Of a stretch of DNA of 64,000 nt, positions 1-64,000 are shown one piece after another (positions within the stretch are counted from its first letter, which is position 1; every line of letters begins with the position of its first letter). The position numbers and the translations under genes are program-made. A model generated the notes under the pieces. It had not been told where the DNA came from and did no database searches. It saw only the letters and a program-made list of their open reading frames with translations. Source of the DNA: a virus. The stretch lies in the UHGV virus genome UHGV-0084588; one strand, written 5' to 3'.

Positions 1-3000
1 TTTGTCCGTCTTGCGAATAAAGGAAAACTTGACCGGAGCGTTGTTTAAGTTCACCATTAAAAGCTGTGGGTGAGAGATTAATGGCGTTACTGGCCACTTT
101 TTCCCTGAACGTCATCATTCTCGCTTCCGAACTAACGAACCTTATGACCCCGTTGGTTATAGTCGGTTTTACCTGAAAGAAGTAAAAAGCAAACTTATTT
201 ACCCCGTCAGTGTCTTTATAGATAAGACTCACTATCGCGATACAAAGCGGACCACCAGACATCGTTTGACCAAGCACCCAAAAGGACAAACTGTAGTTGT
301 TCTTTTTGGTCTTAGCTACGCTAATCCGCTCATAGGCGTTGCCGTTAGAAGCCCCAGAGAACTGGCTGGACTGAACAATATTAGTCAACTTCGCCCATTC
401 TGCCGCATCGATAGACAACCGATCACTAGCCACCGTAGTGGTACCGTAAACAACTTTACATGGTTTACTTTCAGCACCGATAAAGTAAGCCCCATCTAGT
501 AGACCTTTCGGTATGTCTGGCGTAACAACCAGCGGTATATTTGTCAATACGCCGTATTCGTTCGCTTTTTTTTCAACACGGCGGGATGTTGGTCCAAACC
601 CGCCGTATCCAGGATAACCATAAGTCGTATCTTTATCATATTCGGCTTCAATGAAATAAGCCGTTTTTTGATGTTTAAGCCATACTTTGTTTGTTCCTGG
701 GAAGAACAATGGGAAGGTCATAGACGGTTTCCACACCGAACCCACCACAGGGTTTATCCGATTTTCAAACGTAGATTGCCCCTCATACCCCGCACTCAAC
801 TTAACATAGTCCAGATAACTAACTCCTTCTGGGAGTTTCTGGTAATGGAGAGATGGTGCAAGTTGTTTTTCTGTCGAACAGCAGCAAGAATAAACCATAT
901 CACCGACACAGATTCTATTGTCGGCCATATAGCCAGAACTTCGAGTAGCCCATTTCCATTTCAGCTCTATTTTTGTTCCGTCTTTTAAGTAGCAACCTGT
1001 AGTATCGATTTTGATTGGGAAGATGTTAGTTGTCTCTAACCCAACCTCCCCGGTTAATAGGTCGAGACGATAAGCACCATTCCATGGCCCGAATGTGGTA
1101 CCTTTCGTTGAAGAAAAACCAAGACAAACGCCAGACACGCCGACGGTTAACAAGTGACCGTCCTTAACAACGGGCGTTATCCATCTTGACACCCCTCTAG
1201 TTAATTGTAAATTCACTGTCCACAACGCTTTGCCTTCCGCAGTGAAGTAGGCAAGACGCTTCGTATTCGGATTATCTACATCGAACGCGCCAGGTTCAAC
1301 CAAATCGGCACACTTACCGATTTTTCGTGTAGAGCTTAAATCAACCTGTTCAAACCGATCGGTTTTATTAAGCCGCAATAACCCAACACGGAACATAGGT
1401 TGCGGAGTATCCTTAATGTAGTCCACCAGACTATTGTTTTTCAGATCGGCCATTAGCATCGTACGCAAAACATAAACGCCATTATCGGCTATGACCACAC
1501 GATCCATGAACATATTCGGCACAAATTCCCATGTTGTTTCTGAAACAAATTCTGAGAAAGTTACCAACCTGACATCGGTATGTTTGGTGTAATCCATTGA
1601 ACCGTTCAGTTTAACTAAATAATAATTATCGTCGCTGCCCTTCGCTATAAATGCTTCGGTACCAGTAACGGTAATTTCTTTTAGTTCCACCCCCGGATAA
1701 TTCGTCTCTAACCCTTTCGGCTTATAACGGAAAGTTGTTTTGTAAATTTCACCGAGACTTTTGTCGTTTTTTAACCCAGCAACAGCGTAATAAATACCCT
1801 CAGTTCCCGGAAGGGCAGATTTAGAACTAATTAAAGCATAAAGCTTACCTTGTTGTACCCCTATAACCATCTGGAGCGCATCCATGTTTTTACCATAACC
1901 TTCGTAATTACCCATCGACAAGATCGGCAATATCGAATTGTTGGTATATTTGCTCCCGGCCGTTGTCCATGCGGGCAAGAGGGTATTCAGTTTATCAGAG
2001 ACCTTCTTAATCTCTTTTGCGAACAACCACCCTTGGCGTGATGTGACGGCTTTATCATTCGTGGTATCAATCGCATCCCACAGCTGTAAGATACCGTCCA
2101 CTGTTGCGCTACCGATCGGGACATTATCCAAATCAGCGGTAGTGTGCGTGTGTACCTTCAAACTTTTATTTTTCAGCACGTTCGCTAATGCTTTTGTTAC
2201 CGGTTTAGCGATGGGTGTGGTGTTATTCATCTTATCGATACCGAAATCGGCCTTCGTTAAGGTTAACACCATGTTGTCGCCTGTCTTAACAAACCCTTTA
2301 CCGTTAACCGTGTAGTCGTCGTCAACGTACAAGTCCAACCGGTCTTTTAATTCGGTCACAGCCTTTTGGGAAATAGCAGTGCCTAGCGCTACAGAGGTTG
2401 CGATATTCGTAATCGAAAACACCCCATAAACCGACTCGGTTGCTGTGGGAATATTCGCATTCAACGTTAGTGGGTTAGACTGCTTCGCTGTACCGTACGG
2501 TTTTACGGTGTCAGACGATTTGAAATAGGCGTTCGCTTCAAGTAACGTTACAGACGTCAGGTACATGTTCACCATTTCTGGTGTAACCAAATACACAGAG
2601 TTATAGACCGGTGCTAATACATCCTGTTCTGACCCAGAATGTACCCAAAGCGTATTCAGCCCCGCACTAAACTCAACCGCCAAACCGGATTCGTTGTTGT
2701 CTTGGTCTGCTTTAATCACTAACGGTTGTGGTGAAGTAATTAACCACTTATCACCACGGATGCTGATGATGTGTCCACCCGGTGTTTTAAACGTTAGTTC
2801 ATTACCGTTCGTGGTACCCCAACGACCGTAAACGGTACCGAGGGCTTCGCCCATTAACTGTTCAACGTCTGATTGCTCAATGCCCGCCGAACCCATCAGC
2901 GTAGCCAGTTGGTCAATTGTCAACCCAAACGCTTTTGTAGCGTCAACAGCACGTCCTAAAACCGGAAGGGCCCCAACGTCATTGGTCGTATACTGGTGAG

Positions 3001-3601
3001 CGTTAGGATTAAGGTGGTGTTGGTATAGTTCTTCATCGAAAATCTTTTTACCGTTCTCGTAAATCAGGTTAGTGACTTCGGTGAAGGCCGCATCTAACTC
3101 TGTTGAACGCTGAATGATTTTCTTGCGGATATCGTTCAACGCTTTAACGACCTCGTCCCTCAGAATCGCTTCTTCTAAGTTAGCAGGGGGGTCGATTGGT
3201 TGAATAACCGGCGCGTACGCCATTAACTCCGACCAGTCCACGTTACGTGGGTCTTTCAGGTCAGTACGAACTAAGAACTTCCCGATTTCAGATTGCGGTA
3301 CACGGTATTGACGTGCTACCCCTAAAATCTCATATTCGATTTCTGTTGCAGTAAGCAACATAAACCCGCCATAAATCTGATCTTGTTCAGCTTCTGCGAG
3401 TTCTTTAAAGTAATAGCCTAAATAGTAGTCCAACCCCTCAATCAGAGTACGACGTCCGTTAGGCGCGGTATCGTCGGCTACTGTGAGTTTTAATCCGATA
3501 CGATAAAAAGGTCCTTCAGGCGGAATGACCACGTTAAATCGGTTAGGGTACGTCGTTGTGCTTAGCGTACCGTTAAACTGCGCCGCGTCTTCTCTCGGCA
3601 T
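1..3601 (-). CDS. Large tail fiber-like / tail structural protein, C-terminus cut by window start (>=1200 aa)
   Basis: Manual reverse-strand translation from ATG at 3601..3599 (GGAG about 8 nt upstream) stays open to position 1; absent from the ORF track only because the stop lies outside the window. Contains KVHTHT motif; no enzymatic motif recognised. Confidence 0.55.
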   Translation of the reverse strand, partial: MPREDAAQFNGTLSTTTYPNRFNVVIPPEGPFYRIGLKLTVADDTAPNGRRTLIEGLDYYLGYYFKELAEAEQDQIYGGFMLLTATEIEYEILGVARQYRVPQSEIGKFLVRTDLKDPRNVDWSELMAYAPVIQPIDPPANLEEAILRDEVVKALNDIRKKIIQRSTELDAAFTEVTNLIYENGKKIFDEELYQHHLNPNAHQYTTNDVGALPVLGRAVDATKAFGLTIDQLATLMGSAGIEQSDVEQLMGEALGTVYGRWGTTNGNELTFKTPGGHIISIRGDKWLITSPQPLVIKADQDNNESGLAVEFSAGLNTLWVHSGSEQDVLAPVYNSVYLVTPEMVNMYLTSVTLLEANAYFKSSDTVKPYGTAKQSNPLTLNANIPTATESVYGVFSITNIATSVALGTAISQKAVTELKDRLDLYVDDDYTVNGKGFVKTGDNMVLTLTKADFGIDKMNNTTPIAKPVTKALANVLKNKSLKVHTHTTADLDNVPIGSATVDGILQLWDAIDTTNDKAVTSRQGWLFAKEIKKVSDKLNTLLPAWTTAGSKYTNNSILPILSMGNYEGYGKNMDALQMVIGVQQGKLYALISSKSALPGTEGIYYAVAGLKNDKSLGEIYKTTFRYKPKGLETNYPGVELKEITVTGTEAFIAKGSDDNYYLVKLNGSMDYTKHTDVRLVTFSEFVSETTWEFVPNMFMDRVVIADNGVYVLRTMLMADLKNNSLVDYIKDTPQPMFRVGLLRLNKTDRFEQVDLSSTRKIGKCADLVEPGAFDVDNPNTKRLAYFTAEGKALWTVNLQLTRGVSRWITPVVKDGHLLTVGVSGVCLGFSSTKGTTFGPWNGAYRLDLLTGEVGLETTNIFPIKIDTTGCYLKDGTKIELKWKWATRSSGYMADNRICVGDMVYSCCCSTEKQLAPSLHYQKLPEGVSYLDYVKLSAGYEGQSTFENRINPVVGSVWKPSMTFPLFFPGTNKVWLKHQKTAYFIEAEYDKDTTYGYPGYGGFGPTSRRVEKKANEYGVLTNIPLVVTPDIPKGLLDGAYFIGAESKPCKVVYGTTTVASDRLSIDAAEWAKLTNIVQSSQFSGASNGNAYERISVAKTKKNNYSLSFWVLGQTMSGGPLCIAIVSLIYKDTDGVNKFAFYFFQVKPTITNGVIRFVSSEARMMTFREKVASNAINLSPTAFNGELKQRSGQVFLYSQDGQ

Positions 3602-3634
3602 CGTAAAGACTCCTACTTTTAAATAAAATGGATA

Positions 3635-3657
3635 CCCCTCCCCATTACAGGGAGGGG
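3635..3657 (-). terminator. Intrinsic terminator downstream of the 1393-aa fiber gene
   Basis: CCCCTCCC/GGGAGGGG 8-bp stem, loop CATTACA, U-rich tract on the minus strand. Confidence 0.5.
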
Positions 3658-3695
3658 TTACCTACGGACACACAACTGCCCGCAGGCAGTCTGTC

Positions 3696-6600
3696 CTAAG
3701 TACGATCCCCTAACTGCTTCCCGTTAAGTTCTCGTTTCAGTACAGCCAGAATCCACTTCCACGCTTTACTCGTGATGTGGTACGGGTTGCGTTTCTCCAT
3801 TAAGAACTGACTTTCGCCGCTACGGAGTTCGAAACTCTGTGCATTGAGTTGATCTTGACGGACGCTTTTCTCGTCAGTGACATCTAACGAACAAGCGAAG
3901 TTAAGTTCATAACCTTCTGGATTATTGCCGGGTGGTTCTAAGACAATATAAATGTCCTGACCTACACGTAAGTCCTTTGGCGTAAGAGTAATCGCTTTAC
4001 CTGTATCAGAGGCGGTCGAAAGCGCAAAAGATACGCTATCAATAGCCGATACATACGGGTCCTTCCCGGCATCACCGATAATCACTTTACCCGGCCAGTT
4101 AGACTTCACCGTCCCGGCCACTTTTGCAACGCGATACTGCTGTTTATCAGCACCTTGTGCAAAGCGTAAAATGAGTTTATGGCGATAACGACTCGCAGCA
4201 GCTTTAGTCGTGCTCCACTCATTATTCCAGGAAGCGTTGAGTTCACCTTTCTTGGCCATCAAGGCACCACGAGACAGCTTACGGTCAAAGAACTGCGCAG
4301 GCAACTGACCGTCATGGGAAACAGCAACACTTCCCTGTCCGGTTGGCAGCGCGATGCTTTCTGTAACGCGGTATTTTTGACTAACCTCATAAGTCGCAGG
4401 GTCAATCACAGACTGACTAAAATCAACGTCTTTGGTATCAGCCAAATACCCAACGGACGAATCCAGATACGATTCGAACAACGAACGTAAGTAATGGTAC
4501 TTATCAATGTCGACGTTACTCGTAGCCGGATCAATCAGCGCGTGACTAATCGTTACACGGCATTTCGCAGACAGTTCTTTAAACGACAATCCCACACCGT
4601 CGCCAGTGAAATAATCCACTAAATCGAACGGGAATTGAATCTCCAGCTGTCGATGTTTAACTGTTGTCGTTCCGAACTGTGAGAACGTCAGTGCTAAACG
4701 TAATACCCGACTGTTTACGTTGTAACGATAGCGAATCATGCCACGAGGTGCATGGTTTGCAGAAATTTTATCTCGACCGGCACCCCAACCTATCAAGTCG
4801 AGCGTCGCCGCGTTGGTTTCCTCACCGTTGAACAACACATCCTTAAACGTTGCGGCCACTGCCGTTTCCCCAGACTCCTCCATCACTAACGGAATATCCG
4901 TAACAGCAGAATCTGAACGGGAACCAATCCCCAACTTACAGGTTTTGGTAGTTAGGTCAATGCGCAGATAGCGACGTTTAACGCTGCTACCTTGCGTTGA
5001 CGTGCATAGAACCAAATCCGGCGCAGCAGCAAGGGCTTGCGTTCCACCAACATCGTCAACATCGAACGCAAACGAGCCTTCGAATGTCGGTGCGTTGTTT
5101 TCTTTCGGGTTAAATGGTGTAAACCAACAATACGGCGTAGCACCTTCAGGTATCACAACGTATTGAAGACTCGACTTCACGTTTTGGTTGTGTGCGTAGG
5201 TATAAAGGCCGCGACTGACAAGATGGAAAACATCCCCTGTAGCGGTTGCTAACGGTTTCCTAAAGATACACGCTCTTGGTTCAGCAATAGCACGGTTTAA
5301 TAACGGCAGCCGTGGGTTATCCGTTAACGCCCAGTCAACAGCGCTGAGTCCGTGTGCCTTACGAGTGCTGATGTGCTCGCTAACTTCCGCACTTTTCCCG
5401 AAATCAAACGTGGTTTCAAACCCCACAGTTTTATTCGCGTAAGACTGACCAGGAACGATATCAACATATCCGATATAACCGCGCTCTGGGTCAACGGCAA
5501 TACTCTGAATCGGTTCAGCACGCGAATACAGAGAGCCTGTGAGCATGTTAACGTATAAATAGTGACGAACCCCTACGTGCGTTGTAACAAACTCCTGGAG
5601 AAGCTCTACGCGCGTTTCAGGACCACTGAAATAAACGGGGTAATCACCATCGTAAACTTCGAACTGTACCGCTGCGGATTTAGTCGTGTCGCTACACTCG
5701 GCTTTAACCGCCACTGTGTAATTTTCAACGTCTGCTGACGTTTCATACACCGCGACGAGTGGAGACTCGCCTGAAGCGGCCTGGATACCGTTAATGTAAA
5801 CCGTAACCTGACCACCCCCAGCAGCATAAACCCAGAGCTTCGGTTGGTATGCTTTTACACGCGTTTTTGCCAATACAGTAATAACTGACTGGTCACCCAT
5901 CTGTGTAGCAGTCTTACCTACCGGGACAGACTGGAACCCCATCAATGGCGGTTCTTCAATACCCGTCCAGTTGATCCCCGTACCGTTACTCACCTTACCC
6001 GTAGCCCAAGTCAGCTCAAGTTGGTTATTCGGTGAGAACCAGTTAAACATCGGGGTGGTTTGCAGGTCAATCGCACCGGTAACGGTACTGTCACCTTTCG
6101 TGCCGTCCAGCAAATAGAAATATTTCAAATCCTGAACGGAGATTGCCGTACCCTGGCTATTAAATCGCCAGTCTGCGCCTTTTACAGCAGCGAAATCCGT
6201 GACTGTTCCTTCTTTCGCATTTGCAATTGCCGCAGCGACCACACTTAAACGTGCCGAAAGCTCTTTTAAGATGTTCGGTACCACTGCACGGTTTTCAACC
6301 AAACCGTTCTGGTTAGTTGCATAACGACCAATACCGTAAACAGATTGAGAAGCTTTATAAATGCCTAACTCCGACCAATCGTGATGATGGCCTACATCTG
6401 CTAGACCGCTAACCGCCTTAGTTAACTCGGTTGACAACGGTTTGTCAAGGTCTGCGGTGTTATCCGCTTGCCCTAACCCCAGGTCAGCTTTCGTGATTGT
6501 CCTGGAGCCGTCATTCATTGGCTTACCGTTAATCATGGTCGTTTTAGCCACATACCCTGATAGGTCGGTCGAATAAGGTGTTAATGACGCTGGCGTTGCT

Positions 6601-7877
6601 GCAACCCCAACCGTTTCTGTACCTTTACCAGTTTTAAGCTTAACAACACCTTTTTCAGCGGTTGTCGCTTTCGTCGGGTCGATAGTACCCACGATAGGAT
6701 CGGTCCGAGAGCCTTTACCGGTGAAGCTAATCCCATTACGGCCTTCGATGTACACCTTCGAGTCATCAGGGTCACCGCCGCCGCTCCCGCCAGCATCAGG
6801 ATCTTGTTGGTATTCCATCAACGCCGTGGTAGTCAGTAACGGGTTACCATTCAGGGTGAGTTTGTTCATCCCTAAAGCATCGCCGGTTGACTCGATACGT
6901 AAGGTGTTTTTACCAGCACGCCAGTTAATGTAACGTCCTGCACCCGTTCCCTCCAGATGCCCTACCGCCAACACCACAGAACCGTTGGATTTTAACGTAA
7001 AGCCATCATTCGCAAAAATGATTTCTGACTCACCGTTTTTTGAGCGGAATTGTGCACGGTTTCCTGACACCGTACAGTTAAACACACCCCGTACTTCTGA
7101 AGAAATCCAGTGGGAGATATACGTGTCAATAACTGACTGTGGTAAACGAAACGCTTTCAGTTCATCCGTCAGTGCTTTCAACTTTAACCCGTACGCCATA
7201 AAGGTGTCGGGTGTTTTCAAGTTAACAGGATGTGCGCTAATCTGTGCAGAAGTAGTTTGGTGCGGGTTGGTTTCCGCGATGTGTGCCGGGTAGTTAAATG
7301 CTTCGATTTCTTTACCCAGAGCGGTGACTAACGCTTTAACTTCGGCTAATTTATCTTTAATTAGTTGGTTAGCGTCGTCGGTTTTCAATTCAACATCGTG
7401 GACCGCTGACGCTAAATATTTTTTGTTCAGCAAATCCGCCCAGGACGTTGCCGCAGGCGTAGCCGGGTATAACGACGGTCTGCCTTCTAATAACAGCCAA
7501 TCAGCGCTGACTGGGTTATTCAAATATTTCACCAGCTCATCGAGAATGTCAACAAACGGGTCGTAGAACGTACCACCGAGCATTTGTCCTTCAAAGGTTA
7601 CGATGCCCTTGATGGATGGGTTGATAAGGTGTACCCCACAATACACGTTGGCTGCTACCGAGTCATCCAGTTCTGTCAGTTGGTATTGCAGTTCGTAGTC
7701 CACCCCACGACTCAGTGGGGTGGTTGAACCTGGTTGTCTGACGACTAAATCTTCAAAGAACGGGCGATGGTCTAAAATCACCACCCGATCGTTGTTGTTT
7801 TCTGACCCGATGATACGCTCCTCTAAGAAGTGATTCTCGGTTTTCGTCCCCCGAGGATCGTAAGGATACGCTTTCAT
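3696..7877 (-). CDS. Tail fiber-like protein (about 1393 aa)
   Basis: Track ORF 3696..7880; the first M is TTG, ATG is at 7877 with AAGGAG upstream. Gly/Ser/Thr-rich, GGSGGGDPDD linker, HHH motif (VGHHHDW). Lies 13 nt downstream of the 1440-aa gene, so probably co-transcribed. Confidence 0.6.
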   Translation of the reverse strand: MKAYPYDPRGTKTENHFLEERIIGSENNNDRVVILDHRPFFEDLVVRQPGSTTPLSRGVDYELQYQLTELDDSVAANVYCGVHLINPSIKGIVTFEGQMLGGTFYDPFVDILDELVKYLNNPVSADWLLLEGRPSLYPATPAATSWADLLNKKYLASAVHDVELKTDDANQLIKDKLAEVKALVTALGKEIEAFNYPAHIAETNPHQTTSAQISAHPVNLKTPDTFMAYGLKLKALTDELKAFRLPQSVIDTYISHWISSEVRGVFNCTVSGNRAQFRSKNGESEIIFANDGFTLKSNGSVVLAVGHLEGTGAGRYINWRAGKNTLRIESTGDALGMNKLTLNGNPLLTTTALMEYQQDPDAGGSGGGDPDDSKVYIEGRNGISFTGKGSRTDPIVGTIDPTKATTAEKGVVKLKTGKGTETVGVAATPASLTPYSTDLSGYVAKTTMINGKPMNDGSRTITKADLGLGQADNTADLDKPLSTELTKAVSGLADVGHHHDWSELGIYKASQSVYGIGRYATNQNGLVENRAVVPNILKELSARLSVVAAAIANAKEGTVTDFAAVKGADWRFNSQGTAISVQDLKYFYLLDGTKGDSTVTGAIDLQTTPMFNWFSPNNQLELTWATGKVSNGTGINWTGIEEPPLMGFQSVPVGKTATQMGDQSVITVLAKTRVKAYQPKLWVYAAGGGQVTVYINGIQAASGESPLVAVYETSADVENYTVAVKAECSDTTKSAAVQFEVYDGDYPVYFSGPETRVELLQEFVTTHVGVRHYLYVNMLTGSLYSRAEPIQSIAVDPERGYIGYVDIVPGQSYANKTVGFETTFDFGKSAEVSEHISTRKAHGLSAVDWALTDNPRLPLLNRAIAEPRACIFRKPLATATGDVFHLVSRGLYTYAHNQNVKSSLQYVVIPEGATPYCWFTPFNPKENNAPTFEGSFAFDVDDVGGTQALAAAPDLVLCTSTQGSSVKRRYLRIDLTTKTCKLGIGSRSDSAVTDIPLVMEESGETAVAATFKDVLFNGEETNAATLDLIGWGAGRDKISANHAPRGMIRYRYNVNSRVLRLALTFSQFGTTTVKHRQLEIQFPFDLVDYFTGDGVGLSFKELSAKCRVTISHALIDPATSNVDIDKYHYLRSLFESYLDSSVGYLADTKDVDFSQSVIDPATYEVSQKYRVTESIALPTGQGSVAVSHDGQLPAQFFDRKLSRGALMAKKGELNASWNNEWSTTKAAASRYRHKLILRFAQGADKQQYRVAKVAGTVKSNWPGKVIIGDAGKDPYVSAIDSVSFALSTASDTGKAITLTPKDLRVGQDIYIVLEPPGNNPEGYELNFACSLDVTDEKSVRQDQLNAQSFELRSGESQFLMEKRNPYHITSKAWKWILAVLKRELNGKQLGDRT

Positions 7878-7890
7878 CAAAAAATTCTCC

Positions 7891-10800
7891 TTAATCGCGA
7901 ATGATTACCGCCTGCACTTTATTGTTGGTGTCGATAAACGACATTACGCGCTCCTTGTTAAGATAAGGAGGTATCGGTAACGCAGCGTAATCCGCCAGGC
8001 TGTTATTAAATTCAGTTGCCACTAACGCATTAAGCGTTTCGGGGTCTGAGCTGACACCGGCCAATTCCATGACGCGTACTCGATTTAATGAGGAATAGTT
8101 GCTAATATAGTCCAACAACGTACCGTAGACTTTATTCGCAGTTGCGCTGTCTGCTGTAGAGCGGATGTTGGCACGAACCTCATCCTCATAAAGTCCCCCT
8201 AAACCGTAGTAAATAGGGGTATACGGATCATTAACAATAGGTTCGATATTGAACCCGGTTAAACGGTCGACTAATGGGATTTTCTGCGTAGTTCCCCCTG
8301 CTGCCGTACAGCTTACGTATTTATCTGTCGTGGATAAAAACACCACGATAGTATACACAGTGCCAGCTAAAGTCAGCGATGCATTAAACGTTATTGCGTT
8401 GTTTGCACCACGGGTGTGGGTAAACGTTACGTCAGGTTGTAATGAACTCCACGGTGCAGCTGTAACACGCTTCGTTGGTGTGAAACCTACCACTACCGAT
8501 TTCCCGCTACCGAAGTTCAAACCGAACCCTGCGTAACAATATTCACCGTTACTGTCAGTTAAACGATAACCGCGAGTGATGAGTAATGACAACCGCATAA
8601 ACTCGCCGTCGGTGTTCTTCCAACAACCTAAAACAGTTTCTAACACTGTTCCGGTTTTTGCGTTGCTTTCTGTTTCCCAACTTACCCGCATTCCTGCGTT
8701 TTTGAAAGTCGGGAATAAGTTGTGAATAAAACCATGAAGGTTATCACTTACCCCTTTCGCATCGAAAACCCACTTTGATGCGAGCTGGTCGTATTTCACC
8801 CCGTCTAAGGCTCTATACTGTCCACCGACGACATAACGCCAATCTGCTTCACCACGTACTACTGCCTGGAGTCCCGAAGCCCAGCAGGGCGCACCTACCG
8901 TTAAGTTAGCTAACCCAAGCACTGCACGTGTCGTGGAGCGGTGAATATGCGCGTTATCGTCAGCAGCGTGATCTTTCAGTTCACGGAAATCGTCCAGCCG
9001 TGTGACGTTACGCATCTCTGTAACGAACACTTCAGAAAGGTCATTGACGCCGATTAATCCCACACGCGTCATGGTATCCGTTTCAGCCTGACTGTAGCTG
9101 TCGTGAATAATGTACTTCGCTTTGTTGTCAACAATATCAACAAAAATCCCCGCGTAGATTTCTGTATTCAACTTCGGAAAACGTTCACTGACGTTAATCG
9201 TCGTCAACGGCACGGTGTATGTTTCGCCACCGATAAAATACGTTGATGCTGGAAGTGTAACCAGTATTTTGTCTTTGACCGTAACATCAATTAAGTCGTT
9301 ACCAGACTTACCAAAACGTATAATGTCGAGACGTGCCTCCGAGTCAACACCCCCGACAGCACTTTCCAATTTTTCAATCTGGGTAGTCTGCGCCATTACC
9401 ACACTGCCATCGAGTGCTAAAGTCGCGTCGTCCACATCCAGACCAAATTTAATCAAGCCACGTTTCGCGGTGGTTGCGTTCCCGGTACCAAATGCGGTAA
9501 ATGGGTGGTGGTGTACTTTAGGCGAATATTTATCTAACTCCGCCTGCTGTGCTGTGGAGATCGGCAAATCGACATCGGGTGTATTCGCAACGTTACCCAA
9601 ACCAAAGGTAATTTTGTCGATAGTAACTGAGCTGGTAAGTTGCATGTCGTTAATGTACGATTTAGCTGCAACTAGTTTACCGGTAAACTCAGCGTCCAGT
9701 TTTTCAATCAATGCGGGGGTTGCTGCGAGATTTTCAGCCGTACCGAATTCGTCCGTTAACTGCCAACACGCTAACGTAGTAACGTCTTCGGCAACCGGAA
9801 GAATAAACGTTGCTACGAATGGCGATGCTTTAATCCCACTACCGGTAAGTTCCACCGTAGCTGTAGATGCACCGTAGAATAATCCCGTACCACCTGCAGT
9901 ATTGCCCGGCAAATACGGCGCTACCGTGGTGGGGTCTAAGAGCTTCTTACCACGCCACAGTAATCCTCGGTCATCGGGATATAGCACAAGCTGGTTGTCG
10001 CCCGCTTGCAACGTTACCGGGTTGTTACCCACGTTAACATCAGTAGAACCTTGGCCGATGAACTTAATGGATTTCGGGTCAACGACAAACTGGGCACCTA
10101 AACGGGTCCCGTCAACGACATCGGGCGCTTTCTTAATGGTAACCGTGTTACCTTTATTCCCCGAGCTAATAGTGACGTTGTCAGCAACATTACCGATCAA
10201 TGATTTAAAGTGGTGGCTATTCTCCAATGCTTCTAGTGCAGCGTCCATGTTAGTGAAGTTAACACGTGCACTATATGTCTTGCCGTTTATGGTAATAACG
10301 ACATCAAACACGTTCCCTGTGCGTTTCAGTTGAAAACGCAGCGTAAAATCCCCATCCGGTATTGCTGGATTAGGAGCTTGGGAAAGATACTGAACTTCCG
10401 GTGTGGGATTCGAAAAACCGTTCAGTTCCAACTTAACGCCGACTTTACCCGCAGAAATTTCACCTGTAAGCTGGATAAATTTTCCAGAGTTAGTACCAGG
10501 TTTCTGATAGAAACGTAGGCTAACCGTACCGACGGCTTCATTACCAGACGCTGTTTTACGTCCGGTAACAATAAAGTCAATATCTTGCAGGTTAGCAGGT
10601 ACCGCATTAAAAGAAGTGGTGAATCCACTCTTCGTTCCTGTGTAACGAAGCGCACCGTGATACCTGTGACCATTACTAACGTAGCTTTCGCTAAAACGAG
10701 GACTCACGTATTTCGACATTGACACCGGGTCAACTTCCGTCGTGAACGAAGTAAAACCGGGCAGCGTTCCAATAGTTCCGTTAGCCGTTTTCGTAGCTGA

Positions 10801-12213
10801 CGTGCGTAATAGTTTCTTTTGTGCTGTCAACGTCGCTTGTGTTGGATACTTAGCATTAACATAGTCCGTTAACTGCGGCTTCGTTTTTCCGTAAGCTAAT
10901 GCTGCATCCGACGCAATGCCGTTCAACTCTAACGCACGGATCGGACCCCACGTATCTGTGTGTGGGTTGTCCTTACGTGTAACGTGTTCGTGCGCAGGCG
11001 CATTACGATACAGCTGCTCAACTAACTGATGATACTTAACTATTAACTGGTAAACATCGTTATCGACGTCGGGCTCCGGCGCACCGGGTAAAGAACGAAT
11101 TTGAACATAATCGTTTTCAGCCGCATACCAGTTCAGGTTAATGTTCGTTTTAGACTTCAACCATTTGGCTACATTCGTTTTCGAATACCCTGCCGAGAAC
11201 TCATCAGGCGGCGTATCGACGTTGAATGTATAATCCATGGTCTGTTTATTTGTTTTTACTACGATTACGTAAACGCCGTTTCCGGGCTGACGGGTTACAC
11301 TAAAATCGATATCGTTTTTTAACTCATCGTCAGTTAAACCGTTGATTAAAGTATAATCGTAGTTTGTTGAACCACTGCCAATAGCGACAGTTAAGACCAG
11401 TGAGATTTTGCGCTGTTTTAGCTGTAACCGTAGAATGCTTGCACCGCCGTTGGCATAACAGAGCATCCAATCGATCTGCTCGTTCGGATTCAACTTTGTC
11501 ATGTCTGGCAGAATAGCAGGAATTCTGTGTTTCACCGACAGGGAATAGTCGTTAAAGGTTGTCGCGTTATAACTCAGGCTATAACGGTGGCGAGCTGTGT
11601 TGTAGGTGAAACCGCCTTTATTATCGTACGCGGCATACTGCTCGGAAGTGATAACCTTGCTATTAGCACGATATTCCAAATCCAGTGTGTTGCGTGCGAT
11701 TGGGTTAAGCCGACTCACGACTTCCCCTAACGAATCGCCTACCCCAGCAATGGCCTGCATTAGCTCCAGTTCACCTTTCCAATTCTCCCAATCGAACTGG
11801 ATATCGACCGGTGGAAAGTAAACGTCTCCGATAACGGTGTCCCACTGACACGCGGAAGGGTATTTACCTTTATTAAGCTCGCGCTCTGCGGTAATCTGCT
11901 CTTGGGTTGCTTCACCGCAACCAACGGCATGGTAATCTACAGTAAAGTTCGATTTGTATTTGTCATTAACAATCCAAATCATCCCGTGAATGAGATAGGC
12001 TGTGCGCAACATACCAGTCTCGTACGGGTGTGTAATAACGTAATCGTCGCCTAAGGTCAGTATTTTGCCGCCGCTCTTGACCACCAGGGATGTGGTGAAA
12101 AAAGGGGCGTGGGCAGGTACCAACATTCGGTATTTCGTACCAATGACGGCGACCGCTTCACCGGTTATTTTATTCCCCGGTTTTTTGAAGTGTGGGTCTA
12201 AGACGACAGCCAT
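7891..12213 (-). CDS. Tail fiber-like protein (1440 aa)
   Basis: Track ORF with ATG at 12213 preceded by TAGGAG; very large Thr/Gly/Asn-rich protein with VHHH motif; second of three tandem giant genes. Confidence 0.6.
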   Translation of the reverse strand: MAVVLDPHFKKPGNKITGEAVAVIGTKYRMLVPAHAPFFTTSLVVKSGGKILTLGDDYVITHPYETGMLRTAYLIHGMIWIVNDKYKSNFTVDYHAVGCGEATQEQITAERELNKGKYPSACQWDTVIGDVYFPPVDIQFDWENWKGELELMQAIAGVGDSLGEVVSRLNPIARNTLDLEYRANSKVITSEQYAAYDNKGGFTYNTARHRYSLSYNATTFNDYSLSVKHRIPAILPDMTKLNPNEQIDWMLCYANGGASILRLQLKQRKISLVLTVAIGSGSTNYDYTLINGLTDDELKNDIDFSVTRQPGNGVYVIVVKTNKQTMDYTFNVDTPPDEFSAGYSKTNVAKWLKSKTNINLNWYAAENDYVQIRSLPGAPEPDVDNDVYQLIVKYHQLVEQLYRNAPAHEHVTRKDNPHTDTWGPIRALELNGIASDAALAYGKTKPQLTDYVNAKYPTQATLTAQKKLLRTSATKTANGTIGTLPGFTSFTTEVDPVSMSKYVSPRFSESYVSNGHRYHGALRYTGTKSGFTTSFNAVPANLQDIDFIVTGRKTASGNEAVGTVSLRFYQKPGTNSGKFIQLTGEISAGKVGVKLELNGFSNPTPEVQYLSQAPNPAIPDGDFTLRFQLKRTGNVFDVVITINGKTYSARVNFTNMDAALEALENSHHFKSLIGNVADNVTISSGNKGNTVTIKKAPDVVDGTRLGAQFVVDPKSIKFIGQGSTDVNVGNNPVTLQAGDNQLVLYPDDRGLLWRGKKLLDPTTVAPYLPGNTAGGTGLFYGASTATVELTGSGIKASPFVATFILPVAEDVTTLACWQLTDEFGTAENLAATPALIEKLDAEFTGKLVAAKSYINDMQLTSSVTIDKITFGLGNVANTPDVDLPISTAQQAELDKYSPKVHHHPFTAFGTGNATTAKRGLIKFGLDVDDATLALDGSVVMAQTTQIEKLESAVGGVDSEARLDIIRFGKSGNDLIDVTVKDKILVTLPASTYFIGGETYTVPLTTINVSERFPKLNTEIYAGIFVDIVDNKAKYIIHDSYSQAETDTMTRVGLIGVNDLSEVFVTEMRNVTRLDDFRELKDHAADDNAHIHRSTTRAVLGLANLTVGAPCWASGLQAVVRGEADWRYVVGGQYRALDGVKYDQLASKWVFDAKGVSDNLHGFIHNLFPTFKNAGMRVSWETESNAKTGTVLETVLGCWKNTDGEFMRLSLLITRGYRLTDSNGEYCYAGFGLNFGSGKSVVVGFTPTKRVTAAPWSSLQPDVTFTHTRGANNAITFNASLTLAGTVYTIVVFLSTTDKYVSCTAAGGTTQKIPLVDRLTGFNIEPIVNDPYTPIYYGLGGLYEDEVRANIRSTADSATANKVYGTLLDYISNYSSLNRVRVMELAGVSSDPETLNALVATEFNNSLADYAALPIPPYLNKERVMSFIDTNNKVQAVIIRD

Positions 12214-12282
12214 TATCTACTCCTATAGTCCGTGGGCGTCGAAGTTCATACTATGACTTGAATCTATAGAGGAAAAAGAGCT

Positions 12283-13545
12283 GTGACTACTGCTTATCAA
12301 GTGCGGCCCGACAGCGCTTTTGGCTTCTCTCGAGAGTCCCGTACCTGGGGAGCCATCGATGTCACGCAACCCTTAACTACGTTGTGTTCAGACTACCACA
12401 CCTTTGAGATCGGTTTAAGTGCACTTGGTAAAGACTATACGTTAATCAGTCAATACCATCTTGCTGAACTACAAAACCGAACAGACACTTTACAAGATTG
12501 GTTAAATGAAAAGGCCGGAAACGTCATTCCCACTCTAAAAGCCGGATTGCCGAAACTGGAATTCAGTTGGGCACATTACCAATCAATTAATGCCGATGTA
12601 CCTGTCGAAACATATCTGTGTCCACCAGGGTACCACCACAGTCAAGATTTCAGCCTAGACGATGCTGATGACGTTGTCGTCGTTTGTGAGGACAAGTGGA
12701 AAGACAAATACCGTAATAGTGTGCTGTACAACATTAACGGTCAATGGGTACCGCACCAGACGGATACCGTAGGTGTGCGATTGCCTGGGGCCGGTAAAAT
12801 CGTACGGAGAGCATGTACGCCAGATATTGGCTGTATGGTTTTTGGTCAGCTAGGGAATGTTAAAACCTATCCAATCGCCAACCTTACGCTAAACAAGCTC
12901 GACACTACACGCGACTATTACTCCACGTTAATGATATCGCTGCCTGAGTCTATTACGGGGAAAACCGTGGGTTTCGTCATAGGCGGATTGTTACGTTGGT
13001 TGCCCCCGGACGGTTATTTCTCTGACCGTGCGATCATGATTTCTTTACCGAATTTTGATCTTGCACGGACCGTTCTGGAAACCCGCCGTTATTACGACTG
13101 GGATAGCATCGGTGTAGGGGATTTATCATCGCCTACCAACGTTCAACGTATTCGTAACCCTGAAACACTGAAGGCGCTTTTACTCCACGAATCCTCTTTT
13201 ATCTTTACGGTAGATAATCCGTATTTAGAAGAAGAAGTTGTGGGTGTTTCGCATAACGCCGTTTGGGGACGCTGTTACCTCAAGGACCCCAACGATCCTG
13301 ATTCTGAAAAACCATTAGGGTACTTAAATAATCGATTTGGTAAGACGGTAGGTTATTGGCCTACGTGGGAGGAAGGTGAGTGGGTATTTAACACTACCGA
13401 ATTCGACAGTCAAAACTACGTCTTTCGTGAAGCCCGGTGGTATAATCAGAAGAAGATTAACGATGCTCAAGCAATCGTTGGTCCATTCGGTCCCTGGGAA
13501 AAAGTGTATTTAGAAATGCATCGCTTTAAAGCACGAAAAAAATAA
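12283..13545 (+). CDS. Hypothetical protein (420 aa), divergent from the fiber genes
   Basis: Track ORF with GTG start, GAGGA about 10 nt upstream; ends at a bidirectional terminator; no motif recognised. Confidence 0.45.
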   Translation: MTTAYQVRPDSAFGFSRESRTWGAIDVTQPLTTLCSDYHTFEIGLSALGKDYTLISQYHLAELQNRTDTLQDWLNEKAGNVIPTLKAGLPKLEFSWAHYQSINADVPVETYLCPPGYHHSQDFSLDDADDVVVVCEDKWKDKYRNSVLYNINGQWVPHQTDTVGVRLPGAGKIVRRACTPDIGCMVFGQLGNVKTYPIANLTLNKLDTTRDYYSTLMISLPESITGKTVGFVIGGLLRWLPPDGYFSDRAIMISLPNFDLARTVLETRRYYDWDSIGVGDLSSPTNVQRIRNPETLKALLLHESSFIFTVDNPYLEEEVVGVSHNAVWGRCYLKDPNDPDSEKPLGYLNNRFGKTVGYWPTWEEGEWVFNTTEFDSQNYVFREARWYNQKKINDAQAIVGPFGPWEKVYLEMHRFKARKK

Positions 13546-13551
13546 AGTAAC

Positions 13552-13594
13552 CTCCTACCCTCTAAGAGGGTAGGAGTAGCACGTTTTTTTTTTT
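13552..13594. terminator. Bidirectional intrinsic terminator between convergent genes
   Basis: CTCCTACCCTC-TAAG-AGGGTAGGAG stem-loop with A-run upstream and T11 downstream. Confidence 0.7.
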
Positions 13595-13597
13595 CGC

Positions 13598-13825
13598 TTA
13601 GTCTTTTTTGTAGACAATCGCGTTACCGTGCAGTTTGTTGTTGCCGGAAATACCGATAACTTTGAATGCGTCGCCGCCAATTTTTTCGGCTTCAGCAGCC
13701 AGTTTACCAGTTACATGATCAACGGTATCGCCGAAAGCGCTGACGTTACCGATTTTCTTAAACTCTTCTGGAATATGCTCAGCAGAAGAGAACTCTTTAA
13801 TAGACATAACAGCTCTCCATTTCAA
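13598..13825 (-). CDS. DUF1471 (YdgH/BhsA/McbA family) domain protein, no signal peptide
   Basis: 75 aa; KKIGNVSAFGDTVDHVTGKLAAEAEKIGGDAFKVIGISGNNKLHGNAIVYK matches the BhsA-type domain (recalled E. coli BhsA: ...GTISANAG...LAQKADEMGAKSFRITSVTGPNTLHGTAVIYK). GGAG RBS before the ATG; no N-terminal hydrophobic leader. Confidence 0.6.
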   Translation of the reverse strand: MKWRAVMSIKEFSSAEHIPEEFKKIGNVSAFGDTVDHVTGKLAAEAEKIGGDAFKVIGISGNNKLHGNAIVYKKD

Positions 13826-13875
13826 AAGGTTAGTGGTCTAAGACCGACGTGTGTTACAACCGAAGCATAAGATAG

Positions 13876-13895
13876 CTCCTCCCCGTAGGGAGGAG
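13876..13895. other. GC-rich stem-loop without T-tract
   Basis: CTCCTCCC-CGTA-GGGAGGAG in the intergenic region between two minus-strand genes. Confidence 0.35.
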
Positions 13896-14013
13896 TAGAG
13901 TGCGCGAAAAAAGTGGCCTGCTTAACTAAACGATGGGTTTAAGAAAAGTGTTGATAAAAAGTTTTACCAACGTCAGGTCACAATATATAAAAACAACGTA
14001 AGAAAAAGGGGAA

Positions 14014-14979
14014 TTATTGCGGAGGTGATGTCGGGCCATGTTTACCTTGGTGAATGTGAACGCTAAAGGTAATACCAGAAATAACGGCATCTTTAACCGT
14101 AAAGACACCGACGCCTTTGCCAGTACCGCCGTATTTGAAGTTCTTAGCGATTTCCAGATTACCGGTGAACATCGCTTCATTCCCTTCTTGTTTAAAGTTC
14201 GGCGTTTTAAATGTTGTCGAACTCCCTGCTTCCGTTAACCAGGTTTGTGTTTTAAACGTAACGGATTTCGCTGCTTCCGTATTGCGAACTTCGCATTTTT
14301 CATTAATTGTTTTCGTTTCCAGGTTAATAGAACGCTTTGAATAAATGAACGCATCTTCTTTGTTGATGTTCACTTTTGAAAGCATCGCATTCTCAAAACC
14401 TAAATCGTCTTCCACCGAGTTAATGTAATACTTATTCCCTTTGTGGTCAACACACTGCCACGTGCCATTTGCATTATCAAACTGAAATAACCACGCCGCT
14501 TTCTCGCCGTTCACCATACTTGTTCTTAGCGTGATATGTTTGTCAATCGTCGAGATATTCAACACATACGCATTGGACAGGTCATCCGCCATCTGGTTTT
14601 CAGGGTCAGCAGACCACGCGTAAACCGCATCCTCTAATCGCTTAACGTTAGCGAAGTTCAGATCAATCCAAAAATAAATATCGGTTTTCCCCAAACGTAA
14701 CAAGATAACGTAATCTTCTCGTTTAACGTCAGGGGAATTAATTCGGTTGGAGTTAAACTTCCACCACTTTGCTGTTATCGTGTTACCCGTCTTAATGGTT
14801 AGGTTATCTGTTGCACCAGACGTTTCATGCGTCTTTTCAGTTGCTGAAGAAACAGATTGCACCACGGTAGGGTTAGCAAAGTTGGTTTCAATTGGTATCA
14901 CTTTTACCCGATCTGTACCACGGGGTTTGTCTTCCGCGACGATACCAATTGAGAAAAAATCAACACTGGATTTCTCCAT
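14014..14979 (-). CDS. Hypothetical protein (321 aa), possibly virion-associated
   Basis: Track ORF; Thr/Asn/Lys-rich, beta-rich-looking composition; Gly-rich C-terminus (GGTGKGVGVF); no enzymatic motif. Confidence 0.5.
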   Translation of the reverse strand: MEKSSVDFFSIGIVAEDKPRGTDRVKVIPIETNFANPTVVQSVSSATEKTHETSGATDNLTIKTGNTITAKWWKFNSNRINSPDVKREDYVILLRLGKTDIYFWIDLNFANVKRLEDAVYAWSADPENQMADDLSNAYVLNISTIDKHITLRTSMVNGEKAAWLFQFDNANGTWQCVDHKGNKYYINSVEDDLGFENAMLSKVNINKEDAFIYSKRSINLETKTINEKCEVRNTEAAKSVTFKTQTWLTEAGSSTTFKTPNFKQEGNEAMFTGNLEIAKNFKYGGTGKGVGVFTVKDAVISGITFSVHIHQGKHGPTSPPQ

Positions 14980-15008
14980 CGGGACGTTCCTTAGATCGGA
15001 ATTGAATT

Positions 15009-15030
15009 CAGATATATATTACTTAAGTGA
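15009..15030 (+). promoter_or_regulatory. Promoter-like motif CAGATATATATTACTTAAGTGA
   Basis: 21 of 22 positions identical to the motif at 19359..19380 (24-nt TTCAGATATATATTACTTA(A/G)GTGA block shared); heads a 420-bp region without ORFs. Confidence 0.4.
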
Positions 15031-15286
15031 ATAGGGACTGAAGTACCAGTTCAGTCCCTACGGACACGTTTCATTCGAAACGGATTGATTAAACCATTTG
15101 GGGAGACAGATCATGTCTACTAAAAAAAGAAAGTCTCAATGAGCTGCTCAAACGTCTTAAAGACTACACTCCATTTAGTACCTTCCGATAACAGGTACTA
15201 AAATTTTACAGTCTGCCCCTTTATTCTGCTACTCGGGATACCGGTAGGGGGTAGGGGGCATTATGTATACGGATATAAATAGCGGA

Positions 15287-15303
15287 GGTATACGTAGTAT
15301 ACC
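15287..15303. promoter_or_regulatory. Perfect 17-bp palindrome GGTATAC-GTA-GTATACC (candidate operator)
   Basis: 7-3-7 inverted repeat about 100 nt upstream of the first paralog gene; an extra GTATAC copy at 15265..15270. Confidence 0.35.
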
Positions 15304-15398
15304 GACATACTCTTCCCAGAGGAACGTAGTGACTTCCTTATTCCTCTTCTGCAATCCATAATAATAGACTCCCCTTTATTGAGATTAGCGAGTAAATC

Positions 15399-16136
15399 AT
15401 GAGAGAATTATTAGACGATATCTTTACTAACACCAGTTTAGAACTTTCTTCTACCGTTGTTAACGAACTATTAAAACAATCGCAACCTGCTAAGTTAATC
15501 GATGCTGGAACAATTAAACCTGAAGATTATCCAGACAGTGACGTTATCGACTGTATGATTGACGAATACGTGATAGGCAGTTACGCCAACCGCGTCTTCT
15601 TCGTTATTAATACCGAAACCAGTGTCATGTTAATCTATAAGTTGATCAGTGATGCCGAACTTGAAGTTGTGGCTGACCACATTCGTCTTCTTGCGAACAC
15701 GCCTACTAGTATCGATGATGTGCTTATTGGGAACGGTTGGGCTTTACCACCACTATTCTCTTACTTCCCTCTGTTTAGAAATGGGATAGGGTTACTCCGA
15801 AATGCAGAAAAGCTTCCCGATAACGTCGAGTTATCACTGCTTGGACCCGGCATCGATCTTTGTCCATTAGAAGACGAGGGCACGCTATATGGTTTGCGCA
15901 TCTATGTTTCTGTGTTAAAGGGTTACCGCGTTATTGAACTGATTGCATCCGACTTAGCAAAACAGATCCCAGATGTGGAAACGATTTCTAAAGCCACCCA
16001 CCTGGTTGAGATTAACTCAGACGATCCCTTATTGAAATATCACGAGAAAATTGATCTTCGTAAAATCGCCACGATGAGAGGGTGGAGTTGTGCTGAGATT
16101 ACGAAGGACTATCTGCTGTTAATTAAAACCGCGTAA
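15399..16136 (+). CDS. Hypothetical protein, member of tandem paralog family (C-terminal GW motif)
   Basis: 245 aa; C-terminus ...RGWSCAEITKDYLLLIKTA resembles the C-termini of the next three genes. Confidence 0.5.
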   Translation: MRELLDDIFTNTSLELSSTVVNELLKQSQPAKLIDAGTIKPEDYPDSDVIDCMIDEYVIGSYANRVFFVINTETSVMLIYKLISDAELEVVADHIRLLANTPTSIDDVLIGNGWALPPLFSYFPLFRNGIGLLRNAEKLPDNVELSLLGPGIDLCPLEDEGTLYGLRIYVSVLKGYRVIELIASDLAKQIPDVETISKATHLVEINSDDPLLKYHEKIDLRKIATMRGWSCAEITKDYLLLIKTA

Positions 16137-16166
16137 TTAAGAAAACCGAAAAAAGGAGAATATACC

Positions 16167-16721
16167 ATGTTTCAAACTGAACTGAAAAATGAAATTATCC
16201 AAACCCTTGAAAAAGGCGTAGGCGAACATTTCTTTGTCCGTCCTTATACCGTACTGACCAATACCATTATCCAGCCAGGTGCGATGATAGTAGGGGTAAG
16301 TGTACAAGCTGTAGAGGAAGCCCCGCTGCGTCGTAACATCACACGTAAAAACCATATTCCATTTAGAACGGGTTTTACAAATTACTTTCAGAGCTTACTG
16401 AAAGATAGCGTTTGGAAAACAGGCAGCTTCTTCCACGAAGGGAAGACTTCCACGCTGGTTTATAAAGAGAACACCAAGTATCTGGTTGATTTTCTCTTAG
16501 CGCGTCAATACGATTTCTTTCCTTCACCCACCGGTCTCACCCCAGACAATCCGAGTAAGCTGTTAAACCAAGACGAAGCTGAAGCACTGCGTGCACAACT
16601 GAGAAAAGAAGGTTGTGATGTCGATGACCATGAAACCTTAATCGGGGTTGCTAAAGCACACGGTTGGTATACCGTGCGTGTATTTGGGCGTCAGATGTTG
16701 TTCTTAGCTTATAACGTTTAA
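16167..16721 (+). CDS. Hypothetical protein, tandem paralog family member
   Basis: 184 aa; AAAGGAG RBS; C-terminus ...AHGWYTVRVFGRQMLFLAYNV. Confidence 0.55.
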   Translation: MFQTELKNEIIQTLEKGVGEHFFVRPYTVLTNTIIQPGAMIVGVSVQAVEEAPLRRNITRKNHIPFRTGFTNYFQSLLKDSVWKTGSFFHEGKTSTLVYKENTKYLVDFLLARQYDFFPSPTGLTPDNPSKLLNQDEAEALRAQLRKEGCDVDDHETLIGVAKAHGWYTVRVFGRQMLFLAYNV

Positions 16722-16732
16722 AGGATGGTATC

Positions 16733-17860
16733 ATGCATATCTGTCATAACGCACCGTCGCACAAACTTTATCTTGAATTGCTTTTCGAGGACTACAAGAA
16801 AGGGGTGCCGAAAATATTACTTAGCATCCCGCCTGATACGCAAACTGAATTGTTCGGTCGCGTTTTTGGTTGTACCGTTAACGCTTTGCCAGAACCAATC
16901 TGTGCGCCTGTGGATAATTGTGTTTTCGACGAACGAATTGAGGATTTTCAATTCACCTTTTACGTAAACGATTCTTTACTGTACGATAAACTCTATGTTC
17001 GTGAGTTGAAATCAAATCAGCGGTTAATGTACCGCGTCTATCCGCCCCACAGAGGGTCGATACTAGAGTATAAAATCAGACGGCTACCTTACGAGGGTGT
17101 GAATTTACTCGACCAGCAGGATATGGCTTTTCTGGAAGAACTCTGTGGATTTGAAATTGAGAAGATTCACGTAACCCAGGAAATATCCCGAAACGTACCT
17201 AGTCGTCATACCCCTTACGGTGGGTTTCCGTACGAGTTCACCGACACAGGACTAAGGCTCGTAACCGAATTTAACGACGTAATGTATTACGCAGTGTGTA
17301 TTGAACGTAAAGTAGTGGAGAAAGAAATGACAAGTACATTGAAAGAAGAATTAGCCCAATTCATTCGTGATGTTGAAGAGAAAAGCAAGAGCGATCACAT
17401 TTTCTCACAACGTTATCCTGAACTTATTGACGAAACCACCGATAGTGTCGTCGATGGTATACGCATTTTCCCAAGTGGTCTTGCAATTTACCGACTGCCT
17501 AGTGTTAATCAGCTTAAAGTCATGGAAATGCTAAAAGACGTTTTAGCAGAAGCAGGTTGGGAATATCGTTTCGATTGCAATTTCGAAGGGATGGCGTTAT
17601 TCGTTACAAAGAAAAATTATACGTTGTCAATCGATCTGCCCAAAAGTCAATATTACAGTTTCTTCCCGAAAGCGGATGACCGCACTGAAAAAGAACCTGC
17701 GATGTTACTTGATGCGGCAGAGTCCAATACGCTAATGATACATCTGCGGACGATTGATAAAGAGTTAACTACCAGTCATTTAACGACGATCGGTAAAGAT
17801 TACGGTTGGAAATCTGTCGAACCGTATGGCAGTCAGCTACTGTTTGTTGCTGACCTCTAA
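16733..17860 (+). CDS. Hypothetical protein, tandem paralog family member with internal duplication of the GW motif
   Basis: 375 aa; two copies of the motif: ...AGWEYRFDCNFEGMALFVTKK (internal) and ...YGWKSVEPYGSQLLFVADL (C-terminal). Confidence 0.55.
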   Translation: MHICHNAPSHKLYLELLFEDYKKGVPKILLSIPPDTQTELFGRVFGCTVNALPEPICAPVDNCVFDERIEDFQFTFYVNDSLLYDKLYVRELKSNQRLMYRVYPPHRGSILEYKIRRLPYEGVNLLDQQDMAFLEELCGFEIEKIHVTQEISRNVPSRHTPYGGFPYEFTDTGLRLVTEFNDVMYYAVCIERKVVEKEMTSTLKEELAQFIRDVEEKSKSDHIFSQRYPELIDETTDSVVDGIRIFPSGLAIYRLPSVNQLKVMEMLKDVLAEAGWEYRFDCNFEGMALFVTKKNYTLSIDLPKSQYYSFFPKADDRTEKEPAMLLDAAESNTLMIHLRTIDKELTTSHLTTIGKDYGWKSVEPYGSQLLFVADL

Positions 17861-17886
17861 TAAGTGAAACTACACTTTCTCTAACT

Positions 17887-17909
17887 GCCGCGCTTTAGTC
17901 GCGGCTTTT
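17887..17909 (+). terminator. Weak intrinsic terminator / attenuator
   Basis: GCCGCG-CTTTAGT-CGCGGC followed by TTTTG. Confidence 0.3.
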
Positions 17910-17928
17910 GTTAAGAAGGAAAAAAGAA

Positions 17929-18708
17929 ATGAAAATCCATTTAGACGACCTCTTTAAAACTGAACCGTACATGGTTAAAGGTTCGCTGGCTTCATTGTTG
18001 CTAGACGATAGATACCATCGAACGCTACAATTACAATCGGTAGAAACCGCGCCAACGGGAATTGAAGACGTGGGTCTTTACCAACGTATCACTCACACAC
18101 GTGGAGAATATCGTCGATATAAACCCGATACACTGACCGTTAAGCTTTGGCAAGTGGGCACAGGCAAGGTATTAAGTTATCGCGCCGTTGGTCTGTACCA
18201 CGTTGAACGTGCTTACACATGGTTAGAAGAAGTTAAAGAAATGGATTACGACCAGCTAAGCAAAAGACTTCGTGACCATAACGCCAGTTTACCGTTACGT
18301 AATTATTTCTCCACAGTTGAAAATAGTCGTTGTTTCGTTTCTCGCGAATCCATGATATTACCTGGAACTGACGTTCAGACGACGCTAAAAGACGTGGTTG
18401 TAAAGAAAGTCTTTCATGAGTCTGAACACGTTGGGTTTCGTATCTATTTAACCCACAAGAGACCATTTACCGTGATTCATGTTGTTACCGTACCCGAAGG
18501 ATCAGCAGTCTCTCGGGAACTTCCTGATGCTCGCGACCGTTGCCCTAATGAGCCGCTCTACTTAATGTCAGGAACAAAATCAACCGCGTTGATGTCTCGT
18601 TACAGCATGATAGATGTTGTTGACGCTGCTATGAAGCTAGGTTGGAAAGAAGTGCAGCAACACGGTAAACAGTTGCTGTTTATTGCCGATGTAAAACTTA
18701 ATTATTAG
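17929..18708 (+). CDS. Hypothetical protein, tandem paralog family member
   Basis: Track ORF 17908 starts at TTG; ATG at 17929 follows AAGGA; C-terminus ...LGWKEVQQHGKQLLFIADVKLNY. Confidence 0.55.
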   Translation: MKIHLDDLFKTEPYMVKGSLASLLLDDRYHRTLQLQSVETAPTGIEDVGLYQRITHTRGEYRRYKPDTLTVKLWQVGTGKVLSYRAVGLYHVERAYTWLEEVKEMDYDQLSKRLRDHNASLPLRNYFSTVENSRCFVSRESMILPGTDVQTTLKDVVVKKVFHESEHVGFRIYLTHKRPFTVIHVVTVPEGSAVSRELPDARDRCPNEPLYLMSGTKSTALMSRYSMIDVVDAAMKLGWKEVQQHGKQLLFIADVKLNY

Positions 18709-18720
18709 TGAGGTGGAACC

Positions 18721-19299
18721 GTGTACCGATTAATAGAAATGCGAAAAGACGTTTGGTTGGAAAATCTCGTCGATGGGGAGCTTGAGGGAGTTGGGCTTTC
18801 CTTACCAGAAAGGGCGGACACGGTATTAGCCTTTCTGATAAAGCGGGCAGCGAATGAACCTGTGGGGATTTTCGACGTGGATTACAAAGAACCGCGCGGA
18901 ATTCGTTTACGTAACATCTGTTGTGGTTTAGAGAACTTGACGGCAAGTCCTTTCGTAAACTACGCAAAACGTAAACTCCAGCCAGGGCAACATCTCTGGG
19001 TAGTTCTAGCGCCAGATATTCGCATTATGCGAGACGACCTGACTGCGTTTGTGCAAGCAACGAAAGTCAGTTTGTACAATCCTAATGCGGAACGTACCGA
19101 TATGCCGTTTACAATCACCTTAGAAGACGATGGAACGCAAGAGGGCATTGAGGCGATTACGGAATTAGTAAACTCTTATCCGGTTGCATCTATCGAGTTA
19201 GAAAACCCAAACCGATTACCGTTGGGGGATTTACTCGAATGGATTGAGCTGAATACTGAGTTCCTCATTAACTCCCGACAATATCGGTTCGATGTATAA
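18721..19299 (+). CDS. Hypothetical protein (192 aa)
   Basis: GTG start after GAGGTGG; followed by an intrinsic terminator; lacks the GW motif. Confidence 0.45.
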   Translation: MYRLIEMRKDVWLENLVDGELEGVGLSLPERADTVLAFLIKRAANEPVGIFDVDYKEPRGIRLRNICCGLENLTASPFVNYAKRKLQPGQHLWVVLAPDIRIMRDDLTAFVQATKVSLYNPNAERTDMPFTITLEDDGTQEGIEAITELVNSYPVASIELENPNRLPLGDLLEWIELNTEFLINSRQYRFDV

Positions 19300-19303
19300 C
19301 GTC

Positions 19304-19336
19304 GGTGGGGGTAAACCCCCACCTTTTATTTTTTGT
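19304..19336 (+). terminator. Intrinsic terminator
   Basis: GGTGGGGG-TAAA-CCCCCACC followed by TTTTATTTTTTG. Confidence 0.7.
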
Positions 19337-19358
19337 TCGTCAACATTAAAAATAATTT

Positions 19359-19380
19359 CAGATATATATTACTTAGGTGA
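19359..19380 (+). promoter_or_regulatory. Promoter-like motif CAGATATATATTACTTAGGTGA
   Basis: Directly after terminator 19304..19336 and about 50 nt upstream of the first secreted-protein gene. Confidence 0.45.
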
Positions 19381-19429
19381 GAGTTATGATTAACTCATTT
19401 ATACATTAACGCCTTAAAGGAGCAAAACA

Positions 19430-19891
19430 ATGAAATTTTTTACTTCCTTTTTAACCATCCTCTTAACGCTGGGTCTCAATACTGCACACGCAGCAATCAA
19501 TAGCTGGGAACAAATCCAGTCTCCAGACCAAGCCATCTACGAAATCGAAGACACTGAAGGCAACAGCCTCTCTATCAATTGCAGTACAGAAACCGCCAAT
19601 CGTAAATTTTACGGGCACAATGTTTGGTATTACGGAGAACCTGCAGGGGCAACAAACGCTGAGGATAACGCGCTCGATATTGTCGTAAATGGTAAAAAAT
19701 ACCGTATCCCTACCATCGACGGTAGCGACCGTTCAGAACAAGCCTGGGCGGATTTCATTAAAGCGGTCGGTGGGGCAAACCATTTTAGCTTGCTTATTAA
19801 CGATAACGTGGCAGCAGGGTTTACCGTAGAAGGCGAACGCCTTAACGAAACGTTTTTCCAGAACTGTGGACACAGCCGTCCTAACAAATAA
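19430..19891 (+). CDS. Secreted/periplasmic small protein (signal peptide)
   Basis: 153 aa; N-terminus MKFFTSFLTILLTLGLNTAHA is a classic Sec signal ending AHA; Cys present; AAAGGAG RBS; preceded by terminator plus promoter-like motif. Confidence 0.55.
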   Translation: MKFFTSFLTILLTLGLNTAHAAINSWEQIQSPDQAIYEIEDTEGNSLSINCSTETANRKFYGHNVWYYGEPAGATNAEDNALDIVVNGKKYRIPTIDGSDRSEQAWADFIKAVGGANHFSLLINDNVAAGFTVEGERLNETFFQNCGHSRPNK

Positions 19892-19913
19892 ATATTAATC
19901 TTTTTTAGAGTGC

Positions 19914-20306
19914 GTGAAAATGAATATCAGAACTATACTTTATACTATCATTATTTTCTGTGCGGTCGGAATTACTGGCACTTATGCTTTCGGTGATTCG
20001 GATGTCCGCTATTACGAACCGGCTCCTGACTCACCCATTATCAACCCGGATGAGTCCCCTACGTTAATGCGCAGTTTCGGTAAACTGCAAGTTTATCGTT
20101 TAGTGCGTGGTGAAACGTGTACGGGATTACTCATTGCTGACACCCGTGCACAAGTCTACCAACGTCTAACCGATATTGCTTGCGAACAACCGAAAGTAAT
20201 GTCAGTTAGTATCCATCCGCTATCAGTTGGTAACTATACCGCTGTGGACTTCTTTCATAACGCCGAATTAATTGGCCGTGTTACTTTAAATCGTCCTGCT
20301 GAATAA
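19914..20306 (+). CDS. Secreted or membrane-anchored small protein
   Basis: 130 aa; hydrophobic N-terminus ILYTIIIFCAVGITGTYA; GTG at 19914 or ATG at 19920. Confidence 0.5.
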   Translation: MKMNIRTILYTIIIFCAVGITGTYAFGDSDVRYYEPAPDSPIINPDESPTLMRSFGKLQVYRLVRGETCTGLLIADTRAQVYQRLTDIACEQPKVMSVSIHPLSVGNYTAVDFFHNAELIGRVTLNRPAE

Positions 20307-20324
20307 TCTAAAGGAGTAGTTGCA

Positions 20325-20810
20325 ATGAAACGTTTACATACGCTGATGTTCTTTCTGGTTTTCTTGTTTATCGGTGCCACACCAACTGTAGATGCGGCCT
20401 CCGTAGACGAATTACTTACCTGTGATGGAAACGCTTGGGAAGGTCAGCCAAATGCGTGCCCGAACATCAACGACTTGTACGATACCGATAAGTCATTTAA
20501 AGCTGTTGTTGATAAAACACTAGACCCGGTGGGACTGGATGGTATGTTCGGCTCTAAAGGTTACATGGATGGTCCTGGCGGTAACATGTATCCGGTAAAC
20601 ATCAACAACAAAATCTGGATTGAAAGTGGTGGTTGTAAAGCTAATGCTTGTGGCTGGGAATACATCGTAACGCTATACAACCCACACACCAAGAAACTCG
20701 TCGGTTATTACTACAACATCGACCCCGGTTATCTGATTTGGTTCGGTGATATCGGTGTTGCTGAATTCGCTTACCTGGTTAAGAAATACGCGGAACAATC
20801 TAAATACTAA
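20325..20810 (+). CDS. Secreted protein with Ivy-like CKxxxCG motif (possible periplasmic lysozyme-inhibitor fold)
   Basis: 161 aa; signal peptide MKRLHTLMFFLVFLFIGATPTVDA; ESGGCKANACGWEYIVT resembles the Ivy loop region (recalled E. coli Ivy: SACKPHDCGSQRIAV), but the loop His is not conserved. Confidence 0.5.
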   Translation: MKRLHTLMFFLVFLFIGATPTVDAASVDELLTCDGNAWEGQPNACPNINDLYDTDKSFKAVVDKTLDPVGLDGMFGSKGYMDGPGGNMYPVNINNKIWIESGGCKANACGWEYIVTLYNPHTKKLVGYYYNIDPGYLIWFGDIGVAEFAYLVKKYAEQSKY

Positions 20811-20821
20811 GGACTTTTATC

Positions 20822-21232
20822 ATGAAAACTATCATCAACACTCTTCTCATTGCAATTGCTATTCTGTTCTCTGTTAACGTATCAGCAAAAACAATACAGT
20901 TGCCAGACGGTATTAAGTACGTCAATAGCACCGACGATTTCTACTGTACGGAAATTGACGGTCTGTACTGCCAGGCGAAGAACCTGTTTAAATACAAAGG
21001 TAGCAGATACGTGTTCATCGTTGAGCAAGGTGGTGCCTGGTGCTACGACAGCCCAATGTCTGTACTCAACCTCGAAACGTGGAAGGCACAACGTCTTGAA
21101 TACAACGACAAACATTTGTGCTCAGGCAACAACAAACCATTCTTCAAAGTCGTAGATGGTGTACCGATGGTAGGGATATTAGACACTTCGGAAAAACCTA
21201 TCGTTGTAGCTATGGATAAACTTAAAATTTAA
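20822..21232 (+). CDS. Secreted small protein (signal peptide, 6 Cys)
   Basis: 136 aa; MKTIINTLLIAIAILFSVNVSA signal peptide. Confidence 0.5.
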   Translation: MKTIINTLLIAIAILFSVNVSAKTIQLPDGIKYVNSTDDFYCTEIDGLYCQAKNLFKYKGSRYVFIVEQGGAWCYDSPMSVLNLETWKAQRLEYNDKHLCSGNNKPFFKVVDGVPMVGILDTSEKPIVVAMDKLKI

Positions 21233-21242
21233 GGAGTAACTC

Positions 21243-21632
21243 ATGCGTCTCATCTGCGCTTTAGCATTCTTCTTCTCCCTGGGTGTAGCGGCATCTACTC
21301 AAGTTAACGATTTACTGCTAACCCCAAACAACAATACCGATTACCAGTACAATCCTCCGGGGTTTGAAGTTTGTGAAGTCGGTGAAACAATCTGCCAAGA
21401 AGTCGGCGCAGACGGGCGCTATATTCTGGTAAAAGCTGATGGTGGCACAATGTGTCCCGCAGGTTATTACTTTCTTCTCGATTCCGTTGCAAGAGAGGTT
21501 CTTCCTATCACCACGAAAACGTGCGACCCTACTGTTGTCTTAACTCTCGCTAAAAGCAAATCTCGCGACCGTTATCTGATCGTTATCGAAGAACGGGGCA
21601 AGATGGCTGGCGCTATCGAATTAGATCATTGA
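21243..21632 (+). CDS. Secreted small protein (signal peptide, Cys-rich)
   Basis: 129 aa; MRLICALAFFFSLGVAAS signal; AAGGAG RBS; followed by terminator 21643..21670. Confidence 0.5.
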   Translation: MRLICALAFFFSLGVAASTQVNDLLLTPNNNTDYQYNPPGFEVCEVGETICQEVGADGRYILVKADGGTMCPAGYYFLLDSVAREVLPITTKTCDPTVVLTLAKSKSRDRYLIVIEERGKMAGAIELDH

Positions 21633-21642
21633 GTGTAGTCTT

Positions 21643-21670
21643 GGCCCCGGAATGTCCGGGGTCCTTTTTT
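21643..21670 (+). terminator. Intrinsic terminator
   Basis: CCCCGG-AATGT-CCGGGG followed by TCCTTTTTT. Confidence 0.65.
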
Positions 21671-21700
21671 ACGACATGTTTTACCTAAAGGAGTATTAAA

Positions 21701-22177
21701 ATGCAATTATCTAACGTCTATCAAGCTGCGCAATTTCATCATGACCTGTCGGCTAAACCTGAACAAATTCGCCACAACTTAACGGTGGCCTGGAAACTGC
21801 TGCGCATCGCAGAAGCCGCACGCCTTAACGATCAGTCAACGATTATCGACACTGTGCGCACATTACATCCAGTTGACCTGGAAACAATCTGGACATTTGA
21901 TTTAACCCGAATTTATCATCGCCGTTTTAATGCGGCGGTTGACGCAATCCGGCCTTACTTTCACCACCTGCGGACAACACGCGAAAATGACACCGCGCTC
22001 GAATGGGTATTGGTACAAAGCGTATGGAGCGACTACATTTATCTCCTTTCTTTAGAGACGGGTGAATGTATCGTTGCTAACGAAGTTTTTTCAAGTAACG
22101 CAGAAATGTATCGTTCCTTCGCGACGATTAAAGGTGAAACACAGCCTATTTTATCACTCACGCACTTAGGGCTATAA
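21701..22177 (+). CDS. Hypothetical protein (158 aa)
   Basis: RBS AAAGGAGTATTAAA-ATG; flanked by terminators on both sides (monocistronic unit). Confidence 0.5.
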   Translation: MQLSNVYQAAQFHHDLSAKPEQIRHNLTVAWKLLRIAEAARLNDQSTIIDTVRTLHPVDLETIWTFDLTRIYHRRFNAAVDAIRPYFHHLRTTRENDTALEWVLVQSVWSDYIYLLSLETGECIVANEVFSSNAEMYRSFATIKGETQPILSLTHLGL

Positions 22178-22185
22178 TTAGCCCG

Positions 22186-22213
22186 GCCCCGTTTATTCGG
22201 GGCTTCTTTTTTT
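22186..22213 (+). terminator. Intrinsic terminator
   Basis: GCCCCG-TTTATT-CGGGGC followed by TTCTTTTTTT. Confidence 0.65.
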
Positions 22214-22233
22214 GATCTAAAAGGAAAGACCAG

Positions 22234-22842
22234 ATGAACGAAATTACCTTAGTTCGTTTTCTTGAAGCGATGCAAAATGCAGAGCGTTTTTCGCATACGC
22301 CTTTATTCATCGACTTAATGGAAGAGGAAGTAGAGGGCTTCCTGGCGTATCCACGCTTACGGGAGTATTTTAAACGTAAAACGCCGAATGCTTACGAAAA
22401 ATTGGTTTACGCACTTGAGAACAGTTCAACATTGTTAACGACGCCTTTCAAGGCGTTGGAGGCTTTAGACCCGGCTGGTACCACAAGTATCCCACAACGT
22501 GTTGTGTTCTACTATATCGACCACGATCGAATTAAAGCCGATGTTGTTAACTGGATCTCTGAAAACGCAGTTCCAGAAACACGCACTTTTAATCTCTGTC
22601 CTGTAGAAGAAGGGTGGAAGGTCGGCAATCACTATTCTTATCCATACCAATCCATTAAATCACCGTTTTTATACCCGGTTTATCTGGACGACGTTACGCC
22701 AGGAAATTGCATTCCGGTAACAAACCTGATCTGTGCACTGACAATGGAAGTCTTAGCCACAAAGGCGGGACAGGTTTGGGTAGAAAACGCGAAGAACATC
22801 GATTATTGGACTTCAATGGGTTATCACCCATATACCAAATAA
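22234..22842 (+). CDS. Hypothetical protein (202 aa)
   Basis: AAAGGAAAG RBS; flanked by terminators; no motif recognised. Confidence 0.5.
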   Translation: MNEITLVRFLEAMQNAERFSHTPLFIDLMEEEVEGFLAYPRLREYFKRKTPNAYEKLVYALENSSTLLTTPFKALEALDPAGTTSIPQRVVFYYIDHDRIKADVVNWISENAVPETRTFNLCPVEEGWKVGNHYSYPYQSIKSPFLYPVYLDDVTPGNCIPVTNLICALTMEVLATKAGQVWVENAKNIDYWTSMGYHPYTK

Positions 22843-22847
22843 CGTTT

Positions 22848-22890
22848 GGGAGAACCTTCGGGTTCTCCCTTCTCTGTTTTTTTTTCTTTT
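22848..22890 (+). terminator. Intrinsic terminator
   Basis: GGGAGAACC-TTCG-GGTTCTCCC followed by a long T tract. Confidence 0.7.
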
Positions 22891-22921
22891 TACACCACAC
22901 TCCGTCTTTATGGAGGTGGGT

Positions 22922-25426
22922 ATGCTAAAAGTTGAACGCATTATACTCAAAGGTTTTACGGGGATGGGATTACATGAAATTGAAACTTTCGATTTCACTA
23001 TCCAGTCTCCAACAACAATTATCCTGGGTGGGAACGGTTGCGGGAAAACCAGTCTACTGTCTGTATTCTTACCCTTAGCACCGGCTAAAACTGAATTCAG
23101 AGACGGCGGTTCTTACACGAACTACTGTTTAGTTGGTGATCAACGGTATCGATTCAAAGTTGCCCGTAAAGGTAACTCTTTGGTTTGCGATATTGAAAAT
23201 CTGACCACGGGAGCAAAGATCGTCGAGCAAGGTAATGCGAAGGTCTACAACTCCCGTGTTGAAGAAATCACGGGTATTACGAAAGAAATTAAAGAACTAT
23301 TAAATGGTGATGTTTTGTTAACCGATGCGGGAACCGAATTACGCCGTAAATGGTTTTACCGTTTAAGTACCTCTGATCTCACATACGCGTTAGGGTTTTA
23401 TCAACGTTTGCGTAAAAACCTTACCGCCTTAAATGGGGGTATTGAAATCACCAGTCGCAAGATTGCCGAATTACGGACGCGTGTTATTGAGAACGAGGAA
23501 GAACGACAACAATTAGCAACGAGATTAAAAGGTCTGGAATCGGATTTACGTGAACTGAACCGAGAAATCGAACAGTTGCCAGGATTAAATCGTGCTGTCA
23601 CGATCGAAACAATCCAAGCGTTATTAAACGGTTTGGGTCCAACCATCGACGCAATATTACAACATCGTGGTGGGTTGCCTACTGATGAACAGATACTGGT
23701 CGCCCGACAAAATGAAGCGACAGCCCGCGAAGCCGTCGTTTCTACCGAAACAGAGGTATCGATGTTGAATAAAGATTTATCGCTATTGATGGATGAGTCA
23801 ACACGACAAGACTACCTGATGCGGAATCACGAAGGTCTCAAGAATACACTGGCACGTTTACGTGAGTTACTTACCAAGTGGGACACCGAACATCTCTTTC
23901 CAGGTTTATTTAACGATAACGTTAATTTAGACCAACTTCGTGCGGCTACCGATGCGCGTGTTTGGGGACAACGGTTGGGGACAACACTGGACGCTATTCA
24001 TTCAACCGAGAAACTCAATGTTTTGGAAGAACGTCTTCTGGTGATGGATCAAAAAACCGCAGGATTACGGGATAGACTCCAGCGAGTGGAGAACGTTTTA
24101 CAGAATTTAAATCACGAGCGTAACCACTACTTAGAAACGGCAGAAGTGGATTGTCCGCAGTGTCGGTTTAAGTTTCGGCCAGGTGTTACGCGTTCTTTAC
24201 CTGAACTCGAGTCATCGATTCGTGGACAACAACAGCAGCGGACGGAACTGCAAACGCAGTTAGAGACTTTATTACGCGATCGTGTTGAATTAGAATCTGA
24301 TGTAACTTATATGCGGCAGGTTCGTGAGATTGTACTGACGTATTCAAAAGACCCTGTATTGAGCATGTTCTTTAAGCGTTTGCAAGAACGTAACGTTTTC
24401 ACAGAGTCTCGCGAGCAGTTCGGGAGTCTATGCGCAGCGTTTGACGGTGAGTTGTACTCTGCTATTGAGTACCATGAAACCCGACAACGGTTAGTGAAAG
24501 CGGAAAAAGAATGGCAGGATGCCGTGGCGGCCGTTGGTAACGTCGATGGTGCTTTACAACAAAAGATCGCCTTCCAACAGTCACGGTTAGGTAAAGCCAC
24601 AGAGATGCTCTCAATGCGTCGTAGAGAGCACGAACTGGCTAACACGACACTTACCTATCTAGTGAATGTTAAACGTGCTGTAGATGATTTCAGTGCGTTA
24701 TTCGAACGGTTAGAGAGTGATGTTAAGGTTACTTTGACAAATACGGTCGTCGAGGAGCTCTTACGAGTGCGGGAAGGGAAGCTGGATGCTTTTACAACTG
24801 CACGCGAACGTTATCGTCAGATGGAAAACGAATTGAATCAGCTCAACAGTTTGGAGCGCGAACTTACAGACTTACAAGCCCAACAGTTCAATAACAAACT
24901 GATGATTCAAGCCTTCTCGCCAGAAAAGGGTGTACTTAGAAAGTATTTTTACAACGCTATCGTTAGAATCACAGAGTTAATGACGCGTTATATCGAACAG
25001 GTCTGGACGTACCCCATGCGCGTTATGCCCTGTGATCTCACTGACGGTGATTTGGATTATACTTTTCCTGTCCAGCTAAAAACGCACCCTGAGCCTGTTC
25101 CTGACGTGCGTAAAGGGTCTAAGGCACAGCGTGCTATATTTAATCTGATGTTCAGACTGACTGCGTACAAAGCGTTGAAGTTGCATCAGTTTCCGTTGCT
25201 TTTGGATGAGCCTTCGGAAGGCATGGACGAGGAGCACCGTAATAACCTGGTCGGCTTTATTAAAACGTTAGCAAACTCGGGAGAATTTTCACAGCTGTTG
25301 GTAGTCTCCCACGAAGCCGAGGTTCATTCTAAACTTAATGAAGCATCGTACTGTGTCATCGAACCGGAAGGAGTGACATTGCCTGCGGTGTATAACGAAG
25401 GAGTAAAAATTGTTTATGCAAACTGA
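22922..25426 (+). CDS. Rad50/SbcC-like (SMC-type) ATPase
   Basis: Walker A ILGGNGCGKTSLLS near the N-terminus, long charged coiled-coil-like middle, C-terminal Walker B/D-loop LLLDEPSEGMDEEH and VVSHEAEV. ATG at 22922 after GGAGGTGGG; the track start 22910 is an alternative codon. Confidence 0.7.
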   Translation: MLKVERIILKGFTGMGLHEIETFDFTIQSPTTIILGGNGCGKTSLLSVFLPLAPAKTEFRDGGSYTNYCLVGDQRYRFKVARKGNSLVCDIENLTTGAKIVEQGNAKVYNSRVEEITGITKEIKELLNGDVLLTDAGTELRRKWFYRLSTSDLTYALGFYQRLRKNLTALNGGIEITSRKIAELRTRVIENEEERQQLATRLKGLESDLRELNREIEQLPGLNRAVTIETIQALLNGLGPTIDAILQHRGGLPTDEQILVARQNEATAREAVVSTETEVSMLNKDLSLLMDESTRQDYLMRNHEGLKNTLARLRELLTKWDTEHLFPGLFNDNVNLDQLRAATDARVWGQRLGTTLDAIHSTEKLNVLEERLLVMDQKTAGLRDRLQRVENVLQNLNHERNHYLETAEVDCPQCRFKFRPGVTRSLPELESSIRGQQQQRTELQTQLETLLRDRVELESDVTYMRQVREIVLTYSKDPVLSMFFKRLQERNVFTESREQFGSLCAAFDGELYSAIEYHETRQRLVKAEKEWQDAVAAVGNVDGALQQKIAFQQSRLGKATEMLSMRRREHELANTTLTYLVNVKRAVDDFSALFERLESDVKVTLTNTVVEELLRVREGKLDAFTTARERYRQMENELNQLNSLERELTDLQAQQFNNKLMIQAFSPEKGVLRKYFYNAIVRITELMTRYIEQVWTYPMRVMPCDLTDGDLDYTFPVQLKTHPEPVPDVRKGSKAQRAIFNLMFRLTAYKALKLHQFPLLLDEPSEGMDEEHRNNLVGFIKTLANSGEFSQLLVVSHEAEVHSKLNEASYCVIEPEGVTLPAVYNEGVKIVYAN

Positions 25427-25595
25427 TTGGTTCCGTCGTTTTATGGACGCGGCGGGGTTTGGTTTCATGTCCATTCTAGCGGTTCTTTATGTCATGTTTT
25501 GCGTGGTGATGATTTTATGGGTAGTTTCATCTTATCTGATTAAACTATCGTGGGGTTCAATTTGGCGTCAACGTGAATGCGAATGGCGGAATTAG
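25416..25595 (+). CDS. Small membrane protein (about 60 aa)
   Basis: Track ORF; one strongly hydrophobic helix (FGFMSILAVLYVMFCVVMILWVVSSYLI); overlaps the ATPase 3' end. Confidence 0.35.
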   Translation: MQTDWFRRFMDAAGFGFMSILAVLYVMFCVVMILWVVSSYLIKLSWGSIWRQRECEWRN

Positions 25596-25606
25596 GAGAA
25601 GGGAAT

Positions 25607-25696
25607 ATGGTTGAAGGGGTTCTGTTAACACTTGGTGCGATGTGGTTAATCGGTAAAGGTTTAAACTTGCTGGTTAAACAACACAGATGGGCGTTT
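25607..25696 (+). CDS. Possible 29-aa hydrophobic peptide
   Basis: AGGAGAAGGGAAT-ATG; MVEGVLLTLGAMWLIGKGLNLLVKQQMGV; below the track size cutoff; speculative. Confidence 0.2.
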
Positions 25697-25762
25697 GAAG
25701 ATTAAACGCCCAAATAATCCGGAAAATACCCTCCGGCGTGAGGGTATTACTAGGAGCAGAAA

Positions 25763-25891
25763 ATGACCTCGATAAACACTACGAATGTAGCGATATCCGC
25801 ATTATACGATGCGGAACTTTCATGGGGTGGATTAATAATCACCACGGCCATATTAGCCGCAGCGGCATTCGTCATCGCGCGTTGGTTTTAA
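25763..25891 (+). CDS. Possible 42-aa tail-anchored membrane peptide
   Basis: TAGGAGCAGAAA-ATG; MTSINTTNVAISALYDAELSWGGLIITTAILAAAAFVIARWF; preferred over the overlapping 67-aa track ORF, which lacks an RBS. Confidence 0.3.
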   Translation: MTSINTTNVAISALYDAELSWGGLIITTAILAAAAFVIARWF

Positions 25892-25916
25892 TTTTACTTT
25901 TTTGCGTCTCTAAGGT

Positions 25917-26366
25917 TTGCAAATGGAAATTTATTTGTTGAACGCATCTTCTAAAGTCGGCGAACGACAAGCTGCCGATTTACTCAAACTACACTACCGT
26001 TACTTGGACCACCAGGCTACATTACTAAAAATCAAAACGTCGGTACCGAAATTAAAAGCTCGACAACTGATCGAAGGTAACTGCATAGTTCTGGTGTATC
26101 AGGATGATGTCGCGGTAGGATACTGTAGTTATCGGAATCGTAACGGTTCACTTAAGATACGTTCGGTATACGTGCTCCCAGACTATCGTCAGCGGGGTGT
26201 AATGAAAGAGATTTTCAAAGCAATTGCCGCCGATGAAGTTTTCGGTGAAATTGTTACTGGCATGTATGCGAAATGTAAAGAAGCAAAAGAGTATTTCATC
26301 CGACGCGGTTATCAGGCGGTTTACTCACACGATCGTGAGTGGGTCGATTTTAGCAAAACATTCTAA
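25917..26366 (+). CDS. GNAT-family N-acetyltransferase (putative)
   Basis: 149 aa; motif-A-like VLPDYRQRGVMKEIFKAI in the expected position for the acetyl-CoA binding loop. Confidence 0.5.
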   Translation: MQMEIYLLNASSKVGERQAADLLKLHYRYLDHQATLLKIKTSVPKLKARQLIEGNCIVLVYQDDVAVGYCSYRNRNGSLKIRSVYVLPDYRQRGVMKEIFKAIAADEVFGEIVTGMYAKCKEAKEYFIRRGYQAVYSHDREWVDFSKTF

Positions 26367-26432
26367 AACAATAAAAGCTCTCTTGGCGTACCTCACTATG
26401 AGTGTGAGAAATTTACGTCAGGAGAGCTAATT

Positions 26433-26678
26433 ATGTTAAAATCGTACGGAGTGGGTGGTTTGGATACGAGTATTTGTTGGAAAGAATACGAACGTGCAAA
26501 AGCGTTCTTACAACATCCCAATGTAGGGACAATAGGTAAGGTCTGTTTCGGCAAACCTACGTTGACAGCTTGTATCCAAGGGGCTTTAGGAACGTTGCCA
26601 CCCGAAACACATTTCGAGCCTGAGGAGAATACGAATGTTCACAGAGAACCCATCAATTTACGGCATACCGTTGAATGA
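26433..26678 (+). CDS. Hypothetical protein (81 aa)
   Basis: CAGGAGAGCTAATT-ATG RBS. Confidence 0.4.
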   Translation: MLKSYGVGGLDTSICWKEYERAKAFLQHPNVGTIGKVCFGKPTLTACIQGALGTLPPETHFEPEENTNVHREPINLRHTVE

Positions 26679-27003
26679 AATTGACATTCTACAAATTTGT
26701 TATCAGTGCGACGACTTTGGTAACACGCAGGTAACAGAGCTAGTTAAGCTTTTAGGTTACTTACCTGAAATCGAGCTACCTTTTGTTAAACCCAGCTTGG
26801 TTCGTCGTGCATCGTGTCGCGAAGCTTATTTGTTGTGGAAACACAATATTTCAGTAGAGAAGGTCTGGGACCGCATGAACGATCATCAGTTCCGTGAACA
26901 GGTTGTGCACACGCTCAATTTGGCACTGACTATGCAACGGCTGGGCTTACAACACGAAGGTTTAGAAGCGGCGGTCAAACAATGGATTACAAAAAATCGC
27001 TAA
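26635..27003 (+). CDS. Hypothetical protein (122 aa)
   Basis: GGAGAATACGA-ATG RBS; overlaps the upstream gene by 44 nt. Confidence 0.45.
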   Translation: MFTENPSIYGIPLNEIDILQICYQCDDFGNTQVTELVKLLGYLPEIELPFVKPSLVRRASCREAYLLWKHNISVEKVWDRMNDHQFREQVVHTLNLALTMQRLGLQHEGLEAAVKQWITKNR

Positions 27004-27090
27004 TGGGTAAAACATATATCGCTATACTTGTCGAGCTATCAATCGGCGGTACACGTTTTAATACTACACATCAACTACGGCCGATTCGTT

Positions 27091-27588
27091 ATGTTAACGG
27101 TACGTAAAGAATCTGAAATTGGTAACGATCTTTTTAATGCGCCCGAAGACTATAAAGTCGTTACCATTAACTGTGTAGGAGCAATGGGTCGCGGTATTGC
27201 GCTGGCGTGCCGTGAACGCTACCCCAACCTTTATCAAGATTACCGTAAGCGGTGTCGCGAAGACGAAATTAAGATTGGAAGTGTTTACGTTTACCCTGAT
27301 GAAAAGTGCATCTTGCTCCCCACGAAAACACATTGGCGTTTAAAGTCCCAGGTTTCTTATGTTACTGCGGGCATTACCGCATTAGCAGATTGTATTGAAG
27401 AACTGGATACCAGCGTTGCTATCCCTCCACTGGGAATGGCAAATGGGTGGTTAGATTCCTGGGAAAGACAAGAAATCTTCTTGTGGCTTTACAAAAAACT
27501 TGAACCGAGGAGGCAACGCTACACGTTATACTTACCCGATAAGCTGTACCGAGAAGCAGAGTCATTAATTCCAAACTCTTTTAAATAG
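27091..27588 (+). CDS. Macro domain protein, TARG1/OARD1/DarG-like (putative ADP-ribose hydrolase)
   Basis: VVTINCVGAMGRGIALACRERYP ... LPTKTHWRLK ... VAIPPLGMANGWLDSWE aligns by eye with recalled TARG1 segments ([22 protein letters not shown] ... KKRASHKPT ... LSMPRIGCGLDRLQWE). Track start 27028 is TTG; first ATG is 27091. Confidence 0.6.
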   Translation: MLTVRKESEIGNDLFNAPEDYKVVTINCVGAMGRGIALACRERYPNLYQDYRKRCREDEIKIGSVYVYPDEKCILLPTKTHWRLKSQVSYVTAGITALADCIEELDTSVAIPPLGMANGWLDSWERQEIFLWLYKKLEPRRQRYTLYLPDKLYREAESLIPNSFK

Positions 27589-27604
27589 ATATTATCATTA
27601 GGGC
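27586..27604 (+). promoter_or_regulatory. Promoter-like motif ATAGATATTATCATTAGGG
   Basis: AGATATTATC core shared with 37068 and 46181; immediately after the macro gene stop, upstream of the SLT gene. Confidence 0.35.
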
Positions 27605-27688
27605 ACACAACAAAGGAGTATTAGCTGTCCGCGCCGTCATTTCGTCTTACGGAATACGGAAATGTATAAATCCAACTGGAGAAACAAA

Positions 27689-28387
27689 ATGTTTCGTATC
27701 TTCTTTCTTTTACTGGTAACACTTTTCGCGTTTAACGCACAGGCGTCAACGTCAACGCCGCAAACTAAACATCAGCGTGAATTTACACAAATCCAACATC
27801 GGTTCGAAAAGGTCAGTCCGTTAATTGTGGAAATCTCACGAAAGCAAGGCGTTGATCCTAAGCTGATGATTACGCTGATTTATCGCGAATCGCGTTTTGA
27901 TCCCAAGGCTTACAACAAAAGCACACGAGCGCACAGCCTAGTACAGATGCTTCCAAGTACCAAGCGCAATCTGCTAAAGCTTTATGGAAAAGAATTAGGT
28001 CTTAGTCAGAACGCTGATTTGTATAATCCGCGTAACGCTGTTTTGCTGGCTACCGCGTATGTTAAACATCTTGAGAAGGGGTTAACCAAACGACTCAAAC
28101 GCAAGCCCACCATGGCTGAAGTTGCGTTAGCTTACCACTGGGGTGAAAGTGGCGCTCACACGCGAATCAAAAGCAAATCTCGAGCAGCACAACGAGAAAT
28201 GGCAGGCTTTATGAAAGACGCCGCGTTCTATAGCGCGAAAATCGATGTGCCTGTTGTTGTGGGCTCGGCCCCACGTCAGCTTGCGTTTGCGAAGAAAACA
28301 CCACGTCAGATTCAATTGGCGGAAGTTAGTAAAATTTGGGATACGATAAACACGAGTTTTCCAATCAATAGAGGAGTTACCCTTTGA
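27689..28387 (+). CDS. Secreted lytic transglycosylase (SLT domain), candidate endolysin
   Basis: Signal peptide MFRIFFLLLVTLFAFNAQA; SLT catalytic region LIYRESRFDPKAYNKSTRAHSLVQMLPST (E-S ... S ... A ... LxQ pattern). Alternative upstream ATG at 27662. Confidence 0.6.
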   Translation: MFRIFFLLLVTLFAFNAQASTSTPQTKHQREFTQIQHRFEKVSPLIVEISRKQGVDPKLMITLIYRESRFDPKAYNKSTRAHSLVQMLPSTKRNLLKLYGKELGLSQNADLYNPRNAVLLATAYVKHLEKGLTKRLKRKPTMAEVALAYHWGESGAHTRIKSKSRAAQREMAGFMKDAAFYSAKIDVPVVVGSAPRQLAFAKKTPRQIQLAEVSKIWDTINTSFPINRGVTL

Positions 28388-28893
28388 GCATCGTTGTAAC
28401 CGATTGGTATAAAGGCATTACAAAAGCCGCACAACTAACCGCGAAAGATATTTACGGTATCGTCCGAAGCAGCATCGAAGACGAGATTAAATCGGATGAA
28501 GAATTCGCAGAGAAACACGAATTTTACGATGCTTTACCTACAGCATTCGGTGATGACGAAGAAGAAGGTTTAGAGTTTGACTGGAATGTCAACCTTGCCT
28601 TGCTGTGGATTTGTGGTTTACGTCCAACGGTAAAAGAAACCGAAGAAGGGAAAGTCTTGCTTTGGAATTTTACCGGACAGTATAACCGTAGCCTAGTCTT
28701 TAAACAGGCGTATATGGACGCTACTGTAGAACTTCAGAAACTGCTACTTGGCGAAAACACATACTGCCAGCGTAGTTTTCTAACGATTCTGGAAAAACTT
28801 GTGTTAACACACAAAGTCTGGCGTAAAGAAGACGCCCCAGAGCACATGTTCATTTTAGAGTACGCTGTCATTCCAAATCAGCCGTTCTTCTAA
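28384..28893 (+). CDS. Hypothetical protein (169 aa)
   Basis: Track ORF with TTG start overlapping the SLT gene stop; acidic; terminator follows. Confidence 0.4.
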   Translation: MSIVVTDWYKGITKAAQLTAKDIYGIVRSSIEDEIKSDEEFAEKHEFYDALPTAFGDDEEEGLEFDWNVNLALLWICGLRPTVKETEEGKVLLWNFTGQYNRSLVFKQAYMDATVELQKLLLGENTYCQRSFLTILEKLVLTHKVWRKEDAPEHMFILEYAVIPNQPFF

Positions 28894-28897
28894 TCTC

Positions 28898-28938
28898 TAC
28901 CCCTTACCCTTTACGGAGTAAGGGGTAATTTTATTTTC
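28898..28938 (+). terminator. Intrinsic terminator
   Basis: TACCCCTTAC ... GTAAGGGGTA 10-bp stem followed by ATTTTATTTTC. Confidence 0.6.
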
Positions 28939-28959
28939 ATTCCCTAAAGGAACAGAGAT

Positions 28960-29439
28960 ATGATAAAATTCATTTGGCGTTACCCAACACGTTTTTGGTT
29001 TGTGGTGCTTGAACTGTGTATGGTTCTTGTAGCGGTTACTTTTATCGATGCACCTGCCTCACAGTTGACCATTTTCTGTCTTTTCGTGGCAGTTCCTGTA
29101 TGGGTTATTGCGAAGGCTATTAAGTTCGCCATGGTGAGTTGGGCGAATTATACGTGTCCGTATAAACCTAGACAAATCATGAACTGGTTAATGTTTATTG
29201 AAGAACGTTTACCGGCGCAACGTAAATTACTGGGCTGGTCGTCAATGTTAGATATTGCGCTAGAAACCAATGCAAAGTTCCCCGGCGCGAAAAACCCGTA
29301 TTTGCTGTTGGCGGTAATTGTTGCGCAACAAAAACTGGTAGGCGATCGTTGGTTGCCAGAAGAAGCGAAAGCGTATATCCGTAAACATCCAAAAGCTTTT
29401 TACTCGGTAGGTCAATGGCGTAACTTACCACTATTTTAA
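28960..29439 (+). CDS. Membrane protein with two N-terminal TM helices (holin-like topology, unproven)
   Basis: 159 aa; FWFVVLELCMVLVAVTFI and IFCLFVAVPVWVIAKAI hydrophobic segments; sits downstream of the SLT gene. Confidence 0.45.
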   Translation: MIKFIWRYPTRFWFVVLELCMVLVAVTFIDAPASQLTIFCLFVAVPVWVIAKAIKFAMVSWANYTCPYKPRQIMNWLMFIEERLPAQRKLLGWSSMLDIALETNAKFPGAKNPYLLLAVIVAQQKLVGDRWLPEEAKAYIRKHPKAFYSVGQWRNLPLF

Positions 29440-29492
29440 CTTTTTACATAACCCTTAGTTGATTTGAACAAACCTAAAAGAGGACTATTAAA

Positions 29493-30425
29493 ATGACTTT
29501 TCCATCTGAAGTAATTTACGAACTGGCTAACACTCTACGTCGTCGTTATAGCTACCATATGCTGCAAACCAGCGTAGGTCCAACCGCTGCTTTTCTGCGT
29601 AACCATTTCCTAGGCAGCAATCAGTCTTCAATTACGCAGGAAACGATTTTCTCTATCGATCGTACCACCGATATTCTTCCGATTGACTGTGCAATTGCGG
29701 TTCAAAATGGGGATACGTTCAACTTCGCCATGGGAATGCGCCATACAACCGTTACTGTTGACCCAAGCGTGGGGATCGAACATTCTTTCATGCGTAATCC
29801 GTATCCACTGTCGGATAACTGGTTCGTTGTTGTAGAACAAGGCGTGAATAAGTACGAAGTTGTTGCGGCGCACGACGAATCTTTCTTTGGTTTGGGGGAG
29901 ATTTCACGTCCCCTGGAAATTGCTCTCGAACTTCGACAGGGTAATATCGGATTAAATGGGGGTGTTGTCTACTTCATCCTGAGCAACTGGGCGCATGTGA
30001 GCCACGTCCTGAGAAAAGCTGACGCAACGTTCCATGCAACAAAAGTAAGTTACTTCTCCGCTGAGAATAAAGTTCAAGACGAAGAAGAAACAGTACCTGG
30101 CACAGAAGTCGCCGTTTGTGAAAACTACGACGATCTGAAATCTGTACTCGTTAAGCGTGATGTTTTCGAATCGTTAAACCTGGATTTCCCTGGTGACGAA
30201 AATGAAATATCCGTAGCTGATCTGGTAGAAGCATTGTGTCAGAAAGACCAAGCTAACGAAATTAGCGACGAAGAAGCGGAACTCTTCCAAGTTCAACAAC
30301 TCGTCAGCAAGGTTATCGGTGGCCAGGAAATCGTTGACACCCTTATGGCTTTACCGCCGAAGAAACGTACTCAAAAGTACATTCGTGAACTGGTTCTTGA
30401 CAAGCTGGGCCAAACCAAAAAATAA
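29493..30425 (+). CDS. Hypothetical protein (310 aa), paralog of 30487..31035
   Basis: Shares MxFPSE N-terminus and the VYFI(L/F)..W..V motif with the next gene; acidic C-terminal tail; same AGGAGTATTAAA-ATG type initiation region. Confidence 0.5.
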   Translation: MTFPSEVIYELANTLRRRYSYHMLQTSVGPTAAFLRNHFLGSNQSSITQETIFSIDRTTDILPIDCAIAVQNGDTFNFAMGMRHTTVTVDPSVGIEHSFMRNPYPLSDNWFVVVEQGVNKYEVVAAHDESFFGLGEISRPLEIALELRQGNIGLNGGVVYFILSNWAHVSHVLRKADATFHATKVSYFSAENKVQDEEETVPGTEVAVCENYDDLKSVLVKRDVFESLNLDFPGDENEISVADLVEALCQKDQANEISDEEAELFQVQQLVSKVIGGQEIVDTLMALPPKKRTQKYIRELVLDKLGQTKK

Positions 30426-30433
30426 TCTAAGAC

Positions 30434-30466
30434 CCCTACTCCTCCGGGAGTAGGGTTAATTCTTTT
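30434..30466 (+). terminator. Intrinsic terminator (CCCTACTCC family)
   Basis: CCCTACTCC-TCCG-GGAGTAGGG followed by TTAATTCTTTTT. Confidence 0.7.
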
Positions 30467-30486
30467 TCCATCTTAGGAGTATTAAA

Positions 30487-31035
30487 ATGTTTCCATCGTC
30501 TGAATATTTAACTCATCTGGCTTACGGTATTCGCCGTGGTTCTGTTTTCCGCACACGTTTAAAGGATATAAATTTCCTGGCTAATTTCTTATATAACCAT
30601 TTTGGTGATGGAACTAACGTTTACAAAAAGATCACCTCAACACAACTTTATTCCCTTATAGCGGCGTCTGAAATCGTACCTACAGATATTTGGCGATTCA
30701 AACGTTATAACGGAGATATTACAATCAGTTTTCTTGATCATTCCCCTATTACCGTTGAAATCGCCGATCGTATTGACATTAATAGTGAAATGTCTGGTTG
30801 GAAGATTCTGTTTGATTGTGGCAATCGTTATGCGGTACTTGGCTCCTCTGATGAACGTGACTTCCCATTCGACAGGCCCTACTATTACCTTAGCGAAGAT
30901 GATTTCCCGGATAAAGAATCCAATATCTATTTAAACGGGGATACCGTTTACTTCATTTTTCGTACTTGGAACGACGTTGCTGCTATGATTGCTCAAGGCG
31001 TCATCGATTACCGTAAGCTAGAAGTCGACATTTAA
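30487..31035 (+). CDS. Hypothetical protein (182 aa), paralog of 29493..30425
   Basis: MFPSSEY... and DTVYFIFRTWNDVAAMI resemble the upstream gene; flanked by CCCTACTCC-type terminators. Confidence 0.5.
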   Translation: MFPSSEYLTHLAYGIRRGSVFRTRLKDINFLANFLYNHFGDGTNVYKKITSTQLYSLIAASEIVPTDIWRFKRYNGDITISFLDHSPITVEIADRIDINSEMSGWKILFDCGNRYAVLGSSDERDFPFDRPYYYLSEDDFPDKESNIYLNGDTVYFIFRTWNDVAAMIAQGVIDYRKLEVDI

Positions 31036-31045
31036 AATAAAAGCT

Positions 31046-31078
31046 ACCCTACTCCTTCTGGAGTAGGGTAATCTTTTT
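31046..31078. terminator. Bidirectional intrinsic terminator (CCCTACTCC family)
   Basis: TACCCTACTCC-TTCT-GGAGTAGGGTA with A-run upstream and T-run downstream, between convergent genes. Confidence 0.7.
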
Positions 31079-31700
31079 AGTTAACTAACCCGTTAGCTTT
31101 AAGAATCTCTAACATTTGGTTGTTTAACTCTTTTAATTTTTTGTTTTCTTCTGTCAACGCAGCAACTTTCTCGCCTAACGGAATAGACTCACGAATTTTA
31201 TTTTTTCGTGCCGCTTCCATCTGCAAGTGTTGTTCCTCCGTTACCTTCCCCTCATACTCGAGAGTTGTAATTTCAACTTTCGGTTCAATCCCCAGAGTAT
31301 GCGTGAGAATATCTGAAACGTCTTTTGTTATAGACGACACTTTCACGTAATCCGGTACTAGTGCCAAATCTACCACTAACACATTTCGTTGATACGTGAT
31401 CCCGGATAAACCTGGGTACGATTCCAGGTAGGTGTCAGGTATGTATACAACTTGACCATCACGAGATTTAAATGTCAAAATCGACGCACTAACATTCGCA
31501 TCTGCTAAATATTCTTCACGCCCTAGCCCTGCTGGCTGGTAATACGAATTATAAACGTCGATATTCTGACGTACTAAATCTGGGAAGGTACGCGATGCCT
31601 CTACCGTATAAATGACTGTCTCGGCTAAAGTAAATGGTGTTTTTACTTTAAACAGACCCGTGGTGTTGACTGGTACCTGTAGTGGTAAACGCGTAGCCAT
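31077..31700 (-). CDS. Hypothetical protein (207 aa) with C-terminal coiled coil
   Basis: Track ORF; C-terminus EEQHLQMEAARKNKIRESIPLGEKVAALTEENKKLKELNNQMLEILKANG. Confidence 0.5.
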   Translation of the reverse strand: MATRLPLQVPVNTTGLFKVKTPFTLAETVIYTVEASRTFPDLVRQNIDVYNSYYQPAGLGREEYLADANVSASILTFKSRDGQVVYIPDTYLESYPGLSGITYQRNVLVVDLALVPDYVKVSSITKDVSDILTHTLGIEPKVEITTLEYEGKVTEEQHLQMEAARKNKIRESIPLGEKVAALTEENKKLKELNNQMLEILKANGLVN

Positions 31701-31703
31701 TCA

Positions 31704-33077
31704 TTACTCCTCGTCTAACTCGCTGTACCATTTCGCTTTCCGAGACAGGATTCGATATTCCACATTATCGTACTCAAATACCCAGAAATAGTTATCGGGG
31801 TCTGCCTCATCGACCAGTTTTACAATGTCTAAGCTGGTTTGATACGGGTGGTATTCTTCCGCAGCAATAAGTGCCTGGAAGAATAACGCCAACCATTCGG
31901 TCGTTGTTTTCGACATACGTGCAATATCAGGGTTAGTCGTCGCAATTAACGCATAATCCGGGATAGTTTCGTGTAAGGTCGCTTTCCGCGTATCATTTTC
32001 CGGCCCACTGATTACAACACAGTTTAATGATTTATAAACGGTTGGTAAGTCAGTTACATCTGTCGTAGGCTTACTGATCGTTTTAGTATTTCTTTCTGCT
32101 ACCGTCAGGTCTGCCCATTCTCCAAACCGACTGATAGCTTTGACCCAGAAATCATATGGAAGGATAGGGGAATAAAGCGCCGCTACGTCTTCCTCATTAG
32201 GTATTCCACGAATTTTCCATCCAGGAACAATTGTAAATTTCGTGGTAGTGAAAATTTCAGGAAATACCTTTACCCCGACGGGGACAGTAAAGCTAGAATT
32301 AGCGAGAATATGTTCACGCAACGCTTGCTTTATTTTCGTTGGGTTTTTTCCCGCACGGCCGTAAATAATAACCGACATTGGGACAACTAGGGTGGACTCG
32401 TAGTTTTCTTGATCGTGCCAAGTATAGTAGTTGGTTTGGATAGCGGTGTAAGGAAATCCTGCCATTAACTCATTGATTTTCTTATGGTGTTCGGTAAGGT
32501 TAAACCCTTCCATCGCCTTTTCAACGACTGACTTGGTCGACAAAAATGTGTCGATTGGTGAAATCGGCATCTGCACTTCGATTTCGAATCCTGTGTAATC
32601 TTGATCGAAGTCTTCATCCGAGAACCAAACAATGATCTGATTATCTACATCAGTGTCATCTTGTACTTGATCTGCTGTTGCTTCATATTTCCAGCTCACC
32701 CAGCGTGGGAACCAATTACTGTTCGTCTGAATCATCGCACCGGACTGAACGCCAGAAATGGTTGATTGGAATTGGCCTAGTAATAGGCGCTGGAATTCAA
32801 GTTCGTCATTTCTCAGATTCCCCAAGATGGCTTGCTGGTAAATCCATTGAGAAACGGTTAGAATATGATCAGAAAACTCGGCTGGCACAACAACCGTCTG
32901 TTTTTCTCGTTTAGACGTAAAAGTCACCAATTGTACTTGCAAATTGGTTTTAGTAAACGTCTGTTTACTCTTCGCGTACGAGAGTGTCAAATCCGACAGC
33001 TCGCCCACCGGAGCGGTGACGCCGTCCTGATTGTCAAACAGTGCCGGTATCTGAATAAAACCTTGTAAGTCTAACAT
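31704..33077 (-). CDS. Hypothetical protein (457 aa)
   Basis: Track ORF, tightly coupled (3-nt gap) to the downstream 207-aa gene; no motif recognised. Confidence 0.5.
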   Translation of the reverse strand: MLDLQGFIQIPALFDNQDGVTAPVGELSDLTLSYAKSKQTFTKTNLQVQLVTFTSKREKQTVVVPAEFSDHILTVSQWIYQQAILGNLRNDELEFQRLLLGQFQSTISGVQSGAMIQTNSNWFPRWVSWKYEATADQVQDDTDVDNQIIVWFSDEDFDQDYTGFEIEVQMPISPIDTFLSTKSVVEKAMEGFNLTEHHKKINELMAGFPYTAIQTNYYTWHDQENYESTLVVPMSVIIYGRAGKNPTKIKQALREHILANSSFTVPVGVKVFPEIFTTTKFTIVPGWKIRGIPNEEDVAALYSPILPYDFWVKAISRFGEWADLTVAERNTKTISKPTTDVTDLPTVYKSLNCVVISGPENDTRKATLHETIPDYALIATTNPDIARMSKTTTEWLALFFQALIAAEEYHPYQTSLDIVKLVDEADPDNYFWVFEYDNVEYRILSRKAKWYSELDEE

Positions 33078-33102
33078 AATTAAAAATACTCCGAGGTGAG
33101 CA

Positions 33103-33606
33103 ATGGGTTCATTTTTTAAAGTGCTTCCGTTCTTCCTTCAGATGTTAATGGAAGCATTTAAACCAGGAGAAGGAGAAAACGTATCAAGAGCAAGCAAGAT
33201 AATGACTCTAATCATCACGATCTTGTTGTCGTATTCTGGCTTCGTCTCCTACGCCTATGTACAACAGTTTCACGCGCTCGTTGCAGTGCAGTCTCATGAC
33301 ACTTATATGTCGCAGTCTTACCAAGAGATGAAACAAGATCGAGATAAACTAAAAGAAGATAATGGGAAGTTATACGACAGACTCTTCGTTTGCCTCGGCC
33401 AGAAACCGCCATATGAAAGCACGTTTAATTCATCGAAAGCGAGCGGTACGACGAAGGATCTGTCCTCGGCAAAACCAGAAACTCCTGTTAATCCGGCTTC
33501 AACACCAGAACAACGTAAAGAGGCTTCGGCGAGACCTGTTGGTAATTTAAACGCGAACAGTTTTCGACAGGAGATCATAAAGACGCTATCGTCTTCTAAG
33601 GAGTGA
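33103..33606 (+). CDS. Membrane-anchored protein with one TM helix and charged coiled-coil-like region
   Basis: 167 aa; TM IMTLIITILLSYSGFVSYAYV followed by QEMKQDRDKLKEDNGKLYDRL; GAGGTG RBS. Confidence 0.45.
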   Translation: MGSFFKVLPFFLQMLMEAFKPGEGENVSRASKIMTLIITILLSYSGFVSYAYVQQFHALVAVQSHDTYMSQSYQEMKQDRDKLKEDNGKLYDRLFVCLGQKPPYESTFNSSKASGTTKDLSSAKPETPVNPASTPEQRKEASARPVGNLNANSFRQEIIKTLSSSKE

Positions 33607-33609
33607 TTG

Positions 33610-34065
33610 ATGAAAATGCTATTATTCATCATGGTAGTGTTCGTGGGGTTGGTGAGTAATAGCTACGGTGACGAAGTTGAACGTCCAGCTTATAGGCCAC
33701 TGGAGCTTCCTCCTGAACCACCAATAATGGTGAATTGGAAAATTGACAAGAATGCAATGCGTGAGTATGTTGCAGATGTCAACACCTATGCTTATTACGT
33801 TTATGTCTACACACGAAATTTAAACCAGCAAGCCGCTAAACGTGGCTGGAGTCCACCAATGTTGGCTCCACTTTGTGAACGCTATGAGTTACCGAAATTA
33901 CACGTTGTACCTGAGCGCTTGTCTCTTGATGAGGGTTCTTTAACAGCCCAAGAGATTAGCCGTGATTTATCGCGTAAACTCAATAATTTGTTGTGGAATT
34001 ACCGTTCCGACCGTCAGGCACTGCTCGATTCGTATAACCAATACTTGACATCGTGTTTGTACTGA
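33610..34065 (+). CDS. Secreted protein (signal peptide, no lipobox)
   Basis: ATG at 33610 after AAGGAG (track start 33607 is TTG); MKMLLFIMVVFVGLVSNSYG signal; PPEPP motif; terminator follows. Confidence 0.45.
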   Translation: MKMLLFIMVVFVGLVSNSYGDEVERPAYRPLELPPEPPIMVNWKIDKNAMREYVADVNTYAYYVYVYTRNLNQQAAKRGWSPPMLAPLCERYELPKLHVVPERLSLDEGSLTAQEISRDLSRKLNNLLWNYRSDRQALLDSYNQYLTSCLY

Positions 34066-34069
34066 CACT

Positions 34070-34111
34070 CCCTCCTGTACCCTTCGTGGTACAGGAGGGT
34101 CTTTCTTTTTA
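34070..34111 (+). terminator. Intrinsic terminator
   Basis: CCCTCCTGTACC-CTTCGT-GGTACAGGAGGG followed by TCTTTCTTTTT. Confidence 0.7.
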
Positions 34112-34154
34112 ACGTTTACGACTATTTTAATGTAGACTAACAGGAGAATTCAAC

Positions 34155-34889
34155 ATGACCTACCCAAAAATTATCACCCCGTACACACCGACGTTGGTTA
34201 TTGGTGCCGATGTAGAAACCAAATCGTTACGCCCCGATGCTTATCTGTTGAGTGCAGGATTAGTGGCGTTTGACGTCCCTACCTTGAAAATGGTTGGTTC
34301 CTCATACATCCGTATCGATCCTAACGATCCTAAAGCAAAAGCTATTTTCCACGAAGACCCACAAACGGTTGGATGGTGGGAAGGTAAAGGCGAACCTGAA
34401 TACGCACCGTCTCGTGAAGCCTATGCGGAAGCATGGGGTGGAACAACAGCATTGCCTGATGCTCTGTGGGCGATGCAAAAATGGCTCGGGGAGATCACCG
34501 CAAAACATGAGTTTGTTATTACCATGCGCGGTCCCGACTTCGATGCGCCGATTTTCATGAACGCTTTCGCACAGTGCGATATTCCGCCAGGGAAGTTCCG
34601 TAAATTTAGTGCGCTGGATAGCGATCGCACCGCAGAGCGTTTAGCCTTTGCGTTTGGTTTCGAACCCGACTTAACGGTAGAGCAAGTTTATTGGACGCGC
34701 GGTAAGCCCGCTTTTGAGCACCACGCAATGTGGGATGCAGCAAAAGAAGCCTACACCACGGCACGTATTTATCACCTCGCTTTGGTCACCCGCCAATACG
34801 GGTTTGAACGCGCCAAAGCCTGTCACGAAGAACTGAAAACTGGCGAGTATGTTGCGCCGCAGATTCGTGATCAATTAACCAGGGATTAA
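34155..34889 (+). CDS. DEDDh-type 3'-5' exonuclease (DnaQ/RNase T-like)
   Basis: 244 aa; ExoI-like VIGADVETKS (D-x-E), ExoIII-like EHHAMWDAAKEAY (H-x-A-x-x-D). Confidence 0.6.
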   Translation: MTYPKIITPYTPTLVIGADVETKSLRPDAYLLSAGLVAFDVPTLKMVGSSYIRIDPNDPKAKAIFHEDPQTVGWWEGKGEPEYAPSREAYAEAWGGTTALPDALWAMQKWLGEITAKHEFVITMRGPDFDAPIFMNAFAQCDIPPGKFRKFSALDSDRTAERLAFAFGFEPDLTVEQVYWTRGKPAFEHHAMWDAAKEAYTTARIYHLALVTRQYGFERAKACHEELKTGEYVAPQIRDQLTRD

Positions 34890-34891
34890 GA

Positions 34892-36412
34892 ATGAAGAAC
34901 GTTGATGTTGCAGTAATTTACACGGACGGTAGCCATTTGACCTCCCCGCTCGGTACAGGGGCGGGGATTCATGGATACTTATTTAATCGTGAAGCGATTG
35001 AGGATGGTCGGGTTTACCGCCATCCCACTATTCCAGAGGGGATTACGACGTCAGGATACCGCCAGATAAACAAGGATGAAAAACTTCCGCCTTTACCAGA
35101 AACCGTGGAGTTTATTGACGGCGTTGTTCCTGTACCAAAAATGTCACACTCCGACGTTGCAGAACTCGTGGCTTTCCTGACCGTCTTCGAACACGCCCCC
35201 TTCGTTGCCAAAAACTACGTTATCTATATCGACGCATCTTACGTTGTCAACACGTATAACGACTGGATCGATGGTTGGGCAGCACGTGGTTGGCGTCGTG
35301 CGGACGGTACACCTATTGCGAATCTGGAATTAATCCAACGGATGTGGGAGGTTAAACATCGCTTAAAGAAAGAAGGGAAAGGTGTTCGTGTCCTTAAAAT
35401 TAAAGGCCACTCTGGACGTTATGGAAACGAACGCGCAGACGAGTTAGCGCGGAAAGGCTCAATTATCTCTGCCCGAGGGGAGGGGTTAGACTATACACCG
35501 TATTGGTCAAAAGACGAGCTGCCTGAGGAAGAACAGCAACCGGAAGTTGTTGGTGAGGGTGTCAATTTGTCCGCTTTCCCCGATATCTGTGTTACGAAGT
35601 TCTGTTACCCGATGGTGAACGAACCCCATCCCACTGTTACAGTTAACGGTAATAAACTTTATTACATGTTCGGTGGAAACCACGCAAAACAGAAGGACGA
35701 TATCGTCTTCGTTGGTAAGTACATTCCAGATGCACAATTCTGCGTAATGTTTACCAAAGAACCGTGGGATAACGTATACGAGTTGGTAAATACCCATTCT
35801 GCGAAAGCGTGGGAAGGGGTGCCCCGTTTACGTCAATTTGATCCTATCGCCGTTGTTTTTAACTTATTCGTAAAGCGTAAGAAGTTCGCAGAAGCCGCTG
35901 CTAACGGCATTCCTATCGATCGGATGCATTTTAGCGAAGACAAAAACCTGTGGATGTTTGAAGATCTTTCGATTACACGAATTCTTCGTCCTGCGCTATT
36001 ATCTTATCGTTGTATTGCGATTCGTGATGAGCTTGCAGGTTGGTTACGCGATGCCATGGAAGGGAAAAACTCAGTAGTGTTGAATGACATTACTGACGTA
36101 CTTTACGATGAGAAAGGTAAGCCGAAGAAAGACATTTATCGTAACGTAGATAAAGGTTTTGACGTAACCATCCAGATCCCTGGTAGTAAAAACAAGGTTA
36201 AAGCTATCCTTACTCGAGGTATCGACATACCGACGCGTACGGAAATCAACCGTATCAAAGAACCGGAAGGGCGGTTCTACGTGGCTGTACGTCGTCCAGA
36301 ACGGCAGTATATCGAATACGCGTTGGTTTATATCGGGGAAAAATATCATGGTTTGTGGTGCGGCTATTATTCAAACAAACGAATATTGACGGATAAGGAG
36401 CTTGAATGCTGA
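34892..36412 (+). CDS. RNase HI domain protein with about 300-aa C-terminal extension
   Basis: VAVIYTDGSHL..., IDASYVVNTYNDWIDGWAARGWRRADGTPIANLELIQRMW, KIKGHSGRYGNERADELARKG match the RNase HI catalytic motifs (recalled E. coli: TDGSCLGNPGPGG ... KGHAGHPENERCDELAR). Confidence 0.8.
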   Translation: MKNVDVAVIYTDGSHLTSPLGTGAGIHGYLFNREAIEDGRVYRHPTIPEGITTSGYRQINKDEKLPPLPETVEFIDGVVPVPKMSHSDVAELVAFLTVFEHAPFVAKNYVIYIDASYVVNTYNDWIDGWAARGWRRADGTPIANLELIQRMWEVKHRLKKEGKGVRVLKIKGHSGRYGNERADELARKGSIISARGEGLDYTPYWSKDELPEEEQQPEVVGEGVNLSAFPDICVTKFCYPMVNEPHPTVTVNGNKLYYMFGGNHAKQKDDIVFVGKYIPDAQFCVMFTKEPWDNVYELVNTHSAKAWEGVPRLRQFDPIAVVFNLFVKRKKFAEAAANGIPIDRMHFSEDKNLWMFEDLSITRILRPALLSYRCIAIRDELAGWLRDAMEGKNSVVLNDITDVLYDEKGKPKKDIYRNVDKGFDVTIQIPGSKNKVKAILTRGIDIPTRTEINRIKEPEGRFYVAVRRPERQYIEYALVYIGEKYHGLWCGYYSNKRILTDKELEC

Positions 36413-37074
36413 TCGTTTATAGTGAGGTCTTGTCAAAAGCCCCTCGGTTTTTACAAACTCACTTTATGTATAACGCACGGCAGTATTGGGGCTTTAAAGC
36501 CCCTTACTCCGAAGATTGGGAAGTTGTGGAAAAGTTAGCATTTGTGTTTTCTCTTTCGTTGTTGTGGGAGATCATTGCACTATACAACGCGGGTTGTGAT
36601 ATCCCTGAGAACGGCTTTTTCCAACAACACCTATTCCAAAAATTCACAGCATCGATAGAAAATCATGAAGTACGCAAGGAGTGTATCGGCTACGCAGAGC
36701 ATTCTGAAGAATTGAGAAAGATTTCCAAATTAGTTATCACGCGGGCATGGGCTGAATTCGAAACTTACCCCGAAAAAATAATTTGGTTTAATCGTGAACA
36801 GTTTATTAAAGAGGCAGTCAGTCAACATCCCGTTCGATTAATCGTGTTAAAGCCGTCCGATCTTGCCTTACGCCGTGTCTATTCGTTTCCAGAGGAAATC
36901 ATTTTTTCCGCAGGAACAGCAGATTATGGTATTTTTAAGCAAGGTGATTCTTGGATTCTTCCGCACGACTTAGACCAGTATTTGCTCAATAGCGATCAAA
37001 TACATTCGGGTTATGACTCACAGGTGAAGGAGTTTACAGTCGATCCTTTTTTCGCTAAAAATATTCTTAGATAG
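36406..37074 (+). CDS. Hypothetical protein (222 aa)
   Basis: Track ORF; start overlaps the RNase H stop (ATGCTGA). Confidence 0.4.
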   Translation: MLIVYSEVLSKAPRFLQTHFMYNARQYWGFKAPYSEDWEVVEKLAFVFSLSLLWEIIALYNAGCDIPENGFFQQHLFQKFTASIENHEVRKECIGYAEHSEELRKISKLVITRAWAEFETYPEKIIWFNREQFIKEAVSQHPVRLIVLKPSDLALRRVYSFPEEIIFSAGTADYGIFKQGDSWILPHDLDQYLLNSDQIHSGYDSQVKEFTVDPFFAKNILR

Positions 37075-37088
37075 ATATTATCCAGGTG
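37068..37088 (+). promoter_or_regulatory. Promoter-like motif TAGATAGATATTATCCAGGTG
   Basis: AGATATTATC core; about 40 nt upstream of the ATG at 37111. Confidence 0.35.
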
Positions 37089-37110
37089 TAACACCATTGG
37101 AGTTATTAAA

Positions 37111-37848
37111 ATGCTAAAAGTTTATGTCCCTCAATTACAACGTATCAATCCCTCGTTGTTCGAGGGAATCTTTTATAAAATTTGGCCACAATACTTCAAT
37201 GAACATTTGAAGGACCCGAAGTGGTCAACCGCACAAGGAGAATTCTTTTATACCGCACAGACTGCCTGCACAAACGTCTTTACTCGTTTCATCGCTGAGG
37301 TTATTGACGCTGTCAATACCAACCGAAACTTTGACCTTCGTGACGTCGTAATAGATCTCTCTGGGATCTTCGATAACTACGATTGCGATGATGCTGTGTT
37401 CGAACATTTCTCTTCTGAAGATGTCTGGGAGGCCGTTTATCAATGGCTAGAATACTACGTAAACCTTCTGCTCTCTCCAGAGATGTTAGAAAATTTCAAT
37501 AAAGCACTCTTTCCCATTTATATCGACTTAATGAACGTTAAGCGGACAAAGAACCTCGTTGGTTTCTGGTTTTCGACCTACGATGCTGAAAGCAGATTGT
37601 GGGAAAAAGAAATGATTGCTTTTGGTATCGAGCGCGGCGATTACGATGAATTATATCGAGGGTATTGGCCCTTCGATCGTCACGAAAACGGCTATTGCGG
37701 CAATCCGTACTTGTGGTCTTTTTATTTCTGTAATCAGACCGGTGTTATTTATCTTGAAGACACTGGTGTGCAAATTCCTAACGGTGCTGATGTAACATAC
37801 TGCCAGTTACGTAAAGACCGAGACGACATCATTTATCAGGGCTATTAA
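37111..37848 (+). CDS. Hypothetical protein (245 aa)
   Basis: TGGAGTTATTAAA-ATG; preceded by promoter-like AGATATTATC motif. Confidence 0.45.
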   Translation: MLKVYVPQLQRINPSLFEGIFYKIWPQYFNEHLKDPKWSTAQGEFFYTAQTACTNVFTRFIAEVIDAVNTNRNFDLRDVVIDLSGIFDNYDCDDAVFEHFSSEDVWEAVYQWLEYYVNLLLSPEMLENFNKALFPIYIDLMNVKRTKNLVGFWFSTYDAESRLWEKEMIAFGIERGDYDELYRGYWPFDRHENGYCGNPYLWSFYFCNQTGVIYLEDTGVQIPNGADVTYCQLRKDRDDIIYQGY

Positions 37849-37849
37849 C

Positions 37850-38392
37850 ATGAAAATACTTATCGATTTCTCACTCAGCGAGTCACGGGACAAATTAAAC
37901 AAGGTGTTAAGTGAAATGCGTAGTCGTGTTGCGTTTGAATTACACGATGCAATAGCAGTGCATGAGAACAAGATTTCTGAAGAACACGATGGTGCTGATA
38001 TTACTATCCTGGATTCAGAAGAGATGGTGAATAACCTCGTTGAGCAGTTAGTGATAAAAATCAGTTCGGCCATGACATACCCGCATTTAGTGCAGGTAAC
38101 TGATCCCGATACCGATATTCGCCTGATTCTTGAGAAAGCCTTTCTACATGCCGCGCATTACTTACAGAATAATGCTCCAGATACCCTCGACGAAGTGTAC
38201 GTCGCAATATTGCAGCGCCAATCTTCAACGACGGATATAATAGACACAACATGTTGGAGCGATATTCTTACCAACGAAACGATGTCCCGTATCCGGGATA
38301 TTTTCCTTGAGACACTCGGGTTAGTTGAGAAAATCTGTCATGCTGAGCTCATCTACCTATCGTCAAAATACGGACAACCTAAAGGAGTATAA
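37850..38392 (+). CDS. Hypothetical protein (180 aa)
   Basis: Track ORF, start 2 nt after the upstream stop. Confidence 0.45.
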   Translation: MKILIDFSLSESRDKLNKVLSEMRSRVAFELHDAIAVHENKISEEHDGADITILDSEEMVNNLVEQLVIKISSAMTYPHLVQVTDPDTDIRLILEKAFLHAAHYLQNNAPDTLDEVYVAILQRQSSTTDIIDTTCWSDILTNETMSRIRDIFLETLGLVEKICHAELIYLSSKYGQPKGV

Positions 38393-38394
38393 CC

Positions 38395-38919
38395 GTGGAT
38401 ATTTTAATTCAGCTTCGTAAGAAAACAACCATTGCCACGCCGATAGCGTTAGAGGAGAAAATCTCTGGCGCGGTTGCACGCAAGCTCTGTGGTGCCCACG
38501 GCTTTAGCGACCATCAGGAGCGGGTCGTTACTGCCGCCACATTACACAACTTACGACACACAGTTCATTACTGTTTAGTTGACAACGTCACCATCACTCT
38601 TGATGATAACGTAAAGGTCGACCAACTGCGACGCGAAATTGTCCACAAGATCGAGTCTTACAATAGACGTTTCGATCGGGCGTGTGCGCGTTTAACTGAT
38701 GACGAGGCTCTACGAAAACGTTTGAAACTTGAAATTGAGTATGCGGCGCAACGTTACGGGATTGGCGGTACCGAACCGTGTCTGACTGAACAAGAAATCA
38801 CGTTAGCAATCGAGGTTTATACCACTCTCTGCTGCGTCATCCTAAAAGAGACCAACCACGAAATTACAAAAGCGTTGTTAAACACCGCAGACAAACTCTC
38901 CCCAATTTTAGGACAATAA
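38395..38919 (+). CDS. Hypothetical protein (174 aa)
   Basis: GTG start after AAAGGAGTATAACC. Confidence 0.45.
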   Translation: MDILIQLRKKTTIATPIALEEKISGAVARKLCGAHGFSDHQERVVTAATLHNLRHTVHYCLVDNVTITLDDNVKVDQLRREIVHKIESYNRRFDRACARLTDDEALRKRLKLEIEYAAQRYGIGGTEPCLTEQEITLAIEVYTTLCCVILKETNHEITKALLNTADKLSPILGQ

Positions 38920-38920
38920 A

Positions 38921-39406
38921 ATGAACGTAAATGCAATTATCAATCTCTCTAATAGCGACATTGTCCACGAGTTTCTGAACCACTGCGATCGCACAGAACA
39001 GTCTATCCGTAACTTGTTAGCTCCGAAAACAGTGGATGCCATTTGGATAGCTTCACAGGCAGCGGGCGTTATCGTTGCAAGATATCGCGCGACATTGCTA
39101 ATGAATCTGGACAATTTCTTCGATCAGCCAGGGCTTATTACATGGACTTCTATCGGGCGTCGGTTTTACGACATCCGTATCGAAACCCTACGCTCGATAA
39201 TTAATGGCTGGCACAACGGGTATATGCCTGACGTAACAGTACCCTACACTGCTCCCGAATGGCGACGCTTTTATAGTCAGATATGGAGTAATGAAAGCGT
39301 TTATCATGAAATAGTGGCACTTATCAGTGCCGACCAAAGCCAACTTGCATACCAGCTATGGGAGTGGCTAAAAGCTAATTATCCTGATTACGTCAAAATC
39401 GACTAA
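38921..39406 (+). CDS. Hypothetical protein (161 aa)
   Basis: Track ORF; terminator 39412..39445 follows. Confidence 0.45.
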   Translation: MNVNAIINLSNSDIVHEFLNHCDRTEQSIRNLLAPKTVDAIWIASQAAGVIVARYRATLLMNLDNFFDQPGLITWTSIGRRFYDIRIETLRSIINGWHNGYMPDVTVPYTAPEWRRFYSQIWSNESVYHEIVALISADQSQLAYQLWEWLKANYPDYVKID

Positions 39407-39411
39407 CACCC

Positions 39412-39445
39412 ACCCTAGCTTCGGCTAGGGTAACTTTATTTTTAA
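39412..39445 (+). terminator. Intrinsic terminator
   Basis: ACCCTAGC-TTCG-GCTAGGGT followed by AACTTTATTTTT. Confidence 0.65.
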
Positions 39446-39465
39446 CCATTTTAGGAGAATATGCC

Positions 39466-40392
39466 ATGTATTTGTACAAAAGTAAAAAAGTAAAAGGTAT
39501 TAAAGACTGCCTTAGACAAATGGGGAGTCAGCATCTAGAAAATGTCATGGAAGAAAATCAAACAAAAGAAAATCCCGTCTCGAAGTGGATAAAAAAGAAT
39601 CGTAAGCATTTAACTAATGCCTTTATACCCTACGACGCTGAGTTAGGCCTCAAAGATCCCCGTTCTCTTCACGCTCAAACATTGGCAATTGGATGGCTAT
39701 ACGGTGGTGCTTCCTTAATATCCGATCGAGCACTTAGAGAACTTGTTTTCGAGACTGAGATGCCCAGTAAATTCCCTGAAGAGTGGTTAGACTTTATACC
39801 TACTTGGACTGTAGCAATCGATGTAGGTAAAGAAGATGAGACTTTCTTTCTCGGTTATCGAAAAAATAGGAATAGAAGGTTTATTATAATCGCTACAAAT
39901 ACTGATTACGGGTTAACAGAAGGCGTTACCACGATCGCCACCTGCTCGTTAGAGATATGTAGTGTTGGAAACGGGCTTGTTGAAATCGATTATACGACTG
40001 GCGTACAGACCGAACAAGAGAAGACGTTATGGTTATCACTGGCTAAGACCGCCATATCGTTGATATTTCTCTGTACGCTAATCCCGCCTAATCTCAGAGG
40101 GTCTTTCAATGACATTAAGTTCAAAGAAATCAAAAAGAATGGTAGCATAAGTCACGAAATCAAACCTCGTGAACGTGACGTTAAAATAGACATCACGCCA
40201 GGACAAGTGAAATATCTAAAGGGATTTAACACCGACTTGAAAACCATGGAAGGTATCAAACACGCCAAGGCTGCACATATTCGTCGCGCACACTGGCGCA
40301 GATATTGGGTCGGTCCAAGAGATGGGGAAAGGAAGAGAAAACTTTACTGGATTCCGCCTACATTTGTCCGTGGCTACGTACCCCACAATTAA
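39466..40392 (+). CDS. Hypothetical protein (308 aa), paralog pair with basic Trp-rich C-terminal motif
   Basis: C-terminus AAHIRRAHWRRYWVGPRDGERKRKLYWIPPTFVRGY; internal GWLYGGASLISDRALREL; AGGAGAAT RBS. Confidence 0.5.
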   Translation: MYLYKSKKVKGIKDCLRQMGSQHLENVMEENQTKENPVSKWIKKNRKHLTNAFIPYDAELGLKDPRSLHAQTLAIGWLYGGASLISDRALRELVFETEMPSKFPEEWLDFIPTWTVAIDVGKEDETFFLGYRKNRNRRFIIIATNTDYGLTEGVTTIATCSLEICSVGNGLVEIDYTTGVQTEQEKTLWLSLAKTAISLIFLCTLIPPNLRGSFNDIKFKEIKKNGSISHEIKPRERDVKIDITPGQVKYLKGFNTDLKTMEGIKHAKAAHIRRAHWRRYWVGPRDGERKRKLYWIPPTFVRGYVPHN

Positions 40393-40417
40393 GCTAAAAG
40401 TGTTTAGGAGCATTAAA

Positions 40418-41317
40418 ATGATAGCGAATAATAGACTTTACGGGAAAGCGCTAAGACGCATGAGCGAACAGATAGAAAAAGCGCACCAAACAATTCACGG
40501 ATTAGACCAGTGCCGTTTTATTCGGTTCATTAACGAGCATAAACGACAAATACCCGTAACGTTTATGCCAGTTAAAGATCCGACTTATCGAGAGTATGGT
40601 GTTACAGAACAGATTCCTAGACTGATTAAACAGTCCCTGGGTCTAGGGTGGCAATACGCTGCTGTTGAAATCATCTCGGATGAAGAACTGATGGCGCTCT
40701 TAGCAAAAACTGAGAGACTAAAAAATATCCCGTACTTCTGGATAGAAACCATCCCTTCATTTACTTTCTCGGTTACCGTAAATCTCGACGAAAGCCCAAT
40801 CACGTTATTTATCGGAAGACGTCTTTACGAAGGCGAAGAAGTTCTCTTTGTGATGTCATGCGAAGAACGTGAAGAATCGGTATACATGGAGTTTGAGATT
40901 TACAAAATCGATAAAAGCGAAGATGATTTCGTCGAGCTAAAACCGCTCCTTACTTCGGTTAAAGAGAATCAACGACTACTCGACGCCGTCTACATCGGGC
41001 TATATCTTTCGTCACGAATTAAACGTACTGAACGTGAGAAGAAAGAATTTCGTGGAAGAACGATTCGTTATGTTCCTGATACAGAGATTCGCCCACGTAG
41101 TGAAGCAGTCGTTTTAGACGTAAGTCCGGTACAATGGGAAGATATAGAGCAGCAACGCAAGGAAGGACACGAGGTTTGTTTGGCAATTTATTGCGCAGCA
41201 CATATCCGTCGTGCTCATTGGAAGCGTGTATGGTGTGGTAAAATGTCAGAAATGCGCTGGCGCGAATGGCGATGGATAGCGCCAAGCTACATCTCTGGAT
41301 TTTATCGTGGGAAATAA
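40418..41317 (+). CDS. Hypothetical protein (about 300 aa), paralog of 39466..40392
   Basis: ATG at 40418 after TTAGGAGCATTAAA (track start 40322 lies inside the upstream gene); C-terminus AAHIRRAHWKRVWCGKMSEMRWREWRWIAPSYISGF; internal GWQYAAVEIISDEELMAL. Confidence 0.5.
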   Translation: MIANNRLYGKALRRMSEQIEKAHQTIHGLDQCRFIRFINEHKRQIPVTFMPVKDPTYREYGVTEQIPRLIKQSLGLGWQYAAVEIISDEELMALLAKTERLKNIPYFWIETIPSFTFSVTVNLDESPITLFIGRRLYEGEEVLFVMSCEEREESVYMEFEIYKIDKSEDDFVELKPLLTSVKENQRLLDAVYIGLYLSSRIKRTEREKKEFRGRTIRYVPDTEIRPRSEAVVLDVSPVQWEDIEQQRKEGHEVCLAIYCAAHIRRAHWKRVWCGKMSEMRWREWRWIAPSYISGFYRGK

Positions 41318-41323
41318 ATAGTT

Positions 41324-41362
41324 TACCCCTAGACCGTGTGGTCTAGGGGTAGCTTTACTTTT
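41324..41362. terminator. Bidirectional intrinsic terminator
   Basis: ACCCCTAGACC-GTGTG-GGTCTAGGGGT followed by a long T tract, between convergent genes. Confidence 0.7.
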
Positions 41363-42118
41363 TTATTTTTTGTTTGCCTTAAGCGCTTTTAAGCGTTCGG
41401 CAGTAACGTTCAGGCATTCGATTAATTCGTTAACCTGTTTCATGAACAAACCAAACAGCTCCACCCAATCGGAAGCAAAATCTAACATCATCGTCAGTTC
41501 TTTTGCTACATTCGGATGAATGTTTTGTTCGGACAAGATTTCTGACGTAGTGCGAATAGACTCGATTGACTTGTCGATGTTTGTCCGTAGACGTTTTGTG
41601 ATTTCAACGTTCAGTGCCTTAGCGCGATTGAACGCAACATCAATTTCGGACGCGCTGTGATACGTCTTCTCAATTGGTCGCTGGTCGATAACGTTGTTAG
41701 TGTACGATTTCGCTAACAAGTTAACCAGATCTTTCGGGTTAACGTTACGTAAAGGTATATTAACATTTTTGTAACGGAAACCAATCGGTAATGACAGTAC
41801 ACCCACATCATGTGTAAGGGCCGAAAGTTGTTTATCGACCGGCAACAGAATACCCGTATAAATGTTTTGCAGTGAACTCCATACGGATTCTAAGCGGTTC
41901 AAATGATCCATCACGTAGGTATTAAACCCAGGTGGAACGATAACCAACATTCCCGCAAAGTGAAGGAATTTTTCTTGTTGCATCCACTTGGAAACGTCCG
42001 ACATCTCGTCATAAGTGGTTAATGCAATCTCTTGTTGAGGGCCACTAAAGCCTTTCGGTAAGATTGCAGACGCTTTAGCGGCGAAGCTAGATAACGCTGC
42101 AAGTGGATTTACATTCAT
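41363..42118 (-). CDS. Hypothetical protein (251 aa)
   Basis: Isolated minus-strand gene ending at a bidirectional terminator. Confidence 0.5.
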   Translation of the reverse strand: MNVNPLAALSSFAAKASAILPKGFSGPQQEIALTTYDEMSDVSKWMQQEKFLHFAGMLVIVPPGFNTYVMDHLNRLESVWSSLQNIYTGILLPVDKQLSALTHDVGVLSLPIGFRYKNVNIPLRNVNPKDLVNLLAKSYTNNVIDQRPIEKTYHSASEIDVAFNRAKALNVEITKRLRTNIDKSIESIRTTSEILSEQNIHPNVAKELTMMLDFASDWVELFGLFMKQVNELIECLNVTAERLKALKANKK

Positions 42119-42216
42119 TCTAAAACCTCGGATTATAAGTCAGGGTTACATAGTAAAGTCTTTTTACAGTTCACCCAAACCTTATGACCGAGACAATTCC
42201 ATAAAGGTAAAGCTCG

Positions 42217-42516
42217 ATGAAAATCAAATTACTGACTCGAAACACCACACCGCGTTTAGAACCGGAAATTTATCTGACCCCAGTTAAAAAAGGTCAGAAC
42301 GGTAAACCTATTCAAGTTGGAAAAGTCTTGAGCGTAACGTCGTGCCCGAGCGGTAAACGTGTTATGGAACTGGAAATTGACGAGCGTAACAAACGCCGTT
42401 TCGAGTCTATTGAAAACCCTTATCCTGAAAATGTGGAAGAAGTTACTGAGTGGGTAGAGACCTACTTTGAATTCTGGCACAACCGCCGTCTCCTTCTTCC
42501 GACCAAGAATCGTTAA
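42217..42516 (+). CDS. Hypothetical protein (99 aa)
   Basis: Track ORF; basic/acidic mixed small protein. Confidence 0.4.
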   Translation: MKIKLLTRNTTPRLEPEIYLTPVKKGQNGKPIQVGKVLSVTSCPSGKRVMELEIDERNKRRFESIENPYPENVEEVTEWVETYFEFWHNRRLLLPTKNR

Positions 42517-42531
42517 TTATCGGAGCGCTAA

Positions 42532-44028
42532 ATGGCAGGCCCAACTAAACAAGTTATCGGTGAAGTAATTCGTCCACGTTTTAACGTTTACACCATCATG
42601 GATCATGCCTTAGGTAACTACGAAAAAGGTGAAGATGGTTTGTACTACCTTAACGGTGGTTTTGCCCACATCATGGGTTTCGCAGGTCGCGGTAACACTT
42701 TTAAATCCACCTTGTTAGATTTCTGTATTTTCCAAATCCTGCAACGTTATAAAGCAGAGTGGGGTTCTAAGTACGATACAGAAGTGTCAGCCGCCCTCGA
42801 TCGTTTAGAAACTGGGTACATCTCTGCCATGAACGCTAACGGTATCGACGACGGAACGTCCGTACTGGAGCTTATCCACGAAGGTCGATATAACCTGGTC
42901 GGTTCTGACGTAATGCCTGGGGAACAGTATTACAGTGATTATATTCGCGATGAAGTTGAAAAACGCTTCAAGCAGTATATGTCTGGTAAAACCCGCGTAA
43001 CGCCGTTCCCCGATCCGGTTCGTCGTAAGTTAAAAGAAATCCTGGACCCCTGGCTTTATTCTATCGATTCCCTGTCAGAGTGGCATTCCAGTTCGCTGGA
43101 AGACAAACACGCAAAAACGGATATTGGGGATTCTGATCAGAACATCCTCAACGCCCACGATGCCCTGCAAAAGTCGAACATGATGAGCCGCTGGCCGTCT
43201 GCGTTTGCACGCGGTGGTTTTTACATGGGCTTCGTGGCACAGATGGCCGATGACTCTGGGAAAGCGATGGCAGGTGGCCGTCAGGCACAAAAAGCAAATG
43301 CGAAAATTCTTGACGATGCCAACGACGATTTAAAATTCGCAGGTATTCCTCGCCGTCAGCTTAGCTTTTTAACAAACTCTTTTATCGTCGCGACGAAATC
43401 AGGGGAACTGAAGAAAGACCAGAGCTATAACGCGCAGACGGGTGTTAACGAAGAACTTTATCCGACGTCACGCTCTAAGGCGATGAATGCTTCGGTAAAC
43501 GACTTGAAGATTATCACCTTTACTCAGTATCGTGCGAAGGGTGGTCACACTGGTGTGAAATTCCAGATGATCTTCTCTCAGGAAATGGGTCTGTTATATC
43601 ACCTGAGCCTGTGGCACTATTTAAGCGACACACTGAAGAAGTCAGACTTTGGTTTCACGTCAAGCGGTAGTGGCGGCTCCATCAAAGAACTGGACATTCT
43701 ACCTGGTGTGAAATTCCAACGCACGACAATCCGTGATATGATTTCTGATAACGCACGCTTACGTCGCGCTTTAGAAATCACGGCGGCAATCGCGTATATG
43801 CAAAACAACTACCATCGTCTTGAAATGAAGTATCATCTCAGCATGGGTGAGATTTACAAACTGATTGACGAGAAGTGGGACTGGAATGAAATTCTGGACA
43901 ACACGGTAGAATACTGGATGTTTAAAGACCAGGAAACCAAAGGCGGTAAACGCACACTGACTGCACGTACTATTCTGGGTATGGCTGTCGATGGACTAGA
44001 ACCGAAGTTCCTGACGAAAAAGAAATAA
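42532..44028 (+). CDS. Hypothetical protein (498 aa)
   Basis: Track ORF; imperfect P-loop-like GFAGRGNTFKST; function not assignable. Confidence 0.5.
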   Translation: MAGPTKQVIGEVIRPRFNVYTIMDHALGNYEKGEDGLYYLNGGFAHIMGFAGRGNTFKSTLLDFCIFQILQRYKAEWGSKYDTEVSAALDRLETGYISAMNANGIDDGTSVLELIHEGRYNLVGSDVMPGEQYYSDYIRDEVEKRFKQYMSGKTRVTPFPDPVRRKLKEILDPWLYSIDSLSEWHSSSLEDKHAKTDIGDSDQNILNAHDALQKSNMMSRWPSAFARGGFYMGFVAQMADDSGKAMAGGRQAQKANAKILDDANDDLKFAGIPRRQLSFLTNSFIVATKSGELKKDQSYNAQTGVNEELYPTSRSKAMNASVNDLKIITFTQYRAKGGHTGVKFQMIFSQEMGLLYHLSLWHYLSDTLKKSDFGFTSSGSGGSIKELDILPGVKFQRTTIRDMISDNARLRRALEITAAIAYMQNNYHRLEMKYHLSMGEIYKLIDEKWDWNEILDNTVEYWMFKDQETKGGKRTLTARTILGMAVDGLEPKFLTKKK

Positions 44029-44034
44029 ATGGGC

Positions 44035-44056
44035 TCGGGTAGGGATTACCCTACCC
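44035..44056 (+). other. Stem-loop CGGGTAGGG-ATTA-CCCTACCCG without T-tract, just upstream of an RBS
   Basis: Same GTAGGG/CCCTAC palindrome type as the terminators, but followed directly by AAGGAG and ATG at 44073. Confidence 0.35.
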
Positions 44057-44072
44057 GACCTAAGGAGTCATC

Positions 44073-44372
44073 ATGCGTTATCAAACGGAGATTGTGGAAC
44101 GCTTAAGTGAAGGATTGGCAAGTGTTAATTTAGAAACAGCGGCCGAATTTCGTGAAGCCTTCACTCTTCCGTTTCCCGATCTGGAATCCTTTTGTTTAAA
44201 GGTCGCTGAGTATTACTCGAATCTATTAGTACGTTACGGGTATGCGCCAGTACGTTCCGAACTTCCTGAAAACACGGAAGCTATCAGCTACTGGATTGAC
44301 CTGCTTGAAGCAGAAACGTTATCCAATCTACGTAAGGCGGTAGACAATGAAACTCGAACCAGCGCGGCGTAA
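44073..44372 (+). CDS. Hypothetical acidic protein (99 aa)
   Basis: AAGGAGTCATC-ATG; preceded by GGGTAGGG/CCCTACCC hairpin. Confidence 0.4.
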   Translation: MRYQTEIVERLSEGLASVNLETAAEFREAFTLPFPDLESFCLKVAEYYSNLLVRYGYAPVRSELPENTEAISYWIDLLEAETLSNLRKAVDNETRTSAA

Positions 44373-45015
44373 GAAGGCGGAAGCCTACGCCTTACAAATC
44401 TTAAAGTTGGTAGACCCTTCTGGCATTAATGCCGAAGCCGCGAAGAAAGCCTTCGCACGAATGACCGACGAACAGTTTAACCGACTTCGTAACGGTTTAC
44501 CTATTTACAACCCGGTGGGAAGTAAAGTCGAAATTGACCACCTGCGCAATATCGAGGTGTGCAAAATCCTAGGGGTAAACCTGGAGCAACGGTTGTGGCT
44601 AACAGAACCAAAAACAGGTGTTTATCACCGTACTCGTTACCCTCACTTGGTCTTACGCTTGCCTGTCCGTCGTCAGACGCAGATGCAAGAAAAGAAAATG
44701 GCGGTTGCGAAGAACGACAAAGTTCGCGATAAACTCTCCGGTCAAGTTGTCGGTCCTTCCAAAGCATCCGGGGTCTCCTTCCCAGAAGCATACATCATGT
44801 ATTCCGATGGTCACGACTGGACACTGAAAGAGTTCTTGTGGGCGCGTGGTGGTAACGACGCACTACAACGTGCTTTCTATCAGTCGCTGCGCCAAACCGG
44901 TAAAGGACGTATCGATTTGCCTGGAGCGGAGCGAACGAGTTCTAAAGCAACACGGACGTGGTCAGCGTACCTCAAAGCGATGCATATCGGTAACAACATA
45001 GGCCATCCGTCATGA
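44347..45015 (+). CDS. Hypothetical protein (222 aa)
   Basis: Track ORF overlapping the upstream gene by 26 nt. Confidence 0.45.
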   Translation: MKLEPARRKKAEAYALQILKLVDPSGINAEAAKKAFARMTDEQFNRLRNGLPIYNPVGSKVEIDHLRNIEVCKILGVNLEQRLWLTEPKTGVYHRTRYPHLVLRLPVRRQTQMQEKKMAVAKNDKVRDKLSGQVVGPSKASGVSFPEAYIMYSDGHDWTLKEFLWARGGNDALQRAFYQSLRQTGKGRIDLPGAERTSSKATRTWSAYLKAMHIGNNIGHPS

Positions 45016-45734
45016 GATTATCTCGACGTTTCTTAATCGATATTGATACGCTATTTGATACGCGTTTAGGTTGGGTAAAAGCCATTAAGCCTGAAAGCTT
45101 AGCCTTACTAGACTACGATGTTTATCGGCGTCGCTATACAGAAGCATGGGCGGGTGTACTCGGGTTTGAAAAATGGGATGAAGAGTGGCGGAAGCGGGAT
45201 AAGCGCGCATTGATTAATGCGCAGCCTACTGAATTATTGGCAACGATGAAAAACGAATTCGAGTGTATGATGCTTGAAATCGAAATGCATTCGCCAATTG
45301 AAAAACCTACTCTGACCATCAATACATGGCCTTATACGGATTTAACAGGCGAAGAACTTCAAGCCTTTTTGAATCTGTTTCGGATGTATTACAATAACGT
45401 ACAAGTCGAATTGGTGTCTTGGTCGTTAGAAGACCTCACACCGGGGAGATTATCATTGGCGTGGGATTGCTGGATAATGTACGATTGGTTCGAGTGGATT
45501 AAGCTTAACGCTTCGCACTTGAAAAAACCGATTCCAAGCTTTACCATCACACACCCTGCCATGCTCACACCAGAATTGACCGGCGTGTTGGTTGAACAAA
45601 TCAAACAAGACGGCGTTAACCCGTTTAAGGAACATATCCGGTTTATGGCAGAGTGGGTCGGTGTCGACCCACGGGATGCTGCTTTATTTAGTCTTGCTCG
45701 TCCTGTTCAGGACGTGCAAACGCCGCCATCATAA
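45012..45734 (+). CDS. Hypothetical protein (240 aa)
   Basis: Track ORF; ATGA overlap with the upstream gene; 3' end overlaps the convergent acidic-protein gene. Confidence 0.45.
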   Translation: MRLSRRFLIDIDTLFDTRLGWVKAIKPESLALLDYDVYRRRYTEAWAGVLGFEKWDEEWRKRDKRALINAQPTELLATMKNEFECMMLEIEMHSPIEKPTLTINTWPYTDLTGEELQAFLNLFRMYYNNVQVELVSWSLEDLTPGRLSLAWDCWIMYDWFEWIKLNASHLKKPIPSFTITHPAMLTPELTGVLVEQIKQDGVNPFKEHIRFMAEWVGVDPRDAALFSLARPVQDVQTPPS

Positions 45735-46152
45735 TGGACTTAACATCGATTTGTTCACCTACTGGTGCCAGCTCCCCTTCTGTTACCTCAACATTGGGAA
45801 TAGCAGGAACGGGGGGCTGGTAGCCCTGGGTTTCTTCGATTTCCTCATCATGACGTCGTATTTTGATATTACCACGTTGCATGAGGATGCTATTAAGTGC
45901 ATTCGCCAAATCTTGGTTAGCTTCGCTGTTTTTCTGTGCAGCGGCGACACGACGTTTGGAAATGATTTGTTTATCAACGTCGTTAAGCAAAGACCCTAGA
46001 CGGTCTACCGTTTTCAAGTCTTTGTGTGCTTGTGGATCGTCTAAGATGAGGTTCACAATCCGTACACGGGCTTGTTGCGTTTGGCGGAGAAGCGATTCTT
46101 CGTCGTCCACATCTCCATCAAACGCCTGATATTTCACTTCTTCGTCAGCCAT
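45688..46152 (-). CDS. Highly acidic protein (154 aa)
   Basis: GAGGT RBS before the ATG; termini MADEEVKYQAFDGDVDDEE... and ...ARPEQDEQD; Asp/Glu-rich throughout. Confidence 0.45.
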   Translation of the reverse strand: MADEEVKYQAFDGDVDDEESLLRQTQQARVRIVNLILDDPQAHKDLKTVDRLGSLLNDVDKQIISKRRVAAAQKNSEANQDLANALNSILMQRGNIKIRRHDEEIEETQGYQPPVPAIPNVEVTEGELAPVGEQIDVKSIMMAAFARPEQDEQD

Positions 46153-46180
46153 TCTTACTACCTCAATTTCAAAAAGAAGT

Positions 46181-46203
46181 CAGACAGATATTATCTACGT
46201 GAG
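46181..46203 (+). promoter_or_regulatory. Promoter-like motif CAGACAGATATTATCTACGTGAG
   Basis: AGATATTATC core in a divergent intergenic region, about 30 nt upstream of the ATG at 46224. Confidence 0.35.
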
Positions 46204-46223
46204 ACATTCTTTAGGAGTGAATT

Positions 46224-46772
46224 ATGTTAACAGGAATAATAACTCGTTTTAAACAACGGTTAGAGAATAATCGTTTAAAAGCCCTCAGAGAGTCTCTGAA
46301 GCAGGAGTTCCATAAGAACACCCACAACCCCTATGTCAGAGTCTTTACCGGCTTACAATTGCTTACGTTGCCTTTAAACATAAATGAAGAACCCTTTCGC
46401 CCCAGCCTTCGTGGCTTCCTCGAATTGCGTGTTAATAACATTGATCTTGTTTATCAACGTTTAGCATTTCTCATTAACGAATACCAACGAGCAATTAACA
46501 GGAGTTCAATTGAATGGCTACCATTGCCCGATGCTTTAAATAAACGAAACGACTTGGCAGAATACCGATGGCTAGACACTTATTTTGGGACGTCCAGTCC
46601 TGAGGTTGCCGCTTATAAATTGGGTAAATTACTCGCGCTAATTCAACCCTATGAATCGGCGTTCCTTAAACCGGAGTCCGACGAAGACAAAGCGTTGGTA
46701 AACCAAACAGCGCATTTATTCCGGGAGTTGGAAACACTGATCGAACACTACCTTTTAGAACGCCCTATTTAA
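46224..46772 (+). CDS. Hypothetical protein (182 aa)
   Basis: TTAGGAGTGAATT-ATG; preceded by promoter-like motif. Confidence 0.45.
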   Translation: MLTGIITRFKQRLENNRLKALRESLKQEFHKNTHNPYVRVFTGLQLLTLPLNINEEPFRPSLRGFLELRVNNIDLVYQRLAFLINEYQRAINRSSIEWLPLPDALNKRNDLAEYRWLDTYFGTSSPEVAAYKLGKLLALIQPYESAFLKPESDEDKALVNQTAHLFRELETLIEHYLLERPI

Positions 46773-46805
46773 CAAACCAGTAACCCCTTGTAACAAGGTG
46801 ATGTG

Positions 46806-47648
46806 ATGGATAGCAAAAAAGTAAGTGTGGTCGTGGACGCTGAAGACGAACGTGCTGGCGGACCACTTCAAACGCTTTATTGGAATTATAAAGAATTGAT
46901 CGGATGGAAGCCTTCGGATTACAAACTCGCCGTCGCCAAACATATTCTGTCTCCAGAATTTAAAACACGTTCAAAAGCAACGATGGACGATCGAATACAA
47001 CGTATCTCCACGAAGCTGAGTTCAGGTAACATCCCTGCACTACCTGTCGATCTTACCTGGCGAGGTTTTACAGAAGGGTTGGTGATTACCGGAGTGGAAA
47101 CACTGCGGATTTGTGTAACCACTTACCGAGGACACTTCAAAACAAAAACCGTATCTGAAGTTACCACACGCGTGCGTGAAGATCTCGCTCGGGATTTGTT
47201 CGAAGATAACGACGAACGACCTAAGGAGTCTGCAACGGCGCAACTGAACCGTTATTTCCAGAACTGTGGTGAGACCGCAAAGATGATGGTACATCCGTTA
47301 TCTCGGTTAACTTGGACTATCTTCGCAAACATGAAAATGAATGCGGATTGGTGGTACCGTCTTTCCACAAACTTCGTTAACGATCCTGCTAACTGTGAGC
47401 AGACGCCGTCGAAACGAAATGATTTGCGGCACAATATGCAGCACAATCTAAGGTTAAAAAAGAAGTTTTCCTGGAAATGGTTTATGAGGGTACTCAAGGC
47501 AATTGATGTTCGTAGCTTCGAAATCCTTTTGACTTTAAGGCGTCAGAAAGACAATAAGATCTACGAAGTTCAGGTCACGGTAAACCTTGACGAATACCAA
47601 ATTGGAGACCAGAATGAAAATCGACCAAATAACCAGTCAGATAAATAA
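46806..47648 (+). CDS. Hypothetical protein (about 280 aa)
   Basis: ATG at 46806 after AAGGTG; track start 46803 is GTG. Confidence 0.45.
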   Translation: MDSKKVSVVVDAEDERAGGPLQTLYWNYKELIGWKPSDYKLAVAKHILSPEFKTRSKATMDDRIQRISTKLSSGNIPALPVDLTWRGFTEGLVITGVETLRICVTTYRGHFKTKTVSEVTTRVREDLARDLFEDNDERPKESATAQLNRYFQNCGETAKMMVHPLSRLTWTIFANMKMNADWWYRLSTNFVNDPANCEQTPSKRNDLRHNMQHNLRLKKKFSWKWFMRVLKAIDVRSFEILLTLRRQKDNKIYEVQVTVNLDEYQIGDQNENRPNNQSDK

Positions 47649-48888
47649 AGGTCAGTCGGCAATCGATAATTCCGTTAATACGGCAAAGAGCGCCGCAAAC
47701 CGCGTACAAACAACGGTGGAGAATGCGGAGCGTGGTATTAAGAACACGGTCGATAGCGTCAGCCGACTATCAGACCGCGCTGGTGAAACTTTCAACAAAT
47801 TCATTAGCGGCGGCAACGAACTGACCAGCAAAATTGGTAACCTTTTTGGCGGTAGCGATACCGCCAGTGTTGGAGGTAGTAAGACTGCGGGGAGTTCGGC
47901 CTCCGGTGTATCGCCGGGACAAAAGGTTCCCGGTTTTGCATCTAACACCAAAGAAACGCTTCCTGTCCTCGACCCACAAAAGCGTGACGTTTCTGAACCC
48001 TTTAAGAAAAAGGATGAAGATGGCCTAAAAGCGCTAGACTACCTAAGTCCAGGTGGGATGGGGAAGCTGTTAGGTAAAGGGTGGGATAGTATCGGCAGCT
48101 TAACCGACTCCGTTTTATCCGGTATCGGTACTGACTTTAACTCGGTGAAAAAACGTCTCGAAGGGACGATGAACATTGCTGGGCAACTGGCTAAACTCCC
48201 CTCGGAAGTTAGTCAAGAAGTCAACGGGTTTATGTCTGAAGTCAACAGTATGCGTTATCAAATCACCTCGATCGTTGATGACGTACAACATACTTTCGAC
48301 AGCTACAAAGACTTAGACGACTTCTTAGCCATCGATAACCTGATTAACAGCTTTAAAGGCAGCGACAGTTTCTCCACGTTAGACATTAATACCTCTTCAG
48401 CACTGATTTATGGCCTATCTACCAAACTGAACAGTTATGGTTTACCGGCTAAAATCGAACCGATGCTTCAAGCGATTACCGACACACAAGCAAAAGAGGT
48501 ACTGTACGGCGAGTTGATGATTCAGGCGGCAGCGACAGGTAATCTGGATTCAACGGAATACTATCTGGATAAACTCCAACCAGGACAAGGAACCCAGATC
48601 GCAACCACCGTTATCCAAAACCTCATGGCTAACCTTCGGGTTGAACCTGGTGTCAGTTTCAAAACGTATGGTACTCGCCTATTAACGTTATTTAAAGGAT
48701 TAGATGCAAAGTGGGACAAAGCGAAGAACATCACGCCGGAGATGACTGAACTTAAACTTTACACCTACGCGGGCGTAAATGCGATTCAGGCACTACTGAC
48801 CACTGAGAAACGTAATTACGTGATTGCTGCAGGCAGTGTAAGTTACCAGTCTACCGACAAAATCGTGGAAGACTATTTTGCAATTTAA
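47614..48888 (+). CDS. Hypothetical protein with Gly/Ser-rich linker (about 424 aa)
   Basis: ATG at 47614 after GGAG; polar N-terminus then GGSDTASVGGSKTAGSSASG linker. Confidence 0.45.
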   Translation: MKIDQITSQINKGQSAIDNSVNTAKSAANRVQTTVENAERGIKNTVDSVSRLSDRAGETFNKFISGGNELTSKIGNLFGGSDTASVGGSKTAGSSASGVSPGQKVPGFASNTKETLPVLDPQKRDVSEPFKKKDEDGLKALDYLSPGGMGKLLGKGWDSIGSLTDSVLSGIGTDFNSVKKRLEGTMNIAGQLAKLPSEVSQEVNGFMSEVNSMRYQITSIVDDVQHTFDSYKDLDDFLAIDNLINSFKGSDSFSTLDINTSSALIYGLSTKLNSYGLPAKIEPMLQAITDTQAKEVLYGELMIQAAATGNLDSTEYYLDKLQPGQGTQIATTVIQNLMANLRVEPGVSFKTYGTRLLTLFKGLDAKWDKAKNITPEMTELKLYTYAGVNAIQALLTTEKRNYVIAAGSVSYQSTDKIVEDYFAI

Positions 48889-48898
48889 GAGGCCGGTT

Positions 48899-49720
48899 AT
48901 GTCCGAACCACAATTACTGCGTTCCGTATTAAAGAAGATCAAAAGTCAGAGCGAAGACAATCAAGCATTGGCTTTAACGCTGGGTTATCAGCCTGGCCGA
49001 AATAATCCTAATACATACGTTAGCGCGTCGAACATTGTGCTTACTCCTGATGAGCGCTTTGTTTATGTCCTATACCTTCGTCGTTTAGGCTACGTTTGTG
49101 CGTTACCCGAAAAACTCCCTTTTACCGACGGTATTAACCATCTTAATCTTTACTCTAACGGTCGTACTACCGTAGGGAAAATGATCAGTAACTTCTACGC
49201 GCAACCTGACGGTGCTAAATTCGACACAATTCACGGTCAGTTTTTAACGTTGGAAGGTTACTATCATTATTTAAGGATCGTAGACTATCTGTTCTACAAG
49301 GGTTACGGAATAAACGCGTTGGGTCGTTTGGAAACTGAATATCCAGACATTCGTTTATTACGAACCCTGACTGGGGCCGAATGTATACAACGCGGTCGGC
49401 GATTAAAGGCGAGTATCTACGGTGGCACGGATTATCGACCTGGCGAGTTTAGCAATTACGCGAACGGTGCATTTCAAAACGCATTACTGCGTAAGCTCCG
49501 ACTCTTGAAGTTTGACGGAAGTTGCTTAGGTAATGTGTTATCGTACTGCCATTCGATGGGACTACCGTTCTTGCATTACTACGTTATGAACGGTCGGGTT
49601 ATTACACCACCCCATTCAGAATGGCTTCCTAATCTGGTGGTTTCTATTGTAGAAAACATCGACTTTAACGACACAACGTTCGACATTACGAGCGTCAGTG
49701 AAAGTATGGGATTAATCTAA
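48899..49720 (+). CDS. Hypothetical protein (about 273 aa)
   Basis: ATG at 48899 after AAGAGG; track start 48878 is TTG. Confidence 0.45.
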   Translation: MSEPQLLRSVLKKIKSQSEDNQALALTLGYQPGRNNPNTYVSASNIVLTPDERFVYVLYLRRLGYVCALPEKLPFTDGINHLNLYSNGRTTVGKMISNFYAQPDGAKFDTIHGQFLTLEGYYHYLRIVDYLFYKGYGINALGRLETEYPDIRLLRTLTGAECIQRGRRLKASIYGGTDYRPGEFSNYANGAFQNALLRKLRLLKFDGSCLGNVLSYCHSMGLPFLHYYVMNGRVITPPHSEWLPNLVVSIVENIDFNDTTFDITSVSESMGLI

Positions 49721-50379
49721 TGGGATTATTCGATACCCTTGCGCAATTGGAAAAAGCGCAGGAAGAAGAGGTTATTCGCGTTGCAGGCGAATCCATTAAA
49801 CGTGAAGTGGAAAAGGAATATTGCGTTTGGGTAAAACCCACGCAAGCGGGATGGGATTGGCTACACGCACAGTCCACTAAGATGTTCATGGACATTCTCA
49901 TGCCGATAGAAGGTGGGCGTCGTCGTATCCGTATTAAAGAAGAAGGTACAGCACAGCTAACGCTTAAGCGTAAATTCCTGGACGGAAAGGTTGAAGAGAA
50001 TTCGGATATCGGTATTAGTTCTGCACTCTCTTTTTACAAGGACGGTTATTTGGCTCACCTGGTGAAACGTATCCACTTAGAACCTGGCGAATTAGCCGAT
50101 AAAGGCGCTAAGCATTGGGATATTGATATTTTCACTATCACCACCGGTCACCCTGCAATTGAAGTTTCGGCTGACTTTAACGATCTCCTCACCGAGATGC
50201 GTAGTAGTACCAGCGTCGGTGACTGGGTGAAAGTTGAACTGGAAGTCGAGCGTTACGAGATTGCGGATGTGCTGTCTGTAATTCCGTTTGAGTTTGACGG
50301 CCACATTCCGGCTACACCGAAAGATCCTGAAGATCAAGAATATCTTCGCGATTACTGGGATTCAGTTACCCGTATGTAA
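49720..50379 (+). CDS. Hypothetical protein (219 aa)
   Basis: Track ORF, start coupled to the upstream stop; terminator follows. Confidence 0.45.
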   Translation: MGLFDTLAQLEKAQEEEVIRVAGESIKREVEKEYCVWVKPTQAGWDWLHAQSTKMFMDILMPIEGGRRRIRIKEEGTAQLTLKRKFLDGKVEENSDIGISSALSFYKDGYLAHLVKRIHLEPGELADKGAKHWDIDIFTITTGHPAIEVSADFNDLLTEMRSSTSVGDWVKVELEVERYEIADVLSVIPFEFDGHIPATPKDPEDQEYLRDYWDSVTRM

Positions 50380-50384
50380 TACCT

Positions 50385-50425
50385 ACCCTACTCCTAGACA
50401 GGAGTAGGGTATTTTCATTTTTTAC
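50385..50425 (+). terminator. Intrinsic terminator (CCCTACTCC family)
   Basis: ACCCTACTCC-TAGACA-GGAGTAGGGT followed by ATTTTCATTTTTT. Confidence 0.7.
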
Positions 50426-50443
50426 CCTAAAGGAGAAATTACC

Positions 50444-50797
50444 ATGCAAGCTCAGTTTTTTAATACACCCAACGGATTCGGTTTTAGATTCCCTGAATCT
50501 GTTATTGAAGTACCCCTCACACGCGGGGTGCTATTAAAACTACGCACCGTTCTTGCCAGCTTCTCAGGAAAGACTGTGGATATTCGCGTATGGTCAGGCT
50601 CGGGAAGTCCTGGTGGTGTTTTGTTTGTCGATTACAATTGGATTAAAAGAACAGGTTTTCCGCTTGTACGAAAAGTTGAAGCTGTACACGGATTATCCTT
50701 CCACAGTCTACTAGGGGATTTATCGTTTCCTGAAACCGGCGATTATTCTTCTCCTGCGGATGACGAATACCAAATTCATCTTGTTTTGTTGAAATGA
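50444..50797 (+). CDS. Hypothetical protein (117 aa)
   Basis: AAAGGAGAAATTACC-ATG. Confidence 0.4.
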   Translation: MQAQFFNTPNGFGFRFPESVIEVPLTRGVLLKLRTVLASFSGKTVDIRVWSGSGSPGGVLFVDYNWIKRTGFPLVRKVEAVHGLSFHSLLGDLSFPETGDYSSPADDEYQIHLVLLK

Positions 50798-50857
50798 TTT
50801 TTACAGTTGGGAACAGACTTATGTCTCCCAAGACAGCGTTTAAGCGGAGAAACAATT

Positions 50858-51433
50858 ATGCGTGGATATATTCTCGATCTTGCAATTTCTGTAGAAGAAC
50901 TTGTGGAAAAACTCGGCGGTACCGGTCGCGGACTTCATGAGAAGACCAAAAGCATAGCCTATCTTCTCGAACCAAAATACGAACGGAAACTCCACATGAT
51001 TGCTTCCGTTCGCAACAAAGCCTCTCACAGGAGAATTCTTCCCGATCGCATAGACGTCTATGAACAAGCTGTGGAAGAAACGAGGCTCTATTTAGAAGAG
51101 CTGATCAGAAAAATTGAAGAACGGAAACGTCGATATGAAGCGGAAATAAATTCGGCGGAAATAAATACTCGCTATCTAACACGTGAAGAGGCGTGGAGAA
51201 GACTAGCAGACGAGATCAGACGCCATGATAATGATGTGGCGCGTATGGAGGAGTATGCCAGGACAACGGGTATAGACCCGGCTACTACGAAAGAGAAGAA
51301 GAATACAGGCCCGTCTACTACGGAAGAGAAGAAATGGTCTGATTTGACTGTAGTAGAAAAGATAGGTTGGGGTGCCGGTATTGCAATCATGGGAGCTGCG
51401 GTTGCGTACCTTAAAATAAAGTCTCGTGACTAA
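50858..51433 (+). CDS. Tail-anchored membrane protein (about 191 aa)
   Basis: ATG at 50858 after GGAGAA; C-terminal TM GWGAGIAIMGAAVAYL; charged coiled-coil-like middle. Confidence 0.4.
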   Translation: MRGYILDLAISVEELVEKLGGTGRGLHEKTKSIAYLLEPKYERKLHMIASVRNKASHRRILPDRIDVYEQAVEETRLYLEELIRKIEERKRRYEAEINSAEINTRYLTREEAWRRLADEIRRHDNDVARMEEYARTTGIDPATTKEKKNTGPSTTEEKKWSDLTVVEKIGWGAGIAIMGAAVAYLKIKSRD

Positions 51434-51447
51434 ATCGGGTATCGGAA

Positions 51448-51993
51448 ATGAAACAAATACAGTTAACTGATCACGTTAATGCGTTTAAACACTTTCTGGA
51501 TAACGCGGGTATAAAACCCGGCGAACAGACAGACGCATGGACTGCACGTGTTTATGGAAGTATTGGCAAAGTCTGTGAATCCACGACAACACACGACGGG
51601 TTGTTTGTTGCTAAAGCAGTGGGCATCGCCTTGTGGGATATTGCTGCTCTAGTTTACGTGATGAATAACGGGGATTTACGTCCCCTTGAAAAATCGCTAC
51701 ACCGACTACTAGCCATTAAGAAATGGAAAAACGAACATCCTGAGTCAATCGCGGTTACGTTGATGCCAGAAGCGGTACTTGCTATCAAAGCGGTACGAAG
51801 TTGTACCGCTCGCGCACAAATGGAGCGGCGTCTACATCTCGCGACGCTCTTTTATCAATTGGCCAGAATTGTAAAGATGAACGGCCTAATCTTCGACCGG
51901 GTTCTACAGAACGGACGTATAAGTTGGACAGAAGAACTAAGTAGTTCTCCGTTCTATACAAAACTAAAACTTAAAGACATTTTGAAGGGTTAA
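51448..51993 (+). CDS. Hypothetical protein (181 aa)
   Basis: Track ORF. Confidence 0.4.
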   Translation: MKQIQLTDHVNAFKHFLDNAGIKPGEQTDAWTARVYGSIGKVCESTTTHDGLFVAKAVGIALWDIAALVYVMNNGDLRPLEKSLHRLLAIKKWKNEHPESIAVTLMPEAVLAIKAVRSCTARAQMERRLHLATLFYQLARIVKMNGLIFDRVLQNGRISWTEELSSSPFYTKLKLKDILKG

Positions 51994-51994
51994 C

Positions 51995-52303
51995 ATGGAA
52001 AACTATTCGGGTTGGGCAATTTCGCAGTGCATTGGCTATTCTTTACGTTCTTTAGTGCGTACACTTTATAACAAAAACTCAGGCGAAACTATTACACCAC
52101 AGCTACTGGGCAAATTGGAAGTTGAAGTTAACCACAAATTAAAACAGTTACTCGACAGCCACGTAAGAACAATGCGTTGGGAGTTCTTGCTACGCGGTAA
52201 GAAGCCAACAATTACCGTTGTAGCAGAAGGCAGTGAAATCGTACTGCAGTCCAACGCAGACCTATTTGAAATTTTAACTGAACTCGAAAAGGACAAAATC
52301 TGA
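51995..52303 (+). CDS. Hypothetical protein (102 aa)
   Basis: Track ORF; stop overlaps the thyA start (TGATG). Confidence 0.4.
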
Positions 52304-53337
52304 TGAAACAGTATTTAGCGTTAATGCAAGACATTCTGGATAACGGTGTTGTTAAGAAAGACCGCACAGGTGTAGGGACACTTTCTGTATTCGGCCGTCA
52401 ACTACGTTTTGACCTGAAAGAAGGTTTCCCATTAGTCACTACGAAAAAGGTTCACCTGAAAAGTATCATTCATGAACTGTTGTGGTTCTTAAACGGTGAC
52501 ACTAACGTGAAGTACCTGCAAGAGAACGGGGTAAAAATCTGGAATGCATGGAGTGATGAAGAGGGGAACTTAGGGCCAGTTTATGGTAAACAATGGCGCG
52601 AATGGCGCGACTGTAAAGTTGTGGAGTGCCATGACGTAAGACGTACACAACAACTGATGCAGCGGGGTTACAAGTATATTGGGAATATGAAGGAAGATGG
52701 TACGACGTATTTGGTTTATGAAAAACCACATGACCAGATCAGCAAAGTTATCCAACAACTTCGTGAAGACCCTGACTCCCGCCGTATTATCGTTAGCGCC
52801 TGGAATGTAGGTGACCTGGACGATATGGCACTTAATCCATGCCACAACTATTTCCAATTCTACACAACAGAAATGACGTTGCTTGAACGACTGGATTGGT
52901 ACGAAGCAAATGAACCGGAAAAATTTGCGAACGCGCCACTTATTAATCACGAAGATATTGATGATGAAGAACGACTTCATGAAACTTTAGATCGTGAAGG
53001 TATCCCTCGTCGTAAGCTTTCATGTTTTTACATGATGCGCAGCAACGATGTCGCATTAGGAAAACCGTTCAACATCGCGTCATACGCTCTGTTAACTCAT
53101 ATGGTTGCCCAACAAGTGAATATGGTTCCCGATGAGTTAGTTTATAGTGGGGTCGATGTGCATTTATATCTGAACCACATCGATCAAATAAAACTCCAGT
53201 TGACTCGTGAGCCGTACCCGTTACCTAAATTGGTTATTAAACGTAAACCCGAATCTATCTTCGACTACAAATACGAGGACTTTGAAGTAGTCGGTTACCA
53301 ATCACACCCACACATCGCCATGCCTGTCGCGGTGTAA
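52303..53337 (+). CDS. thyA: Thymidylate synthase (ThyA-type) with two insertions
   Basis: MKQYL..MQ..LD.G...[93 protein letters not shown] match recalled E. coli ThyA almost residue for residue; catalytic Cys in PCH retained. Confidence 0.9.
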
Positions 53338-53366
53338 ACTACCACTTAACTAAAAGGAATGATAAA

Positions 53367-53813
53367 ATGTCTAAAACTCATGTTGACTATAACATCGTAG
53401 TAGAAGAATTATCAAAAGGTTTAACCGATCTGGATTCTAAAGATAATCCGTTTACTGATCGTTATGGTCCCAATGCCTTATCTGAATTTCGTACTATCCG
53501 CTACGGTACAGGCAGGCAGACAGGACTTACAGACTTCGGTGTCGAGTTAGCTAAGAACCATAAAGGGAAGGTGTTATTCGTTAACCCAAAAGGGTTCTTA
53601 GAGGACGATGTGCTATTCCGTTTGGGTCTCGAAGACTTGCCTGAGAATATCACGCAAATCATTGGTTATCAGATGGGTACAGAAAAAGAAAAATACAGTC
53701 TTGTCATTGTAGACGACGCTGGGGTTTTCTTTAGCATGTTCCGTTACATGAAGTTTTTCCGCTTACTAGCAAACTCAGTAACTAAAGACGTCGTAATACA
53801 TTTAATGGGTTAG
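53367..53813 (+). CDS. Hypothetical protein (148 aa)
   Basis: AAAAGGAATGATAAA-ATG. Confidence 0.4.
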   Translation: MSKTHVDYNIVVEELSKGLTDLDSKDNPFTDRYGPNALSEFRTIRYGTGRQTGLTDFGVELAKNHKGKVLFVNPKGFLEDDVLFRLGLEDLPENITQIIGYQMGTEKEKYSLVIVDDAGVFFSMFRYMKFFRLLANSVTKDVVIHLMG

Positions 53814-53832
53814 TTGGCGATAAGGAAAAATT

Positions 53833-54006
53833 ATGTTGGGCGATGTTCTTAATTTCACAATATCGTATTTCGAGCCGAAGAAGTTCCGTACTTTTAACAC
53901 ACGTTATTGTAAAGGGCCGAAAAAAGGGCGTAAACGTTTCCAAGTAATCCAACTTGATTATTCCAAGTTCCTTGAAGCTAACCCATTCGAGAAGGAGGAA
54001 CAATGA
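53833..54006 (+). CDS. Possible small basic protein (57 aa)
   Basis: TAAGGAAAAATT-ATG; Lys/Arg-rich; below the track cutoff. Confidence 0.25.
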   Translation: MLGDVLNFTISYFEPKKFRTFNTRYCKGPKKGRKRFQVIQLDYSKFLEANPFEKEEQ

Positions 54007-54185
54007 AGAAGCCATATTTTCATAACCTCAGATTCTTTACAGGTACTCTATATTTTATTGGCTACAACCGCGTACGTAAGGGACCTGGTAAATCGAAAGT
54101 ACGCACTGTGCAGTATAAAAAGGCAATGACAGCGTCAGTTCCATTACGGATGGGCCTGCTTCTGTCTCACATCCGCCATCGTTAA
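54003..54185 (+). CDS. Small basic protein (60 aa)
   Basis: Strong RBS GAGAAGGAGGAACA-ATG; ATGA overlap with the upstream small ORF. Confidence 0.3.
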   Translation: MKKPYFHNLRFFTGTLYFIGYNRVRKGPGKSKVRTVQYKKAMTASVPLRMGLLLSHIRHR

Positions 54186-54227
54186 ATCAAAACTGCTAAC
54201 ACCTTTGTAAGAAATTTGGGAACTAAA

Positions 54228-54371
54228 ATGACTGAAGAAGTTAAAGTAGAAACCGTTAAAGAAACTGATGAATTTGCAATCCCTGGCTTAGACCCGGAAG
54301 CGACCGTAGAGAAGGGAGCCGACCCGACCACGGAAGACGATAACTGCTCAGGCGGGGCTTGCAAAATTTAA
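54228..54371 (+). CDS. Possible 47-aa acidic peptide ending CSGGACKI
   Basis: GGGAACTAAA-ATG; MTEEVKVETVKETDEFAIPGLDPEATVEKGADPTTEDDNCSGGACKI; followed directly by terminator 54379..54418; preferred over the antisense 60-aa track ORF. Confidence 0.3.
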   Translation: MTEEVKVETVKETDEFAIPGLDPEATVEKGADPTTEDDNCSGGACKI

Positions 54372-54378
54372 CAGTTCC

Positions 54379-54418
54379 TGGGGTGCTTATGTAGCACCCC
54401 TAATCCTTATTCTTTTTT
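54379..54418 (+). terminator. Intrinsic terminator
   Basis: GGGGTGCT-TATGT-AGCACCCC followed by a T-rich tract. Confidence 0.65.
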
Positions 54419-54441
54419 TGTTTAAACTAATGGAGTTTAAA

Positions 54442-55275
54442 ATGGGCGAACGTTTTGACATCAACACTATTTACAACATCGTAGTTAATCCTGGTCAGCA
54501 CCTGGAAGAAGTTAACGCGCAACTGCGCGCTCTGAATGAGAATTCAGTACAGTTCGACGCTATTTACACAATTGGTGTAAACCCTAGTACCAACCGTATT
54601 CGTGTAGAAGGTAAACGCCACACCGGTAATCAAGAACTGGATATTGAAACGATTGTAGCGCCTATTAAGCTTACCGATGCCGTTTATAACGGTACGGTAA
54701 TGCATACAGAATCTGTTCTAGTTTGCACGATCGCAAAATGTGTAAAACTCGTTAAAGGTTGGTCTAAAGAACGTGGTATCCTTGACAACGGTAAAGTGGA
54801 AACACAAATCACGAAGTTCTTTGAAGAGTTTGGTGAAATCGCAACAGGTATCAGTAAAAACAAACCTGAACTGATCATGGATGGTATTGGTGATGCGTTG
54901 GTGGTTCTGGTAAACATCATCGAATTAGGGGATGCGTATTCTGGTCACCTTACAGTGGCAGAAGACTGCATCGAGTCTGGTCTACGCTTAAACGTGGAAG
55001 ATGTAGCTGAAGTTGAAGAAAATTTAAACAACGCTGGATACCCACATCAACAATACCTTCGCGCTATTGAAAGTTTTGCCACAACCTTTATGGAAGGTAA
55101 AGATCATGGTTTCGATTTCGTTAGCCTGGGTTTAGCCCATCTTGCTCGTATCGCCTTGTATTATAAACTGGATATTCGTCATTGCTTCTCTTTAGCCTGG
55201 CATGAAATCAAAGACCGTAAAGGCTATCTGAACGCCGACGGCATCTTTGTAAAAGAAGCAGACTTGGCGAAATAA
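54442..55275 (+). CDS. MazG-like NTP pyrophosphohydrolase (putative), with N-terminal extension
   Basis: EEFGEIATGI...DGIGDALVVLVNIIELGD resembles the MazG EExxE...EExGD metal-binding helix pair; ATG at 54442 after GGAG. Confidence 0.45.
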   Translation: MGERFDINTIYNIVVNPGQHLEEVNAQLRALNENSVQFDAIYTIGVNPSTNRIRVEGKRHTGNQELDIETIVAPIKLTDAVYNGTVMHTESVLVCTIAKCVKLVKGWSKERGILDNGKVETQITKFFEEFGEIATGISKNKPELIMDGIGDALVVLVNIIELGDAYSGHLTVAEDCIESGLRLNVEDVAEVEENLNNAGYPHQQYLRAIESFATTFMEGKDHGFDFVSLGLAHLARIALYYKLDIRHCFSLAWHEIKDRKGYLNADGIFVKEADLAK

Positions 55276-55284
55276 ACAAAAGCA

Positions 55285-55330
55285 CCTACCTCCGAAAGGA
55301 GGTAGGTTAACTTTCTTATTTTTTTCTTTT
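55285..55330. terminator. Bidirectional intrinsic terminator
   Basis: CCTACCTCC-GAAA-GGAGGTAGG followed by a long T tract, between convergent genes. Confidence 0.7.
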
Positions 55331-55331
55331 T

Positions 55332-55895
55332 TTAAGCGCCTGGAACAATCCCAGAAGAGATATACGTTAAACCGTCAAGTTCGGTGACTTTAATCAACTT
55401 CGAAATATCCTTACCGTCGGACGGCAGCTCTGTTAAGTACACCTCCAGCCGACCTGTCCACGCCAAAGATCTCCCATTCATGATAATGATGGTTTTATCT
55501 CTGCTGTCCGGTGCAGCTGTTGGGTTCTCAACTTCGTCGTCGGTAATCTGTAAATTGTACTTGGTGCGAAAAAGCTGTAGTACCTCAGATACCGTAGCCG
55601 CACTAACACCCGCAACAGAAACTACAAAGTCACCTAAGAGGTGCTCTAGATCCAATCGACGATAAATAACATCGATTTTACCAAACGTTTTCTGTTCAAT
55701 AATTCCCTGGACGCTAAGTTGGGTATTTAATCGCGTAAATTGAGTTTCTGGTGTTTCTACCGCAGGAATATGTGACGGTGTGCCAAAATTCAACTTATCG
55801 ATTGTAATACCTTTCTCTACCAAACCAGGATTCTTTTTTACTAATAACTCATAAACCAGTTGTTTTCCTGATTTACCTAATAGCGTATTAGCCAT
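55332..55895 (-). CDS. Hypothetical protein (187 aa), probably virion-associated
   Basis: Track ORF directly downstream of the two large minus-strand genes. Confidence 0.5.
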   Translation of the reverse strand: MANTLLGKSGKQLVYELLVKKNPGLVEKGITIDKLNFGTPSHIPAVETPETQFTRLNTQLSVQGIIEQKTFGKIDVIYRRLDLEHLLGDFVVSVAGVSAATVSEVLQLFRTKYNLQITDDEVENPTAAPDSRDKTIIIMNGRSLAWTGRLEVYLTELPSDGKDISKLIKVTELDGLTYISSGIVPGA

Positions 55896-55911
55896 TATTT
55901 CCTCTCAAACA

Positions 55912-58083
55912 TTAACGTGCTTGCGGCAAGAAGATGTTCGCGATCTGGCGTGCTGGAAGCACATCAAACGCAGAGTTGATAAAGCTGCCTTGTGACCATG
56001 CAGATGCCCAGTTCTGTGCCCAAATGCTTCCTTGGATCTTAGCACGCTCTATACCGTTCGTACGCTCGTACAACGTCGCTGCACCCAAACACGCCATAAA
56101 CTCACTGAATTTATTATCGTCGTCCCAAACACCGGTGTCTGTAACGATGGGCATATACATCACACGGGACAAATCGCGGATGGTAACATTGATATCACAA
56201 GACAGTGGAACAGAATCGCCTGGCCGCCAACCTAAACCACCAACACCGAATTGTAAAGACAAAGACGTTACGATAGCATTACGGAACGAGAATCGGCCTT
56301 GTGAGTAACATTCCAAATAAAACGGATGAGTGAATGATTGTTTACCCGTCGCAATTGGACATACCGCGGCGATCCAAAAGGACAGCGGCACTAGAATTTC
56401 CTGGAAGATATCCAGGTCACTTCCCGACCACGCACGTAAAGGTATTGTCAAGTTAATATCGTCACCCGAGGCATCCGAACTGTCCCACACCTCTGGGAAG
56501 TCGATGACGGATGAGTTATATAACGACATAATCCCCGTTAAATGAAGCGTATCTGCTAACCCACGCATTACGGACTTAAAGCCTGTAATTAATGAATCGA
56601 CCGCGTTGAAGCCGGTTTGCCCGCCAGACAAGTTTACTTCAAGTTGACGAGCTTTTGCCGTCATTGAGTTAACTGTACTAGAAATCTCCGGCTCTTTTGT
56701 GGAGTTAGAGAACGAACGAGAGACGGTGTCCTTCCCATCGATTCTCCAGGTCACCCACTGAGAACCGTTGTAGATTTCGGACAGCGCCTGTGCTTTAATC
56801 CCTTCAATCTGTTCGCCAACCACTTTAACAAAGTCGCCGAAGAACGTCTCCATGGTCGATTCTTTGCCTTTATCCGCCCAGGACTGTATCGTATTCTGTT
56901 GTCCCTCGGTGAGGTTACTCGCATCGGCATTTTCCAAATCCTCATTCATTTTGTTTTGGATTTCTGCCGCCTGCGCCTCTAGGTCGCTTGCCGTTCCCCC
57001 AGTTTGTAACCCTGAACTAAACGCATCGAGAACCCCTTTCTCCAGTTCATCAACGCTGTTAATATCTTTACCCGACGCGTCTTTCGCCGCATAACCACCG
57101 CGTTCGGATGCGGCTAACCGTTCCATGTCTTGCAAAGAAACTTCGTAATTTCTCACATCGTCAGAATACGAAGCTGCGCCATATGTGCTATCCAAATAGA
57201 AATTTCGTATCCGCTCGGCGAGATCATCGTCACTTGAGGACTGCTTACGAAGCTCTTTTAAACGTTGATTCTGATAGTTCGCCAAAGTTTGATAACGGTT
57301 GATCATCTTAAAGACATCGAATTCACCGTCTTTTTTCCAAACCTCCGGCAACGCTTCAAACGCATCGTCGCGCGCTTTTTTGTTTCCTTTTCCATCGCCG
57401 TCTTGACTAACCTGGAAGGTACCTAAGATACCCGTAGGAACCAAACGACGATAAACAAGTTGCGTATTCAAGATGTTCTGTACAGCACGCAAATACAGAT
57501 GCATCGTCGGTTTAACGTAATAATAACGCGACGTTTGTTTATTCAACGCTGCCGCGAGAATGCGTGGAGTAATTAAAATTACCGCAAAAGCGACAGTACC
57601 CACCGTTGCCCATATCGCTGCCGCGCCGATATAACTTGCTATCGTACGGATCATTCCCGGATAGTCACCCGTACGCGCTAAATATGCTAAGTTGGAATCG
57701 TACATATTCGCAAAGAACGCGGCCATGCCCAGATATTTCGGCTTTCCGAAACGGCAATGTACGTAAAACGAATTTTGGTTAATACTTTCGTAATAATACG
57801 TCCCTAAGCGATAAGAAGCGGTTGGCATACCGTTAGCCAACGCCTTTTTCTCCGCCTCACGATTACCGGGTCGTGCAAATGCCCCAGTTGATGGGGGGTC
57901 TGCAAACCACGTAAACTGCGGAGGGCTATTAATCGCTTTACTACCGCCCATGGTCGTATCTTCAAAAGACATCATACCGTTAGAGTAGCGTCGCAAGGCC
58001 AGAAAACGTTCATCTCGGCCTTCCAACTCTCCCTTAAATAGATTTCTGACCCAGCTTGAGTCGTTAGCTGATCTAGCGTCCAC
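55912..58083 (-). CDS. Hypothetical protein (723 aa) with internal hydrophobic segments
   Basis: Track ORF; TM-like stretch IASYIGAAAIWATVGTVAFAVILITPRILAAAL; downstream of the giant SLT protein gene. Confidence 0.5.
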   Translation of the reverse strand: MDARSANDSSWVRNLFKGELEGRDERFLALRRYSNGMMSFEDTTMGGSKAINSPPQFTWFADPPSTGAFARPGNREAEKKALANGMPTASYRLGTYYYESINQNSFYVHCRFGKPKYLGMAAFFANMYDSNLAYLARTGDYPGMIRTIASYIGAAAIWATVGTVAFAVILITPRILAAALNKQTSRYYYVKPTMHLYLRAVQNILNTQLVYRRLVPTGILGTFQVSQDGDGKGNKKARDDAFEALPEVWKKDGEFDVFKMINRYQTLANYQNQRLKELRKQSSSDDDLAERIRNFYLDSTYGAASYSDDVRNYEVSLQDMERLAASERGGYAAKDASGKDINSVDELEKGVLDAFSSGLQTGGTASDLEAQAAEIQNKMNEDLENADASNLTEGQQNTIQSWADKGKESTMETFFGDFVKVVGEQIEGIKAQALSEIYNGSQWVTWRIDGKDTVSRSFSNSTKEPEISSTVNSMTAKARQLEVNLSGGQTGFNAVDSLITGFKSVMRGLADTLHLTGIMSLYNSSVIDFPEVWDSSDASGDDINLTIPLRAWSGSDLDIFQEILVPLSFWIAAVCPIATGKQSFTHPFYLECYSQGRFSFRNAIVTSLSLQFGVGGLGWRPGDSVPLSCDINVTIRDLSRVMYMPIVTDTGVWDDDNKFSEFMACLGAATLYERTNGIERAKIQGSIWAQNWASAWSQGSFINSAFDVLPARQIANIFLPQAR

Positions 58084-58090
58084 GTTTTAC

Positions 58091-58124
58091 CTCTAAAAAA
58101 AACGGGGGTAGTTTCCTACCCCCT
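58091..58124 (-). terminator. Intrinsic terminator downstream of the giant SLT protein gene
   Basis: GGGGGTAG-TTTC-CTACCCCC with U8 on the minus strand. Confidence 0.65.
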
Positions 58125-58131
58125 GTTGTTA

Positions 58132-61100
58132 TTACGCCGATTTACGACTAACGTCGAGTTGTGGCGCTGGTTGGGTTATTGACACGTTACGTGACGCCGA
58201 ACCCGGAGCGGTTGACGCAGGGTTAGCCGGTCCGTTTTGCATAGCCTGTGGTCGCTGACGAAGAATTGTTACAATCTCTTTCAGGTAGCCCGCAGACTCT
58301 TTTGCAACCGCCAGCTGCTGTACGCTGATCGGATCACCGCTGTTCACTGTAGAGCCGGTCTGTGCATCGGACGTTACTGTTGGTGCAGGGCGGACTGATT
58401 TCTCCATCTGCTGTCTAGCACCTTCTTTTACTTTAGCAACATCCTCTTCGGCCAGGCCGTCAGCACGAGCGTTTTGACCCACCGTATCTACAACAACTGA
58501 CGCATCACTCGGTGTAACGTCGCCGCCAGGGCTCGGCACAGCCGGACCACCGCCCGTCGCAGCTTTAATGTCATCGGCCCCCATTGCACCTTTATCTGCT
58601 AAGGCTGCATCACGATTCGCCTCGTTCGCAGCTGGCAGGTTATCTGCCGGGCCTGTGATAGACGGATCGTTAGCAGCGCCCGCAGCGATGGCTGGGGATG
58701 ACGGCATTGGCGTTACGCCTGTCGTCAAGTCTTTCACCGATGCCTGATTAGCCGCAATTGCGTTTGTTCCTACTGCACCAATCTTACCACCCATGATGTT
58801 GAGCACTTCATCCAAACTACGCAATTTTCCATTCTTGTAGAAAATTGTGCTGTTTGCCGCGATTTGATCGGCCGATGCACCACGCGATGACGGACCGTTC
58901 GGATCACGCTTCCATTCTTGCAGGAATTTCTTACCGCCACCTTGTCCTAAGAAGTGGTAGAGGTAAACTGCTGCACCAGGAGGATCGATGCCACCTAAAT
59001 CCTTTCTGGCTTTCTCGATATTGTCACGAATATGGCGGACACCAAGCAGAGTATTCGCCCACGGGTCATACTGGTCGGTTTGCGGGATACCGTAACGTCT
59101 AGCGTAAGCTTTCATCTGCGCACCCCAGGTATCGTTGATGAACTGGAACAAGCCAGCCGCAGAACTTCCTTTAGCTTTGATGCCGTATCTAAGTCCTGAT
59201 TCTGCTTGTGCCATTCCCAGAGCTAACGCTGGGGGAACACCCATCATCTTCGCTACATCTGTAATCAGTGCCGCAACCGCATTCAGGTTAGGCTTCAATC
59301 CGTCGCCCAACGTTGAAATTGGATACTTAGCCGCTAACGTTTTATAATCACCGTCTTGCATCTCGCCAAGCTTCACACCGAAGTTACCGGTACTAAACGC
59401 GGCGTAATTCTTAGCTCCCATCTGACCATAAGCACCAGCCAAATCGTTTGGCGTGCCGTAATTCCCACCGTCATTCGCTGCCGGTTGAAGCAGATCGCGA
59501 TAAGAGGAGGAAGTATTCATCTGTTGCCGAGGTGGTTGGTCCTTCTCGTCATCGGTCAAGAACATCTGAGTCGCACGATCTTTTCGCTGCCAGTTCACAC
59601 GGAAACCAGCAGAAGGCGTAGCACGCAGCGTTTTACGTACTGCCAAATCAGCTTCCTTAGACAGTTCTTTCAGATTCTCTAACTCCGTCGCAACTGAACC
59701 AGCGTCAGTGTTAGCATCACCCCCTAACGGGTTAAACGGTACCTCCCACACCGATTGGCGAATACCCCCTTTCAGGTTGTATGCACCACGCATCATCAGT
59801 GCGATTTCATACAAGAACCCGCCTGTAACGCGTAGGTCCATCGGATCGGCAGCAGGGACATAACGTTTCACTCCAACCACGTACGTCATGAAGACAGGTA
59901 AGAAGCGGTTATAGAACCAGTTCTTGTACCGATCTTCTTTTGGCCCACCAATAGCGTCAGGTGCAATCACCGCAATCGCACGTTTCCAGTCTCCTTTATA
60001 CGTACAACTTTTCACATCAGTGTCTTGCAACACTTGACGTTCTAGGAGCGTATAGAGGTTACGGGTTGTTTGAGTAATGCTCACAGCACCATAAGCTTTC
60101 AACCTTACAGATTCCAAATCACGGAGATCGGTTTCTTTAGGTAAGCTTCTCCAGTCAACTTGAACCTGAACTTGTTCGGTGCCGTCTTCCCAACCTTCAA
60201 CCTTTGCAACCTCTTTGTTGCGTTCCGCATCCGCTTGAGCCAACGCTTGGGACGATTCCGCCACAGAAGCAACTTTGTGTCCTTCGGCCACGCCGCCTGT
60301 AGCATTAACATCCTTACGTTTTTCATCACGACGCATGTTAATCGAACGAAGCACGCGTTCTTGTGCTTCAACGACTTCTTCACCTGACAAAAACTCGGCC
60401 GGGGTAAACGTTACGAAATCCCACGCTTTAGAGAACCAACCTTGGTTAACCTTGCGGGGGTCTTCTAATGCACGGAATGCAGGTGCGTCTTTCGACATCT
60501 TCATTTTGTTAAAGATGTTCAACATGTCTGCTTTCGACACTTTCGCTGGATTACCGACGTCAGCTAACGCGATATCGTTATCCATCGATTTCAGTGCCGT
60601 AATCCAACGTAAGTAAATAGGCACAAAACGTTGTAGCATAAACGCACTAAACGCCAGCATTTCGCCTTTGTCTTCTACGTTAGTACCAAACCCTTCGGCC
60701 AGTTTCTTCACGTCGTCACCGGACAAACCACGCAGCTGCGCTTGACCGTTCTCTGTATAAGAGATATACGGTTTCAAGTTGTCTTCTAAATAACGTGCTT
60801 TTGCACCGTCGTCGGAAGACCATTCATCGTGGTCTCTAAAACCGTACTGCGCCAATCGCATGTTATCCAGATACTGGGCATTTACACGGGTTGCAGTTTT
60901 ATACGCAAACCAAGACAGCGCAGCGCCTGCAGCGACCAAGCCAATAATCGGCCAGCCAACCGCAGTTACCACTGCAGATGCCGCTGTCGCGACAGCACTC
61001 ACCGCAGGGACAGCCAAACGGGTCACAGCAAACTTACCAACGTTCCACAACGCTTTGCCTGCAAATCCAACCGGCTTGAAGATTCCCCATTTTGCAACTT

Positions 61101-64000
61101 TACCTAAGATTGAACCCACTGTGCCCAAAATACTCACAATCGGTCCTACCAACGGCAGTCCTTTAAGGAAATCCATTACCCCACGTTTACCACCTTTCTT
61201 CTCAGCCTCTTTCTTAGCCTTTTCCTCTTCCTTAGAACGACGACGGCGTCGGAAGAACTGGAAGTAATCGCGTTTTTCATCACTGGCAGGCGGCTTATTG
61301 CGTTGGCCGAACTTACTGAACATAGTTCTTAACAAACCATCCGAAGCACCTGCTTTTTCCGCAGAATCACGCATGGTGTTAAACCATGACATTTCCTGAA
61401 GATTAACCATTCGGTTCAGGCGTTCCAGTAAAGCTGACCCAACGCTACGGGCTTTCTGTTTCCCTTTATTAATCACACGACCAGCGCTATCCATTACGGT
61501 GTCTAAGTCTTCTTTTGCCGCATCGACGATACGTGTTTTAGACACCTTGCCTCTTGCGTAGATGTGTTGACGGTAAAACTCAGCAACATCGTCATCGCGT
61601 CCTGCTAAACGACTCTCCATTCGATAACGTGTGCCAATATCGAAACGTGGATCACGGAAAGTATCGACCATATCGCTTGCACGACCACGGAAACGATCAA
61701 ACCAACCACGTGCGGCACCGCCCCAACGAGAAAGACGATCGCCTACCGCACCGCGATAACGGGACATTCTGTCACGCATCCGACCACGCCAATCCCGGAA
61801 CCCCTGAAAATGTTCACGGAACCCTTCACGTATGTCTTTAGCACGTTGGAATAATCCTTTAACTGAGCTGGCTCCCGTATTCCGTTCCATCTGTTCTGTC
61901 CAGGTATCATCTTCTGGTTCACCTGGCAATCTCCGGTTAAGGAGTTTGTAGATACGGATTAAGATGTGGTTAGTTTTACGGCCGTTCGACCATGAGAACA
62001 CACTAAACCCACCACCAGAACCCCCTTCCTTACGGTTCTGCCACCAACGTGTCAGAGGGTTATCAGAAGCCAACTCTTTGAGCTTCTCAAACCCGCGTTT
62101 TGCATTGTTCCACAAACGTGCTGGCATTCCCGTTACACGGGAAATCATGCTTTGTAAACGGGTTTTCTCTGCGCCCTCTGGAACCTCATTTAACCACTCA
62201 CGTGCTTTCTCGAACAACGAAGCCGCTTTAGGTGAAATGAAGCCTAAAAGTTTCTTCGGTAAAGTCACAGCTTTGTTTACCGCCGTTCCTGCTTTCCCAG
62301 AAATGTACTGGAAAAGCGCTTGAACTTTACCGCCTTTGTAGAATCGCAGTTTACCTGCGGCAGCCAAATCAGCAGCAGATAAGATTAAATTACCCGCTTC
62401 ATCGACAATATCACGTCCCAGTTTAATATCGTCGAGGGTTTTAAGTTGAATCAGCTTCTCAGTTTTCGGGTCAGCCTGGTAATATTCCCCAGCTTCTAAA
62501 CGACTTCCTTGTAATACGACGTTGCCACGTTCATCGTAAATATCACGAACACCTAAAACGCCTTTACCGAAAGCTACAGCAGAATTCCAACCTGTCGATA
62601 GAGTACCTGTTACTAACCCTTTCAGTCGGCTAAATACACCGGGTCCTTCGGAGGAGCCGCCTGAGAATTTCCCACGGATAAAACCACCTAAAGCCTGCAG
62701 ACGATCTTTCCCACGTAGGAACAGATTCTTACCAAAACGCCCTACACCTGAACCGGTATCCCAAAGCACCCCAGCCCAACGGCGTAACAAGCCTGTCTCG
62801 CCTAGCACAATACGTTTGCGTTTACGACGACGTTTACGACCCGAGTCACTCGAACTTTCAGTTTCGTCACCGTCATCACGACTACCGCCTAAACTGGCTA
62901 GGAGAATACCTTCCTCATCCATGTTCTTAACGTGTTTGAGGATATCTTGCACTGTGCTAGATTCGGGCTGTTTACGTACAGCATCAATCAAACGGTCGAA
63001 TTGCTGTTCCAACCCGGCGTTCGTATCTGGACGACTGCTTAATAGTTCAACAAAGTTAGTGGATTTCTCTCCATAAAGTACCGCAGCGAGTTGACGTGCG
63101 CTTAAACCGCGACCACGACCACCTTTTCCACCGCCACGCACATTGGACAGTTCTTTGTCTTCAAAGCTCGGCTCTGCACCTGCACCCATCCGACGCAAGT
63201 AATCACCCAGCGCAGAACCGTTTTGCAATTTACGCTGAATCTCTTGCTCACGGGTTAACGAACGTCCAGAGCGGGTCTTACCCATCGACAGGTCATTAAA
63301 TAACGTATAGGGATCGTTAATGTCCTTATCGACCTCGAAAATGTCTTTCTTCGCATCGTATTTAAAAATACCGGAATCACGAAGTGCATTCTCGCCGTAA
63401 ATCACAGACGCAGCATCAACAGTGTCCTGACGTGCGCGAATCGTTGACTGGATAGCGGCGATTTTGTTTGAAATCGCGTTGCTCAATTCATGGTGTCCAC
63501 CAACCAGTTCCGCAGAACGGGCTTCTAAAACACCCTGAATCGCTTCCACAGCGTTTGCGTTCATGTACCGATACATGTGCATCGGGTCTTTCAATAAAGA
63601 CCCTACATCGAACGCTTTCCCTTCCGAGGCACGGGATTCGATGTAGTCTGCTAACGCCTGACGTGTTTTCCGATCGAGCGTTTTATCTTTATCGATAAAG
63701 TCGACTGTATCGTTGATGTAAGTCTGTAAACGTTTACGCTGATCGTCATTAGCAACCGCTTTACGAACACGATTACCAATAACTTTACGATCCACCATAC
63801 CGCGTGTGGTCAGGTCATAAACCTGATCGTGGTGTTCACCATATCCACGACGAATAGATTTGTTAATCTCGGACAGTAACGTCGGAATAACTTCAGTGAT
63901 GCTGAGGTAAGCTTTACGATCGAATTTCGCCGCCGCAGAAAGAGATTCCGCAGAGCGATCGTCTAATGCTAACGTTTCGCGACGTAGCGGGTTAACCAAT
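58132..64000 (-). CDS. Giant virion-associated protein with TM segments and lytic transglycosylase (SLT) domain, N-terminus beyond window (>=1955 aa)
   Basis: Frame stays open to the window end (the track M is a TTG codon). Hydrophobic block LPLVGPIVSILGTVGSILG...AVSAVATAASAVVTAVGWPIIGLVAAGAALSWF; SLT motif MGVPPALALGMAQAESGLRYGIKAKGSSAAGLFQF near the C-terminus; Arg/Gly-rich repeats. Confidence 0.65.
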   Translation of the reverse strand, partial: LVNPLRRETLALDDRSAESLSAAAKFDRKAYLSITEVIPTLLSEINKSIRRGYGEHHDQVYDLTTRGMVDRKVIGNRVRKAVANDDQRKRLQTYINDTVDFIDKDKTLDRKTRQALADYIESRASEGKAFDVGSLLKDPMHMYRYMNANAVEAIQGVLEARSAELVGGHHELSNAISNKIAAIQSTIRARQDTVDAASVIYGENALRDSGIFKYDAKKDIFEVDKDINDPYTLFNDLSMGKTRSGRSLTREQEIQRKLQNGSALGDYLRRMGAGAEPSFEDKELSNVRGGGKGGRGRGLSARQLAAVLYGEKSTNFVELLSSRPDTNAGLEQQFDRLIDAVRKQPESSTVQDILKHVKNMDEEGILLASLGGSRDDGDETESSSDSGRKRRRKRKRIVLGETGLLRRWAGVLWDTGSGVGRFGKNLFLRGKDRLQALGGFIRGKFSGGSSEGPGVFSRLKGLVTGTLSTGWNSAVAFGKGVLGVRDIYDERGNVVLQGSRLEAGEYYQADPKTEKLIQLKTLDDIKLGRDIVDEAGNLILSAADLAAAGKLRFYKGGKVQALFQYISGKAGTAVNKAVTLPKKLLGFISPKAASLFEKAREWLNEVPEGAEKTRLQSMISRVTGMPARLWNNAKRGFEKLKELASDNPLTRWWQNRKEGGSGGGFSVFSWSNGRKTNHILIRIYKLLNRRLPGEPEDDTWTEQMERNTGASSVKGLFQRAKDIREGFREHFQGFRDWRGRMRDRMSRYRGAVGDRLSRWGGAARGWFDRFRGRASDMVDTFRDPRFDIGTRYRMESRLAGRDDDVAEFYRQHIYARGKVSKTRIVDAAKEDLDTVMDSAGRVINKGKQKARSVGSALLERLNRMVNLQEMSWFNTMRDSAEKAGASDGLLRTMFSKFGQRNKPPASDEKRDYFQFFRRRRRSKEEEKAKKEAEKKGGKRGVMDFLKGLPLVGPIVSILGTVGSILGKVAKWGIFKPVGFAGKALWNVGKFAVTRLAVPAVSAVATAASAVVTAVGWPIIGLVAAGAALSWFAYKTATRVNAQYLDNMRLAQYGFRDHDEWSSDDGAKARYLEDNLKPYISYTENGQAQLRGLSGDDVKKLAEGFGTNVEDKGEMLAFSAFMLQRFVPIYLRWITALKSMDNDIALADVGNPAKVSKADMLNIFNKMKMSKDAPAFRALEDPRKVNQGWFSKAWDFVTFTPAEFLSGEEVVEAQERVLRSINMRRDEKRKDVNATGGVAEGHKVASVAESSQALAQADAERNKEVAKVEGWEDGTEQVQVQVDWRSLPKETDLRDLESVRLKAYGAVSITQTTRNLYTLLERQVLQDTDVKSCTYKGDWKRAIAVIAPDAIGGPKEDRYKNWFYNRFLPVFMTYVVGVKRYVPAADPMDLRVTGGFLYEIALMMRGAYNLKGGIRQSVWEVPFNPLGGDANTDAGSVATELENLKELSKEADLAVRKTLRATPSAGFRVNWQRKDRATQMFLTDDEKDQPPRQQMNTSSSYRDLLQPAANDGGNYGTPNDLAGAYGQMGAKNYAAFSTGNFGVKLGEMQDGDYKTLAAKYPISTLGDGLKPNLNAVAALITDVAKMMGVPPALALGMAQAESGLRYGIKAKGSSAAGLFQFINDTWGAQMKAYARRYGIPQTDQYDPWANTLLGVRHIRDNIEKARKDLGGIDPPGAAVYLYHFLGQGGGKKFLQEWKRDPNGPSSRGASADQIAANSTIFYKNGKLRSLDEVLNIMGGKIGAVGTNAIAANQASVKDLTTGVTPMPSSPAIAAGAANDPSITGPADNLPAANEANRDAALADKGAMGADDIKAATGGGPAVPSPGGDVTPSDASVVVDTVGQNARADGLAEEDVAKVKEGARQQMEKSVRPAPTVTSDAQTGSTVNSGDPISVQQLAVAKESAGYLKEIVTILRQRPQAMQNGPANPASTAPGSASRNVSITQPAPQLDVSRKSA

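Follow-up and report, generated by a model that had tools for sequence, protein, structure and literature searches.

We find that the gene encodes what, by its sequence, is a genuine and apparently functional thymidylate synthase of the classical type, and that it very probably serves as the normal folate-dependent dTMP synthase of a jumbo phage related to SPN3US and Goslar, an enzyme that carries two peripheral modules typical of its clade. The window, by which we mean the whole 64-kb stretch of viral DNA that was analysed, is jumbo phage DNA: among its genes are those for large structural proteins of the virion, for an SbcC-like protein and a UvsX-like recombinase, and for a ribonuclease. 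The features on which the argument depends are collected in Table 1; residues of the Escherichia coli enzyme are given with the prefix Ec.

Table 1. Features of the thyA region, by position in the window
Feature	Position	Strand	Basis or remark
Upstream ORF, putative, 102 aa	51995-52303	+	TGA stop overlaps the thyA ATG by 1 nt (TGATG); no Pfam match
thyA, classical (ThyA-type) thymidylate synthase	52303-53337	+	344 aa plus stop; ORF listing, Pfam, NCBIfam, AF2, Foldseek
Insert A, residues 103-142	52609-52728	+	Boundaries from phmmer against PDB; in place of E. coli loop 103-108
RGY motif in insert A, residues 121-123	52663-52671	+	Sequence
Codon of the catalytic nucleophile Cys180 (E. coli C146), motif NPCH	52840-52842	+	Column invariant in three alignments
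Insert B, residues 190-236	52870-53010	+	Boundaries from phmmer against PDB; replaces E. coli residue 156
Codon of Arg196, nearly invariant Arg of the ER motif, insert B helix 1	52888-52890	+	At least 90% conserved
Codon of Asn257 (E. coli N177), dUMP-versus-dCMP specificity determinant	53071-53073	+	Asn kept in alignments

The family assignment is supported at several levels. The protein covers the Pfam profile PF00303 from end to end (positions 1-266 of 266; E = 7e-111, 370 bits against a threshold of 24.3) and passes the cutoffs that NCBIfam has curated for three of its thymidylate synthase equivalogs, namely NF002499 (409.9 vs 405), NF002497 (395.1 vs 327) and TIGR03284 (339.1 vs 108). It falls outside a further equivalog, NF010393 (PRK13821), which describes the Burkholderia-type ThyA, with 228.6 bits against a cutoff of 576. 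When compared with E. coli ThyA by phmmer against PDB sequences, it resolves into three collinear blocks, residues 1-102 pairing with Ec 1-102, residues 143-189 with Ec 109-155 and residues 237-344 with Ec 157-264; over this core alone the two enzymes are 68% identical, and the length arithmetic is consistent, as the 264 residues of the E. coli protein plus 80 make 344. A sequence-only reading of the window had described just this, a ThyA close to that of E. coli broken by two in-frame insertions, and the alignment confirms both parts of the description: the insertions measure 40 and 47 aa, the strings quoted for them correspond to residues 102-143 and 192-237, and their boundaries had been placed correctly to within one or two residues. 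In accordance, the AF2 model of the protein adopts the ThyA fold (pLDDT 95.3, pTM 0.93), with Foldseek TMt values of 0.94-0.96 to thymidylate synthase structures of E. coli. The annotation as thymidylate synthase is already present in relatives and in public assemblies that hold an identical protein.

In the alignments R21, E58, W80, W83, Y94, R160/R161 (Ec R126/R127), C180 (Ec C146), H181 (Ec H147), R246 (Ec R166), S247 (S167), D249 (D169), H287 (H207) and Y289 (Y209) are all kept, the phosphate-binding set Ec R21, R126', R127', R166 and S167 is found complete, and the C-terminal PVAV is retained. The role of N177, likewise conserved, in nucleotide specificity has been described (PMC8670742). 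The sole notable change at a key residue is Ec Q165, which is Met245 in the window and recurs as such in about a quarter of related sequences. Thus the earlier statement that the catalytic residues are intact holds for every key residue apart from this one glutamine. Together with other substitutions close to the active site, the change of Q165 to Met is unusual for a cellular ThyA, a point that weighs against the preferred reading.

What, then, are the two insertions? Structure prediction had been proposed as the means of placing them, and the AF2 model, run on an alignment of 42 diverse long-form ThyAs, gives an ordered module in each case, A being beta-alpha-beta-beta and B helical. Insert A provides 40 aa where E. 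coli ThyA has 6, a net gain of 34. DSSP assigns strands to residues 101-108, 124-131 and 134-143 of the model and a helix to 112-120, all at a pLDDT of 96-98, and insert A is predicted to form an ordered mini-domain, which would sit at an indel-tolerant loop, Ec 103-108. Eukaryotic thymidylate synthases, to judge by the human sequence, presumably carry an 8-residue insert at the same site. The module has a solved counterpart. With residues 85-165 of the window protein as the query, the top match of phmmer among PDB sequences is the ThyA of Burkholderia thailandensis (PDB 3v8h), where query residues 89-163 align with residues 105-179 without a gap across the whole of insert A, RGY facing RGF (E = 6e-10). 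The Foldseek TMq of the window model, which is 0.74 for the insert-less E. coli thymidylate synthase and rises to 0.79 for 3v8h, agrees with this gapless alignment. We define the long form at site A by at least 25 aa at Ec 100-110 together with the pattern D-x-[KR]-[VI]-[VI] ... RG[YF], and the window protein belongs to it; alignments show insert A to be common to SPN3US, Goslar, Caitlin, Parshik, Erwinia phages, 201phi2-1, Viktualia, Turkey3 and 3v8h. Given that insert A is also present in free-living bacteria, a purely phage-specific role for it is disfavoured.

Insert B is a different matter. It puts 47 aa in the place of a single residue (net gain 46) and is predicted to be an ordered, helical excursion from the tip of the beta-hairpin at Ec 155-158; the model has helices at residues 193-203, 205-209 and 222-231 and a softer loop at 211-220 (pLDDT about 67), and the hairpin that insert B prolongs is built of strands Ec 147-156 and 157-169. 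The strand that follows directly upon the insert reads KLSCFYMMR and corresponds to Ec 158-166, KLSCQLYQR. The octapeptide LSCQLYQR was designed against the monomer-monomer interface of human thymidylate synthase (PMC8041318), and because the returning strand corresponds to this interface peptide, we infer that insert B arises at the border of the dimer interface.

The edges of insert B are conserved and its interior is not. Among 37 diverse sequences the entry motif FQFYT-x-E-[LM]-[ST]-x-x-E-R and the exit motif L-D-x-x-x-[VI]-P-x-R-x-LSC recur, and the residues equivalent to R196 and P235 of the window are conserved in at least 90%; the window itself reads TTEMTLLER at the entry (189-196, counting from T189) and LDREGIPRR at the exit (229-237). 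A long form at site B, for which we require both motifs and 25 aa or more at Ec 155-158, is therefore present in the window protein. Between these edges neither sequence nor charge is constant among the homologues, and the length ranges from about 25 to 80 aa. The second insertion had been described as a largely acidic segment, and for the window this is so: with its flanking core residues (51 aa) the segment has a net charge of -8 and ranks first in acidity among 59 homologous inserts of at least 30 aa. The homologues average only -1.8 (SD 2.9), however, and acidity as a conserved property of insert B is rejected.

In contrast to insert A, insert B with short flanks has no match among PDB sequences, nor is it seen in the Foldseek matches examined, and at site B alignment offsets give 3v8h only about 2 extra residues. 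A profile of the insert-B segment was also run against species-representative bacterial and archaeal genomes, where at least 578 thyA loci were confirmed. Among the best 80 of these cellular loci the long insert B was not seen, the 95-aa segment spanning 147-174 nt, which corresponds to between 0 and about 9 extra residues. Insert B in its long form thus looks essentially phage- or metagenome-specific. A separate search with the insert-B profile yielded mostly metagenomic 'thymidylate synthase' fragments of 165-185 aa; in the one examined (L006) the gene is spread over three frames and has no intron match, which is probably frameshift or assembly noise.

How common is this architecture? A tblastn search of 50,697 phage records returned full-length, single-piece matches of 58-65% identity and about 1,017-1,059 nt from SPN3US-like Salmonella phages, Proteus phage 7, Goslar and many Erwinia jumbo phages. 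In a direct alignment SPN3US, Goslar, Caitlin and Parshik carry the two inserts where the window protein does, and both, with their shared motifs, are found in the Pseudomonas phages 201phi2-1 (gp350) and Viktualia. By structure, too, the 201phi2-1 thymidylate synthase, which covers both inserts, is the best viral match (Foldseek against BFVD; TMq 0.92, rmsd 2.3). Single-insert forms exist as well: in the alignments Shewanella phage SXP01 and Prevotella megaphage Lak-B2 have insert B without A, and Escherichia phage Turkey3 and Xanthomonas phage XaC1 have insert A without B. The thymidylate synthases of T4-like and T5-like phages have neither (tblastn spans of about 819-873 nt; 0 and 0 for the td of 44RR2.8t).

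Beyond the phage records, phmmer against 1.84 billion cluster representatives retrieved 15,624 thymidylate synthases. The best 150 representatives at 50% identity were aligned, together with the window, to an E. coli-based HMM, and in this sample of 151, which is biased towards the query, 99 sequences are longer than E. coli ThyA by 25 residues or more at site B (Ec 150-162); the same is true of 45 at site A (Ec 100-110) and of 33 at both, and many also have 30-95 aa inserted at a third place, in the small domain (Ec 61-99). Given these counts and the single-insert forms of Turkey3, XaC1, SXP01 and Lak-B2, the presence of A and that of B are uncoupled, and the notion that they make up one obligatory composite domain is unsupported. 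By these comparisons there is a large and diverse clade of long-form ThyAs, mostly of jumbo phages, in which the inserts of the window are standard. The sequence-only reading had implied that the insertions are novel, and this part of it does not stand: the segments are common to a ThyA subfamily that takes in SPN3US, Goslar, Erwinia phages, 201phi2-1, Viktualia and dozens of metagenomic clusters at 50% identity, and insert A extends to 3v8h. In the literature searched we found no description of a long phage ThyA form with two or three modular inserts.

The way in which the inserts vary is informative. Across 120 near-identical alleles from public assemblies (94-100% identity) insert A has a mean variability of 0.020 and insert B one of 0.029, against 0.013-0.053 for core segments, a pattern by which purifying selection acts on both inserts within the clade of the window. 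Between phage genera, on the other hand, they are only 17-47% identical, as compared with 70-82% for the cores. Structured, maintained and fast evolving, they fit peripheral modules. The core is strikingly host-like: compared over the core only, SPN3US and Parshik reach 77-78% identity with E. coli ThyA, equal to that between E. coli and an Aeromonadales ThyA, and the enterobacterial jumbo-phage cores group beside the ThyAs of Enterobacterales and Aeromonadales. Recent recombination with a host thyA was considered as the source of this likeness and rejected; at residues identical to those of E. coli the same codon is used in 43% of cases by the window (38% expected) and in 46% by SPN3US (41% expected), an excess no higher than that of one phage against another. 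A single origin with differing rates and an ancient exchange of cassettes are both possibilities for how a core of gamma-proteobacterial type came to carry the inserts of very distant phages.

The surroundings of the gene point to a lineage of its own. The window shares about 73% nucleotide identity with SPN3US and Asesino over small parts only; in a megablast search of the phage collection thyA itself had no match, and the 20 kb around it showed only 73% identity over 13%. By this divergence the window's phage is a lineage distinct from the SPN3US, Goslar and Erwinia phages. Upstream, the overlap of stop and start codons by one nucleotide suggests that the 102-aa ORF and thyA are co-transcribed and translationally coupled. 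The neighbours of thyA that were scanned hold no Pfam domain apart from a weak MazG-like match at 54418-55275. The genes that lie downstream share 13-20% identity when the window, SPN3US, Erwinia phages and Goslar are compared, and a conserved neighbouring partner gene was rejected, as the downstream ORFs have no detectable homology between lineages.

Given established ThyA chemistry, Cys180 would attack C6 of dUMP, 5,10-methylene-THF would supply the one-carbon unit and the hydride, and dTMP and dihydrofolate would be released, the latter to be recycled by the phage's own DHFR. A tblastn search with E. coli FolA found no DHFR within the 64 kb of the window; the gene is annotated in a closely related complete element of 222 kb (NZ_CP173450.1). 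Genes for DHFR, thymidylate synthase and thymidylate kinase have been reported in SPN3US-like phages (PMC6614189), and jumbo phages have DHFR together with thymidylate synthase (PMC7824862). By analogy with PhiPA3, in which a GFP fusion of thymidylate synthase is kept out of the phage nucleus (bioRxiv 10.1101/2021.04.26.441357), the enzyme is likely to act in the cytoplasm. Neither insert is likely to change the chemistry. They would represent two independent, ancient and structured peripheral modules, neither recent nor unique, which between them define a widespread long form, and their most likely effect is to brace the fold or the dimer and to give the enzyme a larger surface; insert B may also provide a surface for docking.

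Does insert B do something more specific? Its nearly invariant Arg and Pro, and its retention from Lak megaphages to nucleus-forming chimalliviruses, suggest a selected function more specific than decoration. As a functional module of phages only, insert B might give the enzyme a property absent from that of the host, for example insulation of the homodimer against the very similar host subunits or docking to phage DHFR or other enzymes of dNTP synthesis; its absence from the sampled cellular thyA genes and from the solved structures matched, the near-invariance of these two residues and its retention from Lak to chimalliviruses argue for this view, which we nevertheless regard as rather unlikely. 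A related proposal, which takes up an idea of the sequence-only reading, concerns both inserts, namely that they are docking or regulatory modules which recruit ThyA to a phage dNTP-synthesis complex or bind a partner such as DHFR. It is attractive in that jumbo phages and megaphages are the preferred carriers of the long form and the enzymes of T4- and T5-like phages are short, that insert B is not seen in the sampled cellular thyA, that R196 and P235 are conserved and that thymidylate synthase travels with DHFR in jumbo phages (PMC7824862). Yet insert A also occurs in the ThyA of free-living Burkholderiales, no adjacent partner gene is conserved, the downstream neighbours being as little as 13-20% identical, the interior of insert B is highly variable in sequence, length and charge, and T4-like phages do without these inserts. 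On balance recruitment to a complex is possible and rather unlikely.

The position of insert B invites a second proposal. In ThyA, an obligate homodimer, Arg126' and Arg127' contribute across the dimer interface, and a phage subunit 68-78% identical to that of the host might form mixed dimers with it; insert B could reshape the interface in such a way that the phage ThyA pairs only with itself. The core is indeed host-like (68% identical to that of E. coli in the window, 77-78% in SPN3US and Parshik), insert B appears phage-specific, and KLSCFYMMR, the equivalent of the interface peptide LSCQLYQR (PMC8041318), lies right after it. Against this, many phage ThyAs with a host-like core lack insert B, including those of T4-like phages and Turkey3, and insert B is also found where the core is far from any sampled bacterial ThyA, as in Lak-B2 (48-50%). 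We consider insulation of the dimer, which is reached by inference, improbable.

Could the protein be a member of the ThyA family with a different activity? Some ThyA homologues of large phages are dUMP hydroxymethylases (PMC8989533), and a pyrimidine hydroxymethylase acting on dUMP or dCMP in DNA hypermodification would be in keeping with the weak MazG-like gene nearby and with the change of Q165 to Met. The residue at Ec 177 is Asn and not Asp, however, which rules out the dCMP type. We know of no sequence diagnostic for a dUMP hydroxymethylase, and this subtype is excluded only indirectly: the protein scores above the three curated thymidylate synthase cutoffs, its core is 68% identical to that of E. 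coli ThyA with PVAV, W80, W83, Y94 and H147 kept, no hypermodification genes are present among the neighbours scanned, and the related element has a gene for DHFR, as SPN3US-like phages reportedly do (PMC6614189). A hydroxymethylase is thus very improbable. That the inserts are remnants of mobile elements, such as a mini-intein, an in-frame intron or the scar of a homing endonuclease, is hardly credible even though GIY-YIG ORFs interrupt thyA in related phiKZ-like and Erwinia phages and the GC3 of insert B is low (0.255 against 0.46-0.50 for the core), since the ORF is continuous, inserts of 40-47 aa are far below intein size, as the sequence-only reading had rightly maintained, and on their own match no Pfam or PHROG domain, no Rfam match to an intron or other RNA lies within 51500-54500, and both inserts are predicted to be ordered parts of the enzyme and are themselves conserved at the protein level across deep lineages. 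A foreign composition of the inserts is unsupported as well, their GC being 0.41-0.42 against 0.43 for the gene, with only the GC3 of the 47-codon insert B standing out.

The preferred reading, a normal dTMP synthase with peripheral modules typical of its clade, makes this gene one of routine nucleotide metabolism, and its modest value lies in a long form of a much-studied enzyme for which the literature searched gave no description. If insert B does mediate dimer specificity or the assembly of a complex, it would show how phages customise a housekeeping enzyme that otherwise resembles that of the host.

Among the closest known systems is E. coli ThyA (264 aa; PDB 2tsc, 1tys and others), with which the window protein shares the fold (TMt 0.96), the catalytic and ligand-binding residues and the C-terminus. 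The E. coli enzyme differs in having neither insert and in having Gln165 where the window has Met, and synonymous sites between the two genes are saturated, which argues against recent exchange. Others are the ThyAs of SPN3US (Seoulvirus), Goslar and the Erwinia Machinavirus phages, which are annotated as thymidylate synthases, measure 339-353 aa and carry the same two inserts; they are 58-65% identical to the window protein overall and 71-75% in the core but only 17-47% in the inserts, and insert B of the window is unusually acidic in comparison with theirs. The thymidylate synthases of the 201phi2-1 gp350 and phiKZ gp235 type (about 457 aa) have both inserts with the same motifs and, unlike the window protein, a further one, about 110 aa long, within the small domain (Ec 61-99). 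In several phiKZ-like phages and in Erwinia phages of the RisingSun type thyA is split by a GIY-YIG endonuclease ORF, whereas the window gene is unsplit. The ThyA of B. thailandensis (3v8h), a cellular enzyme, has a homologue of insert A of the same length with RG[YF]. Finally, T4 Td (286 aa) and the enzymes of T4- and T5-like phages are phage ThyAs too, often encoded beside DHFR, but they have neither insert A nor insert B, and any insertions they carry lie elsewhere; Td has surface insertions of its own, proposed to mediate complex formation, and it was for T4-like phages that a dNTP-synthesis complex was originally proposed.

The ThyA cores of the enterobacterial jumbo phages SPN3US and Parshik, compared with the inserts left out, are 77-78% identical to E. 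coli ThyA, as close to it as the ThyA of an Aeromonadales bacterium. On the other hand, the inserts of enterobacterial jumbo-phage ThyA carry motifs that are common to phage enzymes with only ~50% core identity. Given that synonymous sites between enterobacterial jumbo-phage thyA and E. coli thyA are saturated, any sequence exchange would be ancient. Insert B, one of the segments that the window enzyme carries in addition to the E. coli protein, has a GC3 of 0.255 versus 0.43-0.50 in the other four thyA segments, a difference that may or may not be meaningful in a stretch of just 47 codons, many of them for Asp, Glu and Asn; its total GC (0.411) is close to the 0.433 of the gene.

Comparison of the window protein with 120 public alleles that are 94-100% identical shows that polymorphism peaks in the core close to the active site (residues 243-258) and not in the inserts. 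Alleles of this stretch include the variant CFFLMRSNDVFLGLPFNI, adjoining R246, S247, D249 and N257. Mosaic alleles are one possible source of this polymorphism near the dUMP site; relaxed or adaptive change is another.

The start codon of thyA shares one base with the TGA stop codon of a 102-aa ORF (TGATG, 52301-52305), an overlap which suggests that the two are translationally coupled. A Pfam search with the 102-aa ORF gave no match. Two genes 3' of thyA, a 285-aa ORF matches MazG at 17.6 bits (E = 0.0046), below the cutoff, which is 22; it may encode a dNTP pyrophosphatase tied to pyrimidine pool control.

Features and replicons considered with the window thyA
Feature	Replicon	Coordinates	Strand	Size	Remark
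102-aa ORF	window	51995-52303			upstream of thyA
thyA	window	52303-53337	+	344 aa	
insert B	window	52870-53010			
polymorphic stretch	window	53029-53076			
285-aa ORF	window	54418-55275	+		weak match to MazG nucleotide pyrophosphohydrolase
fragmented thyA	L006 (JGI metagenome contig Ga0620987_02441)	4495-5531			one fragment case inspected
circular 'plasmid'	E. coli 98232			221,873 bp	related to window
circular 'plasmid'	Enterobacter ludwigii			222,441 bp	related to window

At megablast level, the jumbo-phage lineage of the window has no counterpart in the phage collection. ThyA proteins identical or nearly identical to that of the window are encoded on contigs of ~220-225 kb in numerous assemblies of isolates of Salmonella, Shigella and E. 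coli, and relatives of ~222 kb have been deposited as circular 'plasmids' (NZ_CP173450.1, NZ_CP134650.1). Together, these records suggest that clinical and animal isolates carry a jumbo phage along, in a carrier state, by pseudolysogeny or as a phage-plasmid.

Top matches of the insert-B segment profile are 'thymidylate synthase' fragments of 165-185 aa (P0271-P0390). In the case inspected, thyA is scattered across three reading frames and has no Rfam intron match. A frameshift or an assembly artefact is the probable cause; less probably, this thyA is a genuine split gene. The long-form thyA of phiKZ-like Pseudomonas phages, and of certain jumbo phages of Erwinia, is annotated as two parts with a GIY-YIG homing-endonuclease ORF between them (hits H117-H141: T2P, U5, OMKO1, SL2, PA02, KEN51, RisingSun and Joad). 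This two-piece arrangement recalls the td intron of T4. The thyA of the window is uninterrupted.

Follow-up and report, generated by a model that had tools for sequence, protein, structure and literature searches.

The minus-strand open reading frame (ORF) at 58132..63999 of the analysed viral DNA (64,000 nt in total, referred to as the window) encodes, by sequence comparison, an orthologue of SPN3US gp239 and phiKZ gp181, and its product is presumed to be the tail tape measure of a jumbo phage. The ORF probably represents most of a tail-lumen protein that serves as a ruler during assembly and then as a hydrolase and membrane-active protein during entry. The source phage is classified here as a new SPN3US/phiKZ-like (Chimalliviridae) jumbo myovirus. 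The protein family is already known, the finding is real but ordinary, and the functional evidence stems entirely from orthologues.

ORF calling and translation gave 1955 uninterrupted codons plus a stop, for which the chance expectation is about (61/64)^1955, or roughly 1e-41. As proposed in the first-pass annotation, the ORF runs off the end of the window and the protein is longer than 1955 aa. The complete protein has 2373 aa, and the ORF covers residues 419-2373 (the full-length protein P0001 is 99% identical). The N-terminal ~418 aa are located outside the window, and the apparent TTG start is merely the first in-frame codon within it. The protein matches PHROG 3201 (E 0) and shows collinear full-length homology to the gp181/gp239 family of giant tail proteins represented by this group. 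Clustering at 50% yields 311 representatives of the family. Among the best 150 of these, 139 are at least 2000 aa long (median 2299, IQR 2245-2423).

The closest characterized relative is SPN3US gp239 (YP_009153533, 2372 aa, annotated as tail tape measure protein), which is collinear with the whole ORF (2373 vs 2372 aa for the complete proteins). All 1955 aa align to gp239 residues 421-2372, and the hydrophobic block, module pair, lytic transglycosylase (SLT) domain and C-terminal tail described below are shared. In contrast, amino-acid identity is only 57% and there is essentially no match at the DNA level, and the two phages are therefore placed in different genus-level lineages. Megablast hits against phage genomes cover only 1-14% of the sequence (identity 70-84%); thus, there is no close sequenced isolate. 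phiKZ gp181 (NP_803747, 2237 aa; structural peptidoglycan hydrolase, likely tape measure) is homologous across the C-terminal ~855 aa (E 3e-34) and shares both modules as well as the SLT domain with an aligned catalytic Glu. It differs in its lower identity (25%), its length (136 aa shorter) and an N-terminal half that is barely alignable by BLAST. In Goslar gp204 (YP_009820915, 2252 aa), the N-terminal domain (E 3e-19) and the hydrophobic block with the module pair (E 2e-8) are homologous, and a GH19/COG3179-type lysozyme-like region (weak Pfam match; record note) is found in place of the SLT domain.

The genomic neighborhood of the giant gene is conserved as well. Upstream, the virion RNA-polymerase (vRNAP) beta genes are encoded on the opposite strand at a distance of 29 nt, and a gp182/gp203-like gene follows downstream. 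The same arrangement is found in a near-identical contig (L004), SPN3US, phiKZ and Goslar. The individual neighbors correspond: the vRNAP beta genes are upstream on the other strand and gp238-like and gp237-like genes downstream in SPN3US, gp180/gp178 are upstream and gp182 downstream in phiKZ, and Goslar gp204 is followed by gp203, a tail-tube-initiator complex protein. The downstream 723-aa protein (55912..58083, minus strand) is identified by homology as a baseplate-hub "spacer" or tail-tube-initiator ring protein (PHROG 3181). It is the homologue of phiKZ gp182 (BLASTP E 3e-35), Goslar gp203 and SPN3US gp238, with PDB matches to 11lx_H (Goslar gp203, E 1e-57) and 9xqs_K (PHIKZ182, E 1e-51). 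Proximity to a baseplate-hub or tube-initiator gene is a trait of tape measure genes, and here the gp182/gp203-type ring gene is directly downstream. The gene order in T4 is the same, with gene 29 (tape measure) followed by 48 and 54. Upstream of the giant gene, no pair of tail-assembly chaperones expressed by programmed frameshifting is present, and the vRNAP beta genes are found instead; T4-type myoviruses are likewise not known to have such a pair. Proteins of the gp182/gp203 type form a ring immediately beneath the tail tube (PMC13250141; Goslar preprint), and gp238 of SPN3US is an essential component of the tail (PMC5105663).

The next gene encodes a 187-aa protein (55332..55895, minus strand) that matches DUF7941 in Pfam (E 2.2e-22) and PHROG 2935 ("virion structural protein"). 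DUF7941 proteins are specific to chimalliviruses and have been suggested to make up filaments at the periphery of the baseplate (Goslar preprint). An assignment of this protein as the counterpart of phiKZ gp184 was rejected, as there is no similarity between the two. The three genes had been suggested to share an operon. They are encoded on the same strand and separated by short gaps (48 nt between the giant and the 723-aa gene, 16 nt between the 723-aa and the 187-aa gene), which agrees with this proposal. However, a terminator-like hairpin (58104..58123, minus strand; GGGGGTAG-GAAA-CTACCCCC followed by T8) is located within the 48-nt gap, and a single operon therefore needs qualification. 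GC-rich hairpins are found at the same position 3' of SPN3US gp239 and phiKZ gp181; the one in SPN3US, unlike that of the present phage, is without the T8 run. A bidirectional terminator-like hairpin (55284..55307) closes this set of minus-strand genes and, from the other side, a convergent MazG-like gene (54418-55275, plus strand).

The candidate for the ruler is the N-terminal and middle region of the ORF (aa 1-939; 61183..63999, minus strand), which is predicted to be mostly alpha-helical and contains low-complexity linkers rich in Gly, Arg and Lys. Its AF2 model (maa10b23058cc) contains 64% helix with helices of at most 66 aa and has a mean pLDDT of 54, with confident values restricted to aa 30-250 and aa 490-550; no structural neighbor of this model was found in the PDB. 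Over both AF2 models of the giant protein (64% and 52% helix, mean pLDDT 54 and 63), several compact, globular domains are seen instead of one long coiled coil. Arginine is enriched at aa 701-800 (61600..61899, minus strand; 22 Arg per 100 aa in the composition table), and the Arg/Gly/Lys-rich patches include GGGKGGRGRG and RKRRRKRKR. These had been described as Arg/Gly-rich repeats, a description that did not hold. A self-BLAST for internal repeats gave no match in the window protein, SPN3US gp239 or phiKZ gp181, and the sole array detected by TRF in the DNA is a 12-nt unit with 2.2 copies at 61199-61224. The patches are accordingly regarded as compositional bias.

This region is followed by a Gly/Ala/Val-rich hydrophobic block (ORF aa 940-1032; 60904..61182, minus strand), a candidate membrane-inserting segment that is preceded by the highly charged stretch RRRRRSKEEEKAKKEAEKKGGKRG. 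The block consists of two hydrophobic clusters that flank a KWG(I/L)FKP motif, with 19-residue Kyte-Doolittle (KD) peaks of 1.8 (aa 940-969) and 2.0 (aa 995-1032). The hydrophobic block noted in the first-pass annotation is thus present. Hydrophobic, membrane-active segments are a further trait of tape measures, and the two peaks provide such a segment with putative membrane activity. The block is kept in all 23 SPN3US-like homologues (23/23), among which AVGWP is invariant, and it is present in Goslar gp204 (KD maximum 1.91). Relatives of the pEa_SNUABM_9 group have an N-terminal part longer by about 80 aa, so that their block begins near residue 1432 instead of 1350. In phiKZ gp181, it is a weak Gly/Ala patch without a convincing transmembrane segment (KD maximum 1.25 vs 2.0 in the giant protein), which counts against the preferred model. 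The AF2 pLDDT of the block is ~30.

Two related modules are located downstream of the block. Module 1 (ORF aa 1042-1182; 60454..60876, minus strand) is a helical domain (AF2 pLDDT 76-90) with the residues R1048-x3-YG ... R1124-F-x-P invariant across the family including phiKZ. Module 2 (ORF aa 1287-1442; 59674..60141, minus strand) carries the invariant residues R1299-x3-YG ... R1365-F-L-P. The invariant residues of module 1 are also kept among 19 representatives at 18-33% identity, and the motif pair occupies corresponding sites in the SPN3US, phiKZ and Goslar proteins. The modules match each other in hhalign (E 1.1e-4, probability 56%) and via phiKZ (E 3e-4), and their secondary-structure elements follow the same order in the AF2 model. 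By these comparisons, module 2 is taken to be a diverged duplicate of module 1, a weak and ancient relationship and the sole internal duplication of the protein. The RxxxYG/RFxP pair is without structural neighbor in the PDB and is confined to the gp181/gp239 family.

The lysozyme-like SLT domain (Pfam PF01464; ORF aa 1575-1742; 58774..59277, minus strand) contains the motif GMAQAESG...AAGLFQF, with the codon of the catalytic Glu1600, which is E2018 in full-length numbering, at 59200-59202. The clear SLT motif reported earlier is confirmed by Pfam at aa 1580-1666, where the score of 31.1 bits exceeds the cut-off of 21.3, and the full-length protein likewise exceeds this threshold. The AQAES segment with Glu1600 aligns with SIES of phiKZ gp144 at chain position 115, and E115 is reportedly the catalytic residue of gp144 (Fokine et al. 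2008). Across 24 homologues, the positions E, S, G, F, Q, F, T and W do not vary, and E, G and Q are also invariant in the 19 distant representatives. The domain has a lysozyme-like three-dimensional fold, and in a comparison of all PDB sequences using phmmer and a 24-sequence family profile, matches were confined to the SLT region. Based on these features, the domain is regarded as intact, with its catalytic Glu-Ser, and predicted to be muralytic, with 1,6-anhydromuropeptides as the expected products. Its description as C-terminal had to be corrected: it occupies 81-89% of the ORF and is followed by 213 low-complexity residues. These form an Ala/Gly/Pro-rich C-terminal tail with a few helices (ORF aa 1743-1955; 58135..58773, minus strand), mostly at AF2 pLDDT <50, with a conserved extreme C-terminus (...L-x-VSRK-x-x). 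In work on orthologues, fragments with the SLT domain degrade peptidoglycan. phiKZ gp181 lyses outer-membrane-permeabilised P. aeruginosa and has a muralytic activity of 60,000 U/mg (PMC5380687, citing Briers 2008).

A second SLT enzyme of 232 aa is encoded at 27689..28387 on the plus strand (Pfam SLT E 4e-15). It starts with MFRIFFLLLVTLFAFNAQA|STS, a Sec-type signal peptide, which bears out the earlier claim of a secreted enzyme at this locus. It is 29% identical to the SLT domain of the giant protein (E 9e-10), and records of homologous proteins carry the label "putative endolysin"; the 232-aa protein is a probable endolysin. The idea of two transglycosylases acting in entry and lysis, respectively, fits with the signal peptide and with these annotations. 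phiKZ gp144 (PDB 3bkh; 9xps chain S) is a lytic transglycosylase of 260 aa with an N-terminal peptidoglycan-binding domain, in place of which the 232-aa enzyme has its signal peptide; the SLT domain of the giant protein, in contrast, is part of a 2373-aa protein. gp144 acts as endolysin and neck wedge (PMC13250141).

A tape measure protein with a hydrolase domain, one of two options considered initially, is supported by the literature, in which the orthologues are described in this way. SPN3US gp239 is named tail tape measure protein; mass spectrometry, applied to wild-type particles as well as to tailless and tube-mutant ones, detected it in virions, and particles without a tail lack it (PMC5105663, PMC10052503). 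phiKZ orf181 is essential and a "likely tape measure" (PMC12676376), and the orthologues are low-copy tail components. The other option, in which a virion protein breaches peptidoglycan upon ejection and makes a channel, is the expected behavior of a tape measure after ejection, and both options are therefore compatible. Under the proposed mechanism, a few copies would attach by their C-terminal part to the hub or tube-initiator rings during assembly. The N-terminal ~1350 residues, largely helical by prediction, would form the core around which the tube polymerises and would help to set tail length. Once the sheath has contracted and the spike is gone, the giant protein would exit the tube with its C-terminal end leading. 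The SLT domain could then locally open the peptidoglycan, and the Gly/Ala-rich hydrophobic block together with the two RxxxYG/RFxP modules may insert into or act at the inner membrane, priming a conduit for DNA and ejected proteins.

In T5 Pb2, TP901-1 Tal/TMP, phiIPLA35 TMP and mycobacteriophage TMPs, a muralytic domain is combined with membrane-active segments, and the protein is the first to leave the tail. The giant protein would work along these lines. It has no detectable sequence relationship to these proteins, is 2-3x larger, belongs to a contractile tail and is encoded without an upstream frameshifted chaperone pair. As a class, muralytic tape measures are tube-lumen proteins with a cell-wall-degrading module (PMC5380687, PMC6024856).

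An unlikely reading is that the protein is a tail-lumen cargo or effector: it would reside in the tube and hub, be ejected first and deliver the peptidoglycan hydrolase and the membrane-active block, while tail length is set otherwise. In phiKZ, 2237 aa for 43 tube layers (~1622 A) amount to 0.73 A per residue, half of the ~1.5 of a helical ruler, and the giant protein is about twice the length needed. The whole-protein ratio is 0.73-0.77 A per residue, and length does not scale with the layer counts of 43 in phiKZ (2237 aa) and 46 in Goslar (2252 aa; PMC13250141; Goslar preprint). If only the N-terminal ~1350 aa acted as the ruler, its calculated span would be ~2000 A, and simple ruler arithmetic for phiKZ and Goslar was rejected as a misfit for both the whole protein and its N-terminal part. 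The several folded domains with long disordered linkers also point to an effector, as does the free exchange of the wall-degrading module across the 19 representatives (SLT in 13/19, GH19 in 5/19, in addition VanY, M23 and CHAP). Curated tape-measure families gave no match in Pfam at E<=1 (SLT only) or in NCBIfam/TIGRFAM (nothing). As a point against the preferred model, the text of both 2026 virion cryo-EM papers (phiKZ, PMC13250141; Goslar preprint) does not mention the giant protein. However, a ruler role could rest on just part of the protein, and family length is tightly bounded although identities are merely 18-33%. Further, the gene adjoins that of the tube-initiator ring as in T4, and no other tape-measure candidate for these phages is described in the cited literature.

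A more specific idea, judged quite unlikely, assigns the C-terminal ~1000 residues (hydrophobic block, module pair and exchangeable muralytic domain) not to a ruler but to an ejected, chimallivirus-specific device for inner-membrane remodelling. It would insert into the cytoplasmic membrane after opening of the wall and help to make a conduit into, or to seed, the EPI vesicle. This lipid-bounded vesicle receives the genome in early infection, and the way in which these phages inject into it has been posed as a question (Goslar preprint). No link between a tape measure and the EPI vesicle was found in the literature.

It is very unlikely that the protein resembles T7 gp16 in residing inside the head (core) and forming a trans-envelope channel upon ejection. 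In favor of this reading, T7 gp16 similarly combines an SLT domain, very large size and hydrophobic segments, the giant gene adjoins the genes of head-packaged vRNAP subunits, and the small 232-aa enzyme matches PHROG 342 (described as "internal virion protein with endolysin domain"). Against it, PHROG 342 is not matched by the giant protein, whose SLT domain is near the C-terminus and not N-terminal. In addition, tailless SPN3US particles lack the orthologue, which acts like a tail component in tube mutants (PMC5105663, PMC10052503). The orthologue has also been reported from purified tails or tail-only particles.

The older view of phiKZ gp181 as central baseplate spike, listed in a review table as "needle-like cell-puncturing device, putative trimer" (PMC5380687), is highly improbable, and the structures published in 2026 contradict it. 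In the phiKZ atlas, the spike, the tip and the hub are gp164, gp163.1 and gp101, respectively (PMC13250141), the Goslar spike and cap are gp13 and gp48, and the AF2 models contain only 4-5% strand without a beta-helix or OB fold. Finally, the label "putative tail fiber protein" in >30 phage records and PHROG 3201 has next to no chance of being correct and appears to be inherited annotation. The phiKZ fibres are gp131-135 (PMC13250141), and the giant protein, predicted to be mostly helical and carrying a hydrophobic block and an enzyme domain, has no fibre, receptor-binding or beta-rich domain (Pfam; strand content in AF2).

The assignment of the window to a new SPN3US-like jumbo phage is of modest annotation value, and it corrects the widespread "tail fiber protein" label of the gp181/gp239 family. 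This family represents the largest protein of chimalliviruses, essential in phiKZ, and a real gap. The analysis defines its conserved architecture, in which an N-terminal domain and a hydrophobic block are followed by the duplicated RxxxYG/RFxP module, an exchangeable wall-degrading domain and a low-complexity tail. These elements are concrete mutagenesis targets for the question of how jumbo phages cross the cell envelope.

The giant ORF runs without interruption for 1955 codons on the minus strand, from position 63999 down to a stop codon at 58132-58134. By our own arithmetic, the chance of such a stop-free run is (61/64)^1955, or ~1e-41. The listed TTG start only marks the point where the frame enters the window, and the gene therefore extends past the window end. 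A length above 1955 aa, as proposed in the first-pass annotation, agrees with full-length proteins, 99% identical and 2373 aa long, that come from Logan assemblies and were found in a large protein database; the giant protein is already present, unannotated, in public assemblies. A contig near-identical to the window (L004; 97.7% DNA identity in the giant-gene region) covers the genes further upstream and completes the protein with the 418 residues lacking at its N-terminus. Residue numbers refer to the ORF; adding 418 gives the full-length numbering.

The giant protein was compared with 50,697 phage genomes by tblastn. Full-length collinear matches of 55-57% identity occur among jumbo phages of the SPN3US group, namely SPN3US, SPAsTU, Proteus phage 7 and the Erwinia phages Asesino and phiEaH2. 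A second group of Erwinia phages matches at 44%, and the 245 matching records include Pseudomonas phiKZ-like phages. At the DNA level, similarity of the window to sequenced phages is almost nil, which leaves its lineage without a close sequenced isolate. The SPN3US orthologue is gp239 (YP_009153533, 2372 aa), to residues 421-2372 of which the giant ORF aligns. Orthology extends to phiKZ gp181 (2237 aa; 855-residue alignment, E 3e-34, catalytic Glu in register) and to Goslar gp204 (2252 aa), whose alignments cover the N-terminal domain (E 3e-19) and the stretch of hydrophobic block and modules (E 2e-8); no alignment in gp204 was obtained for the lytic transglycosylase (SLT) region. These alignments place the giant ORF, as a new member, in a family that is already known and widely distributed; it is 57% identical to the nearest characterised protein.

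The domain layout is based on alignments of 24 homologues and of 19 distant representatives (18-33% identity) and on two AlphaFold2 models. A conserved N-terminal domain, with the motifs QRKxLELQ and IVKNTALPDYAK, lies mostly beyond the window. Residues 1-939 form a helical region (64% helix) with helices of up to 66 residues separated by Gly/Arg/Lys low-complexity linkers; the model is confident at 30-250 and 490-550 only, and no PDB neighbour of it was found. A highly charged run, RRRRRSKEEEKAKKEAEKKGGKRG, precedes the hydrophobic block at residues 940-1032. This block contains the sole strongly hydrophobic region in a Kyte-Doolittle scan (19-residue window), with peaks of 1.8 (residues 940-969) and 2.0 (residues 995-1032), confirming the hydrophobic block noticed earlier. 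It is conserved, with its KWG(I/L)FKP and AVGWP motifs, in 23/23 SPN3US-like homologues; Goslar also has the block (Kyte-Doolittle maximum 1.91), and phiKZ has only a weak Gly/Ala patch (maximum 1.25).

Two helical modules follow at residues 1042-1182 and 1287-1442 (pLDDT 76-91). Each carries an invariant R-x3-Y-G ... R-F-x-P motif pair, found at equivalent positions in the window phage, SPN3US, phiKZ and Goslar, and their secondary-structure elements occur in the same order. With an hhalign E of 1.1e-4 (probability 56%) between them and a phiKZ cross-match at E 3e-4, the modules resemble the products of an ancient duplication. When the module region alone served as the query of an exhaustive HMMER search, 311 representatives at 50% clustering were obtained. 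Nearly all are giant proteins, with at least 2000 aa in 139 of the 150 best matches (median 2299, IQR 2245-2423), and the modules always lie at ~60% of the protein length, which marks the pair as a signature of the giant-protein family. A disordered linker connects the second module to the SLT domain (residues 1575-1742), and the low-complexity C-terminal tail has a conserved end.

The Arg/Gly-rich repeats proposed earlier are a compositional bias rather than repeats. Self-BLAST detected no internal repeats in the protein, and TRF reported a single 12-nt x 2.2 array in the DNA. Over the whole ORF, Gly and Arg account for 9.8% and 7.9%; there are local patches, among them GGGKGGRGRG and RKRRRKRKR, and residues 701-800 include 22 Arg. 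The GC content of the giant gene (window positions 58001-60000) is 0.52 compared to a window average of about 0.44-0.45, and GC skew is strongly negative. Both fit a Gly/Ala/Arg-rich protein encoded on the minus strand better than a foreign origin.

The SLT assignment of the first-pass annotation holds: the motif GMAQAESGLRY is present (Glu codon 59200-59202), and Pfam SLT scores 31.1 bits at residues 1580-1666, above the gathering cut-off of 21.3. Its placement at the C-terminus does not, as 213 mostly Ala/Gly/Pro-rich residues come after the domain. In the PDB, the domain matches phiKZ gp144 (3bkh; 9xps chain S) with E 1e-18 as a single sequence and 1.3e-51 as a family profile. The catalytic domain is intact: Glu1600 aligns with gp144 position 115, and the motifs E-S, G-L-F-Q-F and T-W are invariant in the 24-homologue alignment. 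Among the 19 distant family members, the wall-degrading module is SLT in 13 and GH19 in five, and a few carry additional VanY, Peptidase_M23, CHAP, DUF5675 or Peptidase_S74 domains; Goslar gp204 has a weak GH19 match. In terms of domain content, the scaffold is conserved and the enzyme exchangeable, an arrangement usual for virion-associated lysins.

A second, secreted SLT enzyme had been proposed at 27689-28387 (plus strand), and this ORF indeed matches Pfam SLT (E 4e-15) and starts with a canonical, strongly hydrophobic Sec signal peptide (MFRIFFLLLVTLFAFNAQA followed by STS; cleavable-looking AQA/S junction). It is 29% identical to the SLT domain of the giant protein and is probably the endolysin; it lacks both a SAR domain and a peptidoglycan-binding domain. 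The following ORFs, 28384-28893 and 28960-29439, belong to PHROG 8114 and PHROG 20030, and one is hydrophobic in segments near its N-terminus. Neither a holin nor a spanin was identified. The suggested division of the two transglycosylases between entry and lysis is reasonable given the signal peptide, homologues annotated as putative endolysins in SPN3US-like phages, and the parallel gp181/gp144 pair of phiKZ. phiKZ gp144 is also a structural neck component (PMC13250141).

Synteny is observed across the window phage (with L004), SPN3US, phiKZ and Goslar: vRNAP beta genes upstream on the opposite strand, the giant gene, and a gene for a 660-740-aa protein. In T4, tape measure gene 29 is followed by 48 and 54, an order matched by the giant gene and the subsequent 723-aa ring-protein gene (55912-58083, minus strand). 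The 723-aa protein is homologous to phiKZ gp182 (E 3e-35; PDB 9xqs_K, PHIKZ182, E 1e-51) and matches Goslar gp203, a "tail tube initiator complex protein" (PDB 11lx_H, E 1e-57). In phiKZ, gp182 builds the hexameric "spacer" ring, a beta-barrel of 24 strands that sits between hub gp101 and tube-initiator ring gp88 (PMC13250141). The two-layer tube initiator of Goslar consists of gp203 and gp62 and was likened by the authors to T4 gp48 and gp54 (Goslar preprint), and in SPN3US the tail protein gp238 is essential (PMC5105663). A further match of the 723-aa protein (E 7e-56) is the 648-aa PDB chain 36za_rp, whose label, "Capsid decorator gp77", clashes with the initiator and spacer labels, so that either a paralogue has another role in another phage or one entry is mislabelled. 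The 187-aa ORF (55332-55895, minus strand) was rejected as a phiKZ gp184 counterpart; it encodes a DUF7941 protein (Pfam E 2.2e-22), a chimallivirus-specific family proposed to form long filaments anchored at the peripheral baseplate (Goslar preprint).

The proposed operon of these three genes stands in part. They lie on one strand, 48 and 16 nt apart, but a strong terminator-like hairpin (GGGGGTAG-GAAA-CTACCCCC then T8; 58123-58104, minus strand) within the 48-nt gap splits the giant gene from the 723-aa gene, which leaves at best read-through transcription. GC-rich hairpins occur at the same place after SPN3US gp239 (record L001, ~11866-11884, no T-run) and phiKZ gp181 (record L003, ~14058-14081). 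The position 3' of the stop codon is conserved across the three phages, the sequence is not; possible functions of the element are termination, attenuation or RNA stability. The gene set ends at a bidirectional hairpin (55284-55307), facing a convergent MazG-like gene. Upstream, the giant gene and its divergent neighbour, a vRNAP beta-subunit gene, start only 29 nt apart (L004 9971-10001; SPN3US L001 4711-4741), which implies at least one promoter that is very compact or lies inside a coding region. Elsewhere in the window, 3696-7880 and 7891-12213 (minus strand) encode adjacent paralogous giant virion structural proteins of 1394 and 1440 aa (PHROG 8078 and 7557; PHROG 2163 and 7449 regions common to both) that are probable members of the baseplate/fibre paralogue family typified by SPN3US/phiKZ gp131-like proteins.

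In the literature, SPN3US gp239 (259.1 kDa) is named as the tail tape measure protein; virions contain it, tailless particles lack it, and its amount is reduced in a tail-tube mutant (PMC5105663, PMC10052503). The phiKZ gp181 gene, termed a "likely tape measure", received zero transposon insertions across 6714 bp and is therefore essential (PMC12676376), and gp181 has a muralytic activity of 60,000 U/mg (PMC5380687). Neither gp181 nor gp204 is mentioned in the text of the phiKZ atlas (PMC13250141) or the Goslar preprint, respectively. By analogy with these orthologues, the giant protein would share tail location, essentiality and muralytic activity. The first-pass reading was correct in outline and the observation behind it real, and the best-supported candidate role is that of a tube-lumen protein with its anchor at the hub and the tube-initiator rings. 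Such a protein would help to determine tail length. Upon contraction it would be expelled first, presumably with its C-terminal end leading, the SLT domain would then open the peptidoglycan, and the hydrophobic block would subsequently engage the inner membrane.

The main rival is a tail-lumen effector that is not a ruler, kept because the ruler arithmetic fits poorly. In phiKZ, 43 tube layers with a rise of 37.73 Å give about 1622 Å for 2237 residues, or 0.73 Å/residue, half the helical-ruler value, and Goslar has more layers (46) at nearly equal protein length. The ~1350 residues before the hydrophobic block, if the sole ruler, would span about 2000 Å, the stated phiKZ tail length; the N-terminal parts of phiKZ and Goslar do not scale with the tail either. 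An earlier view of gp181 as a needle-like puncturing device (PMC5380687) is superseded by the assignment of the phiKZ spike to gp164, the tip to gp163.1 and the hub to gp101 (PMC13250141). Most GenBank/RefSeq records of the family (>30 phage records) and PHROG 3201 carry the label "tail fiber protein"; a fibre is unsupported by sequence or models, and the label looks like a propagated misannotation.

The remaining interest lies in the structure of the giant-protein family, its excess length and its family-specific duplicated module. A further point is a possible role, in vesicle-forming jumbo phages, in delivering the genome through the inner membrane.
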